A stretch of 64,000 nt of DNA. It comes from Patescibacteria group bacterium. GTDB lineage: Bacteria; Patescibacteriota; Patescibacteriia; UBA9570. The stretch spans positions 16,432 to 80,431 of the forward strand of contig JBAZWO010000006.1 in the NCBI GenBank assembly GCA_041660305.1, given 5' to 3'. This document shows, piece by piece, positions 1-64,000 of the stretch; positions within the stretch are counted from its first letter, which is position 1; each line of letters starts with the position of its first letter. The position numbers and the translations under genes were made by a program. The notes under the pieces are model-generated. The model ran no database searches and had not been told where the DNA came from. It saw only the letters and a program-made list of their open reading frames with translations.

Positions 1-894
1 TAAATCGTGAGTAATTCTACCTGGGCGAATATCATAACAAATGGTAGCGCCAGGTTCGCGCTCTAATACTAATTGAGCAATTAGGCCGCGAATAATCGCT
101 GGATCAATCATATTGCCTTCGTTGTCAATAAAAAAGATTCTATCACCATCACCATCGGTAGCAATACCTAAATCGGCTTGTTCAGCTACAACACGCTTCA
201 TTAATTCAATATTATTTTTGGCTTTAAATGGATCTGCTTCATGCGCTGGCATGTTACCATCTAACTTGGCATTTAATTCAATAACAGTACATGGTAAATG
301 CTTAAACATAGCGCGTAAATAAGTACTACCCATGGCGTTAGCCGTATCGGTAACAATTTTAAAGGGTTTAATATTTTCTGTGCCAGCCCAAGCTATTTCA
401 AACTGAACATGTTCTTCTATAATACCAGTTTGTGTGCGCACCGATCCGCCGCCTGGAGCTGGCGCAAAATTTTGCGCTAATACCTGATCGCGCATTTCCG
501 CGATACCATTTTCGATACTAACTGGTTTTACGCCAGTGCGCACAAATTTTAAACCGTTGTATTCTTTTGGGTTATGAGAAGCCGTTATCATAACACCGCC
601 GTCGTAATGATACTTAGCCACAGCAAAATAAAACGCTGGTGTGGACACCATACCAATATCAATCACGCTAATGCCTTCATCCATAAAGGCTTGGATGACT
701 TGTTGTTTTAAGCTTGGCGACGATAAACGCATATCAGTACCCACCACTAACTCTAACGATGTAGTTCTAGTAACTTCACGTTTACGGAGTTGAGCAAATG
801 ATCGAGCCGTAGCATAAACAATGTTTTCGGTAAGATCTACACCATATACTCCACGAATATCGTAAGCTTTGTAAATAGAAGGATTTACGGTCAT
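1..894 (-). CDS. manB: phosphomannomutase/phosphoglucomutase (alpha-D-phosphohexomutase family); C-terminal part lies outside the window
   Basis: Own translation of the minus strand from the ATG at 894 gives MTVNPSIYKAYDIRGVYG... It carries the active-site loop TASHNP and the metal loop DGDGDR. There is no stop before position 1, which explains its absence from the ORF track. Confidence 0.9.
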   Translation of the reverse strand, partial: MTVNPSIYKAYDIRGVYGVDLTENIVYATARSFAQLRKREVTRTTSLELVVGTDMRLSSPSLKQQVIQAFMDEGISVIDIGMVSTPAFYFAVAKYHYDGGVMITASHNPKEYNGLKFVRTGVKPVSIENGIAEMRDQVLAQNFAPAPGGGSVRTQTGIIEEHVQFEIAWAGTENIKPFKIVTDTANAMGSTYLRAMFKHLPCTVIELNAKLDGNMPAHEADPFKAKNNIELMKRVVAEQADLGIATDGDGDRIFFIDNEGNMIDPAIIRGLIAQLVLEREPGATICYDIRPGRITHDL

Positions 895-906
895 ATAAAA
901 AGACAA

Positions 907-1002
907 TTAACTAATATTACCAAACCAAAAACACGCTATACTTATACCTAATATTAGACCAAATGATAATAATAACGGAAACGTAGCGCGCAATTTTTTC
1001 AT
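907..1002 (-). CDS. hypothetical 31-aa hydrophobic peptide (MKKLRATFPLLLSFGLILGISIACFWFGNIS)
   Basis: Own translation. It is a short ATG..TAA ORF between the methyltransferase and manB on the same strand, with one predicted TM-like stretch. There is no homology evidence. Confidence 0.2.
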   Translation of the reverse strand: MKKLRATFPLLLSFGLILGISIACFWFGNIS

Positions 1003-1042
1003 TGAGAGTACTATACATAATTTTAAACGCTTTAGCAAGATA

Positions 1043-1170
1043 CTACCTTCCATCCCCAACCCTTCCCTCCTCTAAAGAGGGAAGGGAGAAATTTCTTCTC
1101 CTCCCTTTAGAGGGGAGGCCTCCGGTTCTACGAAGTCGTAGGCTCGGAGAGAGGTTGGAAGGTGGGGTAG
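1043..1170. repeat. GC-rich nested-hairpin element, copy A (CTACC...GGTAG termini)
   Basis: A 128-bp GC-rich island in AT-rich DNA. It has a perfect 10-bp hairpin at 1060-1069/1077-1086 (CCCTTCCCTC/GAGGGAAGGG) and CTACGA-AG-TCGTAG at 1128-1141. Positions 1043-1090 (48 nt) are identical to 60077-60124. Confidence 0.85.
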
Positions 1171-1888
1171 TTTTTTTTGCAACCGTAACAATATTACGCT
1201 TATTCTCTGAATAAGCTTGTTGTTGTATTTGCCAGCCAGTAGCGTTTAATAAATAATTTAATTCTTTTAACGTAAAACCATGATAATAACGCTGGGCTAA
1301 AATTTTTCCAGCGCCATTTTTCCAAGGAATTAACGCATCGCCTGGATCGTATTGATTAACAAAATATTTTTTTAATTTTGGTTGATCCAAATTCCAGTTA
1401 GTCATGAATAATAGGCCAGCTGGTTTGGTTACCCGATGAAATTCTGTTAACGCTTGTAAACGTAATTGTTCAGACGGAATGTGTTGCAAGCTAGCAATGG
1501 CGGCAACAACATTAAAAACACCTTCTGGAAATGGTAGTTTTAACATTGAGCTTACAATGAAATTTAATTCAGGATATCGTTGTTTAGCGTTGGTGATTAA
1601 TTTTTCGGAAATATCTAGGCCGGTGTATTGTACGGGCTTGATTTTATTGATAATTTCCGCTAATCTGCCGTTACCACAACCGACATCTAATATTGTAATT
1701 TTATCAGCCCGCCTCGCCTCGGCGGAGCTTTCGGCGTAGTCGAGGCGGGTATTTTCATAATTTATCAGTGTTTTCAGTGCTTCAAACTCTCTCCAGGCAT
1801 ATTGTCTGGTTCGTGTAAATTCGTCAGCGATGGTATTATAATCCTGAGTGATTTTATCTATTAATTTTTGCGCCAATGCTAATTGCAT
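1043..1888 (-). CDS. class I SAM-dependent methyltransferase, Trm9/ALKBH8-MT-like (putative tRNA cm5U34 methyltransferase); last ~42 aa encoded by repeat element A
   Basis: Motif I is ILDVGCGNGRL. The N-terminus DYNTIADEFTRTRQYAW, plus AIASLQHIP, TNWNLDQ and LIPW..RYYHGFTLKEL, resemble the Trm9 signature as I recall it. The stop codon TAG is the reverse complement of the element's terminal CTA (1043-1045). Confidence 0.75.
   Translation of the reverse strand: MQLALAQKLIDKITQDYNTIADEFTRTRQYAWREFEALKTLINYENTRLDYAESSAEARRADKITILDVGCGNGRLAEIINKIKPVQYTGLDISEKLITNAKQRYPELNFIVSSMLKLPFPEGVFNVVAAIASLQHIPSEQLRLQALTEFHRVTKPAGLLFMTNWNLDQPKLKKYFVNQYDPGDALIPWKNGAGKILAQRYYHGFTLKELNYLLNATGWQIQQQAYSENKRNIVTVAKKTTPPSNLSPSLRLRRTGGLPSKGRRRNFSLPSLEEGRVGDGR
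1708..1749. repeat. GC-rich inverted repeat inside the methyltransferase CDS
   Basis: CCCGCCTCG (1708-1716) pairs perfectly with CGAGGCGGG (1741-1749). The spacer contains a TCGGCG direct repeat. The element is translated in frame as ..YAESSAEARRADK.. just upstream of motif I. Confidence 0.7.
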
Positions 1889-3429
1889 TACAAAGTATAG
1901 TTTACGAAGCCATTAATAAATACATAGATAACATTAATGCTTTGCGAGTTATTAAAGCGACGCATGCTAAGCGTTATCATATTACTATGCCCACTAATGC
2001 TAGCATATTAGCTGAATATCAAACAATGTTACAAGCACAACTAATTAAGCCGAGTTTAGTATTAGAAAAATTATTGCAAATTCGTAGTGTGCGTACTTTA
2101 TCTGGCATTGCACCTATTTGTGTTTTAACTAAACCGTATCCTTGTCCGGGTCGTTGTATCTATTGTCCAAGTGAAGCTAATATGCCAAAAAGTTACATGG
2201 ATACCGAACCGGGTGCTATGCGTGCTTTACAACTACAATTTGATCCGTATTTACAAGTTACTAAACGCATTGAAGCTTTAGAACGTAATGGTCATAGGCC
2301 GGAAAAATGTGAGTTAATTATACTTGGTGGCACTTGGTCGGCCTACCAACCTGATTATCAGGAATGGTTCATGAGACGCTGTTATGAAGGGTTTAATGGA
2401 GACGTTTCTACTACACTTGATGAAGCGAAACGGTTCAACGAAACCGCTAAATACCGAGTCATTGGTTGTACCATAGAAACCAGGCCAGATCATATTACTG
2501 AAGCTGAAGTAAAACGTTTACGTTGGTTAGGTGCTACACGTGTACAAATGGGAGTGCAAACAGTAAATATAGATGTTTTACAGGCGGCTAGACGTGAGCA
2601 AACTAATGAACAAGTAAAATATGCTACACAACTTTTAAAAGAAGCGGGTATTAAAATTACTTATCACATGATGCAGAATTTACCAGGCGCTACTCCAACA
2701 ACAGATTTACAAGATATAAAAACTATTTTTACTGATTCTAGTTATCAGCCTGATCACTTAAAAATTTATCCTTGTGTAGTGGTAAAGTCAGCACCACTTT
2801 ACCAGGTTTGGCAAAAAGAGGAATATCAGCCTTACGATTTAGATACACTCACTAATTTGTTAATTGCTATTAAAACGCAAGTGCCGCGTTATGTGCGCAT
2901 TGAGCGTTTGGTACGTGATATTCCCGCTAATTCTATTGCGGCCGGTAATGTAGTAACTAATTTACGGCAAATCATGCAGTTAAGAAAAGTGCAATGTAAA
3001 TGTATTCGTTGCCGAGAGCCTCGGGGTGATAATACCGGTATTAATGAAGCACAATTATTTATCGAGCAATACACAGCCAGCGCTGGCCAGGAATATTTTA
3101 TTAGTTATGAAAATCCAGAGCGCACTAAACTATTTGGCTTTATGCGTTTGCGTTTACAAAATATTAAACAACACTGGTATGGAGTGTTGCAGGATACAGC
3201 TATTATTCGTGAACTGCATATCTATGGTCGATTAGTGCCGATAGCCGATAACAGCAATGTGATACAGCATAAAGGTTTTGGTAAAAAATTAATGCTCGAA
3301 GCCGAGCGTATTGCTCAAGAACAAAATTTCCAAAAAATAGCTGTTATTGCCGGCGTCGGCGTGCGGGAATATTATGAAAAGTTAGGGTATAGGTTGGACG
3401 AGGAGTATATGATAAAAAATCTTCATTGA
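1876..3429 (+). CDS. elp3: Elp3-family radical SAM / GNAT acetyltransferase (tRNA U34 carboxymethylation enzyme homologue)
   Basis: Radical-SAM cluster motif CPGRCIYCP, a long Elp3-like core and a C-terminal GNAT-like segment (HKGFGKKLMLEAERIA). The start codon overlaps the divergent methyltransferase start by 13 nt. An internal TTG at 1942 is an alternative start. Confidence 0.85.
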   Translation: MLIALQSIVYEAINKYIDNINALRVIKATHAKRYHITMPTNASILAEYQTMLQAQLIKPSLVLEKLLQIRSVRTLSGIAPICVLTKPYPCPGRCIYCPSEANMPKSYMDTEPGAMRALQLQFDPYLQVTKRIEALERNGHRPEKCELIILGGTWSAYQPDYQEWFMRRCYEGFNGDVSTTLDEAKRFNETAKYRVIGCTIETRPDHITEAEVKRLRWLGATRVQMGVQTVNIDVLQAARREQTNEQVKYATQLLKEAGIKITYHMMQNLPGATPTTDLQDIKTIFTDSSYQPDHLKIYPCVVVKSAPLYQVWQKEEYQPYDLDTLTNLLIAIKTQVPRYVRIERLVRDIPANSIAAGNVVTNLRQIMQLRKVQCKCIRCREPRGDNTGINEAQLFIEQYTASAGQEYFISYENPERTKLFGFMRLRLQNIKQHWYGVLQDTAIIRELHIYGRLVPIADNSNVIQHKGFGKKLMLEAERIAQEQNFQKIAVIAGVGVREYYEKLGYRLDEEYMIKNLH

Positions 3430-3463
3430 CCAAAGCAATAAATTTTGCTAGATTTAAATTATT

Positions 3464-3497
3464 GAGCGCTCTTCTGTTACACCTGAGGCGCTTTTTT
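3464..3497 (+). terminator. candidate intrinsic terminator after elp3
   Basis: AGCGC (3465-3469) pairs with GCGCT (3488-3492), with 2-3 further pairs after a bulge, and is followed by a T6 run (3492-3497). Confidence 0.45.
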
Positions 3498-3533
3498 ATT
3501 TAAATTAATAATTAAGAATTAATAAAATATATT

Positions 3534-4352
3534 ATGAAAAAAATCACTCCACAAGGATTGCAAGTATATACGTTTAAGCGGAATGACAACGATTATATTT
3601 CTTTAACTGACATAGCTCGTTATAAAAACACTGACGAACCAAAAGATATAGTCAAAAATTGGATGCGAACTAGAAGTACTATTGAATTTCTTGGGATTTG
3701 GGAGCAGTTAAATAATCCAAGATTCAAAGGGGTCGAATTCGATGCCTTTAAAAATTCAGCTGGTAGTAATTCTTTTGTATTATCGCCTCAAAAATGGATA
3801 GAACATACCAATGCTATTGGAGTGGTATCAAAATCTGGGAATGGCGGTGGTACATTTGCTCATAAGGATATAGCCTTTGAATTTGCTTCATGGATTAGCC
3901 CAGAATTCAAACTTTATCTCATTAAAGAATTTCAGCGCTTAAAAGACGAAGAAAATGAGCGTTTGCAAATAGGCTGGAGTACAAAACGTATGCTTACTAA
4001 AATAAATTATCATATACATACAGATGCTATTCAACGGCACTTAATTCCTAATCGCTTAGCACAAAACGAAATTAATATTATCTATGCGAACGAAGCCGAT
4101 GTATTAAATAAAGCCTTGTTTGGAAAAACAGCTAAAGAATGGCGAGCTAAAAATCCAAAAAAAGCTGGTAATATCCGCGATTATGCCGATGTTGTACAAC
4201 TGGTTTGTTTAGCGAATTTAGAAAGTTTGAACGCTGAATTTATTCGCCAAAACATCAAACAATCAGATCGCTTAATAAAATTAAACGAAATAGCCATTAT
4301 CCAAATGCGAGCGTTGTTAGCTAATAATACACTTAAACGCTTGGGGCGCTAG
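3534..4352 (+). CDS. KilA-N domain-containing DNA-binding protein (phage/mobile-element associated family)
   Basis: The N-terminal YISLTDIARYKN...FAHKDIAFEFASWISPEFKLYLIKEF pattern is typical of KilA-N proteins. Confidence 0.8.
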   Translation: MKKITPQGLQVYTFKRNDNDYISLTDIARYKNTDEPKDIVKNWMRTRSTIEFLGIWEQLNNPRFKGVEFDAFKNSAGSNSFVLSPQKWIEHTNAIGVVSKSGNGGGTFAHKDIAFEFASWISPEFKLYLIKEFQRLKDEENERLQIGWSTKRMLTKINYHIHTDAIQRHLIPNRLAQNEINIIYANEADVLNKALFGKTAKEWRAKNPKKAGNIRDYADVVQLVCLANLESLNAEFIRQNIKQSDRLIKLNEIAIIQMRALLANNTLKRLGR

Positions 4353-4362
4353 GTTTTTAAAA

Positions 4363-4415
4363 GATTGTAAACTGATTGTCAACTAAAAATCTCTATTGTC
4401 AAGTAATTGTAAACT
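4363..4415. promoter_or_regulatory. four 11-bp ATTGTMAAST repeats in two abutting pairs (candidate operator/iteron-like sites)
   Basis: The units are gATTGTAAACT (4363-4373), gATTGTCAACT (4374-4384), tATTGTCAAGT (4394-4404) and aATTGTAAACT (4405-4415). A fifth, related tATTGACAAAA lies at 4433-4443. Confidence 0.45.
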
Positions 4416-4442
4416 AAAATTCATTAATTAAGTATTGACAAA

Positions 4443-4456
4443 ATCAACTAGTTGAT
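4443..4456. promoter_or_regulatory. perfect 14-bp palindrome ATCAACTAGTTGAT abutting the antitoxin start codon (candidate TA operator)
   Basis: The palindrome is read directly from the sequence. It sits between a TTGACA hexamer (4435-4440) and the ATG at 4457. Confidence 0.45.
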
Positions 4457-4720
4457 ATGGATCAATTAATTACAACTAATAATACTATAGGCGCATTTGC
4501 GGCTAAAACGCATTTATCTGCCATTTTGGAAAAAGTGCAGGCCGGGCAGGTGTTTACAATTACTAAAAACGGTAAGGCCGTGGCCGAAATTAAATCGGTG
4601 CAGTCAAATTCAGCCAAAGCTCACACAGCGTTAGCGATGGCTCGTAAAATACGAGAATCGGTGGTTGGCACAGTTACTCGGGAGGAAATTAAAGAGATGA
4701 TTAATTATGGTAGGCCATAA
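4457..4720 (+). CDS. type II antitoxin, Phd/YefM family
   Basis: An 87-aa protein whose N-terminal pattern FAAKTHLSAILEKVQAGQVFTITKNGKAVAEI fits Phd/YefM. It lies immediately upstream of a PIN-domain ORF. Confidence 0.8.
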   Translation: MDQLITTNNTIGAFAAKTHLSAILEKVQAGQVFTITKNGKAVAEIKSVQSNSAKAHTALAMARKIRESVVGTVTREEIKEMINYGRP

Positions 4721-4723
4721 ATT

Positions 4724-5173
4724 ATGAAAAACATGATTGAGCGCTGGGTAGTGGATTCGTCTTTTACTGCGCCGTTATTTTTATCAGATGAACAATCAAA
4801 TTCTATAGATGGTTTTTTTAATACGGCTTTTCAAGAAACAATGCAAATTTTTGTGCCGGCGTTATGGTGATTTGAAATAAATAGCATTCTACAGTTATCA
4901 GTAAAACGACATCGTTTAACTCATCAACAGGTGGTTACCGCTATTGAAGTGTGTAAATATTTTAGTTTTTTTCAAATTGAGCCAGTAGTGTTCAATCAAG
5001 ATATTTTTGCTTTGGCGCAAACTCATAATTTAACCGCTTATGACGCCTCGTACTTAGATTTAGCCATTCGTAAACAAGCCGGTTTAGCTAGCTTAGATAA
5101 ACAGCTAAATGATGTGGCTAAAACATTAGGTATTGACATTATACATACAAAGTATATACTTAATACTAACTAA
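4724..5173 (+). pseudogene. vapC: VapC-type PIN-domain toxin interrupted by one in-frame TGA (4868-4870)
   Basis: Own translation from the ATG at 4724 gives MKNMIERWVVDSSFTAPLF...VPALW*FEINS..., which continues in the same frame into track ORF 4931-5173. The PIN acidic residues are present (VVDSS, FEINS, AYDASYLDLA, SLDKQL). The stop falls where PIN toxins commonly have Trp (LWWxE). Confidence 0.8.
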
Positions 5174-5192
5174 GTATTAATAAAGTATTTGT

Positions 5193-5504
5193 ATGGCCAC
5201 AACTACTATGAGTATTAAAATAGACGCACAAGTTAAACAATCTGCTCAACAAATCGCTGCGGATCTAGGCTTAAGTTTAAGCGGTGTGGTGAATGGTTTT
5301 TTAAAACAATTTGTGCGTACCAAAGCAGTGCATTTTAGCTTAGAAGAAAAAGAAATTCCGTCACCATATTTAATTAAAGCTTTAAGGGAGTCACAGGAAG
5401 ATATTGCCGCTGGCAGAGTATCGCCCGCTTTTGATAATGCTGAAGACGCTATTAAATGGTTACACACTCCTGAATCTGAGCAGAAATATGCAAATCAACT
5501 TTAG
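5193..5504 (+). CDS. type II antitoxin, RelB/DinJ family
   Basis: The N-terminal ribbon-helix-helix-like segment SIKIDAQVKQSAQQIAADLGLSLSGVVNGFLKQFV fits this family. It is followed by an overlapping toxin ORF. Confidence 0.8.
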   Translation: MATTTMSIKIDAQVKQSAQQIAADLGLSLSGVVNGFLKQFVRTKAVHFSLEEKEIPSPYLIKALRESQEDIAAGRVSPAFDNAEDAIKWLHTPESEQKYANQL

Positions 5505-5709
5505 TAAACGATTTAATAAACAATATAAAAAAGCAGCTTTAAATATTCAGAGAGCTTTTAACAATCGTTTACAAATTTTTATAGATAACAAATTTCATTC
5601 TAGTTTACATAATCATGCCTTAACAGGACAATTTGAAGGTTTTCGGAGTATTAATGTTACTGGAGATTGGCGAGCATTATTTCATGAGAATGAAGATGAT
5701 TCAATATAG
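5488..5709 (+). CDS. type II toxin, RelE/YafQ-family mRNA interferase
   Basis: The internal ATG at 5488 of track ORF 5404-5709 gives MQINFSKRFNKQYKK...LHNHALTGQFEGFRSINVTGDWRALF. It overlaps the antitoxin 3' end by 17 nt. Confidence 0.75.
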   Translation: MQINFSKRFNKQYKKAALNIQRAFNNRLQIFIDNKFHSSLHNHALTGQFEGFRSINVTGDWRALFHENEDDSI

Positions 5710-5748
5710 ATAGTATACTTCGTTATTTTTAATATCACATAAAATCGG

Positions 5749-5776
5749 TTGCCTGGATATTTATCTATGCTACAAT
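5749..5776 (+). promoter_or_regulatory. candidate sigma70-type promoter for glyA-ychF
   Basis: TTGCCT (5749-5754), a 16-nt spacer, then TACAAT (5771-5776), 36 nt upstream of the glyA ATG. Confidence 0.4.
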
Positions 5777-5811
5777 ATTTGTAATTAAATAATCATTAAC
5801 TTATTAATCCC

Positions 5812-7056
5812 ATGCTCGAACATCTTAGACAACAAGATCCGGAATTGGCCGGTTATATCCAAGAAGAGCTTAAGCGTCAGAGAGAGAATATCGAACTAAT
5901 TCCCTCTGAAAATTTTGTTTCTGTGCCAGTGCTAGAAGCTTTAGGCAGTATTTGTACCAATAAATATTCCGAAGGATATCCGGGCAAGCGCTATTACGGC
6001 GGCAATGAGTGGATTGATAAAATCGAGCAATTGGCCATTGACCGAGCTAAACAAATTTTTGGCGCGGAGCATGTTAATGTTCAGCCGTTATCTGGGGCGC
6101 CGGCTAATTTAGCGGCTTATTCAGCTTTGTTAAAACCAGGCGATACGGTTTTAGGCATGGATTTATCGCATGGTGGCCATTTAACCCATGGGCATCCGGT
6201 TACATTATCAGCTAAGATTTACAACTTTGTGCGTTATAAAACGGCGCCAGATGGCACAATTGATTATGATAATTTACGAGCCATGGCTTTGGAGCATAAG
6301 CCCAAACTTATTTTAGCCGGTTATTCAGCTTATTCGCGTGATTTGGATTATAAAAAGTTTCAAGCGATTGCCGATGAAGTGGGCGCTATAACTATGGCTG
6401 ACGTAGCGCATGTGGCTGGCTTAATTGCTGGAGGTGAATTTAATAATCCAGTGCCGATATTTGACGTAGTGACTACCACTACGCATAAAACTTTACGCGG
6501 ACCCAGAGGCGGCATGATTATGTGTAAAGAAAAATATGCTCAAGCTATTAACAAGGCAGTGTTTCCAGGTTTACAAGGTGGTCCGCACGATCATCAAATA
6601 GCGGCTTTAGCAGTGGCTTTGGGTGAAGCACTCAAGCCGGAATTTAAAGATTATGCCAGACAAGTAAAAAAGAATGCTAAAGTATTGTGTAATAAATTGC
6701 AAGCGGCTGGTATGAAAATTATGTTTGGTACTACTGAAAATCATTTAGTGTTGGCTGATGTTACACCATTGGGTATAGCTGGAAAAATCGCTCAAACAGT
6801 TTTAGATGAAGTGAAAATTACTTTAAACATGAATATGATTCCAGATGATTCGCGTAAACCAACTGATCCATCTGGTATTCGGTTAGGTTCGGCTCCTACC
6901 ACTACTCGTGGCATGAAAGAACCGGAAATGGAAGTAATTGCTGATTTAATTGTGAAAACCTTAAAAAATCACGACAATGCGGCAGTGAAGGCTGAAATAA
7001 AGCAACAGGTACTAGCTTTAACCGCTAAATTTCCGTTGTATCCGGAGTTAGGCTAA
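5812..7056 (+). CDS. glyA: serine hydroxymethyltransferase
   Basis: Full-length match to the SHMT pattern, including the PLP site TTTTHKTLRGPRGG and SENFVS..EGYPGKRYYGG. Confidence 0.97.
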   Translation: MLEHLRQQDPELAGYIQEELKRQRENIELIPSENFVSVPVLEALGSICTNKYSEGYPGKRYYGGNEWIDKIEQLAIDRAKQIFGAEHVNVQPLSGAPANLAAYSALLKPGDTVLGMDLSHGGHLTHGHPVTLSAKIYNFVRYKTAPDGTIDYDNLRAMALEHKPKLILAGYSAYSRDLDYKKFQAIADEVGAITMADVAHVAGLIAGGEFNNPVPIFDVVTTTTHKTLRGPRGGMIMCKEKYAQAINKAVFPGLQGGPHDHQIAALAVALGEALKPEFKDYARQVKKNAKVLCNKLQAAGMKIMFGTTENHLVLADVTPLGIAGKIAQTVLDEVKITLNMNMIPDDSRKPTDPSGIRLGSAPTTTRGMKEPEMEVIADLIVKTLKNHDNAAVKAEIKQQVLALTAKFPLYPELG

Positions 7057-7061
7057 ATTTC

Positions 7062-8126
7062 ATGGCATTACAAATAGGCATTGTTGGTCTGCCCAACGTA
7101 GGAAAATCAACGTTATTTAAAGCGCTGACCAAAATTCAGGTGGAGGCGAGTAATTATCCGTTTTGTACGATTGATCCTAATATTGGGGTGGTACCGGTGC
7201 CGGATGAACGGATTAATAAATTAAGTGTGTTATCAAAATCAGCCAAAACGATTCCGGCCGCGATTGAGTTTGTGGATATTGCCGGGCTGGTAGCGGGTGC
7301 ACATAAAGGTGAAGGATTGGGCAACAAGTTTTTAAGCAATATTCGAAATGTAGATGCCATTGTGCAAGTGGTGCGCGAATTTAGCGATGGGAATGTTATT
7401 CATGTGCATGGCAAAGTGGATCCAAAAAGCGATGTTGAGGTGATTAATTTAGAATTAATCATGGCCGATCTGGAATTATTAAAAAAACATTTAGACAAGG
7501 TAGATAAAAAAGTGCGCGGCAATGATAAAGAGGCGATTCGTGAACAAGTGGTGCTGAAAAAAATTATTACTGTGTTAGAAGCCGGCCAGTTAGCCAGTAC
7601 GGTTACGCTGGATCCGGAATTAGAAGAGCCATTTGTTAAAGTGTTAAATTTGTTAACCAGAAAACCCATGTTGTATGTGGTGAATGTGGATGAATCTGCT
7701 ACGCCGAAGGCTTCGCAGAATTTTGGCCATGATGCAGTGGAAATTTCAGCTAAAATTGAAGCCGAATTAGCAGAATTGCCAGATGAAGATGCTAAAATGA
7801 TGATGCAGGAATTAGGGATGAAAGAAACTGGGTTAGAAAAATTAATTGTGGCTAGTTACAAACTACTTAATTTAATATCTTATTTTACTACCGGCGAAGA
7901 TGAAACTAAAGCTTGGACGATTCACCAAGGCGATTTAGCGCCTCGAGCCGCCGGAGTGATTCACACCGATTTTGAACAGAAATTCATTCGGGCGGAAGTA
8001 ATTGCTTGGGATAAATTATTAGAGGCCAAAGGGTGGGCACAGGCTAGAGATAAAGGCTGGTTACGCATGGAAGGAAAGAATTACATGGTGCACGATGGAG
8101 ACGTAATGGTGTTTCATCATGCGTAA
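7062..8126 (+). CDS. ychF: redox-regulated/ribosome-binding ATPase YchF
   Basis: G1 motif GLPNVGKSTLF, NYPFCTIDPN, and a C-terminal TGS-like end MEGKNYMVHDGDVMVF. Confidence 0.95.
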   Translation: MALQIGIVGLPNVGKSTLFKALTKIQVEASNYPFCTIDPNIGVVPVPDERINKLSVLSKSAKTIPAAIEFVDIAGLVAGAHKGEGLGNKFLSNIRNVDAIVQVVREFSDGNVIHVHGKVDPKSDVEVINLELIMADLELLKKHLDKVDKKVRGNDKEAIREQVVLKKIITVLEAGQLASTVTLDPELEEPFVKVLNLLTRKPMLYVVNVDESATPKASQNFGHDAVEISAKIEAELAELPDEDAKMMMQELGMKETGLEKLIVASYKLLNLISYFTTGEDETKAWTIHQGDLAPRAAGVIHTDFEQKFIRAEVIAWDKLLEAKGWAQARDKGWLRMEGKNYMVHDGDVMVFHHA

Positions 8127-9747
8127 ATTTAATTTTCCATTCATCTTGTTAATCACGTTGATCATGATCATCATGGTCACGAATTGTATTTGGATTTATC
8201 AAGACCAAAGTCCGCCATTATCAGATATGGCTGGCCATTCGTTTCGTAGTGTGCAAATGGCTCATTGGTTACAGGATGGTAAATTGTTAAGTATTTTAAA
8301 ACAAGATACCATTTATCCACCATTTACTTATCTGGTTACGGGAATTATTTTTTTATTAGTTGGTTATTATCCAGATATTCCACAGTATTCGTTATTGTTA
8401 TGGGTAATAATATTAATGATTTCTATTTACAGTATTGGTAACACGATTTATAAAAATAAATATTTAGCGTTAGGCGCAACAGCGTTAACCATGTGTTATC
8501 CATTGGTAGCACATTTTAGCAGAATTTATGATCTTGATTTTCCGTTAACGGCCTTAGTAACAGCTAGTATGGCGGTATTATTACAAACGAATCATTTTGC
8601 TAAACGCCGGGAAACTATTGTTTTTTCATTACTAGTGGTAGCGGTATTATTAACCAAATGGACAGGAGTGTTTTTTATAGTGGGGCCAGCGTTTATTGTA
8701 TTATTATCAAAACGAAATAACATTAATATAAAAAATATTAGTCTGGCATTAGGCATTATTTTGGTGTTGACCATGCCTTGGTATTGGTTGCACACCAACA
8801 TCATTTTAGATATTGCCGAGGCTACGCGCAATAATGTGTTTTCTGTGCCACACGAGAATTTGTTACGTTTAAAAAGTTTGTTATTTTATGCACGATCTAT
8901 TACGCAAGGCATTATTTGGCCACTAACTCTAATATTTTTAACTGGTGTGATTATTTGTTTTAAAAAAATAAAACGTTGTTATTTTTGGCTATTAGTTAGT
9001 TGGTTGATAATACCATATTTAATCTTCACGTTTATTTATTCAAAAGAGATTCGTTATTTAATGCCGTTGTATCCGGCGCTAGCTCTTTGCAGTATGAGTT
9101 GTTTTAGTTATTTATTTTCAGCTTACTCACTGAAGCTTAAGCGTAGGTGGGTGTTCTCAGTAATTATTTCAGTATTCTCAGTGATTCTGATGTTTTGTAT
9201 TTGGTTCGATACATCTTGGGGCACAAGACTGTTACCATTTTCTCATGCCTACGGTTATCAAAAAATTACTCCTAAACAAGTGTATTATGGGTTTACGTAT
9301 CCTACGCAGTATCACACAACATTAATGTTAGTTGCTCAAGAACTAGCTAATATAGGTTCAGCTAAAGTAGCGGTAGTGCCGAATAGTATTTTTTTAACGG
9401 CTACGCAAATACAATATTACACGGCGTTGCATGGTAATATAAAGCTTAATTTTTCATTGAGTAGTAAATTGCGCAATCCGGCGTGGCGAGATGTATTACC
9501 TCAAGCCGATTATGTGATTACCAAAACCGGCGAACAAGGGCCAAAATTATGGGCAGCTAATTTAAAAGATATTGCAACAGCTGAACAGAATAATGATGTT
9601 ATTTTTCAGCAATTTGAATTAATTGGTCAGTGGCAATTAAATGGTATTGAAACTAGTGCGCAACAAATTAATTTATATAAAAAAAACGATAAATTACTCC
9701 CTTTCCCCTTAATAGGGGAAAGGGTTGGGGATAGAGGTAGGATTTAA
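8119..9747 (+). CDS. polytopic membrane protein, GT-C fold glycosyltransferase-like (PMT/ArnT, GT39/GT83-like); last ~16 aa encoded by repeat element C
   Basis: It has at least 10 hydrophobic segments, an IYPPFTYL motif typical of PMT_2/ArnT-like proteins, and a large C-terminal soluble domain. The C-terminal LLPFPLIGERVGDRGRI is read from the GC-rich hairpin. Confidence 0.6.
   Translation: MRKFNFPFILLITLIMIIMVTNCIWIYQDQSPPLSDMAGHSFRSVQMAHWLQDGKLLSILKQDTIYPPFTYLVTGIIFLLVGYYPDIPQYSLLLWVIILMISIYSIGNTIYKNKYLALGATALTMCYPLVAHFSRIYDLDFPLTALVTASMAVLLQTNHFAKRRETIVFSLLVVAVLLTKWTGVFFIVGPAFIVLLSKRNNINIKNISLALGIILVLTMPWYWLHTNIILDIAEATRNNVFSVPHENLLRLKSLLFYARSITQGIIWPLTLIFLTGVIICFKKIKRCYFWLLVSWLIIPYLIFTFIYSKEIRYLMPLYPALALCSMSCFSYLFSAYSLKLKRRWVFSVIISVFSVILMFCIWFDTSWGTRLLPFSHAYGYQKITPKQVYYGFTYPTQYHTTLMLVAQELANIGSAKVAVVPNSIFLTATQIQYYTALHGNIKLNFSLSSKLRNPAWRDVLPQADYVITKTGEQGPKLWAANLKDIATAEQNNDVIFQQFELIGQWQLNGIETSAQQINLYKKNDKLLPFPLIGERVGDRGRI
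9699..9741. repeat. GC-rich hairpin element, copy C
   Basis: A perfect 10-bp stem CCCTTTCCCC/GGGGAAAGGG with loop TTAATA (9699-9724), then GGGGATAGAGGTAGG. The 26-nt core and GGGGATAGAGGTA are shared with 61646-61690. Confidence 0.85.
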
Positions 9748-10871
9748 TTGTATCGTAAAAAATAAATGTGTCTGACCACTTGGGCATGAGCGCGGCCGTA
9801 AAAAATCGGCTCATGAAATGGTTCAAAATGATTTTGCTGTAACACGTTTTGCAACGGCAAAGTTAGCATGCCATCAAACCGGCGCCAAGCGGGCAGTGCT
9901 ATTACTAAGCGTGCGTTGGGCGCTAAGAGTTTTGGTAATACTGTAAATACATCTTGGTAAAATTTGGTTAATTGGCGATGAATTTTTTCGGTTTTGTTGG
10001 GGTGCACGGGACCTAAATAACCTTCACTAACAATGCAGTTAATAGAATTAACCGGTAATATATTAGATAATTGCAATATATCACTAAGATGTAACGGCAC
10101 ATTAGGTAGTTTTAACCAAGCTAAATTATTAGCGGAATCTTCAATGCATTTTTTAGAAATATCTGATCCAATAATGTTTTTATGCCCTAATAATAGAGCT
10201 TCTTGTAATACCGTACCAGAACCACAGAACGGATCTAACAATGTTTCAGCTGGTTGAGGTTGAACAATATTTACCATCATTTTCGCTACTTTTGGCGGAA
10301 GCATGCCAGAAAAGTGATCGCGTTGCGGGCGACCGTAATCGCGTTGGGCATATTCTTCGAATGGTTGCACGGTTAAGGTTTGGCCAAGTATAATATGTTT
10401 TTTATAAATGGCAATAATAAAATCGGTTTGCTGATCGAGTAAATGTTCTTTTTTTACAATTACAGAAGATAAAGCCGGCTCCAAACTTTCCACTAAACGC
10501 ACTGAACCATTTACACGCAAGTCTTTTTTCCAGGCAATACCAATCGGCTTAATTTTTTTAGCATAATGTGTTACCACTTCAGGTGTAACTTGGTTATCGG
10601 CCGCGTACACACTAAAACCAAAGTGTAATTTTTTATCCGGTAACTGTAATTGAGCTAAGTAATCTTTTAGTTGTTCAATGCCGGCTAAACTACGGTCAAT
10701 CTGGCCAATGATTTTAGCTGTTTTTATAGTGCCACCTAATTGATCTATGTCTGGCAATGTATCTAATTGAGCAATCGAGCCGTGTTGCCAAGTAATATTA
10801 TTATAAAGCGTAATCAACTCTAAAGCGGATAATTCCGGAGTATTACCTAAAACAGCTAAATATTTATTCAT
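9744..10871 (-). CDS. SAM-dependent RNA methyltransferase, UPF0020/Trm11/RlmL-like catalytic domain
   Basis: Motif I is LLDPFCGSGTVLQEALLLG. The N-terminal region of about 180 aa could be a THUMP-like RNA-binding module, though this is not verifiable here. Confidence 0.6.
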   Translation of the reverse strand: MNKYLAVLGNTPELSALELITLYNNITWQHGSIAQLDTLPDIDQLGGTIKTAKIIGQIDRSLAGIEQLKDYLAQLQLPDKKLHFGFSVYAADNQVTPEVVTHYAKKIKPIGIAWKKDLRVNGSVRLVESLEPALSSVIVKKEHLLDQQTDFIIAIYKKHIILGQTLTVQPFEEYAQRDYGRPQRDHFSGMLPPKVAKMMVNIVQPQPAETLLDPFCGSGTVLQEALLLGHKNIIGSDISKKCIEDSANNLAWLKLPNVPLHLSDILQLSNILPVNSINCIVSEGYLGPVHPNKTEKIHRQLTKFYQDVFTVLPKLLAPNARLVIALPAWRRFDGMLTLPLQNVLQQNHFEPFHEPIFYGRAHAQVVRHIYFLRYN

Positions 10872-11806
10872 AAACGATATTTTCTAAACCAGGTAATAAA
10901 ATTTTGCATACCCTCAGTAAACGAAGTTTGTGGTTGATAATTTAATAATTTTTGTGCTTTGCTAATATTAGCACAGGTATGTTTTACATCGCCAGTTTGT
11001 TCAGGCGCTTGTTCAATAATAGCCTGTTCGCCACTAAGCTGTGCAATAGTCTCAATAAACTCATTTAATGTAACAGATTTATTATTGCCTAAATTAATAA
11101 GCTCATAATTAAACGGGTTTTTTATAGCCGCTACAATGCCTTGTACAATATCGTTCACATAAGTGTAATCTCGGCTAGAAGAACCGTCACCAAATTTTTT
11201 AATTGGCTGATGTTTTAAAATAGCTTCGGTAAATAAATAAGGCGCCATATCCGGCCGACCACGTTCGCCGTATACTGTGAAAAAACGCAAACAGGTCACT
11301 TTTAATTTTTCTTTATCAGCAAACTGTTTTAGTAGCTGTTCAGCCGTTAATTTGGTAGTGGCATAGGGTGAAATTGGCTGGCCGGTAGTGTCCGTTTCTA
11401 CATAAGGTCGATTTGGGTTATCGCCATATACAGAAGAAGATGAACCAAATACCAATTGAGAAATGCCATAACGCACAGCTAATTCAGCCAGATTCTTAGT
11501 GCCTACTACATTAACGTCTTCATATAATTTTGGTTGTAATAATGATGGCCGAATGCCGGCTCGTGCCGCCAAGTGAACAATGCAATCAAATTGATGTTCT
11601 TTAAAAACAGTTTCTAATTTATTTTTATTACAAATATCTATTTGATAGAACGGTACATTTGGATAAAGTTTTAAATTAGCTAATTTATATTGTGGATCAT
11701 AATAATTGTTTAGATCATCAATGACTACTAAATCATGTTCAGCTTGTAGCGTTTCTACAACGTGTGAGCCAATAAATCCAGCGCCGCCGGTGATTAATAT
11801 GTTCAT
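10868..11806 (-). CDS. NAD-dependent SDR epimerase, UDP-glucuronate 4-epimerase-like
   Basis: GGAGFIGSH Rossmann motif, catalytic YATTK, and the LRFFTVYGERGRPDMA signature typical of UDP-GlcA 4-epimerases. Confidence 0.75.
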   Translation of the reverse strand: MNILITGGAGFIGSHVVETLQAEHDLVVIDDLNNYYDPQYKLANLKLYPNVPFYQIDICNKNKLETVFKEHQFDCIVHLAARAGIRPSLLQPKLYEDVNVVGTKNLAELAVRYGISQLVFGSSSSVYGDNPNRPYVETDTTGQPISPYATTKLTAEQLLKQFADKEKLKVTCLRFFTVYGERGRPDMAPYLFTEAILKHQPIKKFGDGSSSRDYTYVNDIVQGIVAAIKNPFNYELINLGNNKSVTLNEFIETIAQLSGEQAIIEQAPEQTGDVKHTCANISKAQKLLNYQPQTSFTEGMQNFITWFRKYRL

Positions 11807-11812
11807 AATATC

Positions 11813-11885
11813 CTACCTCACCCTGTCTCTCGACTTACGCTCGAGACATCCCTCTCCTATTAGGAGAGGGAAAGAGGGAGAGGTA
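11813..11885. repeat. GC-rich nested-hairpin element, copy E
   Basis: 11-bp terminal inverted repeats TACCTCACCCT (11814-11824) and AGGGAGAGGTA (11875-11885) with 1 mismatch. Inner hairpins are TCTCGA/TCGAGA (11828-11846) and CCCTCTCC/GGAGAGGG (11850-11870). Confidence 0.8.
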
Positions 11886-12790
11886 ATTTTTAAATATTCC
11901 TTAATCCCTTCCTTAAAATTATACTTTGGTTTCCAGTTTAAGATAGCCCTAGCTTTGCGAGCATTTAAACACGAGCGCAGTGCTTCACCGGTACGCACGG
12001 CTTTGTATTTAGCCGTTGGCGCATGTTTAAAATTAGCACTAATGGTATCGTAAACCATTTGGTCACTTATTTCTTTACCTAAGCCTAAATTTACGGTTAA
12101 ATGATCTCCTTTTTTTAAACCAATTACGTTAGCCTGTACAATATCAGCCACATAAGTATAGTCGCGCGTTTTTGAGCCATCTCCATATATAGTTGGATTA
12201 ACATTCTGGCGAATTTTCTCGCTAAATATTGCTACCACACCAGCCTCACCATGTGGGTCTTGTCGTGGACCATACACATTTGGGTAACGAAAAATAGTGT
12301 AATTAAATTTTCCAACTCGAGCATAATATTCAATACACTTTTCGCCTAATAATTTTGATAAACCATATGGTGAAAGTGGTTCAGGGTTTACTCGTTCAGA
12401 AATGGGGTATTTGCCCGGATCTCCATAAATAGCGCCACCGGTAGAAGCGAAGATAAACTTTTTAATCTTAATTTCCATGCCCGTCAACAACAAGTTTACC
12501 GTGCCTTGTACGTTCACTTCCAAAGTTGGAATAGGGTCGGTAACCGATTTTACTACTTCCGCAATAGCGGCATGATGGTTAATAATTTCCGGTTTTTCTG
12601 TCTGCATAATCTTGCGAATAGCTGTTAGATCACGAATATCTGCCTGATAAAACTTAGCTTTTGGGTTAATATTCTGTTTAAAACCATGGTGCATACTATC
12701 AACCACCACTACTTTATGGCCTAATTTAATATAAGCAGCAGTAATATGAGAGGCAATGAATCCGGCTCCGCCGGTAACGAGAATACGCAT
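11813..12790 (-). CDS. NAD-dependent SDR epimerase/dehydratase (UDP-glucose 4-epimerase-like); last ~24 aa encoded by repeat element E
   Basis: GGAGFIASH, catalytic YGLSK, and RYPNVYGPRQDPHGEAGVV. The stop TAG is the reverse complement of the element's terminal CTA (11813-11815). Confidence 0.8.
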   Translation of the reverse strand: MRILVTGGAGFIASHITAAYIKLGHKVVVVDSMHHGFKQNINPKAKFYQADIRDLTAIRKIMQTEKPEIINHHAAIAEVVKSVTDPIPTLEVNVQGTVNLLLTGMEIKIKKFIFASTGGAIYGDPGKYPISERVNPEPLSPYGLSKLLGEKCIEYYARVGKFNYTIFRYPNVYGPRQDPHGEAGVVAIFSEKIRQNVNPTIYGDGSKTRDYTYVADIVQANVIGLKKGDHLTVNLGLGKEISDQMVYDTISANFKHAPTAKYKAVRTGEALRSCLNARKARAILNWKPKYNFKEGIKEYLKITSPSFPLLIGEGCLERKSRDRVR

Positions 12791-12798
12791 AAACTTAT

Positions 12799-13068
12799 TT
12801 ATTTTTTATATAAACGCTTAACTATTAATAATAACAACGCTAATCCTACACTAATTATGGTCATTAGCCAAGGCACTAAAGCCCGTTGCGGTGCTAAAAT
12901 TTTATCTTCATAATAAGGGTCGCCTAATAACGTAGTATCGTGCGTTAACGCTAAAATAAAAATCGCTATAGCGCTAATTAAGCAACAACCTAAAATACTA
13001 TATAATAAAATATTAATTATTTTATTGGAATTATTTAAGCGCATAGATAATGTATTTTTCATTTTCAT
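12799..13068 (-). CDS. small two-TM membrane protein, hypothetical
   Basis: An 89-aa ORF with two hydrophobic helices and no recognisable family. Confidence 0.4.
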   Translation of the reverse strand: MKMKNTLSMRLNNSNKIINILLYSILGCCLISAIAIFILALTHDTTLLGDPYYEDKILAPQRALVPWLMTIISVGLALLLLIVKRLYKK

Positions 13069-14596
13069 AAATTAAGTCAAATGGAACAGAGCGTTCTTTT
13101 TGCCAAATTTTATAAGCTTGAGAAGTTTTTGGTAAGATAAAATATGTTAGATTATAACCAGTTAAAGCAGTAGGTAAGCTTGGGTCATTCGGGGTGTTAA
13201 TGAGCGTGAATAATGTTTTGATACGCTGATATTCTGAATTAGTTGGATCAGCCAAAATTGGTTTATATAAAGAGCTGTTAGCTTGAAAATTTTTAATGTT
13301 TTTATGATCCAAATTATACCACGGATAATTTTCAATCATACCATCGTACCACAATGGCGCGAATGAAATTTCTCTATTCGATACAGCCATAATGCCTAAC
13401 AACGCGCCTTTATCCGGTTGAGTATTTAGCCATTGTACAGCTTCAATAAATTCTGGATGTGGTCGAAATCTAGCGCTCCAACCATCGACATCATCTTTAA
13501 TAAATACTACGGCATGAGTAATTTGCGCGCTGGCTAGTACTATTAATATAGTTACCCAGAGCGTTTTAGGTAAGCGTAACTGTTCTTGAATATTAGCTAA
13601 ACCAATACCAGCAAATATCACTAAACCAATCCAGGTAAATGGAACAAATCGTTCCGGAAGTAGCTGTATGCCAATGAATGATAAGTGCCCTAATAATACA
13701 GGCACTACAATTAGCATGATTAATAATGATTTTATTTTATAATGTAGTTTGGTAGATAATGCTATACCAACAGCAGCTAAAGCGGTAATAATGTATCCCC
13801 AAATAGCCGGATGATCCCATAGTGGATGATCGTAACCACTGTAAGAGCTATTGAATAATGACCAAGCTTCTTTAATGGTAACCGGCAAAAAATGGTATTG
13901 TTCGTTAAAATAAACAGCCATAGCTGGTAGTAAAATAAGTACTATACGCCAGAGCCAAGCATCTAAAAAGAACAGAATAAACCAGGGCACAAAAACAAAA
14001 ACTGCAATACCAAATGATAACGTATGCGTAAAAGCTAATAAACCGGCAATTGGAATTGTCAGTAACCACCAGCGGGCGTTCTTGGTTGATGCAATACTAA
14101 AAATTAGCAACAAGATAAGCATTAAAAAATAACCATACACATTTTGTGGAGTCAAAATTAAAGGTCGTAATAAAGCCGGGGACGCGCTAGCTAATATAGC
14201 AGTGATACAACCGTACCAATTTGATTTGGTTAATATTTTGCCAATAAAAAACATACTTATTACACAGCCAAGATACATTAACAAAGTAGCTATAGGAACC
14301 AGTTGCCAGCTTGGCAAGGCAATAAATCGTAGTAAGATGGCGTTGAAATATTGTACGGCCGGATAGGTTTGTTTTGTCCAACAAATGGCAAAATTCATTG
14401 TGGTTGTTCTGTAACCAGTGAATTGATGAGTTTTTGCCAAAGTATCAGCGGCACAAGCTAATCCACCGGCATCTGGAGTGGTTAATGGGAATTTATTAAA
14501 GTAAATAGGAATAATTCCAATAACACAGGCGATAAGACAAGCAATGCCTAATAAAATAGTTGTAACAACAGGTTTTTTGTGGGGTTGTGTAATCAT
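13031..14596 (-). CDS. large polytopic membrane protein (putative glycan polymerase or GT-C glycosyltransferase)
   Basis: A 521-aa protein with at least 10 hydrophobic segments and a C-terminal soluble domain. It is divergent from a polyprenol-phosphate GT2 gene. Confidence 0.5.
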   Translation of the reverse strand: MITQPHKKPVVTTILLGIACLIACVIGIIPIYFNKFPLTTPDAGGLACAADTLAKTHQFTGYRTTTMNFAICWTKQTYPAVQYFNAILLRFIALPSWQLVPIATLLMYLGCVISMFFIGKILTKSNWYGCITAILASASPALLRPLILTPQNVYGYFLMLILLLIFSIASTKNARWWLLTIPIAGLLAFTHTLSFGIAVFVFVPWFILFFLDAWLWRIVLILLPAMAVYFNEQYHFLPVTIKEAWSLFNSSYSGYDHPLWDHPAIWGYIITALAAVGIALSTKLHYKIKSLLIMLIVVPVLLGHLSFIGIQLLPERFVPFTWIGLVIFAGIGLANIQEQLRLPKTLWVTILIVLASAQITHAVVFIKDDVDGWSARFRPHPEFIEAVQWLNTQPDKGALLGIMAVSNREISFAPLWYDGMIENYPWYNLDHKNIKNFQANSSLYKPILADPTNSEYQRIKTLFTLINTPNDPSLPTALTGYNLTYFILPKTSQAYKIWQKERSVPFDLIYENEKYIIYALK

Positions 14597-14694
14597 GTTT
14601 AAGTTATCATAGTGGTCTTTCTATGGCTTGTAAATGAGGCTTGCTTTTTTTGTTGATATATGGTTTACTTTACGGGTTATTATTTTTTAAACCC

Positions 14695-15363
14695 ATGAAA
14701 ACAATAGCGGTTATTCCGGCCTATAATGAATGCAAAACTGTACTAACTGTAGCACAAAAAGTGAAAAATTTTGTAGATCAAGTATTAGTAGTAGACGATG
14801 GTTCACAGGATAATACCTATGAGCAATTAAAACATTTAGCACCTAATATAATTGTGTTACGACATGAAATTAATTTAGGTAAAGGCGCGGCTTTAAAAAC
14901 GGGTTGTGATGCCGCAGTACAAGCCGGTGCTGATTACATTGTTTGTTTGGACGCCGATAGCCAGCACGATCCTAAAAGCATTCCCAGTTTTATTAAGGCG
15001 TTTAATAATCAAAATAACCAAGTGGATGTAGTGTTTGGAGTGAGGCAATTTAATAACCGTATGCCGTTCATGATGTTAATGGGTAATAAAGCGTTATCCG
15101 TAATGATTAATTTATTGTTTCATGTGTTAGTACACGATACGCAATCTGGTTTTCGAGCCTTTACTAGCCAGGCTTACAAGATGTTGCGTTGGAAGAGTAA
15201 TGGCTATGAAGTGGAAACAGAAATAATTGTGCGCATGAGCCAACATGAGCTACAATATACCGAGGTGGACATTGATACAATTTATCATGATAGCTATAAA
15301 GGTACTACAGCGCTGGACGGTGTTAAAATATTTTTTCAAATTTTAAAGTGGAAATTATTATGA
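14695..15363 (+). CDS. glycosyltransferase family 2 (polyprenol-phosphate sugar synthase-like)
   Basis: I prefer the internal ATG at 14695 (MKTIAVIPAYNE...). It carries VVDDGSQDNT and the DAD motif (CLDADSQHD). Confidence 0.8.
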   Translation: MKTIAVIPAYNECKTVLTVAQKVKNFVDQVLVVDDGSQDNTYEQLKHLAPNIIVLRHEINLGKGAALKTGCDAAVQAGADYIVCLDADSQHDPKSIPSFIKAFNNQNNQVDVVFGVRQFNNRMPFMMLMGNKALSVMINLLFHVLVHDTQSGFRAFTSQAYKMLRWKSNGYEVETEIIVRMSQHELQYTEVDIDTIYHDSYKGTTALDGVKIFFQILKWKLL

Positions 15364-15701
15364 CTAATATTCAAATTATTGCATTGGTATTTGGTTTTTT
15401 CATGGCTTATTTATCTTTTTTACATTACAAAAGAAAAACGCTTAGTCGTTATCAATTTGTTTTGTGGGAAATGTTGTGGTTCGGCTTGATTGCCGCTACT
15501 ATTTTACCAGATCGTTTTAATTTTGTTACCGAACGCTTAGGCATTATTCGAGCCTTTGACTTATTTTCTATTATAGCATTTGTAATTGTGCTATTTTTAA
15601 GTTTTTATAATTATTTAGCGGTAACAAAGTTAAATAAAAGATTAGAAAACAAAGTAAGAGAAAAAACACTAGAACAGTTTAATCAAATTATTAATAAATA
15701 A
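15360..15701 (+). CDS. DUF2304-like small membrane protein (GT2 partner)
   Basis: About 113 aa with 3-4 TM segments. The ATG at 15360 overlaps the GT2 stop (ATGA). The GT2 + DUF2304 pairing is a recurrent arrangement. Confidence 0.55.
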   Translation: MTNIQIIALVFGFFMAYLSFLHYKRKTLSRYQFVLWEMLWFGLIAATILPDRFNFVTERLGIIRAFDLFSIIAFVIVLFLSFYNYLAVTKLNKRLENKVREKTLEQFNQIINK

Positions 15702-15707
15702 TCATTT

Positions 15708-16760
15708 ATGAAACGAGCGCTTATTATTGGTATATCTGGTCAAGATGGCTCTTACTTAGCAGAGTTATTATTAAATAAGGGTTATGAGGTACACGGCACT
15801 ATAAGACGTGCCAGTACATTTAATACCGGTAGGATAGATCATCTTTATCAAGATCGGCACGTTAATAACGTGCGTTTATTTTTACATTACAGTGATTTAA
15901 GTGATGGCAGTAATCTTAGTAGATTATTACGTGAAATTAAGCCGGATGAAATTTATAATTTAGGGGCGCAAAGCCATGTGCGGGTTAGTTTTGATATTCC
16001 GGAATATACGGGATTAATAACTGGCTTGGGAACACTAAAAATACTTGATGCTATGCGTGATGCTGAGGTTCCGGCGAAGTTTTATCAGGCTTCCAGTTCA
16101 GAAATGTTTGGGTTAGTGCAGGCCGTGCCGCAAAATGAAACCACACCGTTTTATCCGCGATCACCTTACGCGGTAGCCAAAGTGTACTCTTATTGGATTA
16201 CCAAAAATTATCGCGAAGCTTATAATATGTTCGCCTGTAATGGTATTTTGTTTAATCACGAATCACCTCGGCGCGGCGAAACCTTCGTAACACGAAAAAT
16301 TACTCGCGCGTTAGCTAAAATTAAATTAGGCATTGATAAAAAATTATATTTAGGAAACATGGATGCCAAACGTGATTGGGGCTATGCGCCAGATTATGTA
16401 GAAGCCATGTGGTTAATGATGCAACAGGAAAAATCCGATGATTATGTAGTGGCTACTAATGAAACACATACGGTGCGGGAATTTGTAGAAGTGGCCGGCA
16501 AAGAATTAGGCATGGAGATTGTTTGGGAAGGCAGTAAAGACAAAGAAAAAGGCTTTGATAAAAATACCGGTAATGAAATTGTAAATATAGATCCAAGGTA
16601 TTATCGTCCAACCGAAGTGGATTTATTAATAGGTGATTATTCCAAAGCCAAGCAAAAATTAGGCTGGGAACCAAAAGTTAAATTTCATGATCTAGTGAAA
16701 ATAATGGCCGAGGCGGATTATAATTATTACGCAAAAGAAAAAGGTCATTTAGCTAGCTAA
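15708..16760 (+). CDS. gmd: GDP-mannose 4,6-dehydratase
   Basis: [33 protein letters not shown] and [18 protein letters not shown] are all canonical Gmd motifs. Confidence 0.95.
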
Positions 16761-16780
16761 TACTATAATTATTATTTTTT

Positions 16781-17710
16781 ATGGATAAACAAGCCAAAAT
16801 ATATATTGCTGGACATCGTGGTTTGGTAGGTGGAGCTATCAAGCGAAAATTAGAACAATTAGGTTATACTAATTTTATATTACGTACGCATAAAGAATTA
16901 GATTTATTAAACCAAGCAGCGGTGCAGGAATTTTTTCAACAAGAAAAACCAGAGTATGTGTTTTTAGCGGCCGCTAAAGTAGGTGGAATTTATGCTAACG
17001 ATACGTATCCAGCCGATTTTATTTATCAAAACATTCAAATTCAAAACAATATTATTTTTGCGGCTTACCAAACTAAGGTAAAGAAATTATTATTTTTAGG
17101 CAGCAGCTGTATTTATCCAAAATTGTGTCCGCAGCCTATTAAAGAAGAGTATTTGTTAACCGGAGCGTTAGAGCCCACTAACGAATGGTATGCTTTGGCT
17201 AAAATTGCCGGTATAAAAATGTGTCAGGCTTTTAATAAGCAATATGGTACAAATTATATTTCAGTAATGCCTACTAATTTATATGGTCCTGGTGATAATT
17301 TCGATTTAAAAAATTCCCACGTATTACCGGCACTGATTCGTAAGTTTTATGAAGCAAAATTAAATAATACACCAACAGTAACCATGTGGGGCACGGGCAC
17401 ACCAAAACGTGAGTTTTTATATGTGGATGATTTAGCGGAGGCGGTAGTGTATTTAATGCAACAGTATGATGGTTCAGAGATTGTAAATATTGGTACAGGA
17501 AAAGATATTACTATTGGTGAATTAGGCAAGTTAATTAAAAATATTATTGGTTATAATGGTGCTATTGTTTATGATGCTACTAAGCCAGATGGGACACCAC
17601 AAAAGTTGTTAGATGTAAGCAGGTTAAAAAAGTTGGGTTGGGAGGCAAAGGTTTCATTGGAAGATGGAATTAAGCAGACAGTGGAGTGGTATCGTTTAAA
17701 ACAAGTGTAA
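16781..17710 (+). CDS. fcl: GDP-L-fucose synthase (GDP-4-keto-6-deoxymannose 3,5-epimerase/4-reductase)
   Basis: [42 protein letters not shown] and HVLPALI fit Fcl. It lies directly downstream of gmd. Confidence 0.95.
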
Positions 17711-17719
17711 GAGTATTAA

Positions 17720-19675
17720 TCAAATAGATTTTTTATTGAATAATTCATAATCAAAACGATATAAACCCCATTGGTAATTGTTTTGTATGGTTTTGACTTT
17801 AATAGGCGTAAGATAAGGCTGATATTGTTGTAGAAAGTTTTGTAGACTCTCTGTGTATTCTTTACCATAGAATTCTTGAAAAACAAAAACATAACCAGCT
17901 CCATCATTAGCTGCTTGTGGTATTACATTCGATTCAAAATGTTCACCTAAATTATAATTATTATTTTGGTAAATTTTGGAAAATGTTCTAATAGTAGGAG
18001 CGGCACCAGCATTAGGCACAAAAATATTATCACTTAAATAATATGATTTATGATAATAAAGATTAGTAATTATTTTCTCATCTTTAATAGATTCTAAATA
18101 TGGTCTAGCATCCGAAAAACCGTGTTCATAACCAAAATATTGAGTATTAAGTTGATTACTTTGATAATAAGGAATAAACTTTAAACCCCAAAAACCAATT
18201 ATTAGCAAGGCTAATAGGGCGGGTTTATAACGCAAGTGTAAACGATAATACAGTAAAATAAATACAAATGCAATACCAAATATAGAAATAAATATAATTG
18301 ATTTATATTGTATTAATTTTACTAATAAACTAATATTGCCTAATACATTTTTATATTGGTAATCATGCACATGATAATAATAGATCGCCATTTGACCAAT
18401 AAATAATATAGCTAATAGCGCATATTCAGTTGATCTACATTTGTAATATAATGTTCTTTTTAAACCATGATAGGTAAAATATAATAAACCAGGTATCATT
18501 GGCATTAAGATGCGAAAACCATGCTCAGTACCCCCTTGTTGAATGTTAAAAAAAACAAATAAAGCAGTCAGTAAAAACATGATTAAATCTGTTCTCACAA
18601 GCTCTAAACGACAATGTTGTTGCCAAATAAATTTTATACGCTGTAATAATCCAAAAGAAGCAAATACTAGAATTAAAGGATGAAGATAAGTATCAGAAAA
18701 GTTGTAAGTCAATTTATTAATTATACCAGTAGTTCGTTCTTGAATAGGAGAATTAATAATATTATTAGATATGATATTACCAGTTGTTGATATTTGATTA
18801 ACTTTATCAATAATAGGTGTGCTAGTAGTTATAGTTGATCCGATATCTGTGTATGAGATATTTATTCTTTCAATAACAGGAGCTAACCAAATAGCTATTT
18901 GCTTGTGAATCAATAAAAAAGAGTCACTAAATAATTCTTTTAGACTATTTTCTAGTAAACGTGGGTAGGGTAAAAGATTGAAATCTAGTAAAAAAAATAT
19001 CATTATAGTAGTAGGAACGGCAGTAATTAAGATAAGATGTATGGCTTGCCAAATTCTAGCACGTCTAGATTGTTTGCTTGGTAATAAAATATTAAAAATG
19101 GAATAGACTATTAATAAGCCAAACGCTAAGTAAAAATAATATTCATTAAAAAGAAATAAAATGAAAACAGTAATACCAACTTTAATTTTCGAAGCATTGT
19201 TTAATAATAAGTACAACAACAAGCTGTAACAAAATACAGACGGCATCACTAAAGTTAAGCGTACAGCATATATCCAAAAATCAGTAATTAAAAATAATAA
19301 ACTCAACGTTGCTATGGCGGTTAATTTTTTAAAACCAATTTTTAAAAAAATACAGTAATAAATAATAATTGAAGCTACAGCAAAGATAATTGAAATAAAG
19401 CGCAATTCCCAAATGGAATTACTGCTAGTTAGCCCAGTATAACCAGCTACTAAAAAAGTTAATAATGGGGTATGTTCTGTATTGATATCGCTTAATAGAA
19501 TTTGTTGAGTAGTTAAACTTTTATGAATAGCTTTACCAATATCAGCGTAAAGGTATTCATCATTAACTGGCCAAATTAAAGGATTTAGCCATAATAAAAA
19601 AGCGCTGGCTATGACACATAAACAAATAATATACTTATGTTCTTTTATTAGTAGTGCAATTTTTTTTAATAGCAT
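17720..19675 (-). CDS. large polytopic membrane protein, GT-C-like (acidic DE motif in first loop)
   Basis: A 651-aa protein with many TM segments and NDEYLYAD just after TM1, as in PMT/ArnT-type GT-C enzymes. It lies immediately downstream of a GT2 gene. Confidence 0.5.
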   Translation of the reverse strand: MLLKKIALLIKEHKYIICLCVIASAFLLWLNPLIWPVNDEYLYADIGKAIHKSLTTQQILLSDINTEHTPLLTFLVAGYTGLTSSNSIWELRFISIIFAVASIIIYYCIFLKIGFKKLTAIATLSLLFLITDFWIYAVRLTLVMPSVFCYSLLLYLLLNNASKIKVGITVFILFLFNEYYFYLAFGLLIVYSIFNILLPSKQSRRARIWQAIHLILITAVPTTIMIFFLLDFNLLPYPRLLENSLKELFSDSFLLIHKQIAIWLAPVIERINISYTDIGSTITTSTPIIDKVNQISTTGNIISNNIINSPIQERTTGIINKLTYNFSDTYLHPLILVFASFGLLQRIKFIWQQHCRLELVRTDLIMFLLTALFVFFNIQQGGTEHGFRILMPMIPGLLYFTYHGLKRTLYYKCRSTEYALLAILFIGQMAIYYYHVHDYQYKNVLGNISLLVKLIQYKSIIFISIFGIAFVFILLYYRLHLRYKPALLALLIIGFWGLKFIPYYQSNQLNTQYFGYEHGFSDARPYLESIKDEKIITNLYYHKSYYLSDNIFVPNAGAAPTIRTFSKIYQNNNYNLGEHFESNVIPQAANDGAGYVFVFQEFYGKEYTESLQNFLQQYQPYLTPIKVKTIQNNYQWGLYRFDYELFNKKSI

Positions 19676-19677
19676 GT

Positions 19678-20541
19678 CTATATTTTTAACAAAGTGAAAA
19701 CTATGGCTTTAAAGAATAGATAACAATAATAGCAAAATAAGGCAATTGAATATTTTAGTTTGTAAAATAATTTTGGACAATTTTTCCAATAATAACGCAA
19801 ACTAAAAATCACGTTATTATGTGAACGAATATAAAACATGTTAATATATAGTTGTTTTAATGTTATTTGTTTGGTTGTGCGGTCTAATCCAGAGATTCCA
19901 CCAATATCATATATTATTGCATCATAAGACAATACCAGTTTATAGTCTAAACGTTTAGCTTGTAAAAATAAATCATAATCTCCAAAGTAATGCGGGAAAT
20001 TGATATCATCAAAATTATTTTGTTTAAAAAATTCAATAGGTACAATTGTAAAACGACAAGTGAGCACATCAATATTTCCACTATAATAACCATGTTTTAA
20101 CACCGGTATGGGGATATACTTAAAAGTACTCCAATTAATGGTATAAGCAGAATCATAGATATGGTTTTTATGATCAAGCTTTCTTGAAGCTGATCCAACA
20201 ATAGCACGATGATTGTTTATGCTAGTATTTAATAGTATTTCAAGAGCATTTGGTTCAGCTATTTGATCATTATTAGCACAGAGTACAAAATCATTAGGCT
20301 TGGCTACACTTAATACATAATCAATGCCATGACGCATGGATCCAGTCCACCACCAATTACCATCGCTGCGAATAATTTTTGCTGTAGGGTAGATGCGTTT
20401 CACCATCTCGGCTGTTCCATCAGTAGAACCATCATCAATAATAACAACTTGGATATCTTTAATTGTTTGTTGTTGCAACGCTTTCAAGCAGCGTTCGGTA
20501 AAGTGTTTACGGTCATGTACTGCAATTACAGTATAAATCAT
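19678..20541 (-). CDS. glycosyltransferase family 2
   Basis: I prefer the internal ATG at 20541 (MIYTVIAVHDRK...), which overlaps the asnB-like stop (ATGA). It carries VIIDDGSTDGT. Confidence 0.8.
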   Translation of the reverse strand: MIYTVIAVHDRKHFTERCLKALQQQTIKDIQVVIIDDGSTDGTAEMVKRIYPTAKIIRSDGNWWWTGSMRHGIDYVLSVAKPNDFVLCANNDQIAEPNALEILLNTSINNHRAIVGSASRKLDHKNHIYDSAYTINWSTFKYIPIPVLKHGYYSGNIDVLTCRFTIVPIEFFKQNNFDDINFPHYFGDYDLFLQAKRLDYKLVLSYDAIIYDIGGISGLDRTTKQITLKQLYINMFYIRSHNNVIFSLRYYWKNCPKLFYKLKYSIALFCYYCYLFFKAIVFTLLKI

Positions 20542-22340
20542 ATTGAATTTATAGATTGATGAGCTAAATTTATTCGACACCATATTTCCAAAACAATACA
20601 TTTATAAAGAAAAACAATTTGTTGTTGATTATGTGGTGTAATTAATTTAAAATATCCGAGCCAACTAATAATATCATGTTTTATTAAGTAACCATTTAAA
20701 AGTAATTTGCTATATCGTTTAACAACGGCAATATACCATTCAGCAGAAGGTGGTGTAAAGCCTTGTTTTGGTCTGGACAATATTTCAGTTGGTATTAATG
20801 TAGCCATAGCTTTTTTTAGTAATTGTTTACTAGGTTGTTGCCATAAGTCTGGTTGAGTTTTATTTAAACCAAGCACTAATTCAACTAATTTATGATCCAA
20901 AAAAGGTGAACGTAATTCTATACTATGAGCCATGCTTAAACGATCTCCTAGAGCAATAATGTCAGGGTATAACCAGGTAGTACAAAGAGCAGAAATAGCT
21001 TGTATGGGAATATTATTTGTATTAGACAGGGAAAAAAAATGATCACTCGTATGCTTTGGAATTTTAGCTTTGATGGCCGATTTTAAAATACCAGGTATAC
21101 GTTGTTGAGCATATTTAAAATCAGGATGAGCTTGGTAAGATATTAGTTCATGTTGTTGACCAGTTTTAATTTGTGCTAATGTCTTAGCTACTCCATCAGC
21201 AATCCATTGGTATCCCCAAAAAAATTCGTCTCCACCAACACCATTAAGCATTACTTTAATGCCTTGATCATGGGCTGTTTGCATTATTTGATCTATGCTA
21301 TATGCTGCAATATCACTAATTGGATCATCCATCGCGGCAATCAAACGTGGAAAGTCTTGCACAAACTGGGGTGTTGCTATTTCTATTTCATGTAACTTAA
21401 TTCCTAATTGTTTCGCAAATTTTTTTGCATGTTGACGTTCATCGGTAGCTGGTCGACCGGTATAGCCAACGGTAAAGGCATGAGTAATATCTTTATTACT
21501 ATTATGATATTTTACCAAAGCAGCCACAGCAGAAGAATCAACTCCCCCTGATAAAGCAATGCCAATTGGCACATCCGATCGACCAATAATATTACCAATG
21601 GTGAGTAATTCTTGTTTTACTAATTCGGCTGGATTTGAGCTAGTAATTGGTGCAGCAGCATTTAAATCCCAGTAGCGCTGTAATGAAGTTTCTAAAGTAT
21701 TTAAATCGATTTTAAGATAATGAGCGGCCGGTATCTTATGTACCTCATTAACCATTGTAGTGGGTTCTGGTATATATTGATAATGCAAAAAAAGATCAAT
21801 CGCAGCTGGATTAATTGACCAGTTAGAAGAAGCTGTTATAGATTTTAGCGCTTTAAATTCAGAGGCATAAATGAGGACTGAATTATCTTTTGTATAATAA
21901 ATAGGTTTTTCACCTAAGCGGTCACGAATGAGATAAATAGTATTGGCAGTAATATCAAAAAGAGTTATAGCGAACATACCACGTAACGCATTAATGCAAG
22001 TAATGCCCTTTTCTTCATATAAATGACAAATAGTTTCTCCATCACTTTTTGTACGAAACACGTGGCCTTTATTCATTAATTCTTGGCGTAATTCTACATA
22101 ATTATAGATTTCACCATTAAATAACAGCACGATGGTTTTATTTTCATTATATAAAGGTTGGTTGCCTCCAGCTACATCAATAATACTTAAACGGCGCATA
22201 CCAAGTAAGCAAGTTTTGCCTTCATGCCATCCTTCTCCGTCTGGCCCACGATGTTGTAGATAAACATTAAGTTGTTTAGCTTTAACACGCTCAGTGGTTG
22301 TAAGTGGATGATTAGTAATTAATCCGGAAATGCCACACAT
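20538..22340 (-). CDS. asnB: asparagine synthase (glutamine-hydrolysing)-family amidotransferase
   Basis: N-terminal nucleophile MCGISG and the PP-loop ALSGGVDSS. Its position in a glycan cluster suggests a sugar/uronate amidotransferase role (inference). Confidence 0.85.
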   Translation of the reverse strand: MCGISGLITNHPLTTTERVKAKQLNVYLQHRGPDGEGWHEGKTCLLGMRRLSIIDVAGGNQPLYNENKTIVLLFNGEIYNYVELRQELMNKGHVFRTKSDGETICHLYEEKGITCINALRGMFAITLFDITANTIYLIRDRLGEKPIYYTKDNSVLIYASEFKALKSITASSNWSINPAAIDLFLHYQYIPEPTTMVNEVHKIPAAHYLKIDLNTLETSLQRYWDLNAAAPITSSNPAELVKQELLTIGNIIGRSDVPIGIALSGGVDSSAVAALVKYHNSNKDITHAFTVGYTGRPATDERQHAKKFAKQLGIKLHEIEIATPQFVQDFPRLIAAMDDPISDIAAYSIDQIMQTAHDQGIKVMLNGVGGDEFFWGYQWIADGVAKTLAQIKTGQQHELISYQAHPDFKYAQQRIPGILKSAIKAKIPKHTSDHFFSLSNTNNIPIQAISALCTTWLYPDIIALGDRLSMAHSIELRSPFLDHKLVELVLGLNKTQPDLWQQPSKQLLKKAMATLIPTEILSRPKQGFTPPSAEWYIAVVKRYSKLLLNGYLIKHDIISWLGYFKLITPHNQQQIVFLYKCIVLEIWCRINLAHQSINSI

Positions 22341-22370
22341 TTTTTTAACATTACAAATTAAAAATTGATT

Positions 22371-23627
22371 TTATAAATCACGCACTAGCCAATCATGTTT
22401 GAGTAAAACATTTCCTTGACCTTCAGGGGGTAGTTGACCAGAACCAAAGAAATCACCATATTCAACTTCAAAACAACCAGCATCGATAATCCAATCAGTA
22501 ATTACATTGCTTGCTGAGACAAATGTATTAAAATAGTAGGTGCCAGGCATTAATGGCAAATTATGCCATTCTAAAATAAATTGCCCCTTAGACGGGATAG
22601 TCTTAAACACGTTTCCAGTTGCAAGATTTATCATATTTAGAAATGTTTCTCCAAATTGATTCATAATTGGAAATGAAACAATCACATCATGAACAGTGCT
22701 AAAGGTAGCGTCTGTTTCATAGTTAAAAATGATGCGAACGTCTTGTCCGGTACGTAGAATTGATATAGCTTCACTTGAAAAATTTTCAAATCTTATTTGA
22801 GTTATTTTTATTTTACCATTACCTTGTCGATCTTTACGCTGATCTAATTTGATTTCTGCAGATACAACCGAATTGTCTTTTAGATATTCATGAATAGTTT
22901 CTTCAACAGGAGCGTCCTTAATAACGTATCCATCTTTTAATAAAATAGCTCGTTGGCACAGTTTTTGGATAGCACTTAAATTATGACTAACAAAAATAAT
23001 AGTGCGTCCTTTATTATGAGTTACTTCGCTCATTTTTCCTAAACATTTTTTTTGAAATTGAGTATCACCCACTGCTAATACTTCATCAACTAACAGAATC
23101 TCTGGTTCTAGATGAGCGGCTACAGCAAAAGCTAATCGTACATACATGCCAGAGGAATAGTGTTTCACTGGAGTGTCTAAAAATTGTTCAATTTCGGCAA
23201 AAGCAACTATCTCAGTAAATTTTTTTTGAATTTCTCTTTTTGTCATTCCTAAGATGGCTCCATTTAAAAAAATATTTTCTCTTCCAGTTAGTTCCGGATG
23301 AAAACCAGTACCAACTTCAAGTAAACTTGCCACTCTACCATGCAAAGTGATGCGGCCTGTGGTTGGCGGTGTAATTTGTGATAAAATTTTTAGCAAGGTG
23401 CTTTTGCCAGCTCCATTACGTCCAATTAAGCCGATTATTTCGCCACGAGTAACTGAAAAATTAACATCCTGCAAGGCAAAAAATTGTCGTACTTCAGTTT
23501 TTGAATGAAATAAATGTTTCGGGTTAAGCATTTTACCAAGAACATCACGTAGAGATAAATAAGATGCCTGCTTGCCCAAACGATATTGTTTGCTAATATG
23601 ATCTACTTGAATAATTGGTTTTTCCAT
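22371..23627 (-). CDS. wzt: polysaccharide ABC exporter ATP-binding protein with extended C-terminal domain (Wzt/TagH type), copy 1
   Basis: Walker A GRNGAGKST, signature YSSGMYVRL, Walker B LLVDEVLAVGD, plus about 170 aa of extra C-terminal domain. Confidence 0.9.
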   Translation of the reverse strand: MEKPIIQVDHISKQYRLGKQASYLSLRDVLGKMLNPKHLFHSKTEVRQFFALQDVNFSVTRGEIIGLIGRNGAGKSTLLKILSQITPPTTGRITLHGRVASLLEVGTGFHPELTGRENIFLNGAILGMTKREIQKKFTEIVAFAEIEQFLDTPVKHYSSGMYVRLAFAVAAHLEPEILLVDEVLAVGDTQFQKKCLGKMSEVTHNKGRTIIFVSHNLSAIQKLCQRAILLKDGYVIKDAPVEETIHEYLKDNSVVSAEIKLDQRKDRQGNGKIKITQIRFENFSSEAISILRTGQDVRIIFNYETDATFSTVHDVIVSFPIMNQFGETFLNMINLATGNVFKTIPSKGQFILEWHNLPLMPGTYYFNTFVSASNVITDWIIDAGCFEVEYGDFFGSGQLPPEGQGNVLLKHDWLVRDL

Positions 23628-23630
23628 ATA

Positions 23631-24452
23631 CTAAATAATATCTGCAAAATAGCGTTCTGTTTTTTTAAAATACAACCAACTAATTAGTGTTACAATGATA
23701 CTCATTAATAAAGCAAAAAACAATTGCTGCCAGGCAATTGTGTTACTATGTGACAATAAAACAGTGCGAGCTGTTTCAATTACAGTTGACATTGGATTAA
23801 GCTGTAATATCCATTGATATGAGCTAGAAATAGTGGTAGTAGGGTAAATAACTGGAGTAAAAAATAGCAAGATCTGCACAAAAAATGGAATCACATAACG
23901 AACATCACGATATTTTACATTTAGTGCCGCTAAGAATAAGCCAAGACTAAAAGCAGTAATATAGGTAATAACCATTAACAAAGGTACAATAACCAGAGCT
24001 AATAGGTTAGGAGTAATGTGATAGTATAGCAGCATGCCTATAAGTATTAATGCCGCAATAAAAAAATCAAAAACGGTTACTAAAATAGAGGCAGCCGGTA
24101 ACAACACTTTAGGAAAATAAATTTTTTTGATAATATCCTGACTACTTACTAAACTATTGCTAGCATTAGTTACTGCTTGAGAAAAAAAAGTCCAAAATAA
24201 TAATCCAACAAAAACAAAGATAGGGTAAGGTATACCAGCAGTATTGAGTGTAACAAGATTTCCAAAAAAAATAGTGAATACAACCATACTTATAAACGGA
24301 ACAAAAAATGCCCATAATACTCCAACAGCAGTTTGTTTGTAGCGAACTTTAATATCTCGCCACGCTAAAAAATAGAATAGGTCTCTATAATTGTTTAGTT
24401 CCTTATAATTAAAGGTATACCAATGTTGCTGTGGAGTAATAACTGTTTTCAT
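23631..24452 (-). CDS. wzm: ABC-2 type polysaccharide exporter permease (Wzm/TagG type), copy 1
   Basis: Six TM segments, the WRDIKVRYKQT motif and NVKYRDVRY. Confidence 0.9.
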   Translation of the reverse strand: MKTVITPQQHWYTFNYKELNNYRDLFYFLAWRDIKVRYKQTAVGVLWAFFVPFISMVVFTIFFGNLVTLNTAGIPYPIFVFVGLLFWTFFSQAVTNASNSLVSSQDIIKKIYFPKVLLPAASILVTVFDFFIAALILIGMLLYYHITPNLLALVIVPLLMVITYITAFSLGLFLAALNVKYRDVRYVIPFFVQILLFFTPVIYPTTTISSSYQWILQLNPMSTVIETARTVLLSHSNTIAWQQLFFALLMSIIVTLISWLYFKKTERYFADII

Positions 24453-24515
24453 AAATAACGTTCTATACTATAACGTAATAGTAAGACCTTGTCTATACTA
24501 ATAAGCACCACATAC

Positions 24516-25757
24516 TCATGACTTTAAAACAGAAGTATATAAATTTATATAACGTTTCGCTTGGTGTTCAAGTGTAAAATGCTGTTCAATAGATTTTCGT
24601 GCCCGAGTTTGTAATATTCTTCGTTTATTCATATCAGATAAAACCCAACTAATACCTCGCGCTAAATCATTAACATCAAATGCTTTTGCTAAGTAACCAT
24701 TAGATAAGTGTTTAATCATATCAGGAAGACCGCCAATGTTAAAACTAACACAAGGCGTGCCGCAACTCAATGCTTCTAACACGCTATTAGGTAAATTATC
24801 TTGTTTTGATGGTAATACAAATACATCGGCTGCTCGAAAAGCTTTTGCAATGTCGGTTGCTTTATTAAGATGGCCTAAAAAATGAATTTTAAAGGCGTTA
24901 TTTTTTAAAGTTAATTCATTACCATGACCAAATATTATTAATTCAGTCGTTTTTGTGAATGATGGATTGTTTTGCAATCGTTGTAACGCTTGATAGAGAT
25001 AATCTATTCCTTTACGTTTATCTTGAATATAATCAGCCGCAAATAAAATGTAATGTTTATCTATAGGTAAATGTAAAGCTTTTTGTGCAGCTTCTTGGTC
25101 ACCGGGTGAGAAAATATTTGTATCAATGCCGTTAGGAATGACTTCCACTCTATGATTTTTAAAAAGAGCACTCTGTTTTACTAATCGTTTTAACCAATTA
25201 CTCGGGGTAACTAATGTTAGGTTTGATAAATTCTGCCAAGCAATTTTTTTTCTTTGCCAGGCCCAGCGATTTAAATCCCAGCCAGACTCATCAGTGGGTC
25301 TGTTTGTAGAGGTATAACCAGTAATAAATCTGGTATCGGCGGTATAATGTTCAGCACCACAAAAAGCCCACATATCATGTAGTGTCCAAACAATTGGCTG
25401 TTGAAATTTTAACAGCAGTTTGGGAGTAAGAAAGGCCGCGCAAATCCAATGTAATTGAATAATATCTGCTGGCTGGGTTAAGGCTTGGCGAAAAGTGCCA
25501 TCAGCAATCCAGCTAGGAGAATGTAATGTTGTATTTGAAGTGGTAAAAAATTTAGTTGGCAAAGCATCAAGGTAACGGCTCAATGTTGTTCGCAATGATA
25601 ATGTCTCATTTCCCAAGACGGCCGCATCATTACTTTTTTTTTGACTTACAATCATAGTTGCGTCAATGTAGGTCAGTTTTAAAGCAGTGTGTAAGCGATA
25701 AGCTGCAATAGCGGCGCCCCCACCAATATCTGAAGTTGATAATTCTATTACACGCAT
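24516..25757 (-). CDS. glycosyltransferase family 4 (GT-B)
   Basis: N-terminal GGAAIAAYRL and a C-terminal E-x7-E-like region PSKQDNLPNSVLEALSCGTP. Confidence 0.8.
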   Translation of the reverse strand: MRVIELSTSDIGGGAAIAAYRLHTALKLTYIDATMIVSQKKSNDAAVLGNETLSLRTTLSRYLDALPTKFFTTSNTTLHSPSWIADGTFRQALTQPADIIQLHWICAAFLTPKLLLKFQQPIVWTLHDMWAFCGAEHYTADTRFITGYTSTNRPTDESGWDLNRWAWQRKKIAWQNLSNLTLVTPSNWLKRLVKQSALFKNHRVEVIPNGIDTNIFSPGDQEAAQKALHLPIDKHYILFAADYIQDKRKGIDYLYQALQRLQNNPSFTKTTELIIFGHGNELTLKNNAFKIHFLGHLNKATDIAKAFRAADVFVLPSKQDNLPNSVLEALSCGTPCVSFNIGGLPDMIKHLSNGYLAKAFDVNDLARGISWVLSDMNKRRILQTRARKSIEQHFTLEHQAKRYINLYTSVLKS

Positions 25758-25775
25758 AATTAAACAATATAACAG

Positions 25776-26504
25776 CTAAATCTGGTAAAATAAATAATTA
25801 ATATTATCGCTAGTAAATTTTTTATATCCTAAACGTGTTAGTTTGTTAATTGTGTGTTGGACATCGGTTTCCGTTATACTATCAGTAGTGTGATGGTGAA
25901 ATTCCACGATAATTTGGTTAGCTTGTAATAAAATATTATTCGGAGTATTATCTAACACTTTACACTCCATGCCTTCGATATCAATTTTAAGGATATCAAC
26001 AGTAGAAAGTTTTAATTCCGTAAATAATGTTTGTAAAGTAATTGTTTTTACCGGATAAGGCGTAATGGTATCATTTTTTACATTAATATGATCTTGCAAC
26101 ATAGAACTGCTTTCATTTTCAGCTGTTTCATAGAAAATAGCTGTACCATTTATATCGGATAACGCATACATTAAGCGTATAAAATTCTTTGGATATTTTT
26201 TCGTGATATTATTTAAGGCAGGGGTATGTTTTTTTGTTGGATCTACTCCATAACATATTGCATTATATTTACTCATTAGTGCAATTGAAAAATCAGCAGT
26301 ATATCCTGTACCACAATCTATAATAATTGGTTGATGTTGTTTTAAATTCGCATCGTTATAAATCCAATAAACATGATTAAGCGGAATAATATTTCTTTTG
26401 GCCGCTATATTAGGATAATTTGGTTGAAAATATCGTTGATAGATAACAGATTTTGCTTTTTCTAACCTTTTTCCAAGCACTGTCTGTTTTAACGCATTTA
26501 ACAT
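25776..26504 (-). CDS. FkbM-family methyltransferase
   Basis: IIDCGTGYT, and LKIDIEGMECKVL...IIVEFHH typical of the FkbM family. Confidence 0.75.
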   Translation of the reverse strand: MLNALKQTVLGKRLEKAKSVIYQRYFQPNYPNIAAKRNIIPLNHVYWIYNDANLKQHQPIIIDCGTGYTADFSIALMSKYNAICYGVDPTKKHTPALNNITKKYPKNFIRLMYALSDINGTAIFYETAENESSSMLQDHINVKNDTITPYPVKTITLQTLFTELKLSTVDILKIDIEGMECKVLDNTPNNILLQANQIIVEFHHHTTDSITETDVQHTINKLTRLGYKKFTSDNINYLFYQI

Positions 26505-26553
26505 GAATGTTATCAGATTATTACTTACTAGATTAGTAAATTACTAAAGATTA

Positions 26554-27612
26554 GTGTATAAAACAAAGCGGGCATTGTCAACAAAATTGAACAGTGGTAA
26601 ACTATTCACTATGTTGTTAAATTTTACTAACTCCGATTTAGCTGACGGAATTAATTTATTAGATATTGGAAGTAGCGGCGGGTTAGATCCAAAATGGAAA
26701 CCAATTGAGAAAATTATTAACCTAACCGGTTTTGATGCCAATGCTGAAGAGTGTAAAAGAATGGAACAATTACCACATCCATTTCGATCAGCACGATATT
26801 TACCATATGCTATTACTGGTCAAGCCGGTGAAGCAATCTTATATCATACTAAAAGCAAGTTCTGTTTTTCTTTGTTAGAACCGAATGCAAATTGGTTAAA
26901 CCGATTTTACTATAAGGATTTATTTACGGTTATTGATTCATCTACCATCAATGTTAAAGCCTTGAGTGACATTAAAGAATTGTGTGGAATAGATTTTGAT
27001 GTTATGAAAATTGATACCCAGGGTTTAGAATTGCCAATTTTACAACAAGCTGAATCTATACTTGAAGAAATATTTTATCTAGAACCAGAAACGGGTTTTG
27101 TGGAAAATTATAAGGGAGAATCTACTTTTGCAGATGTAAATAATTTTTTGCGGAAGCATAATTTCTTATTATTTGATTTTAACGATTCACACCGTATTGC
27201 TCGTGATAACGTCTTTCAACATCATCTTACCGGCAAAGAGCAACCGCTTTGGACAGAAGCAGTCTATTTAAAGGATTATATTGCCTTACATAAACAAAAT
27301 AGTCCACAAATTGCTCAGCTTACTAGAACTAAAGCATTAAAGGTTCTATTGTTGTGTGCTGTGCAAGGTTGTTATGATTATGGCTATGAATTAGCAGGAT
27401 TATTTCAAACATTAAATTTAATCACTTCTACTGAATATCAAGAGCTAAGCAATACTTCTGCATGGCAATTTCATAGTGCACTAGGTGACAGCGGGATAAA
27501 AGAGATGATCAAAAGAATGATTGCCGGTACTATTGAACATTTACCCAAGAAAGCTCGAAAAATTATTTACGATGTTTCTGTGTATACAGCCAACAAAAGT
27601 CGTATACTTTAA
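26554..27612 (+). CDS. FkbM-like methyltransferase
   Basis: LLDIGSSGG and MKIDTQGLELPILQ. The start is uncertain; the ATG at 26611 is an alternative. Confidence 0.6.
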   Translation: MYKTKRALSTKLNSGKLFTMLLNFTNSDLADGINLLDIGSSGGLDPKWKPIEKIINLTGFDANAEECKRMEQLPHPFRSARYLPYAITGQAGEAILYHTKSKFCFSLLEPNANWLNRFYYKDLFTVIDSSTINVKALSDIKELCGIDFDVMKIDTQGLELPILQQAESILEEIFYLEPETGFVENYKGESTFADVNNFLRKHNFLLFDFNDSHRIARDNVFQHHLTGKEQPLWTEAVYLKDYIALHKQNSPQIAQLTRTKALKVLLLCAVQGCYDYGYELAGLFQTLNLITSTEYQELSNTSAWQFHSALGDSGIKEMIKRMIAGTIEHLPKKARKIIYDVSVYTANKSRIL

Positions 27613-27613
27613 G

Positions 27614-28780
27614 TTACCGTTCAATTAAAGTAATTAAATTCCGCGCAAAAGCAGTTACTGAAAAATTGTTAATAGCATGTTGGTATTGTTGTTCTAATAA
27701 ACTATTTCTTTGCTCAGAAGTTAAATTTAGCAAGTGTTTAATTTTATTAATCATATCAATACGATCATTTTGATTAAAAATACATAGCTCATTATTAATT
27801 ACTTCTGGAATACCGCCGTTACTACTACCCAATACTAATGTTTTACACATCATTGCTTCAGCAAGCACTCGTCCAAATAATTCGTAAAAATTATTATGAT
27901 TATTTGTGGGTAAAATCAATAAGTCAATGGCGTTATAAAACAACAATAATTCTTCATAATCTTTTTTACCAAGTAAAATACAACGTTGTTTTAATTGATG
28001 CTCTTCAAGATATTGTTTAATTTCTTCAATGTAATTAGCTTTACCTTCTCCAACTACCAAAAAAACAAATTGGCCTTCTAATTGAGGTAAACATTCAATA
28101 ACATCGAGTACACCTTTTTCTGGTACTAGCCGTCCGGCGAAACCAATTAGTTGTTTATTGATTAGATTAGCTGTAATACCTAATTTTTTTAATAATTCTG
28201 GTCGAGGTATGTTTAAATGTTGAAAACGATCGGGATGGCTGCTCCAATAAACAGTTTGAACATGTTTAGAGGAAGGAATAACTGCTTTAATGCGAGAGGA
28301 CTGTGTGTGATTGCGAGCGATAAATTTATTAATAAAGGGCTTATTTAAAGATAAAATTAGTTGGGCAGCCGGCACCAATGTATGTCTATTTTCTAAATAG
28401 TTAGCCTGACTCCAGGTAATGATCTGGTAATGCTTAAAAAACAGAAACTTATATAATACAACAAACCAAGCATCTAAAGTGTAGACTTCATCGGTGACAA
28501 TAATAGTGTCAGGCTTAAACGATAAGATTGTTTTGGGTAATTCTGGAAAATAGCCAGAAAAATGGTAGCGATATTTATCAAATAAAGCGCTTGGAATATA
28601 TTCTACATTGTTAATTATCTTGCGTTCTGGAAAGCGGTGCGTGCCATAACCATAAGAATATACAATTTCTTTAGGGATAATTACTTTTACTTCGTAATTG
28701 CCTTGTTTAGCTATAGCAGAGAAGAAATCTTGAAATTGTTGATGAGCTCCGTAATGGCTTAAAAATAATATTCGTTTCAT
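27614..28780 (-). CDS. glycosyltransferase family 4 (GT-B)
   Basis: GFAGRLVPEKG and the C-terminal FGRVLAEAMMCKTLVLGSSNGGIPEVI. Confidence 0.8.
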   Translation of the reverse strand: MKRILFLSHYGAHQQFQDFFSAIAKQGNYEVKVIIPKEIVYSYGYGTHRFPERKIINNVEYIPSALFDKYRYHFSGYFPELPKTILSFKPDTIIVTDEVYTLDAWFVVLYKFLFFKHYQIITWSQANYLENRHTLVPAAQLILSLNKPFINKFIARNHTQSSRIKAVIPSSKHVQTVYWSSHPDRFQHLNIPRPELLKKLGITANLINKQLIGFAGRLVPEKGVLDVIECLPQLEGQFVFLVVGEGKANYIEEIKQYLEEHQLKQRCILLGKKDYEELLLFYNAIDLLILPTNNHNNFYELFGRVLAEAMMCKTLVLGSSNGGIPEVINNELCIFNQNDRIDMINKIKHLLNLTSEQRNSLLEQQYQHAINNFSVTAFARNLITLIER

Positions 28781-28783
28781 AAT

Positions 28784-29476
28784 TCAGCAAAGATATTTAG
28801 ATAAGAACCTACTAATTTTACCAATATCGTTATTTGATTTTAATAATATAAAAGGTATACGCATTTTTTTTGCTACAGTTGCATCTCGTTTAATAGAATC
28901 ACCAATATACAAAACTTGACTAGGGTGCAAACGCATTTTTTGCAGTAATAGTTTCATGCCATGTAAAGCTGGTTTTTCATGTCCCGCTTCTTCAGAAGTT
29001 ACTATATAGGTGAAGTAGCTGGAAAGCTTGAGTTGTTTGATTTTATTTAGCTGAAGACTTGTTGTTAAGTCCGATAGAATAGCTAATTTTAAGTGGTGTT
29101 GTTGTAAATAATTTAGCAATGTTATTATATCGGGGCGTAATTTCATAGTTTTAAAATAAGCCCGCCAGAAAACTTGTTCAGCTTGCAGCGTTAATTGTGG
29201 CCTGGTTTGTTGATAGACCTGTTCAATAACATGCTGCAAATACAATAAACGTGAGTGTGATGCGGCTTGCCCATTAAGTTGTTTATGTATTTGCTTACGA
29301 GCTTTAGTGTAATACTGTTTAAGTAATAATGGGGTAACCTGTGTTTTTTTATTAAGCCAATGAATAACAGCTTGTTGACCGGCCAAGTTACATGGCGCAT
29401 AAGCGTAAAGGGTATTATCCAAATCAAGTATAACTGCTTTTACATTAATTTTAATATTTTTCCCATTGTTCAACAT
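28784..29476 (-). CDS. HAD-superfamily hydrolase/phosphatase
   Basis: Motif I is VILDLDNTLY. The later motifs are ILSDL and YIGDSIKRD. Confidence 0.8.
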   Translation of the reverse strand: MLNNGKNIKINVKAVILDLDNTLYAYAPCNLAGQQAVIHWLNKKTQVTPLLLKQYYTKARKQIHKQLNGQAASHSRLLYLQHVIEQVYQQTRPQLTLQAEQVFWRAYFKTMKLRPDIITLLNYLQQHHLKLAILSDLTTSLQLNKIKQLKLSSYFTYIVTSEEAGHEKPALHGMKLLLQKMRLHPSQVLYIGDSIKRDATVAKKMRIPFILLKSNNDIGKISRFLSKYLC

Positions 29477-30038
29477 AGTTTTGTGCCGTCATCACAGCAT
29501 TTAGAGGAAATTGTAATTGATGTAATTGTTTAATATAGTTAGGGATATCTTGCGGTCGACCCCAGCGTTCCGGGCATACTAAACAAGTTTTAAAACCTTG
29601 TAACTGTTTTATTATAGCGGCATCTAGTGGTAGGCGAGTGTTGGTATCTATCCATACCCAATCAGCTTTGCCTTTATAGTTTAGTACCGTTTCAATGACT
29701 TCATCTTCTGAATAACGCATAGCAATATTATGTATACCTTGTCTGGTAGCTTGATAAATATAAGAAAATTCAACATCAAGTAAAAAATATTTTTTTACTT
29801 GATACTGTTTGCACAAATCGAGTACTCGTTGTTCAATACCCGCTTCTTTGATATTAAGAATAATTCCGGCATGACGAAATTGTTTTAAATATTCTTCAAA
29901 ATCATCGCCAGAGGTAAAAGGTTCGTGGCTTAAATATAGTTTATTACCATTAGCGCGGATATCAATTTCAACACCATATTTAGGCGGGATGATTTTAAGT
30001 TGTGCAACGCTATTTACGCGATGAATGTAGATGTCCAT
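29451..30038 (-). CDS. hypothetical protein, weakly glycerophosphodiester-phosphodiesterase (GDPD)-like
   Basis: IHRVNS...GVEIDIR...LYLSHEPF resembles the GDPD HR..E.D...HD pattern. This is a weak, recollection-based assignment. Confidence 0.3.
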   Translation of the reverse strand: MDIYIHRVNSVAQLKIIPPKYGVEIDIRANGNKLYLSHEPFTSGDDFEEYLKQFRHAGIILNIKEAGIEQRVLDLCKQYQVKKYFLLDVEFSYIYQATRQGIHNIAMRYSEDEVIETVLNYKGKADWVWIDTNTRLPLDAAIIKQLQGFKTCLVCPERWGRPQDIPNYIKQLHQLQFPLNAVMTAQNYVEQWEKY

Positions 30039-30738
30039 GTAATTGAAAAATATACTTTATAGTTCGTAATATCGTTTTATATTTTGAGGAAAAACTAAAT
30101 GCCCACTTAGATTCACCGTATAAGCGCTTACTAAAGTTTACGGGGATGGTTTTAATAGTATAATCATTTTTTTTGGCTAAGTAAAGAGTATAAAGATCAA
30201 GCGAAAAATCAGTTGGAGGATTGATCATTTTATCCAAAAAAGTTTTATGAAACATTTTTGGCTGGCCATTAATATCATATAGTGCTGTTCTTAATACAAC
30301 ACTGGTAATAAGCGACATTCCAAACGTAAAAGCCCAATCTGTAAATTTTCGATTAATTCGTTTGCCTTTAATAATAATCTTGTCTGGAGTATTAATCTCT
30401 ACAAAGGCTCGGTAAGCAGTAAGTACATCAGCTGGATCTGTTTGCAGATCAGCATGTGTCCAGGCTAATACTTCACCGCTAGCTGCTTGTAAACCAGTCA
30501 TAATACCATGGCCATAACCAATATTTTTAAGCACAGTGACAACACGAGCAAAATTGTATTGGTGGTTTTTTAATTCCTCAGCGAATATAGAAGCCGATGC
30601 ATCCGTGGAACCATTATTTACTAAAATCACTTCAATGGGTTGTTGAACAATGATTGCGGCGAATTTTTTTAAAATCAATGGAATGTTTTTCGCTTCATTA
30701 TAACAAGGTACAATAATACTAAGTGCGTTCATAAACAT
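30010..30738 (-). CDS. glycosyltransferase family 2 (polyprenol-phosphate sugar synthase-like)
   Basis: I prefer the ATG at 30738 or 30732 (MFMNALSIIVPCYNEAKNI). It carries VNNGSTDAS and a THADLQ motif. Confidence 0.8.
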   Translation of the reverse strand: MFMNALSIIVPCYNEAKNIPLILKKFAAIIVQQPIEVILVNNGSTDASASIFAEELKNHQYNFARVVTVLKNIGYGHGIMTGLQAASGEVLAWTHADLQTDPADVLTAYRAFVEINTPDKIIIKGKRINRKFTDWAFTFGMSLITSVVLRTALYDINGQPKMFHKTFLDKMINPPTDFSLDLYTLYLAKKNDYTIKTIPVNFSKRLYGESKWAFSFSSKYKTILRTIKYIFQLHGHLHSSRK

Positions 30739-32296
30739 AAAAATTATTTGTTTCGAAGGTAACCTTATAGTGAAAAAATACATTTTTAACAAATATCCCA
30801 TCCGTTGTTAAGCGTTGGAGTATTTCATTAGATCCGGTATTTTTTTCTATTAATATTAATTTTGGTTGATAATTAATTAATTGTGTTTCATCTAAGTTTC
30901 CCCAAATTGGGTAAATTTTAATACCATTAAAAGGCGTAGGGTCAAAATAAACATAAGCGGTTTTTAATATGACTAGATTGTTTTTGTTTTGTTGATACAA
31001 CCATTGCTCAAACTGTTGTTTTGCTACAATCTTATTTTGAAAATTTGCGCTAGTTTCACGGCCAGCTATTTCAGCATATTGTGCAATGATTTTATCAACA
31101 TTAATACTAAATAATACTATAACAAAAATGATTAGACACATTTTTTCATACTTCTCATATTTTTTTAACCAAAATAATTCTTTGAAATTAATAGTAAATA
31201 TTCCAATCAATACAAATACAAAACTCGGAAACAGGTACCAGTTCCATAATTTATGAACAGTGATTATGATATAACTTGTATAACTGAACCATAAACAGAA
31301 CAGAAACAATAATCGATGATCATTATGTTTACTTGCTCTAATGCCTAGATAGATAAAAACGATTATGCTCAATATCAAAAAACTGGTAGGAAGAAAATCT
31401 TTGCTAATAATATCTGTATACCATGTTTGATAATTTACACCGGTAAATAAACCATTATGACCAGTGCGATTATCTTCCATAATTGTCTTGGTTACATTAA
31501 TATACCTTACCATAGCTGGTTTGCCACTGGCCAGTAATGTTGGGTTAGATATTAAGAATGTACCGCAAAATAGTAGAGCGGAAAATAACATAAGATAAAC
31601 AAATGTACCTAAAGATCGTTGCCAATAGACGATTAAAAGATAAAAAATAAATACAGGAACAAACAGTAATAATGATATTTTTAAACTAACCGCTATGCCA
31701 AGTAGAATTAGTGTAAAATAGACGTTACGTTTATTAAATGGATTTTTTAATAAATAATAAACACTGGCCGTACTAAAAGCCATGGTCATGAATTCTATAC
31801 TAAACGCTTTATAATAAAAATAAAAAGCCGGCATAGCTAAAATAGCTAAAGCCCCTAATACGGCATTTATGCGGCTAGCTCTTAATAACAGAATAATTTT
31901 ATATATAAAAAAAATAGTTACTCCTAACCATATTGACGATAACAAGCGCATCGTTAAAATTTCAGCAGGAAAAGACATAAAAAAATGTGGAATTAATCCA
32001 ATAGTGCCATAAACATACCAAAATAATGTTCCGTATCCCCAAGAATTATCTAGGTTTAAAAAAACGTGAGGATTATGAGCTTGCAATGGTTGATACCATG
32101 CACGATCTAAAAAATTTGTAAAAACCCATTCATCCAATGATAACACATTTAACATTGCGGCATCAGTTTTTACATACAGGTAGGCTGGCAAATTGATTGC
32201 CATACAAACAACTATAAAACTAATCAATATGAGAGCATCAAATTTTTTTATATTTTTTTTCAAATAAGCAATTACTCTAGTAACGAACGAAGACAT
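30719..32296 (-). CDS. GT-C-like polytopic membrane protein, paralogue 1 of a three-member family
   Basis: The ATG at 32296 (MSSFVTRV...) removes the 101-nt overlap of the track ORF. AAMLNVLSLDEWVF and GYGTLFWYVYG are shared with 32277-33845 and 37614-39215. Confidence 0.65.
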   Translation of the reverse strand: MSSFVTRVIAYLKKNIKKFDALILISFIVVCMAINLPAYLYVKTDAAMLNVLSLDEWVFTNFLDRAWYQPLQAHNPHVFLNLDNSWGYGTLFWYVYGTIGLIPHFFMSFPAEILTMRLLSSIWLGVTIFFIYKIILLLRASRINAVLGALAILAMPAFYFYYKAFSIEFMTMAFSTASVYYLLKNPFNKRNVYFTLILLGIAVSLKISLLLFVPVFIFYLLIVYWQRSLGTFVYLMLFSALLFCGTFLISNPTLLASGKPAMVRYINVTKTIMEDNRTGHNGLFTGVNYQTWYTDIISKDFLPTSFLILSIIVFIYLGIRASKHNDHRLLFLFCLWFSYTSYIIITVHKLWNWYLFPSFVFVLIGIFTINFKELFWLKKYEKYEKMCLIIFVIVLFSINVDKIIAQYAEIAGRETSANFQNKIVAKQQFEQWLYQQNKNNLVILKTAYVYFDPTPFNGIKIYPIWGNLDETQLINYQPKLILIEKNTGSNEILQRLTTDGIFVKNVFFHYKVTFETNNFYVYERT

Positions 32297-33845
32297 AAAA
32301 ATTTTCTGTTTCAAATGATTTTTTATAACGAAATAATTTATTGTCAATACTGTATCCTGAATTTGGTTCAGGGTCAATCATGCCATTAAAGAAATGTTTG
32401 GGATCTTGTTGAATTCCAGCGAATACCCATTTTTCTAATAGTATCATATTTGGCTCATAATAAGTAAAATGCCACTCACTCAATTTTCCCCAAAATGGGT
32501 TAATCGTAAAATGATCATAAGGAGTTTCATCGAAGTATACATAAGGTGATTTTAAAATAGAAATGTTATGAAAATTTTGGGTTGTTAACCAGTTATTAAA
32601 CGTTTGTTTTGATCGAACTTTTATTTGAAAATCTGCACTTTGTTCACTCTCAGCTAAAGCCGAATAATGGCTAGCAATTGTTTTATGATTAGTTAGTAAT
32701 AATCCTAAAAAACAAATGATTAAAGTAATAATTTTAAGATGATATTTTTTCCAGTGTAAAAAAATATCATCTGACCAAGCAGCTAGTCCAACTGGAAGTA
32801 ATGTGAATCCTGGAAAAAGATACCACGTCCAAATTTTTTTTACAGTAAATATAATATATAAGATAAATAATACACTAATACTAAACAACAAAATAGCCTG
32901 CAAACGTTTTTTATTGTTAGGTAAAAAAATAATCCATAGTAAGTACCCAATAATAAATAGTGTTATAAAAGGCAGTACCATATAATCTGAATGTATACCT
33001 TTGGTGTACCAACTAATATAATTAATAGATGTAACATCAATTGCCCCATGACCAGTTTTATTATCTTGGATGTTACGTTGCAATAACATAACGTAATAAG
33101 CTGTACCACCGGATGAAGTAATAACGAAAGGATTGCTAATTAAAAAACCAGTCAAGCCAATACAGCTGCCAATAATGATTTTTAAAAACCAATTTTGCCA
33201 TGATAACCAATGTAAACCAACTAGTAAGTAAATAATAGCTACTGGCAAAATAATAATTGCCGAGGCTTTTGTACCAATAGCCGAAGCAAATAAAAATAAA
33301 GCTAAGTATAAGTTTTTTTTATAAGTAAAATTATCTTTCAATAAATAATAAATGCTAGCAACTAGCAATCCTGTACCCATGAATTCTACACTAAACGCTT
33401 TGGCATAAAAATAATAAGCCGGCATTGTTAATATCATGATAGCTCCCAGAACACTTGGTAAGGTTTTTTGTGTATAAAGAAAAATTATTTTGTATACAAA
33501 AAACAATATAATGCCTAACCAGGCAGCTGAAATTAAACGTAGCGTAATTATCTCTAATTGAAACGTTCCAAAATGATAAATGGGATAAGTAAGTAATCCA
33601 TAAACATAATAAAATATTGTTCCATACCCTACGTTGTCGCGCAAAGCTAGTAGCTCTCGATAAGATTTAGCATCGAGCAAACGATAGAATTGATTGTTTA
33701 AAAAATCAATATTTACCCATTCATCAAGCGATAATGTATTTAACATCGCTGCATCGGTACTGACAGCTCGATAAGCTGGAAAGTTAATGGCCATTACTAC
33801 CAGAATAAATAGAATAACTGTAATAATCTGTTTCAACCAAGACAT
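32277..33845 (-). CDS. GT-C-like polytopic membrane protein, paralogue 2
   Basis: AAMLNTLSLDEWVN and GYGTIFYYVYG. It is collinear with paralogue 1, including the C-terminal ...FETENFYVFVRY versus ...FETNNFYVYERT. Confidence 0.65.
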   Translation of the reverse strand: MSWLKQIITVILFILVVMAINFPAYRAVSTDAAMLNTLSLDEWVNIDFLNNQFYRLLDAKSYRELLALRDNVGYGTIFYYVYGLLTYPIYHFGTFQLEIITLRLISAAWLGIILFFVYKIIFLYTQKTLPSVLGAIMILTMPAYYFYAKAFSVEFMGTGLLVASIYYLLKDNFTYKKNLYLALFLFASAIGTKASAIIILPVAIIYLLVGLHWLSWQNWFLKIIIGSCIGLTGFLISNPFVITSSGGTAYYVMLLQRNIQDNKTGHGAIDVTSINYISWYTKGIHSDYMVLPFITLFIIGYLLWIIFLPNNKKRLQAILLFSISVLFILYIIFTVKKIWTWYLFPGFTLLPVGLAAWSDDIFLHWKKYHLKIITLIICFLGLLLTNHKTIASHYSALAESEQSADFQIKVRSKQTFNNWLTTQNFHNISILKSPYVYFDETPYDHFTINPFWGKLSEWHFTYYEPNMILLEKWVFAGIQQDPKHFFNGMIDPEPNSGYSIDNKLFRYKKSFETENFYVFVRY

Positions 33846-33892
33846 AAACAGTATTATACTTAATTTTAGAAAAATATGCTATAATCTGTTTT

Positions 33893-35584
33893 ATGATAAA
33901 TTTTTGGACAGGATTGTTGCCGGTTTTATTAATTCTTGCTTTATCAGGTTTATTCGTTATAGCCGGTTTAACAATCTATAGATATGGAATAATAGGGTAC
34001 AAGGAACATCCTTGGTCACTTCGCTTGGGATTAGGCTATTTTTTTGGCTTGGCTGTATTTCTTATAGTGTATCGTTTAGTAACGGCCTGGTTACAGCAAG
34101 CTAATACGGCTGCTAAAATTGGATTAATAGTGTGTGCAATTTTAGCTTTGTTGGAGTTAGTACGTTGGCGGAGTAAATATTTTATTTTTTTTGTAAAACA
34201 ACATTATTGGCAAATAATGTTAAGTGTTTTTTTAATCAGCGGTATTTCTGTTCTATTATTTTGTTTGTGGCTACCAAACTGTCCTTTACCGACGGATCCA
34301 TTTATACATTTCGGATCAATTCATAGTGGTCGTAATGTTAACATTGCTAAATATATCTATGATAACAATACTATTCCCGCATTAACACAAAATTATGGAC
34401 ATGCTCTTCTGGCCAGTATAGTACTTTGGTTTGGTTTTCAAACTCCATTTTCAGCGTTGTTTATATGGCTGGTAGTTTCTATGTGTTTTTATGCGTTTAT
34501 TGTGTACGGTTTTTTCCGCTGGTTTGATCTTAACATGCGTTTAAGTTATTTAGGTTTATTGATTGTTCTGGTTGGTAACACGGCTTTATCCTTTCTTGAT
34601 ATCGGTGTAATCGACTCTTACAGCCCATTAATTAGAACTGGTTATGTCGATACTATTTTGGCTATTGCGACTTTCTTTGGTTTTGTATTGTGGTTGAAAA
34701 ATATGTATAGTCAAACCACCATTTTACAGTATGTATTAGTACCAAGTATTTTTGGTTTTGTTTGGAATATGTTTGCCTCGCAAAATATTGTGATGGGCAT
34801 AGTAACATATGGGATAATGTTGATCGTTATTTTACGAAATAAAAAAATCTCATTTTATCGTATTAGTATTAGTGCACTTTTTTTTACCATGGCAGTGGGA
34901 TTAGGTAGTATGTATGGAGGCATGTTAACAATAAAGCAGTTTCAAGATGTAGTTCATGTCCCAGGCATTTTAACTGCTCCTTTAGCCAAGAATATTGTGA
35001 ATATTACTCCAGAACTCCCGTATCTATATTATGGCAGTGAATATCATTATTCGCCCTATCATTTTACCGTACCGCTTAATAATTTTTTTCACTATCAACT
35101 AAACAATGACGATGTATGGAAAATAGAGAATAATATTTGGTTGGCTTTACGAATCACTTTTTGGCCATTAGTAGGTTGTATTTTAACGGGCATATTATTA
35201 TATTTTCAAAAAACCAAAAAAACAAGCATTGATTGGAATACTAATGTAGTAAGCAAAATTAAGCACTTTTTATCAATTACATTAATCGTTTTTATAACAG
35301 GAGTAAGTATTGCATTTTGGTTCCAATTAGGAGATTTTAAATGGGAACTAACTCGTTTTATTATCCCGGCTTATGTATTTGGCATGTTTTTATTAGTCGT
35401 TAGTGGTTCTACTATATTAGGTCGTTTAAAACAAAAAAGGCAGCAAATATTTTTTTCAGTTATAATAACTTTTGTCATTTTAATTGGTCCGACCCGACAT
35501 ATACTAGAAATTGTTTATAGAAATATATGGTTGGATACCTTGGGAGGAATTGAAACAAGAATGGACTTATTTTTTCATCATTAA
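33893..35584 (+). CDS. large polytopic membrane protein, hypothetical (glycan assembly context)
   Basis: A 563-aa protein with at least 12 hydrophobic segments and no recognisable motif. Confidence 0.45.
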   Translation: MINFWTGLLPVLLILALSGLFVIAGLTIYRYGIIGYKEHPWSLRLGLGYFFGLAVFLIVYRLVTAWLQQANTAAKIGLIVCAILALLELVRWRSKYFIFFVKQHYWQIMLSVFLISGISVLLFCLWLPNCPLPTDPFIHFGSIHSGRNVNIAKYIYDNNTIPALTQNYGHALLASIVLWFGFQTPFSALFIWLVVSMCFYAFIVYGFFRWFDLNMRLSYLGLLIVLVGNTALSFLDIGVIDSYSPLIRTGYVDTILAIATFFGFVLWLKNMYSQTTILQYVLVPSIFGFVWNMFASQNIVMGIVTYGIMLIVILRNKKISFYRISISALFFTMAVGLGSMYGGMLTIKQFQDVVHVPGILTAPLAKNIVNITPELPYLYYGSEYHYSPYHFTVPLNNFFHYQLNNDDVWKIENNIWLALRITFWPLVGCILTGILLYFQKTKKTSIDWNTNVVSKIKHFLSITLIVFITGVSIAFWFQLGDFKWELTRFIIPAYVFGMFLLVVSGSTILGRLKQKRQQIFFSVIITFVILIGPTRHILEIVYRNIWLDTLGGIETRMDLFFHH

Positions 35585-36417
35585 TTAGCTTGATTCGCGA
35601 TATATTTTTGCCAGTACATGAGAGTAGCTAGATTATGAGGCAAAGGGTTTTTATTGCTTTGTTGATATTTGCAATAATTAAACCAACTCATAAATTCTTC
35701 TAAATCTTCAGGCGTACCCCATTGGCAGAATTGTTCAACTTCATAAATATGTACCGGTAATTTATCATGTACTAACAAGTTATAAACTAAACTAACATAA
35801 TATTCACCATTTAAATTAACATCCTCGTTTATTAGTTGTTGAAAATATTTTTTTACTAACGCACCAGATTGAAAATAATAAGTGCCATCCGATTGATAAG
35901 ATTGCATTTTATCTGCTGTCCAGGAATATTTTTCTCTAATTTCCAATAAATTTTTTTGAGCATCTACTTTACATGATGCATACAAGTTTGGCCCTAATAA
36001 GTGAGGATGAAAACCGATATAACAAGGTATAGCACCAGCGTATTTTTTTTCTAATACGTCTTTTTTGAAATTAGCATAATCCCAAACACAATTAAAATCA
36101 CAGTAATTTACTATAGTAGGTTCATTATCATCAATTGCTTCTAAGGCTTGTAATATTGCCCAAACTGGGCCTTTTTTTTGTGATTCAATGCCAATAATCT
36201 TGCCACTAGGCATAACTCTATTTAACTCTTTGCGTAAAGGTGTAGTGGCTAAATGATCATTATTACAGATAAATACAAAGTTTGTTTCTCCCGGAAATAA
36301 TTTAACAACATATTCAATAATTGGCTTATTATCTACCTTAATAAGTGGTTTAATTTCTTTGTATCCTTTGTGTATAAATCGACTACCTAAACCAGACATG
36401 GGGATAATGATTTGCAT
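35581..36417 (-). CDS. sugar-phosphate nucleotidyltransferase (NTP_transferase fold)
   Basis: I prefer the ATG at 36417, giving MQIIIPMSGLGSRF..KPLIKVDNKPII. It is paralogous in pattern to 44068-44898. Confidence 0.7.
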   Translation of the reverse strand: MQIIIPMSGLGSRFIHKGYKEIKPLIKVDNKPIIEYVVKLFPGETNFVFICNNDHLATTPLRKELNRVMPSGKIIGIESQKKGPVWAILQALEAIDDNEPTIVNYCDFNCVWDYANFKKDVLEKKYAGAIPCYIGFHPHLLGPNLYASCKVDAQKNLLEIREKYSWTADKMQSYQSDGTYYFQSGALVKKYFQQLINEDVNLNGEYYVSLVYNLLVHDKLPVHIYEVEQFCQWGTPEDLEEFMSWFNYCKYQQSNKNPLPHNLATLMYWQKYIANQAN

Positions 36418-36527
36418 AAGCATATCATAGCTAAACAAATATATTTTAACAAGACAATGCATAAAGAAATCTATTATTATTTGTTTAAGTATTGTATACT
36501 AATTTTAATATTATTATATGGTAAAAA

Positions 36528-37565
36528 ATGAGAGATCTAAAAATAGATAGTTTAAAAGGTTTTTTAATTATTTGTGTACTTTGGGGGCATATGTGTGTTT
36601 TGGTTACTGGTCTTACTAATGCTGATGCAACCTTGTGGAATACTTTTTTTGAGCTCATTAATACTTATTTTCCAGTATACTATTTTCATATGCCTTTATT
36701 TTTTGCGTTGTCTATTATTTTTGTTAGATCCATCAATTTTGAATTGGTTAAAAAAAGAGTGCTTACAATATTATTTCCATATGTATTTTGGTTTGTATGG
36801 CCTCATTTGGATACAGGTTTAATTCACCCATTAGTAACAATAAAACATTTACTTTATGGTAATTGGATTAACATTGTTTCCATATTATGGTTTTTGCCTG
36901 CGCTGTTTAGTGTAAATATATATTATGCCTTATATCGCAAATATTCACATAAAAAATACGTAGGTATATTTTTTGTATTAGCCGGTATTATTTTTTTATT
37001 AGCCAAGTCTATCGCGCAAACATACCATGTAATGATTCCGTTTGGGTTAGATTTAGCTATCTATTTATTTCCCTATTTATTTATTATTGATACCATTTAT
37101 AAACACAAACATTTTTTTACCAAATATAATAAATGGTATGCATTATTATTAATACCAGTAGGTATAAGCGCTGTTCGATTAATTGATTATTACGAGCCAA
37201 TGAAGGATTATACGCCCTACATAGCAAGAATTGATCTAGCACAATTTAGCGTACCATTTACTGTTATTGGGTATGGTGCAATGATGTTGTTATCAAGTGC
37301 AATAGTTATTTTTTTTCTAATAATTAATCCAGTAAAGATATTAAGTTACATTGGCAAGTATAGTATGCCTATATATTTATTACACTTAGTAGTGATGGGT
37401 AAGTTAATAATGATTTACAACAAAGTTATCTTACTAAACAATCCTAGATTATTTCTTGTAGTTATACTAATATCATTTTCAATAATTATTATTAGTTCTA
37501 TTGTAATTTCCAAATTACTAACAAAACTTTCTAAATACGCTAAATATATAGGAATGGTAGCTTGA
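36528..37565 (+). CDS. acyltransferase family 3 membrane O-acyltransferase
   Basis: LKGFLIICVLWGHM at the N-terminus and about 10 TM segments. Confidence 0.75.
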   Translation: MRDLKIDSLKGFLIICVLWGHMCVLVTGLTNADATLWNTFFELINTYFPVYYFHMPLFFALSIIFVRSINFELVKKRVLTILFPYVFWFVWPHLDTGLIHPLVTIKHLLYGNWINIVSILWFLPALFSVNIYYALYRKYSHKKYVGIFFVLAGIIFLLAKSIAQTYHVMIPFGLDLAIYLFPYLFIIDTIYKHKHFFTKYNKWYALLLIPVGISAVRLIDYYEPMKDYTPYIARIDLAQFSVPFTVIGYGAMMLLSSAIVIFFLIINPVKILSYIGKYSMPIYLLHLVVMGKLIMIYNKVILLNNPRLFLVVILISFSIIIISSIVISKLLTKLSKYAKYIGMVA

Positions 37566-37613
37566 TTGCAGGGTTTTAGTTTTAATTGTAAAAAACAGTA
37601 TAGAGCAATAGTT

Positions 37614-39215
37614 ATGTTAAAAAGATTTATTAAAAAAATAAAATCAGTCACAGCGTACAGAACGTTATTCATTTGTGTAATTTTATTTTGGGGGATAATA
37701 CTATTTTCTGTTTGGATTATTGATCTTAGATTTCCGCTTGCATTATTTGAGTATTTATCTTGGGATGAATATCAATATTTGCCAATATTAAACAATTACC
37801 AAAGTGTACTTATCAAACAAGGCGTGGTTGAATTTATATATACAAATGAACCATTTGGTTACGGAGCAATCTTTTGGCAAATATATGCTTTAGGGTCAAT
37901 TTGGCTCCATAATTTTTTTAATGGAAGTGATTCTTCTTTAATTATTTTTAATTTACGTTGTATTACTTTTATTTTTCAAGTTGCCTCTTTAACTCTTGTA
38001 ATGAAGATTTTAAAATTAATATATGTAAAAAATGTTTAACCGAACATAGCGGCATTATTTTTTTTAGCCCCAATGAGCGGGCTATTATTGTTATATAAAC
38101 CATTTAGTCCAGATTATTTAGCAACCCTTTTAATTTTATTAGCAGTTTTTTTATTAATAAAATCAATTATTAATTTGAAAAAAACAACTACTTTTTATGT
38201 AATAAGTTGCATTTGTTTTGGATTAGCTGTTGGTATCAAATTATTTGTTTTACCGCTAGTATTATTAATAATTGTACCTTTACTCTATCAACAAATTTTA
38301 TCATTACAAAATATCACAAAAAATATTAAAAAATTATTTAATGGCATAGTATATTTTATTGTTGGTTTTATTGCGGCCAATAGCTATATCATTCGTTATG
38401 GTTTTAAAAATTATAATGATAAATTAGAAGAACTAAATATAGCAGTAATATCACCTAATTTTCAACACGCCATCAAACCACTAGGAATAATTAGCAGAAT
38501 TCAGCATTGGATATATAATCCTGGAAAGACGTATTATGATATTAATACTATTGGAATGTCACATGAAATAATAAATATATTTTTATTTGTTGGATTCGCA
38601 ATATTATTAATCTATTTATTAATCAGAAATATAAAACAAAAAAATCAATTGTTTTATATGGGATTAATTATTGGTTTTAGCGGTGTTTCTTTGTTTATTA
38701 TTACAATAATAATAACTAATCGTGTTTGGATGTGGTATTTATTATCAGCGGTGTATGTAATGGCGATTGGTTTTGGAGTAGTTACTGTTTATTTAAATAA
38801 AAATAAGCCTGGTAAATACTTTATTATCATATTTTTATTATTACATTGGGTATTTATATTACCCGGCACCATCACAAAATACAAACAGTATCTTAATAGT
38901 CGCTTTGATAAAGAAACTATTTCTTATAATAATTTTTATATTAATTGCATTCTAAAACATCAAAAAGAGTTAACTACTTCAAGTGTACCCGGATCAATAG
39001 TTAAATTACATAGAACTCCAGTGCCTGATGCATTATTGCTTACCACTTGCTGGGGACAGACCATATCACCAGTCCCATGCTTAACGAATGTTACTACTCA
39101 TGTAATCCAATATAATACTTTACCTGAAAATGACAAAAATATATTATTAAATGCGGGCTTTGAAGAAATCAAATGTAGTGAACAATGGTCTATTTATCAA
39201 CGTGTATTACCATAA
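37614..39215 (+). pseudogene. GT-C-like membrane protein, paralogue 3, interrupted by a single in-frame TAA (38037-38039)
   Basis: Track ORFs 37566-38039 and 38073-39215 are in the same frame. Joined they give about 534-550 aa, matching paralogues 1 and 2, with LSWDEYQY and EPFGYGAIFWQIYALG motifs. The stop sits within a conserved TM region. Confidence 0.7.
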
Positions 39216-39239
39216 TAATGCTGTGTATATAGTTGAATG

Positions 39240-40040
39240 CTAGTGAATGTTTTTTCTATATTGTTCGCTTTCCATGTTCTGTAACTGGTAAATTTCATCT
39301 ACAGATAATGGTTTAATAGTTTTATTAAGTTTATTAATAGTATCTATAATATAGGCGTTGGCCGCAAATACTTCTTGAATACCAGGAGTAATGTTTTTAG
39401 TATTTAAAAATACAGCGGCATCGGGAAAAAGACAGGTAGTAGGTGCAATAATAGTTTTATAATCTACCGGTGAAAACTCTTTAAAATTAGGAAGATTAAT
39501 TTTTAAATAACGTTCTAGTTTTGCATTAATAGCTAATGTTAATTGTAGAGCTTCATTAGCATTATTACTACAAGTAATTAAGCCATGGTTGGCTAAAAAC
39601 AGTACCTTGGGATTATTATTTTCTTTTAGCTGTTCTTGAATAGCCCTGGCTAAGGCTTGGCCAGGAGTGTGGTAAGTAACAAATAGTGGTTTCAAATCAT
39701 CAAATAATTTATGTAGTATCTCAGTGCCATTAACCATACAGTTGAATACGTTTACATACACCGGATGAGTATGAATAGTAATGTTCGGTAACGAGAGATG
39801 CATCGGTAGCTCCATAGAAGGACGAATGGTTGCAGTAGATCCAAGAATTACTTGTGTTTTGCGATCAATAACAGCGTAACCATGATTGATGGTCATGTTT
39901 TTGAAAGTAGTACCAGAAGCCTTGATATATAACGCTGTATCATTTTTAACTGAAATATTGCCACCGCCACCTTGAATCATTGTTGGCAGTGAGCCAAGTT
40001 GATGAGACAGTTCTAATAATGTTGCTAATGTTTTGTCCAT
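39240..40040 (-). CDS. class II aldolase/adducin-family protein (aldolase, epimerase or dehydratase on a sugar phosphate)
   Basis: GGGGNISVK and the metal-binding IHTHPVY pattern. Confidence 0.75.
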   Translation of the reverse strand: MDKTLATLLELSHQLGSLPTMIQGGGGNISVKNDTALYIKASGTTFKNMTINHGYAVIDRKTQVILGSTATIRPSMELPMHLSLPNITIHTHPVYVNVFNCMVNGTEILHKLFDDLKPLFVTYHTPGQALARAIQEQLKENNNPKVLFLANHGLITCSNNANEALQLTLAINAKLERYLKINLPNFKEFSPVDYKTIIAPTTCLFPDAAVFLNTKNITPGIQEVFAANAYIIDTINKLNKTIKPLSVDEIYQLQNMESEQYRKNIH

Positions 40041-40044
40041 GAAG

Positions 40045-42165
40045 TTATTCGGGCAGTTTATTTAATTCGCTATAAAAATAAAGTACAAATAGTTGTTCAA
40101 TGCCATTGTAGTTATCATCCCACACTGGGCTGCCATAAGTTAGTTCCTCCAAATTAGGTATTAGCACATAAGCAACGTTTCTTATGTCTTGTTTGCCTAG
40201 TATGCCGGCAAAACGAATAGTTTGATGGTGTAAATTAGGTTCATACCAATGTTCCACTTTTATTGTGGGGTAATTCGCTAACTGTTCAATTAGTGGATCT
40301 AGTTGAATAGAATTATCACAACTAATATCCAGTACTAACACTGGTTCAATGCCTTCTTGTAAGGGTTGTGTTGGTGTTAGAGAAATCACAACATCAGCAA
40401 AAGCACGTTGTGGACGAATATATTGATTAGCATCAGCTTCGCGTGCTCCTAATTGTTTTAGTATTTCTTCTTTACTACGTTGTCTATCTTTCTGATCGCG
40501 CATTAATTTCCAATGTTTACGTAAAGCTTCATCTGGTTCTACATAGATTTTAATATCAAAAATAGAACGCATTTTACTTAAATAAAAGGGATGTAACCCA
40601 ACATAGATAATTACTTTATTAGTTGTAATATTATTTAAGGAAGTAAATTTACCGGTGGCGTGATTGTAAGATGAACGCTTAATATTGGCACCGGTTTTTA
40701 ATATAGCAGTTTGTAGTAGCTCTTTGTATAAATTGTTACTTTTTGGATTTAAATGCGTAAATTGTTGCCAATTAGTATTATTGCGTTCCCATTTATGGGC
40801 ATCGTCTCCTTCAATACAAATTGCATTATTATTACCAAATAATTGTACCAGTTTTTTAGCTAAAGTGTTTTTACCAGCGCCAGAATCTCCGCCAATGCCA
40901 ACTACCAATGGCTTGTCAGCTATTTTGTATTCTAAATTGCTTTTCACTCCCACGCGATAAATCCACACGGCATTCATAATTATCGATGCTACTAGTAAAG
41001 TAAATATTAAATTAAGTAGTAATGGAATATTTAAACCAGGAATGGCCAAAACAAAACCAGAATTGATTAATTGAAAACTTGAAGTAAACGCTGCATCCGG
41101 ACTTAATACAAAATATAATAGATAAGCAATATTTAACGACCAAAAACTTATTTTTGGAATATTCTGATATTTGGCAAAGAAATATACATAAAAAGGAATG
41201 GACCAATAAAACCAGCCCGGCATTGGTGGAACAAAAATTACAAACACCGTAAATAACAAACCTAAAATAAGTAAAAAAGCATCTTTATTAAGTTTATGGT
41301 ATGGAAAAAAATTAAAAAACAAAATAAAAATAGCGGTAACAGCTAATAGTAATTGTAAATTATTATGTAGATAAGGTAAGGAAACTAAAAATATTTTTGC
41401 AGATTCATCGGTACCAAACACGCTTTTTATAAAACCATTAGAAAACAAATAAGGCGTGATAATAAGACCGAAGGCGGCTAATCCGGCACAACAATAACCA
41501 AACGCATGTTTTAAGGAATAGCGATTAACAAAAAAGTAAATAAAATAAAACGGCAGAACAACTAGTAAATGGGTTTTGGTAGCAATTCCTAAACCAAGTA
41601 ATAACACAGCTGGAAGTGGCTTCTTATTAAACAGAAAAATTAACGAAATGAACAAAATAGCCATTGGCATTACATCTAGTTGTCCATGAACATAATTAAT
41701 GAAAAATAAAATTGGAGAAGTCCAATATAACCATAGCACTTGTTTTTCTTTGGTTTCAAGCCATTTAGCTAATACTATATAAATTGCAGTATCTGCTAAT
41801 AATATAGGTAAACGCATCATTAATAAATTCCCAAATTGTACTACAGACCCGTCTAGATTTACAAACGGTATAAAAAGTAATCGAGCTAAAGTAAAAATCC
41901 ACAACATGACTGGTGGGTAAGGGAAAGCTCCTGGATAACCTTGCTGTACAAAAAATTCATAGGGATTATGAAAACCAGAGGTAACAAAATAATTTACAAA
42001 CGGAATAAAGCCTTTCACTAAAAAATCGGAACCAAGTAGGCTGCCGGCAATAATTTTAATACCCAAAATAATTAAGAACCATTTGTTGAACAATAATTTT
42101 CTCAACGGTATGTGATAGCGTTCTTCAATTTTTGTGAGAGTGATCATGGTGCTCAATAAATACAA
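40045..42165 (-). CDS. fusion protein: N-terminal polytopic GT-C/DUF2029-like membrane domain + C-terminal phosphoribulokinase/uridine-kinase-family P-loop kinase
   Basis: The membrane part (about aa 1-410) carries GAFPYPPVMLW. The kinase part has P-loop GIGGDSGAGKNTLAKKL, IEGDDAHKWER (PRK-like) and KIYVEPDEALRKHWKLMRD...YIRPQ..ADVVI. Confidence 0.7.
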   Translation of the reverse strand: MYLLSTMITLTKIEERYHIPLRKLLFNKWFLIILGIKIIAGSLLGSDFLVKGFIPFVNYFVTSGFHNPYEFFVQQGYPGAFPYPPVMLWIFTLARLLFIPFVNLDGSVVQFGNLLMMRLPILLADTAIYIVLAKWLETKEKQVLWLYWTSPILFFINYVHGQLDVMPMAILFISLIFLFNKKPLPAVLLLGLGIATKTHLLVVLPFYFIYFFVNRYSLKHAFGYCCAGLAAFGLIITPYLFSNGFIKSVFGTDESAKIFLVSLPYLHNNLQLLLAVTAIFILFFNFFPYHKLNKDAFLLILGLLFTVFVIFVPPMPGWFYWSIPFYVYFFAKYQNIPKISFWSLNIAYLLYFVLSPDAAFTSSFQLINSGFVLAIPGLNIPLLLNLIFTLLVASIIMNAVWIYRVGVKSNLEYKIADKPLVVGIGGDSGAGKNTLAKKLVQLFGNNNAICIEGDDAHKWERNNTNWQQFTHLNPKSNNLYKELLQTAILKTGANIKRSSYNHATGKFTSLNNITTNKVIIYVGLHPFYLSKMRSIFDIKIYVEPDEALRKHWKLMRDQKDRQRSKEEILKQLGAREADANQYIRPQRAFADVVISLTPTQPLQEGIEPVLVLDISCDNSIQLDPLIEQLANYPTIKVEHWYEPNLHHQTIRFAGILGKQDIRNVAYVLIPNLEELTYGSPVWDDNYNGIEQLFVLYFYSELNKLPE

Positions 42166-42544
42166 CTAATTTTAGACCAATAAAGTTAGTGATTGTAGAT
42201 AGCCCAATTGCAAATACATTAGCCAATAACGGATTAAAGCGCAATACATCTACTAATAAAGCAACTAAGAGTAAACTTAGTACTAAAGAAATAAGATACA
42301 CGGTAATGTAAATAACAAATTCACGGCGTTTCTGGTTATGGGATTTTTCTGTCGCAAATGTCCAATTACGGTTCAAATAATATCCTAATATTAGTCCAGT
42401 AATATAGCCAATACCACTCGCGACTACATAGTTTATTTGAATTACCGAGTAATTCAAATAAAATACAGTATAATTTAACACAGTACACAAACCACCTACT
42501 ACTAAAAATTTTACTAATTGGTTTATAAATTTTTTATTAATCAC
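42125..42544 (-). CDS. GtrA-family membrane protein (polyprenol-phosphate sugar translocation-associated)
   Basis: A 139-aa protein with 4 TM segments and LVKFLVVGGLCTVLNY typical of GtrA. Confidence 0.8.
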   Translation of the reverse strand: MINKKFINQLVKFLVVGGLCTVLNYTVFYLNYSVIQINYVVASGIGYITGLILGYYLNRNWTFATEKSHNQKRREFVIYITVYLISLVLSLLLVALLVDVLRFNPLLANVFAIGLSTITNFIGLKLVVFIEHHDHSHKN

Positions 42545-42603
42545 AGAACATAGTATATAAAATAATCACTAATTTGGCCAGAAGTGATATAATCAGATAA
42601 ATT

Positions 42604-43224
42604 ATGAATTATCCATATAAATTAGGGGTAGGGTTATTACCCACAGTAAGTTCTCAAAATAAAATATATCAATTAGTTAATGAATTAAAGAAAACGATAC
42701 CGCTAGCATTTGCTGCCCAGTCTGATGTTAGCATTTCTCACTTAACGTTATTTCAAGGTAAGTTCGAATTCGAACAAGTTGTTCATAAGGTAATTGAACA
42801 ATTAGAAGCCCCAAAAAACATCAATCAATTAATGGTGAAGAATTTGAGTATCTGGGCAGAAAAAATTATTTTTCTTGATTTTTATAATACAGCTGTATCT
42901 CAACAATTTCATGAACAAATATTTAACATATTATTTCCAATATGCGAAGGTAAATCTGCTGATCCGCAAGCTTTTACGGACATTAGTCAAGATGAACAAA
43001 CTAGTTTTGATAAAATCGGTTATCCATTTTCTTTAAAAGCTTATAAACCGCACATTACATTAGCACACATTAAAGTGGATCAGATTAACAAACCAATATT
43101 ACTACCAATTCCAGATTTTAAGATAGTTGAATTTGAATCCTTAGTGGTTTACAAGGTAGAAGAATTAGGTGCGTGCCGTGAATTTATTTATAAACGGTTG
43201 ATTAATAATTCTGCTGGTACGTGA
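42604..43224 (+). CDS. 2H phosphoesterase superfamily protein (LigT/cyclic phosphodiesterase-like)
   Basis: Two H-x-T-x motifs, SHLTLF and PHITLA, at a spacing compatible with the 2H fold. Confidence 0.55.
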   Translation: MNYPYKLGVGLLPTVSSQNKIYQLVNELKKTIPLAFAAQSDVSISHLTLFQGKFEFEQVVHKVIEQLEAPKNINQLMVKNLSIWAEKIIFLDFYNTAVSQQFHEQIFNILFPICEGKSADPQAFTDISQDEQTSFDKIGYPFSLKAYKPHITLAHIKVDQINKPILLPIPDFKIVEFESLVVYKVEELGACREFIYKRLINNSAGT

Positions 43225-44021
43225 GATAGAATTTCATCTTTTGTAAACACTAGCGAAGCAATATAACCATTAAGATTATAAGGTTCATCATAACCTTCAC
43301 TATCTGGTCGATTAAATGTAAAATCATTGCCTTTAAGATCGCAAATGAATCCGCCATAAGCTTTAAGAATTGGCTCTGCCATAGCAATATCCCAATCTTT
43401 GGAATAGTTGTAGTTCATAATTACTAAATTAGTCTGGTCGGCTAACAATGCAGCGATTGAAGCGCCAGAACCACCATCGTAATATAGTTGTGTTGTTAAC
43501 CCTAATTTATTTCCTAAATTATAATAAAAATGTTCTAATATTTTATTTGGATCTAATTTACGTACCCAACCGACCAGCTTAGAACGGGATGAGATATTGG
43601 TAGTAATCTGATCACTGCGCCATAATTTATCTACTCCTGGTAAATAAATGAGCCCAGCAATAGATTTATAGGTACTATTTGGTTGGCGTTGTAACAAGGC
43701 GGCGTTGACAGCATAACCATCTACCAAACCAGCGCAAAATTCATCAGTACCATCTACAGGGTCAATTTGCCAAATTAAATCATGTTTAAAACGATTCTCA
43801 TATTTTTGTTCTTCAGAATATGAACCAGGAAACCGAGGTCTAATTCTATCTAAAATATATTTACTAGCCGCCACATCAGCTTCGGTTACTATATCTCGAA
43901 ATTTCTTTGGTATACCTTTTTGTTTGCCAGTCACTTTTCCAAATCTCGGCAAAATCTCTTGTTTTGCTGCGGCACGAACCAGATTGGTCATGTAGTCTAA
44001 TTCATATTTTATATCAAGCAT
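43188..44021 (-). CDS. inositol monophosphatase / CysQ-family phosphatase
   Basis: The WQIDPVDGTDEF motif, DWDIAMAEPIL, and an upstream EAD segment. Confidence 0.8.
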   Translation of the reverse strand: MLDIKYELDYMTNLVRAAAKQEILPRFGKVTGKQKGIPKKFRDIVTEADVAASKYILDRIRPRFPGSYSEEQKYENRFKHDLIWQIDPVDGTDEFCAGLVDGYAVNAALLQRQPNSTYKSIAGLIYLPGVDKLWRSDQITTNISSRSKLVGWVRKLDPNKILEHFYYNLGNKLGLTTQLYYDGGSGASIAALLADQTNLVIMNYNYSKDWDIAMAEPILKAYGGFICDLKGNDFTFNRPDSEGYDEPYNLNGYIASLVFTKDEILSHVPAELLINRL

Positions 44022-44067
44022 ATACTTATCCTCTATTTTAATCGCTTTTAATATTTTATGCTATACT

Positions 44068-44898
44068 ATGTGCCATATGGCAAACATCATTCCTATGGCC
44101 GGTATCGGTTCACGTTTTTCCGAAGCCGGGTATTTACTACCCAAAGCCTTAATCCCAGTTTCCGGTAAACCAATGATTACTCGGGTAATCGAAGCTTTGC
44201 CACCAGCGGAAAAAAATATTTTTATTGTACGCCAAGAGCACATTAATCAATATGGTATTGATATGCTCATTAAACAATTACTACCGCAAGCGATTGTAAT
44301 TCCAGTAGAGAAAACTACCGAGGGACAAGCTTGTACGACTATGCTAGCAATGCCTTATCTTGAGCCAAATGATGAAATGTTTATTGCAGCTTGTGATAAT
44401 AGCTTTGTCTATAATCGTAAACGCTATGCGCAACTTACTGCCGATTCAACAATTGACGCGATTATTTGGACATTTACTCAAGAAAAATTACTAGTTCAAA
44501 AACCAACTGCCTGGGGTTGGGTAAAGTTAGCTAGTGATGGTTTAACGATTGATGATATGTCGGTTAAAGTGCCAGTATCTGATAATCCGTTTAACGATCA
44601 TGCGGTAGTGGCTACTTTTTATTTTAAAAAAGCCAGTGATTTTAAAGTGGCCTATGATTTAATGATTCAAGATAATTATCGTATTAATAATGAATTTTAT
44701 GTAGATGCTATGCCGATATTCTACAAAAAACTAGATAAACGAAGTGTGATGTTTGATGTAGATTTATATGTGGGTTGGGGCAAACCGCAAGATTTATACG
44801 AATATCAACTGTGGGAATATGTCTGTGAGCATAATCGTCCAGCGCCCGATGCTGCTAAGCTACCATTATGGCGACAGTTTTTTAAGCAGTTAAAGTGA
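44068..44898 (+). CDS. sugar-phosphate nucleotidyltransferase (NTP_transferase fold)
   Basis: IIPMAGIGSRFSEAGYLLPKALIPVSGKPMI. The ATG at 44077 is an alternative start. Confidence 0.7.
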   Translation: MCHMANIIPMAGIGSRFSEAGYLLPKALIPVSGKPMITRVIEALPPAEKNIFIVRQEHINQYGIDMLIKQLLPQAIVIPVEKTTEGQACTTMLAMPYLEPNDEMFIAACDNSFVYNRKRYAQLTADSTIDAIIWTFTQEKLLVQKPTAWGWVKLASDGLTIDDMSVKVPVSDNPFNDHAVVATFYFKKASDFKVAYDLMIQDNYRINNEFYVDAMPIFYKKLDKRSVMFDVDLYVGWGKPQDLYEYQLWEYVCEHNRPAPDAAKLPLWRQFFKQLK

Positions 44899-44913
44899 CC
44901 ATTAGAATGTGTT

Positions 44914-45684
44914 ATGAAATTTTCAATTATTACACCTTCCTATAATCAAGCCCAATTTATTGAACGTACTATTAAAAGTGTTTTAAGCCAAACTGGAGAT
45001 TTTGAATTAGAATATATTATTATGGATGGTGGCTCAACTGATGGTAGTGTTGAAACTATTAAACATTATGCCCAGCAAGATAAACGCATTATTTGGCGAT
45101 CAGAAAAAGACAGTGGACAATCTAATGCTATTAACAAAGGTTTAAAATTAGCCAGCGGTGATATTATTGCTTATTTAAATTCAGATGATATCTATCTGCC
45201 GAATGCCTTACAAATGGTAATGGAAGAATTTAAAAAAAATACTACTATTTCATGGGTCACCGGACAGTGTAAGATTATTAATAAGCATGATGTTGAAATA
45301 AAAAAAATTATCACGTGTTATAAAAATTTTTTTCTAAAACATTATAGTCATTCTAGTTTATTGGTATTAAATTATATTTCTCAACCAGCTACTTTTTGGC
45401 GTAAAACAGTTTTATTGGCCACTGGAGAATTTAACGAAAAAGAACACCTGGTGATGGATTATGAATATTGGTTAAGATTGAGTAAAAAATATCAGTTAAA
45501 TGTGATTGATAAGTATTTAGCTGGTTTTCGCTCGTATCAAAGCAATAAAAGTAGTTTACGTTTTGTAGAACAATTTAAAAGTGAGCATCGTATAGCTGCT
45601 CAATATACAAATAATCCATTGATTATTTTTTTGCATAAATTGCACAGTTGGTTGATTATCAGTTGTTATAAATTATTATCTTAA
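44914..45684 (+). CDS. glycosyltransferase family 2
   Basis: FSIITPSYNQAQFI, MDGGSTDGS, and the DxD motif NSDDIY. Confidence 0.85.
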   Translation: MKFSIITPSYNQAQFIERTIKSVLSQTGDFELEYIIMDGGSTDGSVETIKHYAQQDKRIIWRSEKDSGQSNAINKGLKLASGDIIAYLNSDDIYLPNALQMVMEEFKKNTTISWVTGQCKIINKHDVEIKKIITCYKNFFLKHYSHSSLLVLNYISQPATFWRKTVLLATGEFNEKEHLVMDYEYWLRLSKKYQLNVIDKYLAGFRSYQSNKSSLRFVEQFKSEHRIAAQYTNNPLIIFLHKLHSWLIISCYKLLS

Positions 45685-48600
45685 ATGAAGCGCTATCTTA
45701 TTATTATTCATCCGCATTTTACGTTACCAGGGGGGGCTGGTAAGTTAGCCTTAGAAATTGGCTCGCGTTTAACTAATGTTTGGGAAGTAATTACCGTGGC
45801 TCAACAAGTAAAACCAGCTTGGATTAAAGCTTATCCAAATGTTAGATTTAAAAGTACAGCTGGTCCAATTACTAGTAGCTTAGTTTTTTGGTTATTATTT
45901 CCATATTGGTATTGGCACACAGCCAGAATAATTAATGATTATCGTAAATTAGGTGAAGTAACTATTTTTTGTAATGTATTTCCAGCACAGTGGTTAGGCT
46001 TAACTTATAAGTGGTTACATCCCACAATATGTTGTGTATGGTATTGTCATGAACCGAGTGCGTTTATTTACATAGCTGCTTGGAAAAATTCCATTCAAAG
46101 CAAATTAAAACGTTATCTAGCTAAAATTTTACAACCTGTTTTAGCTTGGATTGATAAACGGCTAGTAAATTTAGCTGATGTTATTTTTACAAATTCGGTT
46201 TATACACAAAAATATATTCAGCAAATTTATCAACGATCAAGTATCGTGGTATATCCAGGAGTAACTTTACTAAATCACAAGTTACTACCAATGGTGCAGC
46301 GTGAAAAAATGATTATGACAGTGGGAAGGCTTACTAAATTTAAACGCATAGATGTGCTGATTAATGCTTTTAATACACTACAACACCAAGATTATAAATT
46401 ATACATTATTGGTGATGGAGAAGAACATAACAATATCATTAAATTGGTTGAGCAATATAATTTATCAGATAGCATTAAAGTTTTAACTAATGTTAATGAT
46501 GCTACATTACAGCAATATTATGCGGCAGCTAAACTGTTTGTTAGTTGCGCTAAACAAGAGCCATTTGGTATGACTCTCATTGAAGCTATGGCTCATGGTT
46601 TACCAGTAATTGCTGATAATTCCGGTGGACCAAAAGAAATTGTACAGAATAATGTTACAGGTAAGTTGATAGATTGTACAGTTGAACAATTACGTACTTG
46701 TATAGATAAATTATTAGATCAGCCAGATACATTACAACAGTATTCTGAACAAGCTAGGTTAGTAGTGCATAAAAAATTTATTTGGCAAGAAGCAGTTCAA
46801 CAAATACAAAGTAATTTAGTACAATACCTTGCTTTAAACGTAAAACATTCCAATCAAAAAGTTACTTTATTAAAAAGAATTATCAATCAAGCTCGCTTTT
46901 TATTAAAAGTAGTGCTAGGTAAAGAGGTATTATTTTCTGTGCAGACTAAAATTCCACAGCAATTTTTTGGTTCAAAAAAATATGGTGGGTGGGTTATTAA
47001 TCCAGTAAAAATTAATAAAGATAGTATCATATATTCTTTTGGAATAGGGGAAGATATTTCATTTGATTTGGCATTAATAGAAAAGTTTAACTGTAAGGTT
47101 TTTGCATTTGATCCTACACCAAAATCTATTAATTGGCTTAAACAACAACAGCTGCCTAAAAATTTTTTTTATTATGAATATGGTTTAGCGTCTCAAGATG
47201 GATTTATAAAATTATTTCCTCCAAAAAATTCGGCCCATGTTTCACATAGTATTATCCAAAAAGACAGTACAAAACCGCCGATTAACGTACAGGTATTGCG
47301 CTTACAGACTATTATGAAGCAACTTGGACATCAACACATTGATATTTTAAAAATGGACATTGAAGGTTCTGAATACGAGGTGCTTGATGACATTTTGCGG
47401 CAGAATCTTGATATTGATCAAATCCTTATTGAGTTTCATCATCGATTTTCTAAAATTTCTGTTGCAAAAACAAAAAAAGCTATCAGACAGCTAAATCAAG
47501 CAGGATATAAAATATTTTCTATTTCTGCATCTAGAGAAGAATATTCTTTTTATAAAAACAATACTAAAATTTTACAAGTTATTCCTTATTTTGTACCAGC
47601 CTATGGTTATGGGGGGCCAGTTAAAGTGTGTTTTGATGTGTCTAAAGAACTGGTGCAACGTGGTTATAATGTTACAGTGGCCACTACCGATACGCTAGAC
47701 GATAAACGGCGTATTAAACAGCTAGACGAAACAATCGCTGGGGTAAGAATATTACGTTTTAAAAATGTGAGCAATCGATTTGCAAAAAAGTACAATGCTT
47801 ATTTGCCAATTAGTTTCTATTTCTGGTTTAAAAAAAATGTGCAATCCTTTGATTTAGTATATTGCCATGATTTTTTTACTTTGCAAAATGTAATTGTTAG
47901 TCACTTTTGTAAAAAATATTCTGTACCTTATTTTATTCAACCACATGGAGCATTATCTCCAATTAGGCAAGAAGCAAAATTTAAAAATATTAAAAAACAT
48001 TTTATTAATATTTTTCAGATTATTTTTACCAACGCTAAAGGCATTGTGGCTTTAACCAAACAGGAAAAACAAGATATTATATTAATTAACCAAACAGTCC
48101 AAGATAAAATTCATATTATTCCAAACGGATTAGATGGACAAGAATTTGAGCACGTTCAAAAAGTAGATTTACATCAAAAATTTTTTATACCAAAAGAAAA
48201 TAAAATAATCGGTTATATTGGCAGAGTACAATATATCAAAGGAATTGACATTACTCTTGAGATATTGAATTTATTAAAGGATAAAATGAAATTTACTTTT
48301 TTGATTATAGGACCCAATGAAGGTGAAAAAGAAAAATTGGAAAAAATTATTAAAAAATTAGAACTACAAAATAATATTATTTTCACCGGCATGTTAGTTC
48401 ATCAAGAAAAACTGGAAACTATTAAATCTTGTGATTTATTTATGTTCACTTCTCGCAATGAAGGTTTTTCCATGACAATATTAGAAATTGCTAGACTTGG
48501 TATTCCGCAAATCATTTCCACTAATTGTAATATTCCTGAAATTGGAGAGCATCAAGCAGGCTTTGTGTTAGATAGTGCAGATAAAAAAGCTTTTGTAGAT

Positions 48601-48723
48601 ACAATAATATTGTTATCAACAGATGCTGCTAAATATAAGCAAATGTCAGAAAATGCAAAAATGTTAGTAAAAAGTCATTTTAGTTTAAAGGCAGTATGTG
48701 ATAAAATTGAAGAGTTATTATGA
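45685..48723 (+). CDS. tri-domain glycan synthase: GT4 + FkbM-type methyltransferase + GT4
   Basis: GT4 number 1 covers about 45685-46840 (EPFGMTLIEAMAHGLPVIA). The FkbM domain covers about 46970-47550 (YSFGIGEDISFD, LKMDIEGSEYEVL, LIEFHH). GT4 number 2 covers about 47568-48723 (GYGGPVKV, EGFSMTILEIARLGIPQI). Confidence 0.8.
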   Translation: MKRYLIIIHPHFTLPGGAGKLALEIGSRLTNVWEVITVAQQVKPAWIKAYPNVRFKSTAGPITSSLVFWLLFPYWYWHTARIINDYRKLGEVTIFCNVFPAQWLGLTYKWLHPTICCVWYCHEPSAFIYIAAWKNSIQSKLKRYLAKILQPVLAWIDKRLVNLADVIFTNSVYTQKYIQQIYQRSSIVVYPGVTLLNHKLLPMVQREKMIMTVGRLTKFKRIDVLINAFNTLQHQDYKLYIIGDGEEHNNIIKLVEQYNLSDSIKVLTNVNDATLQQYYAAAKLFVSCAKQEPFGMTLIEAMAHGLPVIADNSGGPKEIVQNNVTGKLIDCTVEQLRTCIDKLLDQPDTLQQYSEQARLVVHKKFIWQEAVQQIQSNLVQYLALNVKHSNQKVTLLKRIINQARFLLKVVLGKEVLFSVQTKIPQQFFGSKKYGGWVINPVKINKDSIIYSFGIGEDISFDLALIEKFNCKVFAFDPTPKSINWLKQQQLPKNFFYYEYGLASQDGFIKLFPPKNSAHVSHSIIQKDSTKPPINVQVLRLQTIMKQLGHQHIDILKMDIEGSEYEVLDDILRQNLDIDQILIEFHHRFSKISVAKTKKAIRQLNQAGYKIFSISASREEYSFYKNNTKILQVIPYFVPAYGYGGPVKVCFDVSKELVQRGYNVTVATTDTLDDKRRIKQLDETIAGVRILRFKNVSNRFAKKYNAYLPISFYFWFKKNVQSFDLVYCHDFFTLQNVIVSHFCKKYSVPYFIQPHGALSPIRQEAKFKNIKKHFINIFQIIFTNAKGIVALTKQEKQDIILINQTVQDKIHIIPNGLDGQEFEHVQKVDLHQKFFIPKENKIIGYIGRVQYIKGIDITLEILNLLKDKMKFTFLIIGPNEGEKEKLEKIIKKLELQNNIIFTGMLVHQEKLETIKSCDLFMFTSRNEGFSMTILEIARLGIPQIISTNCNIPEIGEHQAGFVLDSADKKAFVDTIILLSTDAAKYKQMSENAKMLVKSHFSLKAVCDKIEELL

Positions 48724-48788
48724 ATAATAGTAGTATATGCAACATAGTTTTTGACTCAATTAATAGGCTATGTTAGTATCAAAATCAA

Positions 48789-50759
48789 ATGAATTTTATT
48801 ACTAGCAGTGACATTTTATCTATTATTATAATTTTGTTGGTTTTATTTAGTAGTGGCTTTGCATTATTTTTACCACTGTGGTGGTGGTTGAAAAATTATC
48901 GTGCAGCACTGCAATTTGTTATTCCAATATCACTAGCTATTGAAATTTTATTTGGTTATGTTTTTTATTGTTTTAGAATCGTGCACTGGTTTCCTTTAGC
49001 TTATATTGGTGTAGTGGCAGTAATTAATATTATAATTGGTATAGTATTACGTCATAAAATTATTCAGTTTTGGCAACAATTATCAAAACTGCATTGGCTA
49101 ACATTATTAGTTGGTTTAGGTGTAATAGGAGTATTGGTTTATACTCGTTTTTATGATGCTTTAACCGTTGTTGCCCCAGGGGCAGTAGATACCTATAATC
49201 ATACGATTTTTTTAAACGATCTAAATAAGTTAGGGTATCTTCATCAGATATTTTATGCTCCGGGTTTTCATTTGGTGTTATATCCGCTACTTAAAATACT
49301 ACCAACTGTCATATTATATCGATTTGTAGGTCCAGTATTAGGTTTATTAATTATAGCTAGCTTATATTTATTTATAAGAGATATTTTTAAGCATACTGTA
49401 ACAAAATATGTAACAATCATTCTCCTAATATTACCAGTATTTAATCAGCTTACTTTAGTAACGATTAGTTTTTTTTCTTCTTGTCTTACGTTTATTTTTT
49501 TTACAGCGTTTATTTTTTTATTAGCTCAACCTAAACAATTAAGTTATTGGAAAACAATTATTTTGGGTGTTATTTTAACATTAGCGTTAGCAATTATAGT
49601 GCCATACTTATACGTTCAATACGTTTCAGCTGTGGGCTTATGTTTTTTAGTTGCTGTAGTTGCTAAAAAATATTTTGGTTGGAAATACGTTCGTTTTTTA
49701 TTGGTTTTTGTTCTACTGGGTGGTTTAGGGCTAGCGGCTTCATTTGGACATGTGTATTTACAAAATAAAATTAATAAAAATCAAACAGCTGGTTTTCCAG
49801 AAATACCAGTAGTGGTAAGACAAAAAAATAAAACGGTTACTCAGAATAATAAAACAAAAGTGCCACCAGCTACTAAAACAGGTAAAGTAGTTACGTCGCA
49901 GGAATACCCGTGGTGGAGTGTTAGTAAAGATGCCTGGCAAGCTCGTTATAATAAATTAAGCGCGTCAGATTTTTGGCAGAAAAATATCATGCCAATGCTT
50001 GTTACAGGACAGGATCTTTTGCAAGCAAAAAATGTTCGTTCTTTTTCAGGAATGTTGGCAATAGGTTCTTATTTGTGGATTATATTAGCTTGCGTTATTA
50101 CCGGCTACGCTACCAAGAAAAAGAATAAGCTTATGGTTATTATTGGGGTGTTTAGTGTTTTATTTGGTGTAGCTACGCAAACAGGTATCTTGGAAATGAG
50201 TATTTATCGTGGACGTAGTGGCTGGTATTTAATGTGGTTAGCTGTGTTAGGCGCAGCATATTTATTTGATATTATTTATCATAAAAGACTTAACATTTTA
50301 ATTGTGATATTTGGAATATTAGCTTGTTTGGCTGGAGTGTTATATCCTCCGGTGTTTTATCGTAATTATTTTGCTGATCAATTTACTGTGGCAGCCATGA
50401 TAAAACAAGAGTATCCAAACAAGCAAATTATTTTTATTTCTAACCAAAAGGAATTATTAATTTTGTCGCCTGATTTTATTTTGGCTCCATTTAACATTGA
50501 TAGTCTTGAGAAACAAAACGGTGACTTTACTAATGAAATTATTCTAATACTACCAAAGAAATTTTATAATTTAGACCCGGTATTATCGGCACAAGCCTTA
50601 TCTACCGATACCGGTTACGTTAATTTCGCAATCGAGCAGGCTATGAACGAAAAAAATCAAACACAATTAGTAGCAGAAATTAAAGCCCACCCTAAATTTT
50701 CTCACTATAAGTTATATTGGGAAAGTGATGATATTGCAGCTTATCGTTTGATACAGTAA
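48789..50759 (+). CDS. large polytopic membrane protein with C-terminal soluble domain, hypothetical (glycan assembly context)
   Basis: A 656-aa protein with at least 12 hydrophobic segments and a Lys/Thr-rich linker (KNKTVTQNNKTKVPPATKTGK). Confidence 0.45.
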   Translation: MNFITSSDILSIIIILLVLFSSGFALFLPLWWWLKNYRAALQFVIPISLAIEILFGYVFYCFRIVHWFPLAYIGVVAVINIIIGIVLRHKIIQFWQQLSKLHWLTLLVGLGVIGVLVYTRFYDALTVVAPGAVDTYNHTIFLNDLNKLGYLHQIFYAPGFHLVLYPLLKILPTVILYRFVGPVLGLLIIASLYLFIRDIFKHTVTKYVTIILLILPVFNQLTLVTISFFSSCLTFIFFTAFIFLLAQPKQLSYWKTIILGVILTLALAIIVPYLYVQYVSAVGLCFLVAVVAKKYFGWKYVRFLLVFVLLGGLGLAASFGHVYLQNKINKNQTAGFPEIPVVVRQKNKTVTQNNKTKVPPATKTGKVVTSQEYPWWSVSKDAWQARYNKLSASDFWQKNIMPMLVTGQDLLQAKNVRSFSGMLAIGSYLWIILACVITGYATKKKNKLMVIIGVFSVLFGVATQTGILEMSIYRGRSGWYLMWLAVLGAAYLFDIIYHKRLNILIVIFGILACLAGVLYPPVFYRNYFADQFTVAAMIKQEYPNKQIIFISNQKELLILSPDFILAPFNIDSLEKQNGDFTNEIILILPKKFYNLDPVLSAQALSTDTGYVNFAIEQAMNEKNQTQLVAEIKAHPKFSHYKLYWESDDIAAYRLIQ

Positions 50760-50818
50760 TAAATAAAAGTGCCGCTTGTATTTACAAATACTTAGTTTAG
50801 TGTTATAGTTTTCCAACC

Positions 50819-51658
50819 ATGTTTAGACAGGAAGTTAGTGTACAAACTAAGGTAATTACTCCACCAACGACGTTGTTGAGTTTGAATATTAAGGAATTTT
50901 GGCGCTTTCGTGAATTGTTCTATATTTTTGTTTGGCGTGATGTTAAGGTGCGATACAAACAAACAATGTTAGGGATTGCTTGGGCTGTGTTTCAGCCATT
51001 AGTTACCATGCTAATTTTTACGGTTTTTTTTGGAAATTTGGCCAAAATTCCTTCTGATGGAGTACCATACCCCATTTTTGTGTATGCTGGGTTATTGTTA
51101 TGGAATTATTATTCAGTAGCTTTAACTAACATTAGCACGGTATTGGTGGCACAAGAAAGCATTATTAAGAAAGTTTATTTTCCTAGATTGATATTACCAT
51201 TAGCTACCGCTTTAACACCAACGATAGATCTGGTGTTTTCTTTTTTTGTATTTATTGGTTTAATGTTTTATTTTCATTTTGTACCACATGTATTAGGTAT
51301 TGTGATTATGCCGGTGTTGATTTTTTTTACATTTCTTAACGCAGCTGGCTTGGGCTTATTTTTGTCGTCACTAAATGTAAAATATCGTGACGTGCAATAC
51401 ATTGTTCCTTTTTTTATTCAAATATTATTATTTGTTACCCCTGTGATTTATCCAGTAAGTATGATTCCGGCAAAATATACTTGGTTAGCCTGGTTAAATC
51501 CTATGGCGGGTATTATTACTACAGCGCGTGCTACTTTACTTGGCGGTCCAATACAATTTTGGCCAGTAGTATTTACAATAGGGTTGTGTTTATTTTTATT
51601 TTTATTTGGGATAGTATTTTTTAGAAAAACTGAACGTTTTTTTGCTGATATTTTATGA
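50819..51658 (+). CDS. wzm: ABC-2 type polysaccharide exporter permease (Wzm/TagG type), copy 2
   Basis: WRDVKVRYKQT, NVKYRDVQY and six TM segments. It is collinear with 23631-24452. Confidence 0.9.
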   Translation: MFRQEVSVQTKVITPPTTLLSLNIKEFWRFRELFYIFVWRDVKVRYKQTMLGIAWAVFQPLVTMLIFTVFFGNLAKIPSDGVPYPIFVYAGLLLWNYYSVALTNISTVLVAQESIIKKVYFPRLILPLATALTPTIDLVFSFFVFIGLMFYFHFVPHVLGIVIMPVLIFFTFLNAAGLGLFLSSLNVKYRDVQYIVPFFIQILLFVTPVIYPVSMIPAKYTWLAWLNPMAGIITTARATLLGGPIQFWPVVFTIGLCLFLFLFGIVFFRKTERFFADIL

Positions 51659-52914
51659 ATAAACCAGTTATTACCATTGAACACGTTAGTAAACGATATA
51701 GTCTAAACAGGGTAGCACTTGATAATACGTTGCGCGATAAAATTACGCACGCGCTTTATAAACGTAATGAGCCCAAGCAGTCTGCTAAGGTGGATTTTTT
51801 AGCATTGCAAGATATTAATCTAACTGTTCAACAAGGAGAAACGTTAGGAATCATTGGTCGTAATGGTGCGGGTAAAAGCACATTGTTAAAAGTACTATCA
51901 CAAATTACACCTCCAACTGCAGGGAAAATTACGTTATGTGGGCGAGTGGCTAGTTTGTTAGAAGTAGGCACAGGCTTTCATCCAGAGTTAACTGGGCGGG
52001 AAAATATTTTTCTTAATGGGGCAATATTAGGTATGACTCGTAAAGAAATTAATAAAAAATTTAATGACATTGTTACTTTTGCGGAAATCGAACAATTTAT
52101 TGATACGCCAGTTAAACGTTATTCTAGTGGTATGTATGTTCGTTTGGCGTTTGCTGTAGCCGCTCAACTTGAACCGGAAATTTTAATTATTGACGAAGTT
52201 TTGGCCGTCGGAGACATTCAATTTCAAAAAAAATGTCTTGGTAAAATGGGCGAAGCAGGCAAGCAAGGAAGAACAGTAATTTTTGTTAGCCACAACATGA
52301 ATGCGATTGAACAATTGTGTCGGTCTTGTGTATGGTTAGATCATGGCATGGTTAAAGCACATAGCAATAATGATGTATCGAGTGTTATTAAAGCGTATGT
52401 GGCAGAAAGTCTAGACAAAACTCAGGCTACCCAGTGGGTGAATAATAACAATGAATTTGCTAATCAATGGTTTACACCATGTAAATTTTATTTAGCTGAT
52501 GCTTATGGTAAAGCGCTTATATTACCACATAGTAATAATAAAGAAGCTTGGGTTCATATTGAAGGCGATATTACAGAAAGTGATACAGCCTTAACTATTG
52601 GTTATGCGATTTATTCCATGGAAGGCAATTTGTTATACTGGTCTTATCAAACTGATCAATCAGAATCTCAATGGCCAAAACTAAAGTTGGGCAAAATTAA
52701 GTTACGCAGCGCTTTACCCCAACGTTTTTTAAATGAGGGTGATTATCGAATAGAGCTTATTTCTAGTTTACATTTTCGACAATGGTTATGTGAGCCAGGC
52801 GTGCATACCCCTACTATATTTTTATCTATTCAAGGTGGTTTGAGCGATTCACCTTATTGGTTAGCTAAACGACCTGGTTTATTAGCGCCGGTTTTGCCAT
52901 GGGAACAATACTAA
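51655..52914 (+). CDS. wzt: polysaccharide ABC exporter ATP-binding protein with extended C-terminal domain (Wzt/TagH type), copy 2
   Basis: GRNGAGKST, YSSGMYVRL and LIIDEVLAVGD. The N-terminal 250 aa closely resemble copy 1, while the C-terminal roughly 170 aa are unrelated by eye. Confidence 0.9.
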   Translation: MNKPVITIEHVSKRYSLNRVALDNTLRDKITHALYKRNEPKQSAKVDFLALQDINLTVQQGETLGIIGRNGAGKSTLLKVLSQITPPTAGKITLCGRVASLLEVGTGFHPELTGRENIFLNGAILGMTRKEINKKFNDIVTFAEIEQFIDTPVKRYSSGMYVRLAFAVAAQLEPEILIIDEVLAVGDIQFQKKCLGKMGEAGKQGRTVIFVSHNMNAIEQLCRSCVWLDHGMVKAHSNNDVSSVIKAYVAESLDKTQATQWVNNNNEFANQWFTPCKFYLADAYGKALILPHSNNKEAWVHIEGDITESDTALTIGYAIYSMEGNLLYWSYQTDQSESQWPKLKLGKIKLRSALPQRFLNEGDYRIELISSLHFRQWLCEPGVHTPTIFLSIQGGLSDSPYWLAKRPGLLAPVLPWEQY

Positions 52915-52926
52915 TATAAAAAAGTC

Positions 52927-53730
52927 ATGCCACATCTTTCCGTTATTATTCCTACATGGAATCGTGCTCATACCATTAGTCAGGCCATTCAAAGCGTCTT
53001 GAATCAAACTTATACTAACCTTGAAGTATTAGTGTGTGATGATGGATCTACCGATAACACTGAAACTATAGTTAAAGCGTTAGCGGAGACTGATTCACGG
53101 ATATATTGGTTACCAGGTAAACACAGTGGCAAACCAGCGATTGTACGTAATTGTGGATTAAAGTTTTCTACTAGTCCGTGGGTAGCTTTTCTCGATAGTG
53201 ATGATTATTGGTTACCAAAAAAAATAGAGCAGCAATTTTTTTTATTAGAGCGATTTCATTGTCGGGCAGCTTGTACAAATGCGTTGTCTGTGAAACCTAA
53301 GGAACAGATTGAGCGGGTATTTTTTCGTGAATTAAAAGAGAAAATTACATTTCAAGATTTATTAATTGGTAATGGAGTGATTTGTAGCTCTGCGCTAGTG
53401 CATCGTTCTGTATTTGAAACAATTGGTTTGTTTCCAGAAGTAGATGCTTTAGGAACCTTAGAAGATTATGCCTTTTGGCTGCGAGTGGCCACACAAACAG
53501 ATTTTGTTTATTGTGCTAAACCACAATTAGTGTATCGAGATAATCCACAAGATAGTATTCGAGCACACGATTTAGAACAATGGGTACAACGCAAAATCAT
53601 ATTTAAAGATTTTTTGCATTGGAATCAACAACAAAGAAAAAAACAACCCTCGATAAAAAAATATAGCACAGCTGCTCGCTGGCGTTTTTGGAAAGAAATA
53701 TATACCCACCTGCATGATAAATTAAAATAA
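52927..53730 (+). CDS. glycosyltransferase family 2
   Basis: LSVIIPTWNRAHTI, CDDGSTDNT and LDSDDYW. Confidence 0.85.
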   Translation: MPHLSVIIPTWNRAHTISQAIQSVLNQTYTNLEVLVCDDGSTDNTETIVKALAETDSRIYWLPGKHSGKPAIVRNCGLKFSTSPWVAFLDSDDYWLPKKIEQQFFLLERFHCRAACTNALSVKPKEQIERVFFRELKEKITFQDLLIGNGVICSSALVHRSVFETIGLFPEVDALGTLEDYAFWLRVATQTDFVYCAKPQLVYRDNPQDSIRAHDLEQWVQRKIIFKDFLHWNQQQRKKQPSIKKYSTAARWRFWKEIYTHLHDKLK

Positions 53731-53732
53731 CT

Positions 53733-54908
53733 ATGAAAATACTTCATACCGTAGAATTTTATTCACCATCCGTCGGTGGCATGCAAGAAGTAGTGCGACA
53801 ACTATCGGAACGGTTAGTGCGTTTAGGTCATGATGTTACAGTAGCTACCACAAAATTATTGAACCGCAACAGTACTGAAATCAACGGTGTACATATTCGA
53901 GAATTCAGTATTAGTGGTAATCAAGTGCGTGGATATCAAGGTAATATAACTGAATATCAGCAATTTTTACAGCAACAACACTTTGATGTCATGACAAATT
54001 TTGCAGCCCAACAGTGGGCTACGGATTTAGCCTTACCAATACTATCAGTTATTAAATCAAAGAAAGTGTTTGTGCCAACCGGGTTTTCCGGATTATATGT
54101 ACCAGAATATAAATCGTATTTTGAGCGCATGACGAATTGGATGCAACAATATGAGATGAATGTATTTTTATCTGAACATTATCGAGATATTGATTTTGCC
54201 CGACAACATAATATTGGAAATATCAGGGTGATATCAAATGGTGCGGCTAGTGATGAATTTTTGCCAACCAGTACATGTAATATTAGAGAGCAATTAAGCA
54301 TTCCACAACAACATTTTTTAATTCTATCCGTTGGTTCGCACTCTGGAGCCAAAGGGCATGCCGAAGCAATTAAGATTTTTACTAAAGCTCGTATTAAAAA
54401 CGCTACATTGCTTATTATTGGCAATAGTTTTGGCGGTGGATGCACGTACTCATGTCAAATCAAAAGTTGGCTGAATAAATTTAACATCAAACATAGATTA
54501 TTTGCAGATAAGAAAATAATTATTATTAATTGTAGCAGATCAGAAACGGTTGCTGCTTATCAGCAAGCTAATTTATTTTTATTTCCGTCTAATCTAGAAT
54601 GTTCGCCCTTAGTATTATTTGAGAGCATGGCAGCACATTTGCCATTTTTAACTACTGATGTGGGCAACGCTAGAGAAATTATTAATTGGTCACAGGGCGG
54701 TTTATTATTACCTACTAGGTTTACTAATAACGGACAAAGTTATGCTATATTAGAACAGTCTGTTGTGTTATTAGAGCGAATTTATCAAGCTGTTGATTTA
54801 CGTAAGCAGTTGGGTCAAGCTGGTTTTACGGCTTGGCAAAATAAGTTTACTTGGGAAAAAATTACTAAACAATATGAACAACTTTATCAACACATTTTAA
54901 GAGTATGA
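53733..54908 (+). CDS. glycosyltransferase family 4 (GT-B)
   Basis: N-terminal PSVGGMQEVVRQL and C-terminal PSNLECSPLVLFESMAAHLPFLTTDVGNAREI. Confidence 0.8.
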   Translation: MKILHTVEFYSPSVGGMQEVVRQLSERLVRLGHDVTVATTKLLNRNSTEINGVHIREFSISGNQVRGYQGNITEYQQFLQQQHFDVMTNFAAQQWATDLALPILSVIKSKKVFVPTGFSGLYVPEYKSYFERMTNWMQQYEMNVFLSEHYRDIDFARQHNIGNIRVISNGAASDEFLPTSTCNIREQLSIPQQHFLILSVGSHSGAKGHAEAIKIFTKARIKNATLLIIGNSFGGGCTYSCQIKSWLNKFNIKHRLFADKKIIIINCSRSETVAAYQQANLFLFPSNLECSPLVLFESMAAHLPFLTTDVGNAREIINWSQGGLLLPTRFTNNGQSYAILEQSVVLLERIYQAVDLRKQLGQAGFTAWQNKFTWEKITKQYEQLYQHILRV

Positions 54909-55735
54909 TTATTGTTAAGTTAATTGGAGGTTTAGGTAATCAAATGTTTCAATATGCCGTTGGACGTAGTTTAGCAGAGAAACAACATACTTCATTACAG
55001 CTTGATATTTCTGGATACGCTCATCAAGTTGTAGGTAACACGCCACGCTACTATAGTTTAGATTGTTTTCAAATTTTAGCGCAACCGGTTACTGTGTCGT
55101 GCTGGCGTTTACATTGGTTACAGTTTAGACAGCATTATCAACGAGAAGTACAGTTTAACTTTAATCCCGCGATTTTTCAATTGAGGTCAGGTAATTATTT
55201 AGAAGGGTACTGGCAAACGGAAAAATATTTTAATGATATTACTGAGCTTATTCGTCATGATTTTACGTTGCAGCTGGCATATGATCACATAGATCCAAAG
55301 TTACGTGCAGAGATTAAAAATAGCACGGCTGTATCAGTACACGTTCGGCGTGGGGATTATATTACTAATCAAGCAGCTAGCCAATTTCATGGGTTATGTG
55401 ATCTAGGTTATTATCGACGTTGTGTACAATATATAATAAATCATGTTACACAACCACATTGGTTTGTATTTTCTGACGATATTGAGTGGACAAAGGAAAA
55501 TTTATTATTGCCAGGAAAAGTTACATACGTTTCTAATGGTAAAATTAAAGATTATGAAGAATTAACTCTAATGTCATATTGTAAACATCATATTATTGCT
55601 AACAGTTCATTTAGTTGGTGGGGAGCATGGTTAAATGCTAGTGCTAAAAAAATAGTACTAGCTCCTAAACAATGGTTTATTGATACAAAAATTAATACCA
55701 GTGATATTTTACCTGCCACATGGATCAAGTTGTAA
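54905..55735 (+). CDS. alpha-1,2-fucosyltransferase (glycosyltransferase family 11)
   Basis: N-terminal MIIVKLIGGLGNQMFQYA and HVRRGDY are GT11 hallmark motifs. SSFSWWGAWL lies near the C-terminus. Confidence 0.85.
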   Translation: MIIVKLIGGLGNQMFQYAVGRSLAEKQHTSLQLDISGYAHQVVGNTPRYYSLDCFQILAQPVTVSCWRLHWLQFRQHYQREVQFNFNPAIFQLRSGNYLEGYWQTEKYFNDITELIRHDFTLQLAYDHIDPKLRAEIKNSTAVSVHVRRGDYITNQAASQFHGLCDLGYYRRCVQYIINHVTQPHWFVFSDDIEWTKENLLLPGKVTYVSNGKIKDYEELTLMSYCKHHIIANSSFSWWGAWLNASAKKIVLAPKQWFIDTKINTSDILPATWIKL

Positions 55736-55746
55736 TAAAATCTAAT

Positions 55747-57780
55747 ATGAAAGTTACTGTATTAATGCCAGTTTATAATAGAGAACGATATTTAGCTGAA
55801 GCAATTAACAGTATTTTAGCACAAACGTTTCAGGATTTTGAATTTTTAATTATTGACGATGGTTCAACTGATAATAGTGTTAATATTATTCGCACTTATT
55901 CAGATTCACGGATTAAATTAATAATTCATGAGCATAATCAAGGTTTAATTACCACACTTAATGAAGGAATTCAATTAGCCAACGCCGAATATATTGCTAG
56001 AATGGACTCAGATGATATTTCAGTGTCAATGCGTTTGCAACAGCAATATAATTATTTAATGGTTCATACTCAAGCAGTAGCAGTAGGCTGTGATTTTGCG
56101 GCCATTGATTTAACTGGCAATGTTCTTTATCAGCAAGCCACTCCGCACGGCGATATGGCTATTAAACGATCATTAGCTGTTTATAACCCCTTAGCACATG
56201 GTTCTATGATGTTTCGTAAAACAGCAGTACAAGCGGTTGGTGGTTATAAAGAGCAAGCTTATTTAGTGGAAGATTATGATTTATGGGCTAGATTAGCTAC
56301 CATTGGTGAATTGGCATCGTTACCAGTTAACTTATATAGTTGGCGAGTTAATCCACAAGGTGAAAGTGTTTCAAAATCTAATCAACAACACAGCAAAGCC
56401 AAAGAGATTCAACACCGTATTTGGGAAAGTTTTGGTGAAGTTGGCCCCGCTCCATATCGTGTTTGGTCAGAAATTTGGAATAAAACTGATAAGTCCGATT
56501 CTGATTTTTTTGTTCAACTTCATTTATTATTTGCTAAAGCATATTGTCAACAACATAAGTTTATAGAATTTTTACAACACGTAATGGTTGTTTTATTAGT
56601 AAAACCTAGTTTTTTTGTACGCTATCTTTTTAAAAAAATACAATTTTTAAGAACAAAGCGTAAAAATATAAATAAAAAAATACTAATTGTCACCCCACGT
56701 TATTTTCCTTCTTTTGGTGGTTTGGAAGAAGTAGCGCGCACCACAGCCCAAGAGCTTTTAAAGCAAGGTTATCAAGTAGAAATAGTTACCGAGAAACAAG
56801 CACCACAACAACTTAATCAAGAAGTAATTGATAATATAAAAGTTTATCGCTTGGGATATTTTCCAAGAGGAGCTAGCCTACAATTGTTACGTTTGGCTAT
56901 AAAATTAGTAGGGTTTGTTTTGATGCATCGAAAAAAATATCAAGGTATTATTATTCGTACTCTTACTTGGTATGCAATTTGTTTTGGAATATTGAAATGG
57001 TTAAAACTTCTTAAAATAAAAACATTTGTATCAGCAGAAGTTGGTGGTCAAGATTCGGAATTTAATACCATTAAGCACAGTCGTTTTAAAAAAATTATTG
57101 TTTGGTTACTTAATCACAACGATTATTTAAATAGTATTTGTTCTGAAAATTATCAACATTATCAACAACTTGGTTTTACAAAAAATAAACTCACGCAAAT
57201 CAATAATGGTATTGATATTACACCTTACAAAACTTCTCATTATCCAAACACAATTAATAATTTTTTATTTATTGGTCGTTTAGTAAAAACTAAAGGTTTA
57301 TATGAATTATTAGAGGCGTTTAAACAGTTATTGGATAAATATCCAAACAAAAAATTATATATTGGTGGCGACGGCGAAGAACGTAGTTATATTAAAAAAT
57401 TTATTCAACAACATAATTTAACTAATAATATTATTTATCAAGGTTACATTGATAATAAAAATAAAGCCAAATTTTTTTCCCAAGCTGATTGTTTAGTATT
57501 GCCATCTTATTTTGAGGCCAATCCCATGGCAGTGATTGAAGCAACAGTATATAAAAAATTAATTATTAGTACCGATGTTAGTGACATTAAAGCTATGTAT
57601 AGAAACAACATTATTTATTGTGAACCTAAAAGTGTTACTAGTTTATATCAAGCCATGGTTAAAGTAGTAATAGAATATAATCCAACTACTTTGAATTATG
57701 ATCATTTTATTGCACAAATAGATATTCGAAATACTATCAAGCAGATGCTGAATTTATTTTCTGTTAAAATCAAAATTTGA
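55747..57780 (+). CDS. bifunctional glycosyltransferase GT2 (N-terminal) + GT4 (C-terminal)
   Basis: I prefer the ATG at 55747. The GT2 part has VTVLMPVYNRERYL, IDDGSTDNS and RMDSDDIS. The GT4 part, from about 56680, has ILIVTPRYFPSFGGLEE and PSYFEANPMAVIEA. Confidence 0.8.
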   Translation: MKVTVLMPVYNRERYLAEAINSILAQTFQDFEFLIIDDGSTDNSVNIIRTYSDSRIKLIIHEHNQGLITTLNEGIQLANAEYIARMDSDDISVSMRLQQQYNYLMVHTQAVAVGCDFAAIDLTGNVLYQQATPHGDMAIKRSLAVYNPLAHGSMMFRKTAVQAVGGYKEQAYLVEDYDLWARLATIGELASLPVNLYSWRVNPQGESVSKSNQQHSKAKEIQHRIWESFGEVGPAPYRVWSEIWNKTDKSDSDFFVQLHLLFAKAYCQQHKFIEFLQHVMVVLLVKPSFFVRYLFKKIQFLRTKRKNINKKILIVTPRYFPSFGGLEEVARTTAQELLKQGYQVEIVTEKQAPQQLNQEVIDNIKVYRLGYFPRGASLQLLRLAIKLVGFVLMHRKKYQGIIIRTLTWYAICFGILKWLKLLKIKTFVSAEVGGQDSEFNTIKHSRFKKIIVWLLNHNDYLNSICSENYQHYQQLGFTKNKLTQINNGIDITPYKTSHYPNTINNFLFIGRLVKTKGLYELLEAFKQLLDKYPNKKLYIGGDGEERSYIKKFIQQHNLTNNIIYQGYIDNKNKAKFFSQADCLVLPSYFEANPMAVIEATVYKKLIISTDVSDIKAMYRNNIIYCEPKSVTSLYQAMVKVVIEYNPTTLNYDHFIAQIDIRNTIKQMLNLFSVKIKI

Positions 57781-57805
57781 CAGATAAAACAATTTTCTTT
57801 ACACT
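57777..57805 (+). promoter_or_regulatory. candidate promoter of the aro leader/operon
   Basis: TTGACA (57777-57782), a 17-nt spacer, then TACACT (57800-57805). It would give a very short 5' UTR before the leader ATG at 57816. Confidence 0.35.
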
Positions 57806-57815
57806 CTTTATAGCT

Positions 57816-57881
57816 ATGCGCTCCCAACCCAACACCTATTACTTTTTCTACTTTACCCGCTATTACCGGAAGCTGTGTTAG
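57816..57881 (+). CDS. 21-codon Tyr/Phe-rich leader peptide MRSQPNTYYFFYFTRYYRKLC
   Basis: Own translation. Eight of 21 codons are Tyr (5) or Phe (3). It lies in the 203-nt gap upstream of the DAHP synthase gene, followed by a terminator hairpin. Confidence 0.6.
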   Translation: MRSQPNTYYFFYFTRYYRKLC

Positions 57882-57921
57882 TGCGAGCATAAATCTCTAC
57901 CACAAACACTACACCTTCCGG
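57866..57921 (+). promoter_or_regulatory. candidate anti-terminator helix (57866-57878 pairing with 57908-57921)
   Basis: CCGGAAG (57866-57872) is a copy of the terminator 3' arm. It can pair with CTTCCGG (57915-57921), extended by TGT/ACA. This pairing excludes the terminator stem. Confidence 0.45.
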
Positions 57922-57940
57922 ATCACCGGAAGGTTTTGTT
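57913..57940 (+). terminator. intrinsic terminator (attenuator) upstream of aroF
   Basis: A perfect 9-bp stem ACCTTCCGG (57913-57921) / CCGGAAGGT (57926-57934) with loop ATCA, followed by TTTGTT. Confidence 0.65.
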
Positions 57941-57983
57941 ATATGAATCAGTTACAAATAATAAATTAAGCCATAATACAAAT

Positions 57984-59000
57984 ATGATAATAGTAATGCA
58001 AGAAGCAGCGGCCAAAGCACAAGTAACGGCCGTAGTGAATCATGTTAAAGAATTAGGCCTCAAGCCTGTGTTATTAGAAGGCACCGAACGTAATGTGATT
58101 GCCGTAATTGGTGATGAGCGTACGTTAGATATGCACGCCATAAATGCCATGGCCGGTGTGGAAAAAGTAATGCCCGTATTAGCGCCTTTTAAATTAGCTT
58201 CCCGTGAACACGCTCATGTAAAATCGGTTATCAATATTACGGAGCAGGTAAGTATTGGTGGTAAACGGTTAGCCATCATGGCCGGCAACTGTGCGGTAGA
58301 AACAGCCGAGATTTCTATGGCCACGGCGAAAGCGGTAAAACAAGCTGGAGCTAATATTCAACGGGGTGGTGCCTTTAAGCCGCGCTCGTCACCATACTCG
58401 TTTCAAGGTTTAGGCGAGGCCGGCTTGAAAATATTACAAGCGGTGCGAGCCGAAACAGGCTTGCCAATTATTACAGAAATATTAGATCCGCGGCATGTAG
58501 AGCAGGTAGCTAGTTACGCTGATATTTTGCAAATCGGTACACGTAACATGCAAAATTTTGAATTGTTAAAAGAAGTGGGTAACTGTAAAAAACCAGTATT
58601 GTTAAAACGTGGCATGGCGGCCACCATTGAAGAGTTTTTGTTATCAGCGGAATATATTTTATCGAGTGGTAACCCTAACGTGATTTTATGTGAACGGGGG
58701 ATTCGTACCTACGAAACCGCCACCCGTAATACCTTAGATATTTCCGCTATTCCCGTGTTAAAACACATGACGCATTTACCAGTAATAGTGGATCCTTCGC
58801 ATGCCGCTGGCAAACGAGATTACGTAGCAGCCTTAGCTAAAGCCGCTATTGCTGCCGGAGCTGATGGGTTACTGATGGATGTGCATCCTGATCCGGTAAA
58901 AGCGTTGGTAGATTCCGATCAAGCGTTAAACTTTGAATTATTTGCTGAATTAATGGTAGAGTTAAAACGGATTGCCGAGGCAGTTGGACGAACCATTTAA
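57984..59000 (+). CDS. aroF: 3-deoxy-7-phosphoheptulonate (DAHP) synthase, type I-beta with N-terminal ferredoxin-like regulatory domain
   Basis: I prefer the ATG at 57984; the track start is a TTG at 57936. The N-terminus MIIVMQE...[11 protein letters not shown] matches the Thermotoga-type DAHPS regulatory domain. The core has [16 protein letters not shown] and VDPSHA. Confidence 0.9.
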
Positions 59001-59002
59001 TT

Positions 59003-60016
59003 ATGACACTAACAATCACTTCAAAGTCCCAATCAAAAAGTTATCCAGTATTTATTCAAGCTGGCAGTTTAGCTAAATTTAAATTTCCTAAAGATTCAGT
59101 AATTATTACCGATCGTGTAATTGCTAAACACTATGCCAAGTTCATTAAAAAATATCGGCGCATTATTCTACCTAGTGGTGAAGCTACTAAAAACTTAACT
59201 ACTATTCAAAAAATTTGTGAGCAATTAGTTAAGTTAGGTTGCAATCGATCTACTACGTTAATGGCGTTAGGCGGCGGGGTAATTGGGGATATTACTGGGT
59301 TTGTGGCTGCGGTGTACATGCGTGGTGTGGCGTATTATCAGTGCCCAACTACATTATTGGCCATGGTGGATTCTAGTTTAGGTGGAAAAACGGGAGTGGA
59401 TTTATCGGCTGGGAAAAATTTAGTTGGGACTATTTATCCACCGGTAGCGGTAATAATGGATCCGTTAGTTTTAACCACATTACCAAATAAAATATTCACA
59501 ACTAGTTTAGGTGAAGTAGTAAAATATGGTTTATTAGACGGCACATTTTTTGCTTGGTTAGAAAAAAATAAAGTTAATATAAAACAGCGTAAATTAAATA
59601 CCTTACAACAATTAATTATTAAGTGTGCGGAAATAAAACAAGCCATTGTGGAAGCGGATGAACATGAAGGCGGGGCACGTATGCTACTTAATTTAGGTCA
59701 CACATTTGGCCACGCGTTTGAACAATTAAGTGGCTACAGGTTACCACATGGTCAAGCGGTGGCCATTGGTTTAGTGCAGGCTGCTCAGTTTGCTCACATG
59801 CTGGAACTAGAGCGTTTAATTAATTTGTTACAGTATTTTAATCTACCTATCAAACTAGCTAAACCGTATCCCATTAATCAAGTAATTAAAGCTATGCAGG
59901 CTGATAAAAAACGTCATGGTAATCAATTTACCTTAATATTACCCGAAGCCATTGGGCACACCACCATTCATAATTATATTACTAAGCAGCAAATAATTAA
60001 GTTTTTTATAAATTAA
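59003..60016 (+). CDS. aroB: 3-dehydroquinate synthase
   Basis: GGGVIGDITGFVAAVYMRGV, DSSLGGKTGVD, and NLGHTFGHAFE. Confidence 0.92.
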   Translation: MTLTITSKSQSKSYPVFIQAGSLAKFKFPKDSVIITDRVIAKHYAKFIKKYRRIILPSGEATKNLTTIQKICEQLVKLGCNRSTTLMALGGGVIGDITGFVAAVYMRGVAYYQCPTTLLAMVDSSLGGKTGVDLSAGKNLVGTIYPPVAVIMDPLVLTTLPNKIFTTSLGEVVKYGLLDGTFFAWLEKNKVNIKQRKLNTLQQLIIKCAEIKQAIVEADEHEGGARMLLNLGHTFGHAFEQLSGYRLPHGQAVAIGLVQAAQFAHMLELERLINLLQYFNLPIKLAKPYPINQVIKAMQADKKRHGNQFTLILPEAIGHTTIHNYITKQQIIKFFIN

Positions 60017-60178
60017 ACACCCTCAACCCCCTAAACATCCTACCTCACTCCCCCTAACCCCCTCTCTCCTCTGATTCTACCTTCCATCCCCAACCCTTCC
60101 CTCCTCTAAAGAGGGAAGGGAGAATTACGAAATTATTCCCTCCTTCCTTTGAGGAAGGAGGGTTAGGGAGGAAGGTAG
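60017..60178. repeat. GC-rich nested-hairpin element, copy B (composite), filling the aroB/aroA-aroK spacer
   Basis: Outer imperfect inverted repeats lie at 60040-60060 and 60160-60178 (CTACCT.../...AGGTAG). The inner 48 nt at 60077-60124 are identical to 1043-1090. A perfect 10-bp hairpin CCCTCCTTCC/GGAAGGAGGG lies at 60138-60162. Confidence 0.85.
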
Positions 60179-60211
60179 TATTGATGAGAAGAGACAGAAG
60201 GCCAAAGAGTT

Positions 60212-61693
60212 ATGCATCTTAAACCCGTCAAAATCACCCTTACTTTACCTGGTTCTAAATCGTTAACCCAACGAGCGTTAATTTGTGCTAGCTTGGCGCA
60301 AGGGCAATCAATTATTACGGCACCTAATTATGGTGATGATTTACAATATTTAATTAAGGCATTGCAACAACTAGGTGTACGTATACAAAAAAAATCGAAC
60401 CAACTAATTATAAATGGAGTAGCTGGAAAGTTTTGTGTGCCAACTAAGCCAATTTATGTAGGCGATTCCGGTGCTAATTATCGTTTTCTAGCCGAATTAG
60501 TACCAGTCGGTACCAAATTAACGGGTTCAGCTCAATTACAAAAACGTTTACTAAAAACGGCGCCAACTAGTCAAACGATATCTGGAAAATTATTAGCCGG
60601 TACCCTAACTAAGATACCTGATAAGTTAGTTTCCAAAGGTTATGTGGCCATGACACAAGCCGTTATTCGTGATTTTTCCGGACGCGGTCGAAAATATATT
60701 ATCGAGCCCGATGCTAGTGCGGCCACATATTGGCTCACTTATAACTGGATAACTGGTGCAAAAATAACGTTTAGTAACTGGCCAGTAAAATCTTATCAAC
60801 CTGATTTTCAGTATGCTAAAGCATTGCAACAGTTAACTAACGGCCAAACAGCGTTTGATTTTAATACCATGCCGGATAGCGTAATGAGTTTAGCTGTAGC
60901 AGCCATTTTTACCAAGAAAATAATTACTATTAAAAATATTTCCCAGCTTACTTACAAAGAAAGTAATCGTTTGCAAGCGTTACATTATAATCTAACTAAA
61001 ATCAACATAAAAAATACTATTACAAAAAACAGCATTACTATTTATGGCACGGGTGGTAAATTTAAACATTCCAAAATTAAAACTTTTAATGATCACCGCT
61101 TGGCCATGAGTTTTGGGGTATTAGGTTTGCCAGTAGATAAACCAAATTGTGTAAATAAAAGTTATCCTAATTTTTGGCAAGATTATAAAAAAATTCAAGA
61201 GGCTAATGTAGTGTTAACCGGTATGCGTGGGGTAGGCAAAACTACGTTAGGTAAACAATTAGCCAAACAATGGGGTATGAAGTTTGTGGATTTAGATCAA
61301 CTTATTGAACGTAAAGCTAAATTACCAATTGCTGAAATTGTTGCACGCTACGGCTGGAAAAAATTTCGTGCACTTGAACATCAAGTTTGTAAACAAATTA
61401 CTAAATTACAAAATACGGTTATTGCAACTGGCGGCGGCACATTAATGTATACACGTAATTACCAATTACTAAAACATAATTATATTATTTTATTAACCGC
61501 GCCATTAACTACATTAGCTAAAAGAATTAAACAAGATAACAATATTAGGCCAGCATTATCAAAAAATAACACGGCATTATCAGAATTAAAGGCGATTTGG
61601 GATAAGCGCAAAGAAACATATTATAAAATAGCGGATTTAATTTCCCCCTTTCCCCTTAATAGGGGAAAGGGGGCGAGGGGGATAGAGGTATGA
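60212..61693 (+). CDS. aroA-aroK: bifunctional EPSP synthase (short form, ~330 aa) / shikimate kinase; last ~16 aa encoded by repeat element D
   Basis: AroA motifs are LPGSKS, GDSGANYRF, EPDASAATY, KESNRL, NDHRLAMSF and KSYPNFW. The AroK domain starts near 61211 (TGMRGVGKTTLGKQLA, VDLD, GGG). Confidence 0.85.
   Translation: MHLKPVKITLTLPGSKSLTQRALICASLAQGQSIITAPNYGDDLQYLIKALQQLGVRIQKKSNQLIINGVAGKFCVPTKPIYVGDSGANYRFLAELVPVGTKLTGSAQLQKRLLKTAPTSQTISGKLLAGTLTKIPDKLVSKGYVAMTQAVIRDFSGRGRKYIIEPDASAATYWLTYNWITGAKITFSNWPVKSYQPDFQYAKALQQLTNGQTAFDFNTMPDSVMSLAVAAIFTKKIITIKNISQLTYKESNRLQALHYNLTKINIKNTITKNSITIYGTGGKFKHSKIKTFNDHRLAMSFGVLGLPVDKPNCVNKSYPNFWQDYKKIQEANVVLTGMRGVGKTTLGKQLAKQWGMKFVDLDQLIERKAKLPIAEIVARYGWKKFRALEHQVCKQITKLQNTVIATGGGTLMYTRNYQLLKHNYIILLTAPLTTLAKRIKQDNNIRPALSKNNTALSELKAIWDKRKETYYKIADLISPFPLNRGKGARGIEV
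61644..61690. repeat. GC-rich hairpin element, copy D
   Basis: A perfect 12-bp stem CCCCCTTTCCCC/GGGGAAAGGGGG with loop TTAATA (61644-61673), then GGGGGATAGAGGTA. The core is shared with copy C at 9699-9741. Confidence 0.85.
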
Positions 61694-63033
61694 TTTGTAT
61701 TGTCATCACCAATCCATCTCAAATTAAAACAGCCAACAAAACCGCCGCTAATTTATTAGAATTGCGCACAGATTTATATAAAATTTTTTCTTTAAGTAAA
61801 TTAGTGAAACAATGCCAGAAACCTGTTATTGTTACCATTAAAAATCAAGATAAACAGTTATTGCAAGAAGCTTTAAATTTAAACGTAGCTTATATTGATA
61901 TTGATTACAAAAATAAATTACTGTTAAACTATTTTGAAAAAAATAACAAAAATAATAAAACCAAATTAATTATTTCGTATCATAATTTTTCTCACACTCC
62001 TTCATTCAAACAGTTGGATCGGTTGGTTAAATCAGGCGTGAATAAAATAGCAACCATGATTAACGCGGTTGAGGATAACTGGGTAATCGCGCAGTTATTA
62101 AAAAAATATCCTAATAAAATTACCGCTATTGGCATGGGGGAATTAGGGATCATGACAAGACTGCATCCGTGGCAGAAGATTAGTTATTTTGCGATTGGCT
62201 TTGGTAGAGACGCCTTGCAAGGCGTCTCTACCAAAAAAATTGCTCCAGGGCAATTAACTATTCAAGAGCAAAAATTAAAATTATATGGCATTATTGGTAA
62301 TCCGGTGCAGCATAGCTTATCGCCAAAATTACATAATAGTTGGTTCAAGCAGCATAATATTTTAGCACTATATCAACGCTGGCAGGTAAAGACGTTGCAT
62401 GCAACGTCTCTACAGTTAATGATGAAAATATTCAGATTTTTTGATTTAGCCGGCGCGTCGGTAACCATGCCATATAAAAAAGATATTATTAAATATTTAG
62501 ATAGCATTAATATTCATGCCAAAAAGATTGGTGCAGTTAATACCATTGTGCGGAAAGGAAATAAATTAATTGGCTATAATACCGATTGGATCGGGGTAAA
62601 ATTAGTATTTAACCCCCTGCCTTGCAGGGAAGGGGGTAGGGGGAAGGGTCTACGCGTCTTAATCTTAGGCCGCGGTGGCGCAGCTCAGGCAGTGGCGTAT
62701 GCCATGAAAAAAATGGGTGCGAAATCAATTAACATGTTATCACGTCATGATAAACCAGATATAAATTTTGATATTCTAATTAACGCCACACCCGTGCGTG
62801 ATAAATTATTAATTCCGAAAGAATTATTACACGGTAAAATCGTGATGGATTGTAATTACCTGCCTTCGCTAAAGCTATGGCAGGCAGGTGGCGCTACTAA
62901 ATTATTACGTGTGGCAAAAAAAATGAACGCAATTACTATAGATGGATTACCAATGTTAATCAATCAAGCCAAAGAGCAATTTAGATTGTGGACTAGTAGA
63001 GACGTAGCGCGCTACGTCTCTACTATGTTATAA
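61690..63033 (+). CDS. aroD-aroE: bifunctional type I 3-dehydroquinate dehydratase / shikimate 5-dehydrogenase
   Basis: AroD motifs are ELRTDL, IISYHNF and KIATM. AroE motifs are YGIIGNPVQHSLSP, SVTMPYK, AVNTI, GYNTD and LGRGGAAQA. The ATG overlaps the upstream stop (ATGA). Confidence 0.88.
   Translation: MICIVITNPSQIKTANKTAANLLELRTDLYKIFSLSKLVKQCQKPVIVTIKNQDKQLLQEALNLNVAYIDIDYKNKLLLNYFEKNNKNNKTKLIISYHNFSHTPSFKQLDRLVKSGVNKIATMINAVEDNWVIAQLLKKYPNKITAIGMGELGIMTRLHPWQKISYFAIGFGRDALQGVSTKKIAPGQLTIQEQKLKLYGIIGNPVQHSLSPKLHNSWFKQHNILALYQRWQVKTLHATSLQLMMKIFRFFDLAGASVTMPYKKDIIKYLDSINIHAKKIGAVNTIVRKGNKLIGYNTDWIGVKLVFNPLPCREGGRGKGLRVLILGRGGAAQAVAYAMKKMGAKSINMLSRHDKPDINFDILINATPVRDKLLIPKELLHGKIVMDCNYLPSLKLWQAGGATKLLRVAKKMNAITIDGLPMLINQAKEQFRLWTSRDVARYVSTML
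62201..62234. repeat. perfect 34-bp palindrome, GTAGAGACG-N10-CGTCTCTAC family, copy 1
   Basis: TTGGTAGAGACGCCTTG|CAAGGCGTCTCTACCAA. It is in frame as GRDALQGVST in the AroD-AroE linker. Confidence 0.9.
62386..62413. repeat. 28-bp palindrome (1 mismatch), same family, copy 2
   Basis: GTAAAGACGTTGCA|TGCAACGTCTCTAC. It is in frame as VKTLHATSLQ, a different frame from copies 1 and 3. Confidence 0.85.
62612..62637. repeat. GC-rich hairpin inside aroE part
   Basis: ACCCCC (62612-62617) pairs with GGGGGT (62632-62637). The alternative is CCCTGC-CTT-GCAGGG (62615-62629). It is translated as NPLPCREGGRGKG just before the GRGGA nucleotide-binding loop. Confidence 0.6.
62858..62889. repeat. GC-rich inverted repeat inside aroE part
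   Basis: ACCTGCC (62858-62864) pairs with GGCAGGT (62883-62889). It is translated as YLPSLKLWQAGG. Confidence 0.45.
62994..63025. repeat. perfect 32-bp palindrome, GTAGAGACG-N10-CGTCTCTAC family, copy 3
   Basis: TAGTAGAGACGTAGCG|CGCTACGTCTCTACTA. It is in frame as SRDVARYVST at the extreme C-terminus of AroD-AroE. Confidence 0.9.
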
Positions 63034-63043
63034 TTTTAATATT

Positions 63044-64000
63044 ATGCCCGGCAATACTTTCGGTCAACAATTTCGTGTCACCACTTGGGGAGAATCCCAC
63101 GGTATTGCTATTGGCGGCGTGGTAGACGGCTGTCCGGCGGGAATTAAATTAAATGAACAAGATATTCAGCAGGATTTAGATAAACGTAAGCCAGGGCAGA
63201 GCAATATTGCCACTGCTCGTAAAGAAGATGATAAAGTGCAAATTTTATCGGGAGTATTTAAAGGTAAAACTACCGGCACGCCGATTAGTTTAATTATTTA
63301 TAATCAAGATCAAAAATCACAGGATTATGCCAAGTTAAAAAATATTTATCGGCCTGGACACGCAGATGAAGTGTACGATTTAAAATATGGTTTTAGAGAT
63401 TATCGTGGTGGTGGGCGAGCCAGTGCCCGTGAAACGGCAGTGCGAGTAGCGGCGGCGGCGATTGCTAAAAAAATATTACCTAAAAAAACAATGGTAGTGG
63501 CGTACACCAAGCAAATTAAAAATATTATTGTAGCCAAACCAAAATTAGCGCAGATTGAACAAAATAGTGTGCGCGCCGCGGATAACGTATTAGCCAAAAA
63601 AATGGAGCGCTTAATTTTACAAGCTAAACAGCAGCACGATTCTTTAGGCGGTATCATAGAAATCATAGTCAAAGGCTGTCCGTCTGGCTTAGGCGAACCG
63701 GTGTTCGATAAACTAAAAGCCGATTTAGCTAAAGCGTTATTAAGCATTAACGCGGTAGTAGGCTTTGAATACGGCGCCGGTTTTAGCGTGGCGCATTTAT
63801 CTGGTTTAACGCATAATAAGCTAGAAGCCGGCATGTACGGTGGTATTGCTAACGGTAAAAATATTATTATGCGTGTAGCCGTAAAGCCTACTTCCTCTAT
63901 TAATGTCGGCGGTCGGCATGATCCGTGTATTTTACCGCGGGCTGTGCCGGTGTGTGAAGCAATGGTTAATTTAGTATTAGCCGATCATTATCTAAGAAAT
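63044..64000 (+). CDS. aroC: chorismate synthase; C-terminal end lies outside the window
   Basis: Own translation from the ATG at 63044 gives MPGNTFGQQFRVTTWGESHG...RPGHAD...RGGGRASARETA...GRHDPC. The frame stays open to position 64000, which explains its absence from the ORF track. Confidence 0.93.
   Translation, partial: MPGNTFGQQFRVTTWGESHGIAIGGVVDGCPAGIKLNEQDIQQDLDKRKPGQSNIATARKEDDKVQILSGVFKGKTTGTPISLIIYNQDQKSQDYAKLKNIYRPGHADEVYDLKYGFRDYRGGGRASARETAVRVAAAAIAKKILPKKTMVVAYTKQIKNIIVAKPKLAQIEQNSVRAADNVLAKKMERLILQAKQQHDSLGGIIEIIVKGCPSGLGEPVFDKLKADLAKALLSINAVVGFEYGAGFSVAHLSGLTHNKLEAGMYGGIANGKNIIMRVAVKPTSSINVGGRHDPCILPRAVPVCEAMVNLVLADHYLRN

Follow-up and report, generated by a model that had tools for sequence, protein, structure and literature searches.

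In this study, we show that a 64,000-nucleotide stretch of DNA from a CPR bacterium (Patescibacteria), analysed as a whole and referred to below as the window, carries two divergent genes with overlapping start codons, one for an Elp3-family protein and the other for a Trm9-like methyltransferase. We consider it probable, at about 75%, that in this bacterium the two act in succession to modify the tRNA wobble uridine by a route of the eukaryotic and archaeal type. Such a pathway had been put forward in a preliminary description of the same DNA, and it is supported by the match of the first protein to the Elp3 family model, by the Trm9 residues retained in the second and by the conserved pairing of the two genes in CPR. 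The features concerned are as follows.

1-894, minus strand: phosphoglucomutase/phosphomannomutase gene, assigned from its translation and cut by the window edge; downstream neighbour of the methyltransferase gene on the same strand
1039-1175: GC-rich palindromic repeat at the 3' end of the methyltransferase gene, enclosing the tail at 1043-1171
1043-1171, minus strand: C-terminal tail of the methyltransferase, 43 residues, read-through into the repeat
1172-1888, minus strand: conserved core (residues 1-239) of the Trm9-like class I SAM methyltransferase
1707-1750: GC-rich hairpin-forming insert, in frame, in a variable methyltransferase loop (about residues 47-61)
1876-1888: overlap of the two divergent start codons, 13 nt, reading ATGCTAATTGCAT
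1876-3429, plus strand: elp3, 517 aa, radical-SAM plus GNAT enzyme with an archaeal-type extended N-terminus
9744-10871: third methyltransferase, Trm11-like, with a DPFCGSGT motif

Judged by its sequence, the open reading frame at 1876-3429 is a full-length Elp3. The earlier reading of it as a radical-SAM (CPGRCIYCP) plus GNAT protein of the Elp3 type agrees with its coordinates, its plus-strand orientation and the curated family model, TIGR01211, which scored 517 bits against a cut-off of 350 and covered residues 14-516 of 517. The Pfam domains Radical_SAM (64 bits), Radical_SAM_C and Acetyltransf_1 (21.3 bits against a cut-off of 20.7) were also matched. [quoted passage not shown] The three cysteines of the Fe-S triad C90-x3-C94-x2-C97 (CPGRCIYC) are invariant in 15 sequences, the window protein and 14 relatives, among which the zinc motif CxCxxC (CKCIRC in the window) and the acetyl-CoA motif QHxGxG (QHKGFGKKL) are nearly invariant. 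The protein is thus predicted to make cm5U34 on tRNA. Elp3 names for these CPR proteins are already present in databases.

The divergent neighbour is a minus-strand frame of 281 aa (1043-1888) in which all of the motifs quoted in the preliminary description were found, namely DYNTIADEFTRTRQYAW, ILDVGCGNGRL, AIASLQHIP, TNWNLDQ and LIPW...RYYHGF. Its proposed collinearity with Trm9 is borne out: in a search of 177,635 PDB sequences the best match is Yarrowia Trm9 (5cm2_Z), at 3e-14 with the single sequence and, with a family profile, at 4e-27 (98 bits) along the entire chain, the next match reaching 75 bits over the core only. The alignment with Trm9 runs past the Rossmann core and takes in an N-terminal TR..W motif and C-terminal W, RYYH and N motifs. 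When Yarrowia Trm9 was searched in turn against all open reading frames of the window and of 80 loci from other species, 81 of the 81 matches belonged to the methyltransferase family (best 4e-24). One source labels a relative of this protein 'tRNA (uracil-5-)-methyltransferase TRM9'. A structure listed as PDB 6f5z was considered as Haloferax volcanii Trm9 and rejected, being Hvo_0019-Trm112, and we therefore claim no comparison with an archaeal Trm9 sequence.

It is documented that mutation of R29, D72, H116, W145, W168, R241, Y243 or N271 abolishes or strongly reduces the activity of yeast Trm9 (PMC4678810). All eight have counterparts in the window protein, and among 79 CPR species these are kept as follows: R28 in 77, D92 in 78, H136 in 73, W165 in 77, W189 in 77, R200 in 77, Y202 in 49 and N232 in 76. 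Seven of the eight are therefore conserved at 92-99% and Y202, the equivalent of Y243, at just 62%. Yeast Y18 corresponds to Y17 of the window protein and is kept in 76 of the 79 species. The SAM-binding motif I (DVGCGNG) is present, D92 supplying its acidic partner residue, and the AlphaFold2 model has a pLDDT of 86. On these grounds the enzyme is predicted to convert cm5U34 to mcm5U34. The methyltransferase keeps the catalytic and substrate-binding residues of Trm9 and does not resemble the small-molecule methyltransferases, kinship with which the preliminary description had singled out as the point to check.

We regard it as unlikely that the methyltransferase shares a Trm9-like fold but has a different target (a small molecule, a protein or some other site in RNA, for instance), with its adjacency to Elp3 reflecting shared regulation or genome history. 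Several observations would nevertheless suit that reading. Of the profile searches that had been suggested for both proteins, the one with Elp3 passed TIGR01211, and that with the methyltransferase returned Trm9 as the best solved structure but only generic families above threshold in Pfam and NCBIfam (Methyltransf_11, 72.6 bits), all else being below threshold. Foldseek placed Trm9 second, behind an uncharacterised archaeal methyltransferase, and with the best target TM-score (0.82), yet without separation from many unrelated class I methyltransferases that scored almost level, so that the fold search was discarded as a discriminator of identity within this class. A few members of the family are fused to WecG glycosyltransferase (WecG/TagA) or NUDIX domains. 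Moreover, no Trm112-like gene was found among the small open reading frames of the window or the conserved neighbours of the pair. Against this stand the proposed contacts of Trm9 to the carboxylate of cm5U and to the uracil ring (R29, H116, R241, N271 and W145 in yeast numbering), which are 92-97% conserved, and adjacency to Elp3 across very divergent CPR lineages, since synteny is seldom so durable without functional linkage.

The extent of that adjacency was established by the survey of gene neighbourhoods that the preliminary description had called for, in which loci of other species were read over at most 20 kb each. The pairing is present in other genomes: of the 80 CPR species found to have the methyltransferase, 75 carry an oppositely oriented Elp3 gene upstream of it, immediately next to it in about 70 and separated from it by 1-2 kb of other sequence in a handful. 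In three of the five loci without an upstream Elp3, the contig stops at, or a short way upstream of, the methyltransferase gene. Species with the pair span the Magasanik-, Kerfeld-, Peregrini-, Gracili-, Nealson-, Falkow-, Kuenen- and Gribaldobacteria, and across these lineages identity to the window proteins is 33-45% for the methyltransferase and 40-68% for Elp3. Each gene also occurs without its partner nearby, as in one locus with a CPR-like Elp3 (L087) and two with the methyltransferase (L023 and L035). An Elp3-centred scan of metagenomes yielded a small, heterogeneous set of loci, in which most CPR-like Elp3s had the partner and a group at 33-40% identity did not.

In the proposed pathway, Elp3 would act alone, as in archaea, its radical domain with [4Fe-4S] and SAM using acetyl-CoA held by the GNAT domain for carboxymethyl addition at C5 of U34 to form cm5U34. 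The Trm9-like methyltransferase would then use SAM to methyl-esterify the carboxyl group of cm5U34, yielding mcm5U34, which may be 2-thiolated elsewhere. We infer the first step from family membership and the second from conserved catalytic residues together with gene linkage. A second alternative, which we think has only a slim chance of being right, is that the pair acts on U34 and its product is not mcm5U but ncm5U or another derivative, the methyltransferase then using a different intermediate, or that it works beside MnmEG on some tRNAs only, without replacing it. Such an outcome would accord with the fate of cm5U in yeast and H. volcanii, where in the absence of Trm9 it does not persist but is turned into other forms. 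The methyl ester of cm5U is, however, what all characterised Trm9 enzymes produce, and the active-site residues here are the same.

The arrangement of the two genes is as well conserved as their pairing. The two ATGs overlap by 13 nt at 1876-1888 on opposite strands, as the preliminary description had it; the overlap was read directly from the sequence, and both starts are supported by homologues. The methyltransferase begins at the same aligned Met in most of 35 relatives, and Elp3 at the same Met in 14 of 14 close relatives, with conserved residues within its first 28 positions. The 13-nt overlap is also indicated by tblastn coordinates in a relative that is 69% identical (L083). Elsewhere in CPR, starts that abut or overlap usually do so as CATATG or CATG. 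Start-to-start spacing is 5 nt or less in 32 of 71 Elp3-methyltransferase pairs and in 2 of the 122 other divergent gene pairs that served as controls from the same DNA (Fisher p = 1.5e-14). Because the pairing recurs in so many other species and tight spacing exceeds that of the controls, the arrangement is not due to chance. We find it very improbable that the overlap is an annotation artefact and that translation really begins further in, at TTG codons (1874-1876 in the methyltransferase gene, 1942 in elp3) with an ordinary short intergenic region between them. Two gene callers did choose these later starts (giving 277 and 495 aa), but homologues of both proteins begin at the aligned ATG, the residues upstream of the TTGs are conserved, and 20 other species offer no plausible ATGs except those that make up CATATG or CATG.

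Since the start codons overlap by 13 nt, the promoter and the translation-start signals of each gene must lie inside the first codons of the other. The preliminary description had placed each promoter in the window within the partner gene, and the statement extends to other CPR pairs, in which the CATATG or CATG form leaves no untranslated spacer. This zero-spacer divergent arrangement is an unusual gene architecture; elp3 and the methyltransferase gene would each head one of two divergent operons, and the lack of a spacer suggests that the two may be expressed together, from transcripts with little or no leader. Known signals were sought at the junction. A consensus promoter scan gave 11 sites against 9.0 +/- 3.3 expected, and among 36 tight loci neither start was preceded by a -10 or Shine-Dalgarno signal at a fixed position, Shine-Dalgarno-like 4-mers occurring in 3 of 36 and 2 of 36 for the two starts. 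In 22 of the 36, a TANNNT hexamer ends at position -45 or -47 relative to the Elp3 start. It was rejected as an embedded, selected -10 box: it corresponds to the conserved methyltransferase codons D16-Y17-N18 read on the other strand, and the Tyr codon is TAT no more often there (50/76) than elsewhere (499/705; p = 0.36), so that the hexamer is a by-product.

At the other end of the methyltransferase gene, the earlier reading needs one correction. The coordinates 1043-1888 given in the preliminary description stand as those of an open reading frame, but the last 43 residues are read-through into the GC-rich palindromic repeat at 1039-1175 (DNA fold z = -4.1), of which bases 1039-1090 recur with 98% identity at 60073-60124. 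The tail is missing from all 35 aligned homologues, most of it is modelled as disordered (pLDDT below 50 for residues 255-281), and it is probably not functional protein. Within the core, the insert at 1707-1750 folds as DNA at -17.4 kcal/mol (z = -5.3); homologues have a gap or a variable insert at this position, and model confidence also dips there.

With regard to the surrounding genes, the recurring neighbours of the pair are glyA, a Mur-type ligase, PGM and a small zinc-ribbon protein (possibly LysW-like); the window's own phosphoglucomutase gene matched Pfam PGM_PMM I-IV in an identical contig (L001). Neither Trm112 nor a thiolase was found as a conserved third gene at the pair loci, and no MnmE- or MnmG-like open reading frame in the 64-kb window or in the loci of the other species (at most 20 kb each). 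Rfam and tRNA scans of the window gave no matches. The third RNA methyltransferase that had been noticed at 9744-10871 is real and Trm11-like by fold match, archaeal Trm11 giving the best full-length hits (6zxv, 6zxw and 5e71; E 1e-22 to 2e-19), followed by TrmN and Trm14; its score on the curated model TIGR01177 was 71.6 bits against a cut-off of 316.55. It is possible, though we offer this as a tentative extension, that CPR bacteria as a group use Elp3 and Trm9 to make mcm5U34, along with a Trm11-like m2G10 enzyme, in place of MnmEG, that this route is either an ancient one that they have kept or one passed early between domains, and that the near-universal CATATG/CATG form reflects leaderless or near-leaderless transcripts with promoters in the first codons of the partner gene.

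These data, which concern one of the largest bacterial radiations, point in the opposite direction to two reviews, one stating that the methyltransferases dependent on Trm112 are without bacterial relatives (PMC5372719), and the other that bacterial Elp3 is rare and confined to Dehalococcoides, with no evidence of xcm5U in bacteria (PMC7663514). The CPR pair adds to an mcm5U pathway that is already known; the pairing itself, as the preliminary description had supposed, is undescribed for bacteria in the literature searched, which contained nothing relevant on Elp3 or Trm9 in CPR/Patescibacteria. The pair could offer a simpler prokaryotic model for the hand-off from Elp3 to Trm9, which is relevant to human disease, and it would add a trait of the translation machinery to the features common to CPR and archaea. 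It also leads to the prediction that CPR tRNAs could be targets of anticodon nucleases specific for mcm5s2U. The zero-spacer divergent layout provides a natural setting in which to study promoters and translation starts that lie within coding regions.

Compared with the eukaryotic system of Elongator Elp3 and Trm9-Trm112 (ALKBH8-TRMT112 in humans), the CPR pair draws on the same catalytic families, both predicted to act in the same order, and is alike in the domain layout and cofactor motifs of Elp3, the N-terminal Y..HFS.TR..W of Trm9 and the eight essential residues. It lacks Elp1, Elp2 and Elp4-6, and CPR Elp3 is therefore stand-alone; it has, in contrast to eukaryotic Elp3, the zinc-binding CxCxxC typical of prokaryotic Elp3. 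Moreover, the CPR genes are physically paired whereas the eukaryotic ones are not, and no Trm112 partner was identified at the CPR loci; eukaryotic and H. volcanii Trm9 require Trm112, the HVO_1032-Trm112 complex of the latter making mcm5U.

Archaeal Trm9 has been reported solely in Sulfolobales and Halobacteriales, and an Elp3/Trm9 gene cluster has been noted in Sulfolobus solfataricus (PMC5372719). The archaeal and CPR systems share a stand-alone Elp3, that of CPR with an extended N-terminus like that of M. infernus; they differ in that the host here is bacterial, the methyltransferase family is widespread in CPR, with about 1,800 sequence clusters at E<=1e-30, and the divergent zero-spacer layout has not been described for archaea. 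The D. mccartyi Elp3, which serves as the bacterial reference, is likewise stand-alone with the same fold (5l7j), but it is without about 70 N-terminal residues that CPR Elp3 retains; it shows weak tRNA binding and very weak activity, and the literature searched makes no mention of a Trm9 partner for it. Finally, relative to bacterial MnmE-MnmG, which with MnmC makes cmnm5U or mnm5U34, the CPR enzymes, cofactors and predicted products are unrelated, whereas the target atom, C5 of U34, and the decoding role are shared.

In this study, we show that the head-to-head gene pair for an Elp3 and a Trm9-like methyltransferase, as claimed in the preliminary description, is real, and its interpretation as an Elp3-Trm9 wobble pathway is supported. 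The two ORFs lie in DNA with a G+C content of 34%:

1043-1888, minus strand, methyltransferase ORF, 281 aa
1876-3429, plus strand, Elp3 ORF, 517 aa

Every motif quoted for the two proteins was found in the translated ORFs, and direct reading of positions 1876-1888, ATGCTAATTGCAT, bears out the 13-nt overlap of the two ATG codons, one on each strand. Both starts are supported by the alignments of relatives. The methyltransferase start falls on the same aligned Met in most of 35 homologues, which have in common the N-terminal pattern M-x4-A-x2-L-I...DYNxIAxHFSxTR, and the Elp3 start is the same Met in 14/14 close homologues, with conserved positions inside residues 1-28. The same alignments speak against the later TTG starts chosen by two automatic gene calls.

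The methyltransferase has generic matches only in Pfam and NCBIfam. Its best match of all PDB sequences is Yarrowia Trm9 (5cm2_Z, 3e-14), and a profile of 36 homologues covers the entire Yarrowia Trm9 chain (4e-27, 98 bits), while the runner-up, at 75 bits, is matched in the Rossmann core only. The residues R29, D72, H116, W145, W168, R241, Y243, and N271 required for yeast Trm9 activity, and the also implicated Y18 (Létoquart et al., PMC4678810), correspond to R28, D92, H136, W165, W189, R200, Y202, N232, and Y17 in the window methyltransferase, and are kept in 77, 78, 73, 77, 77, 77, 49, 76, and 76 of 79 CPR (Patescibacteria radiation) species, respectively. These findings agree with the Trm9-like assignment made from the sequence at first reading. 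Moreover, in the reverse search, Yarrowia Trm9 run over all ORFs from the window plus 80 related loci gave 81 matches, all 81 in the methyltransferase family. One source already gives a relative the name TRM9. AF2 modelled the methyltransferase with confidence (pLDDT 86); in the fold search Trm9 ranked second (best target TM-score 0.82) and other class I enzymes were not separated from it. The family comprises 1,778 clusters at E<=1e-30. Three members (P0466, P0488, and P0378) are fused, or called fused perhaps through gene-calling read-through, to a WecG/TagA glycosyltransferase or NUDIX domain, and these rare fusions are a minor point against the assignment.

The Elp3 identity held in the profile search, with 517 bits against curated TIGR01211 (cut-off 350). 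The protein matches solved Elp3 structures of archaea, bacteria, and eukaryotes at 1e-91 to 1e-114, and conserves the Fe-S cysteines C90, C94, and C97, the CxCxxC zinc motif, and the QHxGxG acetyl-CoA motif. From family membership and conserved residues we infer the chemistry: most likely, Elp3 would make cm5U34 on tRNA, which the Trm9-like enzyme would then methyl-esterify to mcm5U34.

Scanning a single genome of each species with the methyltransferase profile gave 80 loci, of which all informatively named ones are Patescibacteria, many others being labelled just 'bacterium' or apparently wrongly. The pairing recurs widely: in 75/80, Elp3 is encoded upstream on the other strand, directly adjoining in about 70, with 1-2 kb of other sequence between them in a handful. 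Of the five exceptions, three lie so near the contig end that hardly any upstream sequence, or none, is available. Where both starts were assignable (71 loci), the spacer was <=5 nt in 32, including 12 with CATATG (spacer zero) and 8 with CATG (2-nt overlap), against 2/122 of the remaining divergent gene pairs of the same sequences, whose median spacing is 134-171 nt (Fisher's test, p = 1.5e-14). In a 69%-identical relative (L083), the two starts apparently overlap by 13 nt, just as they do in the window. Larger spacers often hold an inserted gene or inserted GC-rich palindromes. Searched from the Elp3 side, most CPR-like Elp3s have the partner, whereas a more distant group (33-40% identity, metagenome contigs L093-L116, mostly ERZ77*, OD*, and OE* assemblies) carries no Trm9-like gene at a distance of up to 4 kb. 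Therefore, the pairing is a CPR trait rather than a feature of prokaryotic Elp3 at large. A few Elp3 loci lacking the partner are a minor point against the interpretation.

Elp3 is the first of a plus-strand gene series and the methyltransferase the first of a minus-strand series, with PGM/PMM next. Since each heads its own series, the junction must hold two promoters, both within coding sequence, as had been proposed. Neither a Shine-Dalgarno-like motif nor a fixed -10 element was found at the junction, and what looks like a TATAAT ahead of Elp3 is accounted for by the D-Y-N codons, codon selection being absent. Leaderless or very short-leader expression of the pair may reasonably be inferred. 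On the Elp3 side, the following genes are present:

3534-4352, KilA-N domain gene, between Elp3 and glyA
4457-5709, two putative toxin-antitoxin pairs by appearance, between Elp3 and glyA
5812-7056, glyA

Because glyA follows Elp3 in 23 other CPR species, the stretch 3534-5709 resembles a mobile insertion that interrupts conserved synteny.

The final 43 residues of the methyltransferase are missing in all homologues and mostly disordered in the AF2 model; their coding sequence is a GC-rich palindromic repeat with a 98% identical copy at 60073-60124. Such short repeats lie at gene ends in this AT-rich genome (1039-1175, 60073-60124, 9692-9756, and 61639-61703) and lengthen ORFs with odd tails, for example the ORF that ends at 9747 and the one that starts at 11813. 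Similar palindromes occupy the Elp3-methyltransferase spacer in seven related loci (L018, L028, L029, L052, L056, L064, and L066). A hairpin-forming GC-rich palindromic insert also lies in frame within the methyltransferase gene (1707-1750), reminiscent of the in-frame palindromic elements of Rickettsia. Elsewhere, ORFs at 57936-63033 resemble, from their translations, a putative run of shikimate-pathway genes; CPR genomes usually lack amino-acid biosynthesis, and such a run, if true, would be unusual.

The third methyltransferase (9744-10871, minus strand), described at first as having a Trm11/UPF0020-type motif, appears Trm11-like over its full length. Its AF2 model (pLDDT 94.9) retrieved archaeal Trm11 (m2G10) structures as the five best, a Trm11-Trm112 complex included, with TrmN and Trm14 behind; it scores far under the TIGR01177 cut-off. 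An identical protein is present in an NCBI Patescibacteria MAG, and relatives are named 'TRM11 family' by their sources. It would be a second eukaryote/archaea-type, Trm112-partner-type enzyme of this genome. Fourteen loci (L007, L011, L019-L021, L024, L026, L033, L046, L047, L050, L059, L069, and L071), Magasanikbacteria wherever they are named, share a small conserved zinc-ribbon protein of 53-55 aa (CPECKN...C..CG...EIVDEGK) that may be LysW-like. Its gene is found downstream of the Trm9-like methyltransferase in 12 (at 1-3 kb) and upstream in 2, and the protein does not resemble Trm112.

CPR proteins are already named Elp3 by NCBI, and some relatives TRM9 and Trm11 by JGI; thus the parts are annotated, but neither the conserved pair nor its architecture has been described. 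The claim that an Elp3-Trm9 pair had not been described stands for bacteria in the literature searched, where no paper linking Elp3 or Trm9 with CPR was found, but not for archaea, since clustering of the two genes in Sulfolobus has been remarked (PMC5372719). The same 2017 review considered relatives of Trm112-partner methyltransferases undetectable in bacteria. A 2020 review restricted bacterial Elp3 to Dehalococcoides, with evidence for xcm5U absent (PMC7663514), and a 2026 paper places Elp3 in 'numerous bacteria'. The alignment with Elp3 starts at residue 33 for M. infernus and residue 72 for D. mccartyi, and therefore the window Elp3 keeps the N-terminal extension, in contrast to the weakly active Dehalococcoides Elp3, which is without it. 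The predicted pathway corresponds to the Elongator/Trm9 route used by eukaryotes and some archaea, such as H. volcanii, where mcm5U is made with Trm9-Trm112; what is new is a bacterial member of this known pathway whose two genes diverge with zero spacer, an arrangement both unusual and conserved.

Follow-up and report, generated by a model that had tools for sequence, protein, structure and literature searches.

In the window, the whole stretch of 64,000 nucleotides that was analysed, a methyltransferase open reading frame (ORF) at 1043..1888 on the minus strand (281 aa) ends in ...VAKK-TTPPSNLSPSLRLRRTGGLPSKGRRRNFSLPSLEEGRVGDGR followed by a stop codon. An earlier note on this DNA had claimed that positions 1043–1170 form the last ~42 codons and the stop of the gene, and reading of the ORF confirmed this, the TAG being the reverse complement of 1043–1045. 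This raised the question of whether the end of the protein is native and, if it is not, what kind of DNA supplies it.

The features at this locus are as follows:

1171..1888, minus strand: class I SAM methyltransferase, conserved part (residues 1–239), from Pfam, alignment, and model; last beta-strand NIVTVAKK
1046..1171, minus strand: C-terminal tail, non-homologous, 42 codons (TTPPSNLSPS...GRVGDGR), from alignment and pLDDT <50 for residues 253–281
1043..1045, minus strand: stop codon (TAG) of the methyltransferase ORF, supplied by the ...GGTAG end of unit A1
1043..1170, no strand assigned: composite element A, 128 bp, GC-rich, with CTACC...GGTAG ends, from sequence, fold, and absence from the junctions of relatives
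1010..1038, minus strand: sigma-70-type promoter TTGCTA-N17-TATAGT, for the small ORF and phosphoglucomutase, from a consensus scan; conserved in L120 and L121
907..1002, minus strand: small ORF of 31 aa, membrane-like (MKKLRATFPLLLSFGLILG...), conserved, between methyltransferase and phosphoglucomutase; homologous small ORFs in L120, L244, and L245

Native end of the methyltransferase and the junction with the next promoter

When the comparison with orthologues that the earlier note had proposed was run, the native end was located at ...NIVTVAKK; homologues (222–240 aa) stop there, and all 16 of the 16 aligned sequences ended within 0–12 residues of it and lacked the tail. An AlphaFold model of the methyltransferase gave a pLDDT of ~95 up to residue 239 and <50 for residues 253–281. 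The 42 residues of the tail include eight Arg, six Ser, six Leu, six Gly, and five Pro, in agreement with its earlier description as low-complexity and rich in Arg, Pro, Gly, and Ser. A Pfam scan of the 42-aa tail and of the other repeat frames matched no family, and a protein search with the tail found no related proteins. By comparison with its homologues, the tail of the methyltransferase is non-native, and the model predicts that it is probably disordered. On the gene strand, element A contains stop codons in all three frames; therefore, any ORF entering from upstream terminates within the element, and the frame used by the tail is the longest-open one.

In four syntenic relatives (L120, L121, L244, and L245), the order Elp3, methyltransferase, small ORF, and phosphoglucomutase is preserved, no element is present at the junction, and the methyltransferase stop lies inside or adjoining the conserved promoter. 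The promoter pattern in relatives is TTGCnA-N17-TATAGT, and the motif was also spotted by eye in L244 and L245. In the window, element A ends 4 nt upstream of the −35 box of this promoter. In silico removal of exactly 1043–1170 restored ...AKKISC followed by a stop, with the TAA within the −35 box and in the same phase as in L120. The closest relative was only ~57% identical in protein, and a search of a metagenome collection for an empty site, with the two flanks joined by a gap of 0–30 nt, gave no matches. Element A thus appears, from the arrangement in the relatives, to be an insertion into the methyltransferase/promoter junction.

Triplex-motif units in element A and elsewhere in the window

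Within element A, the following parts were distinguished:

1045..1086, minus strand: unit A1, class II intrastrand triplex motif, from an ITxF-like scan and the 48-mer identity
1095..1118, plus strand: inner hairpin CTTCTCCTCCC / GGGGAGG with loop TTTAGA, from the fold
1120..1152, plus strand: nested GC hairpin CTCCG-GTT-CTACG-AAGT-CGTAG-GCT-CGGAG, interrupting the right-hand unit, from the fold
1150..1170, plus strand: right end AGAGAGG-TT-GGAAGGTGGGG-TAG, a degenerate G-block and mirrored third block with 8/11 triads

The CTACC...GGTAG ends and the internal hairpins described in the earlier note were seen in the sequence and in the fold, which include a perfect 10-bp hairpin at 1060–1086 and further hairpins. 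As gene-strand RNA, element A folded with −64.7 kcal/mol (z = −4.2; none of 200 shuffles was as stable) into an outer stem formed from its two ends and four inner hairpins, and the terminal inverted repeats that pair as the outer stem, CTACCTTCCATCCCCAACC and GGTTGGAAGGTGGGGTAG, are imperfect. Element A consists of two inverted triplex-motif units in a "third-blocks-out" arrangement, separated by two small hairpins. The earlier statements on the sequence of the 128 bp were upheld, but the stretch is a mosaic of smaller units and not one element. On the minus strand, unit A1 consists of a C-block (1086–1075), a loop (1074–1072), a G-block (1071–1060), a TTG loop (1059–1057), and a mirrored G-block (1056–1045). 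The hairpin at 1095..1118 probably represents what is left of a decayed right-hand unit, namely its C-block and a portion of its G-block.

The building block is ~42 nt long and consists of a C-rich block, a loop, a G-rich block, 2–3 nt, and a mirror-image G-rich block. A class II motif (PIT/ITxF) comprises a pyrimidine block, a complementary purine block, and a purine/T block antiparallel to the purine block, and is defined by stems of 6–15 nt with ≤1 mismatch, loops of 1–6 nt, and G·G:C, A·A:T, or T·A:T triads (PMC4666352). A three-block scan of the window (stem ≥8 nt, ≤1 mismatch each in duplex and third strand, loops of 1–6 nt) found seven units with stems of 9–13 nt, first loops of 3–6 nt, and second loops of 1–3 nt. 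Among 100 dinucleotide-preserving shuffles, 99 contained no unit and one contained a single unit (~0.01 expected versus seven). The window units have the blocks that define class II and are over-represented relative to scrambled sequence; as judged from the sequence, they are class II intrastrand triplex motifs, the class of E. coli BoxC/PIT/TMECO. Outside element A, the units and related features are:

9699..9738, plus strand: unit B, forming the tail KLLPFPLIGERVGDRGRI and stop of ORF 8119..9747, from scan and translation
11811..11886, no strand assigned: element C, with a hairpin at 11848–11871 and third blocks on both strands, making the epimerase tail and TAG stop
60040..60076, minus strand: partial unit D1, with G-block, TTA, and mirrored block, 13/14 triads
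60077..60176, no strand assigned: second "third-blocks-out" pair, 100 nt, consisting of an A1-identical unit (60079–60120, minus strand) and unit D2
60138–60176, plus strand: unit D2, CCCTCCTTCCT-TTG-AGGAAGGAGGG-TTA-GGGAGGAAGGT, from the three-block scan
61644..61689, plus strand: unit E, forming the tail ISPFPLNRGKGARGIEV and stop of the EPSP synthase-shikimate kinase ORF (60212..61693)
62613..62647, plus strand: unit F, in frame in the shikimate dehydrogenase part of ORF 61690..63033 (NPLPCREGGRGKG), aroE

Repeat-derived tails of 17–42 residues occur in four genes (ORFs 1043..1888, 8119..9747, 11813..12790, and 60212..61693), the 3′ ends of which are overlapped by units, and five of the six loci that carry repeats are situated at gene junctions. 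The third blocks of element C are at 11874–11884 (plus strand) and, after a 25-nt hairpin, at 11813–11823 (minus strand). The epimerase ORF at 11813..12790 (minus strand) stops on the terminal CTA of element C, as the earlier note had stated, and the ATG of the next gene is at 11806. The end of unit E, ...GGTATGA, contains both the ATG with which the next gene starts and the TGA stop, and unit F directly precedes the GxGGxA NADP-binding motif. For the native end of ORF 8119..9747, no orthologue was found in relatives, in which the neighbouring genes are not homologous.

Two claims of the earlier note have to be narrowed. The terminal CTA/TAG does supply the stops of the methyltransferase and epimerase genes, but this is not general, as only two of the four read-through ORFs use it, versus one in three expected. 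Selection for donation of an in-frame stop was rejected on these counts, together with the presence of stops in every frame. The claim that the repeat lands on gene 3′ ends is supported by the three further ORF ends overlapped by units, but survivorship in a compact genome explains them equally well as targeting does.

The reading that we favour, with a probability of about 0.68, is that element A is a mosaic of intrastrand-triplex-motif repeats whose constraint lies in DNA structure and not in RNA or protein, this constraint being what would keep the repeat family recognisable. In single-stranded DNA, the mirrored block could fold back onto the hairpin of its unit and pair there in reverse-Hoogsteen fashion as a third strand (G·G:C, A·A:T, T·A:T). 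Two outward-facing units would provide the CTACC... and ...GGTAG ends of element A with their third blocks, and the right unit would have decayed and been split by the small GC hairpin. The mosaic may have been inserted, at once or stepwise, into the short gap that separated the ...VAKK codons from the −35 box, so that the native methyltransferase stop was displaced and translation would run on to the TAG of GGTAG. The 42 added residues would be an unselected, probably disordered appendage beyond the last beta-strand, tolerated because the catalytic fold and the downstream promoter are intact. The 4-nt distance to the conserved −35 box and the purine-rich, Shine-Dalgarno-like ends before the starts at 11806 and 61690 would also be compatible with a regulatory role. 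Triplex formation in vivo is unproven even in E. coli (PMC4666352).

Copies, covariation, and alternative explanations

The identity of 1043–1090 with 60077–60124, reported in the earlier note, was confirmed (100% over 48 nt; 0 such matches expected by chance), and it corresponds to exactly one unit, A1 with its flanking bases, the class of which had not been recognised. Three of the four bases directly upstream of the 48-mer match too. The pair at 60077–60176 is non-coding there. The pairs at 1043 and 60077 have just one of two units in common; therefore, the pair is not the copied entity. The C-block of D1 is probably at 60186–60201, in which case the 100-nt pair would sit in the first loop of D1 and be nested within it. 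In a metagenome collection, the tail 20-mer of the 48-mer unit was found only at these two loci and in one chance match; thus, the unit is not a high-copy identical repeat. The recent copying proposed earlier is supported by the two identical loci, but it is limited in that the 20-mer is found at those loci only.

Units of the form CCCTTCTCCC-loop-GGGAGAAGGG-TTG-GGGATGAGGG-TAG were also found in other genomes. Near-identical units are present in assemblies assigned to Deinococcales, Undibacterium, Legionella, Thiothrix, cyanobacteria, Chloroflexi, Bacteroidota, and Saccharibacteria, and unannotated copies are present in replicons of Aeromonas, Azospirillum, and Cupriavidus in a plasmid collection. 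In alignments anchored on the hairpin, of units gathered by a pattern fixing 18 bases and with kinship ignored in the statistics, 99% of hairpin cells were paired, and both partners had changed in seven of 11 pairs, a level reached by 0 of 500 shuffles; of the 34 unique units, 30 had a third block that mirrored the purine block over its variable part, a count equalled by 0 of 2000 permutations. This three-way covariation across phyla argues that the DNA triplex fold, and not the hairpin alone, is conserved; if it survives a kinship-corrected test, comparative data would for the first time indicate a role for these triplexes in living cells. A literal sequence search of the literature for the unit found nothing, and Rfam gave no gathering-score match in the window or in seven family loci from other genomes. 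A G-quadruplex reading of the G-rich part was considered, with G3+ tracts occurring in the cross-phylum consensus; however, the fourth tract is merely GG in most window units, and mirror-symmetric covariation is better suited to a triplex.

A wider claim can be put forward tentatively, and we regard it as possible rather than probable: the ~42-nt unit (hairpin and mirrored G-block with a GGTAG end) may form a single family that spans phyla, made up of single-stranded-DNA elements selected for their structure, with a triplex fold selected in vivo and with spread without target-site duplication. In compact, Patescibacteria-like genomes, such units would be pushed into coding sequence, making new protein termini and in-frame inserts in essential enzymes. 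If such a family exists, the relevance of BoxC/PIT repeats in cells would become testable by comparative genomics.

As an alternative to the favoured mosaic of triplex-motif repeats, element A could be a classical non-autonomous transposon, either a MITE or a REPIN moved by RAYT or an IS200-like single-strand transposase, cut and pasted as an inverted pair of 100–130 bp. GTAG is the tetranucleotide conserved in REPs. Its presence in the units, the imperfect terminal inverted repeats with CTACC/GGTAG ends, the 100% identity of one unit at two loci, and the apparent position of the 100-nt pair inside the loop of another unit are in line with this alternative, and a structural constraint on single-stranded DNA would suit single-strand transposases. 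We nevertheless consider a transposon unlikely. No copy has a target-site duplication: there was no direct repeat in the flanks of element A (...AAGATA|CTACC / GGTAG|TTTTTTTT) or of the pair at 60077–60176 (...TGATT|CTACC / GGTAG|TATTGA). No transposase was seen among the ORFs scanned beside the elements, and when 778 ORFs located no more than 2.5 kb from 51 units of other genomes were clustered, a generic ABC ATPase was the sole recurrent cluster, that is, no recurrent specific protein family and no candidate mobilising enzyme. Moreover, GTAG closes the third block instead of sitting at the foot of the hairpin, its place in REPs; with just one of two units in common, the two pairs were not copied as pairs; and TMECO of E. 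coli is not associated with mobile elements (PMC4666352). Mobility, as suggested in the earlier note, is putative: no target-site duplication was found, nor a transposase among the ORFs scanned beside the elements, a recurrent neighbour, or an empty site in the metagenomes.

Retention of element A for gene expression, as an insulator, terminator, or mRNA stabiliser, as a promoter modulator, or through ends acting as ribosome-binding sites, is quite improbable. The gene-strand fold with its many hairpins is very stable and lies 4 nt upstream of a conserved −35 box, the end at 11811–11813 (...GGTGAGGTAGGATATTATG) places AGGA 5 nt before the next ATG, GAGGT adjoins the ATG at 61684–61692, and the location of five of the six repeat-bearing loci at gene junctions also agrees with such a role. 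However, relatives have the same promoter and junction with the element absent, no U-tract follows the gene-strand structure and no terminator-like site was called, the unit inside aroE fits none of these roles, and an RNA hairpin leaves the covariation of the mirror block unaccounted for. In E. coli, PIT/TMECO showed neither promoter nor terminator activity (PMC4666352).

It is very unlikely that the 42-residue tail is a selected functional extension, such as an Arg-rich RNA-binding tail of a tRNA methyltransferase. The tail is basic (eight Arg and one Lys of 42), and the enzyme probably works with the adjacent Elp3 in tRNA modification; however, no homologue has a tail, its sequence is set by a DNA repeat that is non-coding at 60077–60176, and the predicted disorder, the use of merely the longest-open frame, and the peptide search without related proteins all speak against function. 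Under the favoured reading of a mosaic insertion, we infer that the tail is a by-product that would be translated but would serve no function.

The probability of an artefact or misclassification is negligible: assembly duplication, which the earlier note had named as its own alternative, is contradicted by the 100% identity of both loci in other assemblies (JGI Ga0172379, in which the two loci are on different contigs and have unique flanks; a MAG contig from NCBI with an identical length of 12,214 bp, probably from the same assembly as JGI Ga0172379; and ENA ERZ27249449), and a structured RNA, namely a molybdenum-cofactor riboswitch suggested by a sub-threshold Rfam RF01055 match at 1051–1161 on the minus strand (24.5 bits, E = 0.0028 in a 1-kb search), was rejected on account of the score below the gathering score of 36, of neighbour genes unrelated to molybdenum cofactor, and of the separate occurrence of the element modules elsewhere.

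Comparison with known repeat systems

BoxC/PIT/TMECO repeats have been known since the 1990s; to our knowledge, no function or mode of spread has been established for them. PIT stands for potential intrastrand triplex, and BoxC, PIT, and TMECO are the same repeat (PMC4666352; Hoyne and Maher 2000/2002 cited there). TMECO of E. coli forms a triplex in vitro, has no promoter or terminator activity, is unlinked to transposons, and varies in its loci among strains (Holder et al. 2015, NAR, PMC4666352), and purine-motif triplexes cannot form in RNA (PMC4666352). The window units share with these repeats the three blocks on one strand (C-rich, loop of 3–6 nt, G-rich, loop of 2–3 nt with TTA or TTG, mirrored G-rich), and the architecture in the E. 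coli TMECO table matches them, including the TTA second loop of D2. Both are G/C-rich whatever the genomic background, and both occur singly and in inverted pairs, as many dispersed copies with no linked transposase and no known function. The strict TMECO consensus, 5′-CCCTCNCCC N3-6 GGGNGAGGG N3 GGGNGAGGG-3′ (PMC4666352), had no match in the window, D2 being the closest unit. The window blocks are 9–13 nt with more A/T triads, and ...GGTAG/GGTAA closes the units. The host, a member of the Patescibacteria, is AT-rich (34% GC), and the pairs face outwards, whereas those of E. coli face inwards (Table 1 coordinates, PMC4666352). E. coli units are reported to be always intergenic; in contrast, four window units overlap ORF 3′ ends and one lies in frame in aroE. 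What is new here is the overlap of BoxC/PIT-type repeats with genes, the repeat class itself being known from E. coli, where it was reported between genes.

Bacterial MITEs (PMC10969869; Coxiella QMITEs, PMC5896051) resemble element A in length (~100–130 bp), terminal inverted repeats, strong fold, insertion at gene ends, and fusion to host ORFs. However, the window elements have no target-site duplication, no related insertion sequence was found among the ORFs scanned beside them, and the two "copies" share only one 48-nt unit, the composite not being the unit of copying. REP/BIME and REPIN-RAYT systems (PMC3116915; PMC3184786) likewise have short (20–45 nt), GC-rich hairpin units with a GTAG motif, which occur singly, as inverted doublets, and as mosaics at gene junctions, with units nested in units. 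In REPs, GTAG (or GTGG) is at the 5′ foot of the hairpin, whereas in the window GTAG closes the third block ~14–16 nt 3′ of the hairpin; furthermore, REPs are extragenic and lack the mirrored third block, and the ORFs scanned beside the elements included no RAYT gene. A second palindromic repeat family in the window (GTAGAGACG...CGTCTCTAC) is closer to what is described for REPs than the triplex units are, and a literature search with its sequence found just irrelevant primer matches.

In the AT-rich genome of the window, four genes have their stop codons replaced by units, and a further unit lies within shikimate dehydrogenase, in its reading frame. Such tails are to be recognised as repeat-derived in the annotation and modelling of proteins from metagenome-assembled genomes. 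We know of no reason to expect sequence similarity to the Rickettsia palindromic elements (RPEs), to which the units are likened by function alone. RPEs are ~100–150 bp, specific to Rickettsia, and not purine/pyrimidine-asymmetric triplex motifs, and the window cases are mostly C-terminal extensions and not internal inserts. Like the window units, RPEs are small palindromic repeats of a reduced, AT-rich genome that occur in frame, both within unrelated housekeeping genes and at their termini, as translated, tolerated peptide segments (Ogata et al. 2000, 2002, summarised in PMC10969869), and the present case parallels them as a route to new protein ends.

The methyltransferase gene and its C-terminal tail

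The window is AT-rich (33.9% GC), whereas the 128 bp at 1043-1170, referred to as element A, contain 55% GC and are limited by CTACC at the start and GGTAG at the end. A class I SAM-dependent methyltransferase ORF of 281 aa (1043..1888, - strand; Pfam Methyltransf_11/25 at residues 66-161) runs through all of element A, which encodes its final 42 codons (TTPPSNLSPSLRLRRTGGLPSKGRRRNFSLPSLEEGRVGDGR), and the stop codon TAG is the reverse complement of 1043-1045. Element A contains one perfect 10-bp hairpin (1060-1086) plus others. The gene-strand RNA was predicted to fold at -64.7 kcal/mol (z = -4.2; equally stable shuffles, 0/200), with both ends pairing as an outer stem around four hairpins. 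The sequence at 60077-60124 showed 100% identity with 1043-1090, where the number of matches expected by chance was zero. The 3' end formed by element A with its TAG stop, the hairpins, and the 48-nt identity, all described in the earlier note, were thus confirmed from the sequence. An assembly artefact was excluded because both loci were identical in other assemblies and lay on separate contigs in a JGI assembly; the 1043-1170 locus was identical also in an ENA assembly.

A search of 5.8 billion proteins gave 390 methyltransferase homologues, the best of which (own protein aside) showed 45-57% identity over 85% of the query and were 222-240 aa long. All C-termini of 16 aligned homologues were located 0-12 residues from ...NIVTVAKK (query residue 239), and none of the 16 carried the 42-aa tail. 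In an AlphaFold model with the homologue alignment as input, pLDDT was approximately 95 for residues 1-239, of which 232-239 formed the last beta-strand, and below 50 for residues 253-281. Four syntenic relatives (L120, L121, L244, and L245) shared the gene order Elp3-like radical SAM enzyme, methyltransferase, and phosphoglucomutase, with a small membrane ORF between the latter two in three of them. A promoter-like motif, CTTGCnAAA-N-TGTATAGT, was conserved upstream of the small ORF in all four, and in each the methyltransferase stop was inside or adjoining this motif. The same promoter was present in the window as TTGCTA-N17-TATAGT (1038..1010, - strand), with the end of element A 4 nt upstream of the -35 box. 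A conserved 31-aa hydrophobic small ORF begins 7 nt after this promoter (promoter and ORF together, 907-1038, - strand), and phosphoglucomutase lies directly downstream.

Deletion of 1043-1170 in silico resulted in an ORF ending ...V A K K I S C stop, whose TAA falls within the -35 box, and the phase of this reading frame was that of the L120 gene through its own -35 box. In the simplest history, element A would have inserted after the last conserved codons and ahead of the promoter, pushing out the native stop but leaving the enzyme fold and the downstream promoter intact. The core inference of the earlier note, a repeat insertion that changed the C-terminus and provides the stop, was therefore supported by the homologues and the four relatives without the tail.

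The full-length Elp3 gene (1876-3429, + strand; TIGR01211, 517 bits vs a cutoff of 350) and the methyltransferase gene form a divergent pair with overlapping starts, and this pairing was kept in the four relatives. The pairing supports the label "Trm9-like" and is suggestive of a U34 tRNA modification pathway of the Elp3/Trm9 type in the lineage; the methyltransferase itself scored below every specific NCBIfam cutoff. Between Elp3 and serine hydroxymethyltransferase, which are adjacent in L121, the window has a gene with a KilA-N domain and a pair of short antitoxin/toxin-like ORFs (3534-5709), one member of the pair matching PhdYeFM_antitox in L001. Together these may form a small islet of mobile or defence genes.

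Unit anatomy and triplex-motif architecture

Screening of the window for purine/pyrimidine-asymmetric GC-rich tracts gave six loci: 1043-1170, 9692-9742, 11811-11886, 60017-60176, 61640-61690, and 62610-62650. Common to these was a unit of approximately 42 nt. On its purine strand, a pyrimidine block is followed by a short AT-rich loop and the complementary purine block; a turn of 2-3 nt (TTG, TTA or CGA) then leads into another purine block, usually ending in ...GGTAG. The 48-mer at 1043-1090 and 60077-60124 was exactly one unit, and the composites 1043-1170 and 60077-60176 were otherwise wholly different; therefore, the copied entity was the unit, not the composite. Element A is a mosaic rather than one repeat, composed of a left unit (1086 to 1045, - strand) and a decayed right unit (+ strand, third block fitting 8/11 positions) broken up by a small GC hairpin at 1120-1152. 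Its CTACC/GGTAG "terminal inverted repeats" arise because the third blocks of the two halves point outward. The second purine block mirrors the first: in the unit at 60138-60176, AGGAAGGAGGG read backwards is GGGAGGAAGG, and the unit at 1045-1086 fitted at 9/10 positions. The locus at 11811-11886 was two-sided, a single hairpin with a third block on either strand.

This is the class II purine-motif intrastrand triplex architecture of E. coli, reported for BoxC, then PIT elements, then TMECO, the last with the consensus CCCTCNCCC-N3-6-GGGNGAGGG-N3-GGGNGAGGG (for example, CCCTCTCCCTTGAGGGAGAGGGTTAGGGTGAGGGT) (PMC4666352). Our three-block scan, using published-type criteria (a stem of 8 or more, no more than one mismatch each in duplex and third strand, short loops), detected seven units in the window.

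Triplex-motif units detected by the three-block scan
1045-1086, - strand
9699-9738, + strand
11848-11884, + strand
60079-60120, - strand
60138-60176, + strand
61644-61689, + strand
62613-62647, + strand

Among 100 dinucleotide-preserving shuffles, 99 had no unit and one had a single unit. There was no match to the strict E. coli TMECO consensus in the window, so these units are relatives of the class, not TMECO proper. By its block architecture, element A belongs to the BoxC/PIT/TMECO-type intrastrand triplex motifs, a class known but little studied.

A scan for the pattern AAGGGTTGGGGAT-N2-6-GGTAG in one genome per species matched at least 109 loci, and 41 distinct sequences among those retrieved had a pyrimidine/purine hairpin (perfect stem of at least 7 bp) directly upstream, a feature outside the search pattern. 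The family consensus was CTCCCTTCTCCC-loop-GGGAGAAGGG-TTG-GGGATGAGGG-TAG. Assemblies with units, among the matches listed, included Deinococcales, Undibacterium, Legionella, Thiothrix, cyanobacteria, Chloroflexi, Bacteroidota, Saccharibacteria, and others; further units, without annotation, were found in Aeromonas caviae (10 places), Azospirillum lipoferum replicons, and Cupriavidus. CTCCCTTCTCCC-loop-GGGAGAAGGGTTGGGGATGAGGGTAG was almost the same across assemblies of many phyla (loci L008-L116; L123 1500-1580), and several Deinococcales MAGs had many copies each. In A. caviae, two facing units lie just past a gene end with third blocks inward, as in E. coli. The purine part of the family unit also fits the G-quadruplex pattern GGG-N4-GGG-N2-GGGG-N4-GGG.

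When 18 units (three from the window) were aligned on their hairpins, 99% of cells were paired, and both-sided changes occurred in 7/11 pairs (as high in 0/500 shuffles), in a set chosen by pattern and hairpin presence and with statistics that ignore relatedness. The changes, each time C-G to U-A, preserved the pyrimidine/purine asymmetry. In the part unfixed by the pattern, and with the same limits of selection and relatedness, the third block mirrored the purine block in 30/34 unique units (as high in 0/2000 permutations), for example as GGGAG/GAGGG, GGGGG/GGGGG, GGAG/GAGG, and GAGAG/GAGAG. Purine-motif triplexes do not form in RNA (PMC4666352). Since three-way covariation is predicted by a triplex and not by an RNA hairpin, the constraint on the unit points to single-stranded DNA. 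This cross-phylum covariation of all three blocks is the most interesting lead.

Units and palindromes within coding sequence

Four ORFs in the window read into units and gain tails, which start after the Pfam domain end wherever a domain is known.

ORFs with unit-derived tails
1043..1888, methyltransferase: 42 aa; stop, the unit's terminal TAG
8119..9747, ORF: KLLPFPLIGERVGDRGRI; stop, TAA just past the unit
11813..12790 (- strand), epimerase: ITSPSFPLLIGEGCLERKSRDRVR; stop, the unit's terminal TAG
60212..61693, EPSP synthase-shikimate kinase fusion: ISPFPLNRGKGARGIEV; stop, TGA overlapping the next ATG

The epimerase does end on the terminal CTA of a related element, as had been noted. The stop codon is supplied by the element. 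Donating a stop is nonetheless not a property under selection: no more than 2/4 tailed ORFs have the terminal TAG in frame, and every frame on the gene strand of element A contains stops. The shikimate dehydrogenase part of ORF 61690..63033 holds a further unit in frame, translated NPLPCREGGRGKG, just before the GxGGxA motif in a loop that is 4 residues shorter in solved homologues. Very short intergenic spacers are the simplest explanation for the coding overlap, with surviving insertions left on gene ends. The proposed landing on gene 3' ends is only partly supported: the overlap at four ORF ends stands, and such survivorship would account for it no less than targeting.

Purine-rich ends of units lie immediately before start codons at 11806-11813 (GGTGAGGTAGGATATTATG) and 61684-61693 (GATAGAGGTATGA), and may serve as ribosome-binding sites or part of translational coupling. 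A second family consists of perfect 28-32-nt palindromes, GTAGAGACG...CGTCTCTAC, present in the window at 62203-62232, 62387-62415, and 62994-63025, all in frame within the dehydroquinase-shikimate dehydrogenase ORF (GRDALQGVST, KTLHATSLQ, and SRDVARYVST); solved homologues are shorter by 3-6 residues at the first two sites. More than 120 viral contigs contained the palindrome pattern with a 10-nt centre, frequently in several copies each. An insertion hot spot, empty in most other methyltransferase homologues, was observed just upstream of SAM-binding motif I (LDVGCG).

Palindromes at the methyltransferase hot spot
Window 1708-1749: GC-rich, CCCGCCTCG...CGAGGCGGG, translated RLDYAESSAEARR (pLDDT ~64)
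L120 10100-10127: GTAGAGACG-type, perfect
L245 3718-3745: GTAGAGACG-type, partly decayed
L244 6864+125..165: GTAGAGACG-type, decayed

The compact shikimate-pathway operon at 57936-64000 (DAHP synthase, dehydroquinate synthase, and the EPSP synthase-shikimate kinase and dehydroquinase-shikimate dehydrogenase fusions) holds five repeat insertions, and is a notable biosynthetic capacity for a genome with Patescibacteria as its best hits. Elsewhere, a 460-nt inverted repeat (75% complementary; 23024-23483 vs 51796-52255) lies within ORFs 22371..23627 (- strand) and 51655..52914 (+ strand), whose translations resemble ABC-transporter ATPases by eye; the two are probably paralogues for polysaccharide export, within a large cluster of glycosyltransferases.

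Spread, alternative readings, and known repeats

The 100-nt pair at 60077-60176 apparently interrupts another unit at its first loop; the purine and third blocks of that unit are at 60040-60076 (13/14 triads), and its pyrimidine block is probably at 60186-60201. Deinococcales units were interrupted by other hairpins at fixed points, and in an Undibacterium-like MAG the unit was contained in a 250-bp repeat. These are hints of insertion. On the other side, there was no target-site duplication at any copy in the window, no transposase among the ORFs scanned beside the elements, no recurrent protein family near units at 51 loci in other genomes, and no empty site in metagenomes. The mobility and the recent copying claimed in the earlier note are only partly supported; a metagenome search gave no copies of the identical unit beyond the two loci. 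A MITE or REPIN moved by a transposase is improbable. Slightly less probable still is a regulatory role: element A adjoins a conserved promoter and Shine-Dalgarno-like purine ends precede the ATGs at 11806 and 61690, but the relatives manage without the element. Also unlikely are a selected protein tail, an artefact, and a riboswitch; for the last, the Rfam Moco match reached 24.5 bits against a threshold of 36.

Triplex units of E. coli have been associated at most with local genomic instability and were reported to be without promoter or terminator activity (PMC4666352). REPs have GTAG at the hairpin foot, as likewise do the GTAGAGACG...CGTCTCTAC palindromes. What is new here is a variant of the BoxC/PIT/TMECO class in a probable Patescibacteria genome (judged by the source names of the best protein hits), overlapping coding sequence; this overlap is the main difference from E. 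coli TMECO units, which were reported to be always intergenic (PMC4666352).

What the first reader, a model, noticed from the sequence alone, without database searches (positions are those of the whole stretch)
39240..42165. GT-C/DUF2029-like membrane domain fused to a phosphoribulokinase/uridine-kinase-family P-loop kinase, next to a class II aldolase
The 706-aa protein has about 410 aa of polytopic membrane domain carrying GAFPYPPVMLW, the YPP motif typical of GT87/DUF2029-type GT-C enzymes. This is followed by a soluble kinase with GIGGDSGAGKNTLAKKL, IEGDDAHKWER and ..YVEPDEALRKHWKLMRD..YIRPQ..ADVVI, which is the PRK/uridine kinase family signature.

I know of no characterised protein combining these two modules. 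The adjacent co-oriented gene (39240-40040) is a class II aldolase-family enzyme. That family includes ribulose-5-P 4-epimerase and fuculose-P aldolase, so its substrates are the kind of ketose phosphates that PRK-type kinases handle. A GtrA gene overlaps the 5' end.

One possibility is a membrane-anchored machine that phosphorylates a sugar or polyprenol-linked intermediate (or a glycan terminus, by analogy with the WbdD kinase) and transfers it outside the membrane.
Basis: partly seen in the sequence, partly recalled or inferred. Interest (0 to 1): 0.6.

Follow-up and report, generated by a model that had tools for sequence, protein, structure and literature searches.

The report
Membrane glycosyltransferase fused to phosphoribulokinase
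A membrane sugar-transferase fused to a complete Calvin-cycle-type kinase (phosphoribulokinase) sits at the centre of an uncharacterised eight-gene cassette found in hundreds of bacterial and archaeal species, which most likely builds a five-carbon sugar from ribulose 5-phosphate and attaches it to a cell-surface glycan.

Summary
The ORF at 40045-42165(-) encodes a roughly 12-helix membrane domain joined to a soluble kinase. It is flanked by a co-oriented class II aldolase gene and an overlapping GtrA gene.

**Kinase.** It is a whole phosphoribulokinase, not a uridine kinase. PDB E-values are 1e-37 against 3e-10, and the fold match reaches TM 0.8 over about 300 residues. Every PRK catalytic and Ru5P-binding residue is invariant in 81 of 81 homologues.

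**Fusion.** It is not an artefact. At least 542 species-level genomes encode it, spanning Patescibacteria, DPANN archaea, Bacteroidota, Firmicutes and Proteobacteria. This membrane subfamily almost never occurs without the kinase.

**Cassette.** The fusion is the hub of a conserved set of genes:
- a HAD phosphatase, whose closest curated family is haloarchaeal RuBP 5-phosphatase;
- a class II aldolase-family enzyme;
- an unannotated, highly conserved GDPD-like barrel;
- two nucleotidyltransferases;
- a soluble GT2;
- GtrA.

Rosetta-stone fusions link the parts: GT-C–PRK–aldolase, HAD–aldolase, NTP–NTP–GT2 and GtrA–GT-C–PRK.

**Best reading.** Ru5P → RuBP → Ru1P → activated pentose → polyprenyl-P-sugar → flipped → transferred outside by the GT-C half. 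The sugar's identity and the middle steps are inferred. No paper in the searched library describes this system.

The parts
40045..42165 (-). GT-C-like membrane domain fused to a complete phosphoribulokinase. 706 aa from the TTG start; 700 aa from the ATG at 42147, as annotated by NCBI.
   Evidence: ORF. 100% identical to P0001. AF2 model pLDDT 90, pTM 0.87. The same architecture is present in all 80 related loci.
40930..42165 (-). Membrane half, aa 1-412. About 12 TM helices with long conserved loops predicted to face outside. Conserved positions: FPYPP 81-85, D125, HGQLD 160-164, K197, PPMPGWxxW 312-321.
   Evidence: DSSP and hydropathy with the positive-inside pattern. Homologues hit the GT-C Pfam families GT87 (13/36), Alg6_Alg8 (5), ALG3 (4) and PMT_2 (1). 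D125, D164, K197 and W321 are invariant in 80-81 of 81. No sequence hit to the PDB.
40048..40929 (-). Cytoplasmic phosphoribulokinase half, aa 413-706. P-loop at 423-434. Catalytic and Ru5P-site residues: D454, H457, R461, Y500, H502, K553, R556, D557, R561.
   Evidence: phmmer against the PDB gives PRKs at 1.8e-37 to 2.7e-27 and uridine kinases at about 3e-10. Foldseek matches whole PRKs with TM(target) 0.76-0.80 over 300-310 columns. The residues map onto published PRK active-site residues and are 81/81 invariant.
39240..40040 (-). Class II aldolase-family, Zn-dependent enzyme acting on a ketose 1-phosphate; reaction type unknown.
   Evidence: PF00596 1.5e-23. FucA-like phosphate site, catalytic Glu77 and His90/92/152 are invariant in 65 cassette homologues. 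Present in 65/81 loci and adjacent in 43. Fused to the kinase in L008, L016 and L017.
42125..42544 (-). GtrA-family small membrane protein, a putative flippase for the polyprenyl-phosphate sugar.
   Evidence: PF04138 7e-28. In 26/81 loci as a separate gene, and fused N-terminally to the GT-C–PRK protein in others.
28784..29476 (-). HAD phosphatase, proposed to be a RuBP 5-phosphatase giving ribulose 1-phosphate.
   Evidence: HAD_2 2e-23. Best NCBIfam hit is NF053830, ribulose-1,5-bisphosphate 5-phosphatase, at 2.3e-47 and 162 bits against a cut-off of 330. The same model is the top hit for five cassette HADs from other phyla. Present in 53/81 loci. Fused to the aldolase in L067.
29451..30038 (-). 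195-aa cytoplasmic protein of an unannotated family with a GDPD/PLC-like TIM-barrel fold; role unknown.
   Evidence: No Pfam or NCBIfam hit. 1981 homologues at 55-73% identity. AF2 pLDDT 96. Foldseek top hits are glycerophosphodiesterases at 2e-6, TMq 0.69-0.76. H6-R7, E24-x-D26 and H38 are invariant. Present in 59/81 loci.
30010..30801 (-). Soluble GT2, a putative polyprenyl-phosphate glycosyltransferase and the GtrB/Ppm1-type member of the cassette.
   Evidence: PF00535 7e-19. Best NCBIfam hits are ArnC 1.3e-16, PgfS and PpgS. Median 47% identity to cassette GT2s of other loci, and no TM segment. GT2 is present in 63/81 loci. Fused to the two nucleotidyltransferases in L036 and L061.
35581..36462 (-). 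Sugar-phosphate nucleotidyltransferase, paralogue 1.
   Evidence: NTP_transf_3 and NTP_transferase. It matches the N-terminal half of the tandem 548-aa NTPx2 proteins of other cassettes.
44068..44898 (+). Sugar-phosphate nucleotidyltransferase, paralogue 2.
   Evidence: NTP_transf_3 3.5e-9. It matches the C-terminal half of the tandem NTPx2 proteins. Two paralogues or their fusion occur in nearly every mapped locus.

Best explanation
The gene encodes the hub enzyme of a self-contained, three-component extracytoplasmic glycosylation system of the GtrA/GT2/GT-C type. The system carries its own pathway for making the sugar donor from ribulose 5-phosphate.

**Proposed sequence**
1. The cytoplasmic PRK half phosphorylates Ru5P at C1 to give RuBP.
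2. The cassette HAD phosphatase removes the 5-phosphate to give ribulose 1-phosphate. This frees O5, so the pentulose can close into a furanose ring.
3. The Zn class II aldolase-family enzyme and the GDPD-like barrel remodel this ketose 1-phosphate. The reactions could be epimerisation, isomerisation or phosphate migration, and are unknown.
4. The paired nucleotidyltransferases make an NDP-pentose.
5. The soluble GT2 transfers the sugar to polyprenyl phosphate.
6. GtrA flips the lipid-linked sugar.
7. The GT-C half of the same fusion protein transfers it to a surface glycan. In this window that glycan is probably the product of the surrounding ABC-transporter-dependent polysaccharide locus.

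**Shown here**
- The architecture, its conservation and its spread.
- The PRK identity of the kinase and its intact active site.
- Cassette membership and the gene fusions.
- The family assignment of each partner.

**Inferred**
- Every substrate and product.
- The order of the steps between Ru1P and the NDP-sugar.
- The identity of the sugar and of the acceptor.
- The orientation of the GT-C active site.
For: **Kinase is a PRK**
- PDB E-values are 1.8e-37 to 2.7e-27 for PRKs and about 3e-10 for uridine kinases.
- NCBIfam gives PRK07429 at 1.2e-55 and udk at 2e-19.
- Foldseek aligns about 300 residues to whole PRKs, TM 0.76-0.80.
- D454, H502, R461, Y500, R556, D557 and R561 correspond to CrPRK D57, H105, R64, Y103, R159, D160 and R164. 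All are 81/81 invariant.

**The fusion is real and nearly obligate**
- All 80 loci carry it.
- The membrane half searched alone finds almost only proteins of 660-850 aa.

**Cassette membership**
- Aldolase in 65 of 81 loci.
- GT2 in 63.
- GDPD-like protein in 59.
- HAD in 53.
- Tandem NTPx2 in 37, and separate NTP genes in 36.
- GtrA in 26, plus the fused cases.
- Nearly all lie on one strand.

**Fusions**
- GT-C–PRK–aldolase in L008, L016 and L017.
- NTP–NTP–GT2 in L036 and L061, and HAD–aldolase in L067.
- GtrA–GT-C–PRK.

**HAD and aldolase**
- The closest curated family of the HAD is RuBP 5-phosphatase, in 6 of 6 cassettes tested.
- A HAD RuBP phosphatase and a FucA-type aldolase form an operon acting on RuBP → Ru1P in haloarchaea (PMC9700705).
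- The aldolase keeps its Zn ligands, catalytic Glu and ketose-1-P phosphate site.

**GT2 and context**
- The GT2 resembles polyprenyl-P glycosyltransferases such as ArnC, PgfS and PpgS.
- The window holds an ABC-2 transporter and many glycosyltransferases.
- The Azospirillum copy lies next to an ABC transporter ATP-binding protein/permease gene pair and GDP-fucose genes.
Against: - No biochemical data exist for any member.
- The PRK half scores below NCBI's PRK cut-off (189 against 236 bits), because only the first 200 model positions match by sequence.
- The HAD (162 against 330 bits) and the aldolase (37 against 300 bits) are far below the equivalog cut-offs of the haloarchaeal enzymes.
- Ribulose 1-phosphate carries its phosphate on a non-anomeric carbon. 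An ordinary nucleotidyltransferase and GT2 cannot use it directly, so at least one unexplained reaction is required.
- If the aldolase-family enzyme is a plain aldolase, it would destroy the pentose, giving DHAP and glycolaldehyde.
- The window protein itself misses the GT87 gathering score.
- No invariant acidic residue lies in the first outside loop, where many GT-C enzymes keep their catalytic Asp.
- I could not obtain a structural match of the membrane half to a solved GT-C enzyme.
Confidence: 0.5

Rival explanations
1. The kinase phosphorylates a polyprenol-linked intermediate, the polyprenol itself or a glycan terminus (as WbdD does), and the membrane half then exports or transfers the phosphorylated unit.
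For: The kinase is tethered to the membrane directly after the last TM helix. The fusion with a lipid-sugar-using fold and with GtrA suggests lipid-linked substrates.
Against: All residues that bind the sugar phosphate of Ru5P in PRKs are invariant. The cassette carries a RuBP-phosphatase-like HAD and a ketose-1-phosphate-type aldolase, both of which act on soluble sugars and both of which are fused to each other or to the kinase in some genomes. From general knowledge, WbdD's kinase has a protein-kinase-like fold, not the PRK fold.
Confidence: 0.12
2. PRK, HAD and aldolase form a catabolic or bypass route, Ru5P → RuBP → Ru1P → DHAP + glycolaldehyde. This would be a PRK-fed version of the haloarchaeal non-carboxylating pentose bisphosphate pathway. 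The route would either supply a C2 or C3 building block for a glycan substituent or merely be co-located with a conventional GtrABC-type system that uses a common NDP-hexose.
For: The HAD plus FucA-type pair does exactly this in haloarchaea. The HAD's best family hit is that phosphatase. The aldolase keeps all aldolase catalytic residues, and its nearest curated relatives are rhamnulose-1-P aldolase domains.
Against: A catabolic trio has no reason to be fused to a GT-C enzyme in hundreds of species, nor to be invariably accompanied by two nucleotidyltransferases, a GT2 and a GDPD-like protein. The core cassette has no reductase or other enzyme to use DHAP or glycolaldehyde. The aldolase has its own invariant C-terminal extension (D207, E259, R262), which suggests a different reaction.
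Confidence: 0.2
3. The PRK-like half is a regulatory ATP or sugar-phosphate sensor, or a nucleoside (uridine) kinase that supplies nucleotides. It would control the GT-C half and make no pathway intermediate.
For: Databases call the protein 'uridine kinase'. The P-loop reads GKN, GKH or GKD instead of GKS/T in 24 of 81 members.
Against: The uridine-kinase models score far lower (74 bits against a cut-off of 180; PDB 3e-10). The catalytic Asp/His dyad and the Lys/Arg/Asp cluster are 81/81 invariant, which is not expected of a degenerate sensor. Fusions and synteny with RuBP- and Ru1P-type enzymes indicate metabolic flux.
Confidence: 0.08

Closest known systems
Three-component extracytoplasmic glycosylation systems: GtrA/GtrB/GtrC of Shigella and Salmonella, and the Citrobacter youngae O1/O2 pentofuranose system with its PPPRS, MATE flippase and GT136 GT-C enzyme (PMC11127046)
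   Same: The logic is the same: a cytoplasmic enzyme loads a sugar on polyprenyl phosphate, a small flippase moves it, and a polytopic GT-C enzyme adds it to a finished glycan outside the membrane. GtrA, a soluble GT2 and a GT-C-like domain are all present here. The Citrobacter system likewise adds pentoses and uses auxiliary epimerases.
   Different: Here the GT-C enzyme is fused to a soluble kinase. The cassette also brings five further cytoplasmic enzymes: PRK, HAD, an aldolase-family enzyme, a GDPD-like protein and two nucleotidyltransferases. The Citrobacter system takes its pentose from PRPP through a polyprenyl phosphoribose synthase (by my recollection a UbiA-type enzyme), not from Ru5P through RuBP. 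No such synthase is among the conserved cassette members.
Class II (archaeal, cyanobacterial and plant type) phosphoribulokinase, for example PDB 6kev, 5b3f, 9qko
   Same: The whole fold matches (TM 0.76-0.80). The P-loop, the catalytic Asp/His dyad and the Ru5P-binding Arg, Tyr and Arg/Asp/Arg residues are all conserved.
   Different: The domain is anchored to a 12-helix membrane domain. It is found in organisms with no sign of a Calvin cycle and sits in a glycan-synthesis cassette. It lacks the regulatory Cys pairs: the positions read G-A-G-K and I-E-G-D in the alignment. It falls below the NCBIfam PRK cut-off.
Haloarchaeal non-carboxylating pentose bisphosphate pathway: RuBP 5-phosphatase (HAD) plus Ru1P aldolase (FucA type) (PMC9700705)
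   Same: The pairing is the same: a HAD phosphatase with a class II aldolase-family enzyme downstream of RuBP. The HAD's best curated match is that phosphatase.
   Different: In haloarchaea RuBP comes from nucleosides through R15P isomerase, and the pathway is catabolic. Here RuBP would come from a PRK, and the pair is embedded in a glycan-modification cassette. Both proteins are well below the equivalog cut-offs. The aldolase-family protein has an extra conserved C-terminal region.
NDP-heptose biosynthesis (GmhA, HldE/HddA kinase, GmhB HAD phosphatase, HldC/HddC nucleotidyltransferase); comparison from general knowledge
   Same: The chemical logic is the same: kinase at C1 of a sugar ω-phosphate, then a bisphosphate, then a HAD phosphatase removing the ω-phosphate, then a sugar 1-phosphate, then a nucleotidyltransferase.
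   Different: The kinase fold differs (PRK rather than ribokinase or GHMP). The substrate is a ketopentose, so the 1-phosphate is not anomeric and further unknown steps are needed.
GT87 (PimE) and the other polyprenyl-phosphate-sugar-dependent GT-C enzymes of mycobacterial cell-wall synthesis
   Same: Both have a polytopic N-terminal module. The F-P-Y-P-P motif lies at the start of the GT87 Pfam model, and there are weak GT87 hits.
   Different: No invariant acidic residue lies in the first outside loop. The window protein is below the GT87 threshold. No GT87 member is known to be fused to a kinase.

Membership tests
Phosphoribulokinase (EC 2.7.1.19), PRK/uridine-kinase superfamily | Pfam PF00485 domain above the gathering score | tested here: met
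   117.8 bits against a cut-off of 22, aa 421-600. 36/36 homologues match.
Phosphoribulokinase (EC 2.7.1.19), PRK/uridine-kinase superfamily | Catalytic Asp/His dyad (CrPRK D57/H105) and the Ru5P-binding residues R64, Y103, R159, D160, R164 | tested here: met
   The ungapped alignment to 6kev, combined with the published residue roles, gives D454, H502, R461, Y500, R556, D557 and R561. All are 81/81 invariant.
Phosphoribulokinase (EC 2.7.1.19), PRK/uridine-kinase superfamily | Complete PRK fold, including the C-terminal sheet that uridine kinases lack | tested here: met
   Foldseek aligns 300-310 columns to 9qkp, 9qko and 5b3f with TM(target) 0.76-0.80. Uridine kinases align over only 183-191 columns.
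Phosphoribulokinase (EC 2.7.1.19), PRK/uridine-kinase superfamily | NCBIfam PRK model score above the curated cut-off | tested here: not met
   NF005655 scores 188.9 bits against a cut-off of 236, with only model positions 5-200 of 326 matched. NF011997 scores 45.5 against 362.
Phosphoribulokinase (EC 2.7.1.19), PRK/uridine-kinase superfamily | ATP-dependent phosphorylation of Ru5P to RuBP | not testable with these tools
   Needs an enzyme assay.
Uridine/cytidine kinase | Score above the udk equivalog cut-off, and a closer match to uridine kinases than to PRKs | tested here: not met
   NF004018 scores 74 bits against 180, and TIGR00235 scores 70 against 220. PDB uridine kinases give about 3e-10 against 1e-37 for PRKs.
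GT-C glycosyltransferases (GT87/DUF2029 in particular) | Pfam GT87 (PF09594) at or above the gathering score | tested here: inconclusive
   The window protein scores 21.1-22.6 bits against a cut-off of 25. Homologues P0016, P0100 and P0110 score 25.7-28.2 bits. 13/36 match GT87 at E<=0.01. Others match Alg6_Alg8, ALG3 or PMT_2, which are all GT-C families.
GT-C glycosyltransferases (GT87/DUF2029 in particular) | Polytopic membrane module with a long first extracytoplasmic loop carrying short juxtamembrane helices, and a cytoplasmic N-terminus | tested here: met
   The AF2 secondary structure gives TM1 at 28-43, helices at 47-62 and 68-74 in a 40-residue loop, then TM2. The K/R distribution fits N-in, C-in with 12 TM helices. 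Orientation is an inference, not a measurement.
GT-C glycosyltransferases (GT87/DUF2029 in particular) | Conserved catalytic acidic residue in the first extracytoplasmic loop | tested here: not met
   No invariant D or E lies between aa 44 and 84. The invariant acidic residues are D125 (TM3) and D164 (second outside loop).
GT-C glycosyltransferases (GT87/DUF2029 in particular) | Structural superposition on a solved GT-C enzyme | tested here: inconclusive
Three-component (GtrA / polyprenyl-P GT2 / GT-C) glycosylation system | The three components are co-encoded | tested here: met
   GtrA at 42125-42544. Cassette GT2 at 30010-30801 with ArnC, PgfS and PpgS-type hits. The GT-C-like half. Co-occurrence in 63/81 loci for GT2, and 26 loci plus the fusions for GtrA.
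Three-component (GtrA / polyprenyl-P GT2 / GT-C) glycosylation system | Transfer of a single sugar from polyprenyl-P-sugar to a glycan outside the membrane | not testable with these tools
   Needs genetics and glycan analysis.
Non-carboxylating pentose bisphosphate pathway enzymes (RuBP 5-phosphatase, Ru1P aldolase) | Equivalog-level match to NF053830 and NF053831 | tested here: not met
   The HAD scores 161.6 bits against a cut-off of 330, although this is its best family; five other cassette HADs score 140-193 bits. The aldolase scores 37.3 bits against 300.
Non-carboxylating pentose bisphosphate pathway enzymes (RuBP 5-phosphatase, Ru1P aldolase) | HAD and FucA-type genes linked in one operon | tested here: met
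   They are co-directional neighbours in most cassettes and fused in L067, as with the operon reported. In this window they lie 10 kb apart.
Glycerophosphodiester phosphodiesterase / PLC-like superfamily (for the 195-aa partner) | TIM-barrel fold with H-R, E-x-D and H catalytic motifs | tested here: met
   Foldseek gives GDPDs at 2e-6, TMq 0.69-0.76. H6, R7, E24, D26 and H38 are invariant. There is no sequence-level hit to Pfam or the PDB. PGAP names the plasmid homologues 'PI-PLC/GDPD family'.

The most novel reading that the evidence does not exclude
The cassette is a previously unknown route to a nucleotide-activated and then lipid-linked ketopentofuranose or pentofuranose.

- PRK and HAD together move the phosphate from C5 to C1 of ribulose, so that the sugar can cyclise.
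- One nucleotidyltransferase and the GDPD-like enzyme then shift the phosphate onto the anomeric O2, through an NDP-1-ketose and a 1,2-cyclic phosphate.
- The second nucleotidyltransferase makes the true glycosyl donor.

If so, phosphoribulokinase and RuBP have a widespread function outside the Calvin cycle, in cell-surface glycan synthesis across bacteria and archaea including CPR and DPANN lineages. The PRK used in autotrophy may then share ancestry with, or have been recruited from, this glycan pathway.
Probability: 0.15. Interest if true: 0.9.

Novelty: new variant of a known kind. Interest (0 to 1): 0.74.

Why it matters
- **A new role for PRK and RuBP.** They are textbook markers of the Calvin cycle, and PRK genes in non-autotrophs have been a puzzle. 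This is a PRK with an intact active site, hard-wired to a glycosyltransferase in at least several hundred species from many phyla, including host-associated Bacteroides and the minimal-genome CPR and DPANN lineages. It points to a function for RuBP in building cell surfaces.
- **Better annotation.** It would correct the annotation of a family now labelled 'uridine kinase', 'zeta toxin family' or 'hypothetical'.
- **New enzymology.** The cassette includes two enzymes with no predictable reaction: the GDPD-like barrel and the extended aldolase-family protein.
- **A probable new lipid-linked pentose donor.**
- **Direct testability.** The whole cassette sits on a 33-kb E. coli plasmid.

Tried and rejected
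**Rejected explanations**
- *Uridine-kinase reading.* The scores are far weaker than for PRK.
- *Artefactual fusion or frameshift.* All 80 related loci carry the uninterrupted fusion, and the membrane subfamily is almost never found alone.
- *LigT-like (42604-43224) and IMPase-family (43188-44021) genes as part of the system.* They recur in only 1-2 of 80 loci.
- *GT2 at 44914-45684 as the cassette GT2.* The one at 30010-30801 is the orthologue.

**Searches that led nowhere**
- Sequence-level family assignment of the 195-aa protein. Pfam, NCBIfam and a PDB profile search returned only noise.
- Phage carriage. There were no tblastn hits in 50,697 phage records.
- Literature. No paper in the library couples PRK or uridine kinase with GT-C, GtrA, DUF2029 or GT87.

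Full report
**1. The observation**

The window holds a 706-codon ORF at 40045-42165 on the minus strand. The co-oriented 266-aa ORF at 39240-40040 lies four bases downstream. A 139-aa ORF at 42125-42544 overlaps its 5' end.

Pfam assigns the three proteins as follows:
- PRK/uridine-kinase family, aa 421-600 of the large protein, 7e-34;
- class II aldolase, 1.5e-23;
- GtrA, 7e-28.

The membrane half scores just under the GT87 threshold, at 21-23 bits against a cut-off of 25.

An identical protein is on record from a Patescibacteria MAG. It is annotated from the ATG six codons downstream of the TTG, giving 700 aa. The description in the finding is therefore accurate.

**2. The fusion is real, old and nearly obligate**

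A homology search returned 331 proteins. The listed ones cover more than 92% of the query at 36-62% identity. They come from Patescibacteria, Bacteroidota, Melainabacteria, Aenigmarchaeota and Woesearchaeota. Some carry GtrA fused in front.

All 80 loci fetched carry the uninterrupted two-domain protein. They include:
- Rickettsiales, Bdellovibrionota, Myxococcota, Omnitrophota, Elusimicrobia and Acidobacteriota;
- Paenibacillus, Virgibacillus and Acetobacter lovaniensis;
- Bacteroides and Lachnospiraceae MAGs.

I then searched the membrane half alone against 1.84 billion representative proteins. It gave 814 hits, 203 of them below 1e-30. Virtually every full-size hit is 660-850 aa, so this membrane subfamily hardly exists without the kinase.

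**3. The kinase is a phosphoribulokinase**

Sequence evidence:
- Against solved structures, PRKs score 1.8e-37 to 2.7e-27 and uridine kinases about 3e-10.
- NCBIfam gives 1.2e-55 for a PRK model and 2e-19 for udk. The PRK score of 189 bits stays under the 236-bit cut-off, because only the first 200 model positions match.

Structural evidence:
- An AlphaFold model built on 36 homologues has pLDDT 90 and pTM 0.87.
- Its soluble part superposes on entire PRKs over 300-310 columns, TM 0.76-0.80 normalised to the PRK. The targets are the 'cyanobacteria-specific' PRK 9qkp/9qko and the archaeal 5b3f.
- Uridine kinases align over only about 185 columns.
- The last 100 residues, which no sequence model covered, are thus the PRK C-terminal sheet.

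Residue evidence. The published active-site residues are:
- the catalytic Asp57/His105 dyad;
- the Ru5P phosphate ligands Arg64 and Tyr103, and the Arg159/Asp160/Arg164 loop.

Through the ungapped alignment to 6kev these correspond to D454, H502, R461, Y500, R556, D557 and R561. All of them, with K432, H457 and K553, are invariant in 81 of 81 fused proteins that are only 31-62% identical overall.

I conclude that the domain is a catalytically competent kinase for Ru5P or a very similar 2-ketose ω-phosphate. The activity itself is inferred.

**4. The membrane half**

The model shows about twelve TM helices. Short Lys/Arg-bearing loops lie on one side. Long conserved loops lie on the other: FPYPP in loop 1, YWxSP...HGQLD in loop 2 and PPMPGWxxW in loop 5. 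This pattern places the N-terminus and the kinase in the cytoplasm.

Homologues give weak hits only to GT-C families: GT87 in 13 of 36, Alg6/Alg8 in 5, ALG3 in 4 and PMT_2 in 1. D125, D164, K197 and W321 are invariant.

Two caveats apply:
- No invariant acidic residue lies in the first outside loop.
- I could not obtain a structural match to a solved GT-C enzyme, because the relevant libraries were unavailable and the listed Foldseek hits were all kinases.

Membership in the GT-C superfamily is probable. GT87 membership is not established.

**5. The cassette**

I clustered the neighbours of the 81 loci. This shows a conserved, co-directional set:

| Member | Loci of 81 | Window coordinates |
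|---|---|---|
| Aldolase-family protein | 65 (adjacent in 43) | 39240-40040 |
| GT2, about 240 aa | 63 | 30010-30801 |
| Unannotated protein, about 200 aa | 59 | 29451-30038 |
| HAD phosphatase | 53 | 28784-29476 |
| Nucleotidyltransferase paralogues, fused in tandem | 37 | (separate in this window) |
| Nucleotidyltransferase paralogues, separate genes | 36 | 35581-36462 and 44068-44898 |
| GtrA | 26, plus fusions | 42125-42544 |

Gene fusions tie the parts together:
- GT-C–PRK–aldolase in Saccharibacteria (L016), Kaiserbacteria (L017) and Paceibacteria (L008), 1058-1073 aa;
- NTP–NTP–GT2 in Omnitrophota and Melainabacteria;
- HAD–aldolase in a myxobacterium;
- GtrA–GT-C–PRK in several archaea and bacteria.

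In this window the cassette is split into four pieces within 16 kb. It lies inside a large polysaccharide locus with an ABC-2 transporter pair, GT4, GT2 and GT11 enzymes and other GT-C-like proteins.

**6. What the partners say**

*HAD.* Its best curated match is the haloarchaeal ribulose-1,5-bisphosphate 5-phosphatase, at 2.3e-47. The same model is top for five further cassette HADs from other lineages (four bacterial genera and an uncultured archaeon). It scores 50-60 bits above the next family in most of them, though always below the equivalog cut-off.

In haloarchaea that phosphatase is strictly specific for RuBP. It yields ribulose 1-phosphate, which cyclises. It is encoded in an operon with a FucA-type Zn aldolase that cleaves Ru1P.

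*Aldolase-family protein.* The cassette protein keeps the FucA phosphate site, the catalytic Glu and the three Zn histidines. It also has an invariant C-terminal extension of its own.

*GT2.* It has no TM segment and resembles polyprenyl-phosphate glycosyltransferases such as ArnC, PgfS and PpgS.

*The 195-aa protein.* It has about 2000 homologues at 55-73% identity. No Pfam or NCBIfam family matches it, and there is no sequence match in the PDB. Its model (pLDDT 96) is nevertheless a GDPD/PLC-like barrel, with the H-R, E-x-D and H motifs invariant.

**7. Most likely mechanism**

The arrangement follows the logic of NDP-heptose synthesis (general knowledge): kinase at C1 of a sugar ω-phosphate, HAD removal of the ω-phosphate, then nucleotidyl transfer. 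It is grafted onto a GtrA/GT2/GT-C three-component system.

The proposed sequence is:
1. Ru5P → RuBP (PRK half).
2. RuBP → Ru1P (HAD).
3. Ru1P → remodelled pentose phosphate (aldolase-family enzyme and GDPD-like enzyme).
4. → NDP-sugar (nucleotidyltransferases).
5. → polyprenyl-P-sugar (GT2).
6. → flipped across the membrane (GtrA).
7. → transferred to a surface glycan by the GT-C half.

The first and last enzymes share one polypeptide. This could build a membrane-bound metabolon or couple the supply of a potentially dead-end metabolite (RuBP) to demand.

The weak point is the middle of the pathway. The phosphate of Ru1P is not anomeric, so an unknown isomerisation or phosphate migration is needed. 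A plain aldolase reaction would destroy the pentose.

I put 0.5 on this overall scheme. The rivals are:
- a catabolic or C2/C3-supplying branch, 0.2;
- a regulatory or nucleoside-kinase role, 0.08.

**8. Comparison with what is known, and novelty**

The system works like the three-component glycosylation systems, and especially like the pentofuranose-adding system of Citrobacter. It differs from them in its donor pathway and in the kinase fusion.

The kinase half meets every residue-level and fold-level test for PRK that I could apply. It fails the NCBIfam score cut-off.

The HAD and aldolase resemble the haloarchaeal RuBP/Ru1P enzymes but are not equivalogs of them.

Eight literature searches found no description of the fusion or the cassette. 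Databases label it 'uridine kinase', 'zeta toxin family', 'DUF2029' or 'hypothetical'.

I rate it a new variant of a known kind of system, with new enzymology inside it.

**9. A practical lead**

The complete cassette lies on a 33-kb IncR plasmid of an E. coli stool isolate, NZ_CP145712.1, next to IS26. The gene order is NTPx2, GtrA, GT2, GDPD-like, GT-C–PRK, HAD, aldolase.

It is also on a second E. coli plasmid, making 2 of 5426 complete genomes. A third copy is on an Azospirillum brasilense plasmid, beside an ABC transporter ATP-binding protein/permease pair and GDP-fucose genes.

This makes the hypothesis directly testable.

Noticed in passing
window 29451-30038 (-): A 195-aa protein of an unannotated family with about 2000 homologues, 55-73% identical across bacterial and archaeal phyla and all labelled 'hypothetical'. 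No Pfam or NCBIfam family matches. The AF2 model has pLDDT 96 and folds as a short GDPD/PLC-like TIM barrel with invariant H-R, E-x-D and H motifs. It is one of the most conserved members of the cassette, and its reaction is unknown.
   Followed up: yes
L081 (E. coli plasmid NZ_CP145712.1) 6022-14984; also L082 (Azospirillum brasilense plasmid p5) 4516-11900: The complete cassette (NTPx2, GtrA, GT2, GDPD-like, GT-C–PRK, HAD, aldolase) is carried on a 33-kb IncR E. coli plasmid beside IS26. It is also on one other E. coli plasmid, making 2 of 5426 complete genomes. The cassette is therefore mobile and available in a tractable host.
   Followed up: partly
L016, L017, L008; L036 12782-15121; L061 12837-15137; L067 10532-12925: Rosetta-stone fusions among cassette members: GT-C–PRK–aldolase (1058-1073 aa), nucleotidyltransferase–nucleotidyltransferase–GT2 (766-779 aa), and HAD–aldolase.
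   Followed up: partly
window 37566-39215 (+): Two ORFs (157 aa and 380 aa) of a polytopic membrane protein are in the same frame, separated only by one TAA at 38037-38039. This could be a pseudogene, a sequencing error or read-through. Related proteins occur in only one other locus (L001).
   Followed up: partly
window 42604-43224 (+) and 43188-44021 (-): A LigT-like 2H phosphoesterase (weak hit, below the threshold) and an inositol-monophosphatase/CysQ-family phosphatase converge and overlap by 37 nt, directly beside GtrA. They are not part of the conserved cassette, but both recur in L051 (Micrarchaeia).
   Followed up: partly
window 45685-48723 (+); 50819-52914 (+); 54905-55735 (+): A 1012-aa GT4–FkbM-methyltransferase–GT4 fusion, an ABC-2 permease/ATPase pair and a GT11 fucosyltransferase-family gene. 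The region looks like an ABC-transporter-dependent polysaccharide locus, which is the likely source of the acceptor glycan.
   Followed up: no
window 40864-40899 (-), aa 423-434 of the fusion protein: The Walker A motif reads GAGKNT. The residue after the Lys is S or T in 57 of 81 homologues, but H in 14, N in 5 and D in 5. This variation is unusual for a P-loop kinase.
   Followed up: no
window 30719-35584: Three further large polytopic membrane proteins (552, 522 and 563 aa) lie between the two halves of the cassette. Two give weak PMT_2 (GT-C) hits. They may be additional extracytoplasmic glycosyltransferases.
   Followed up: no
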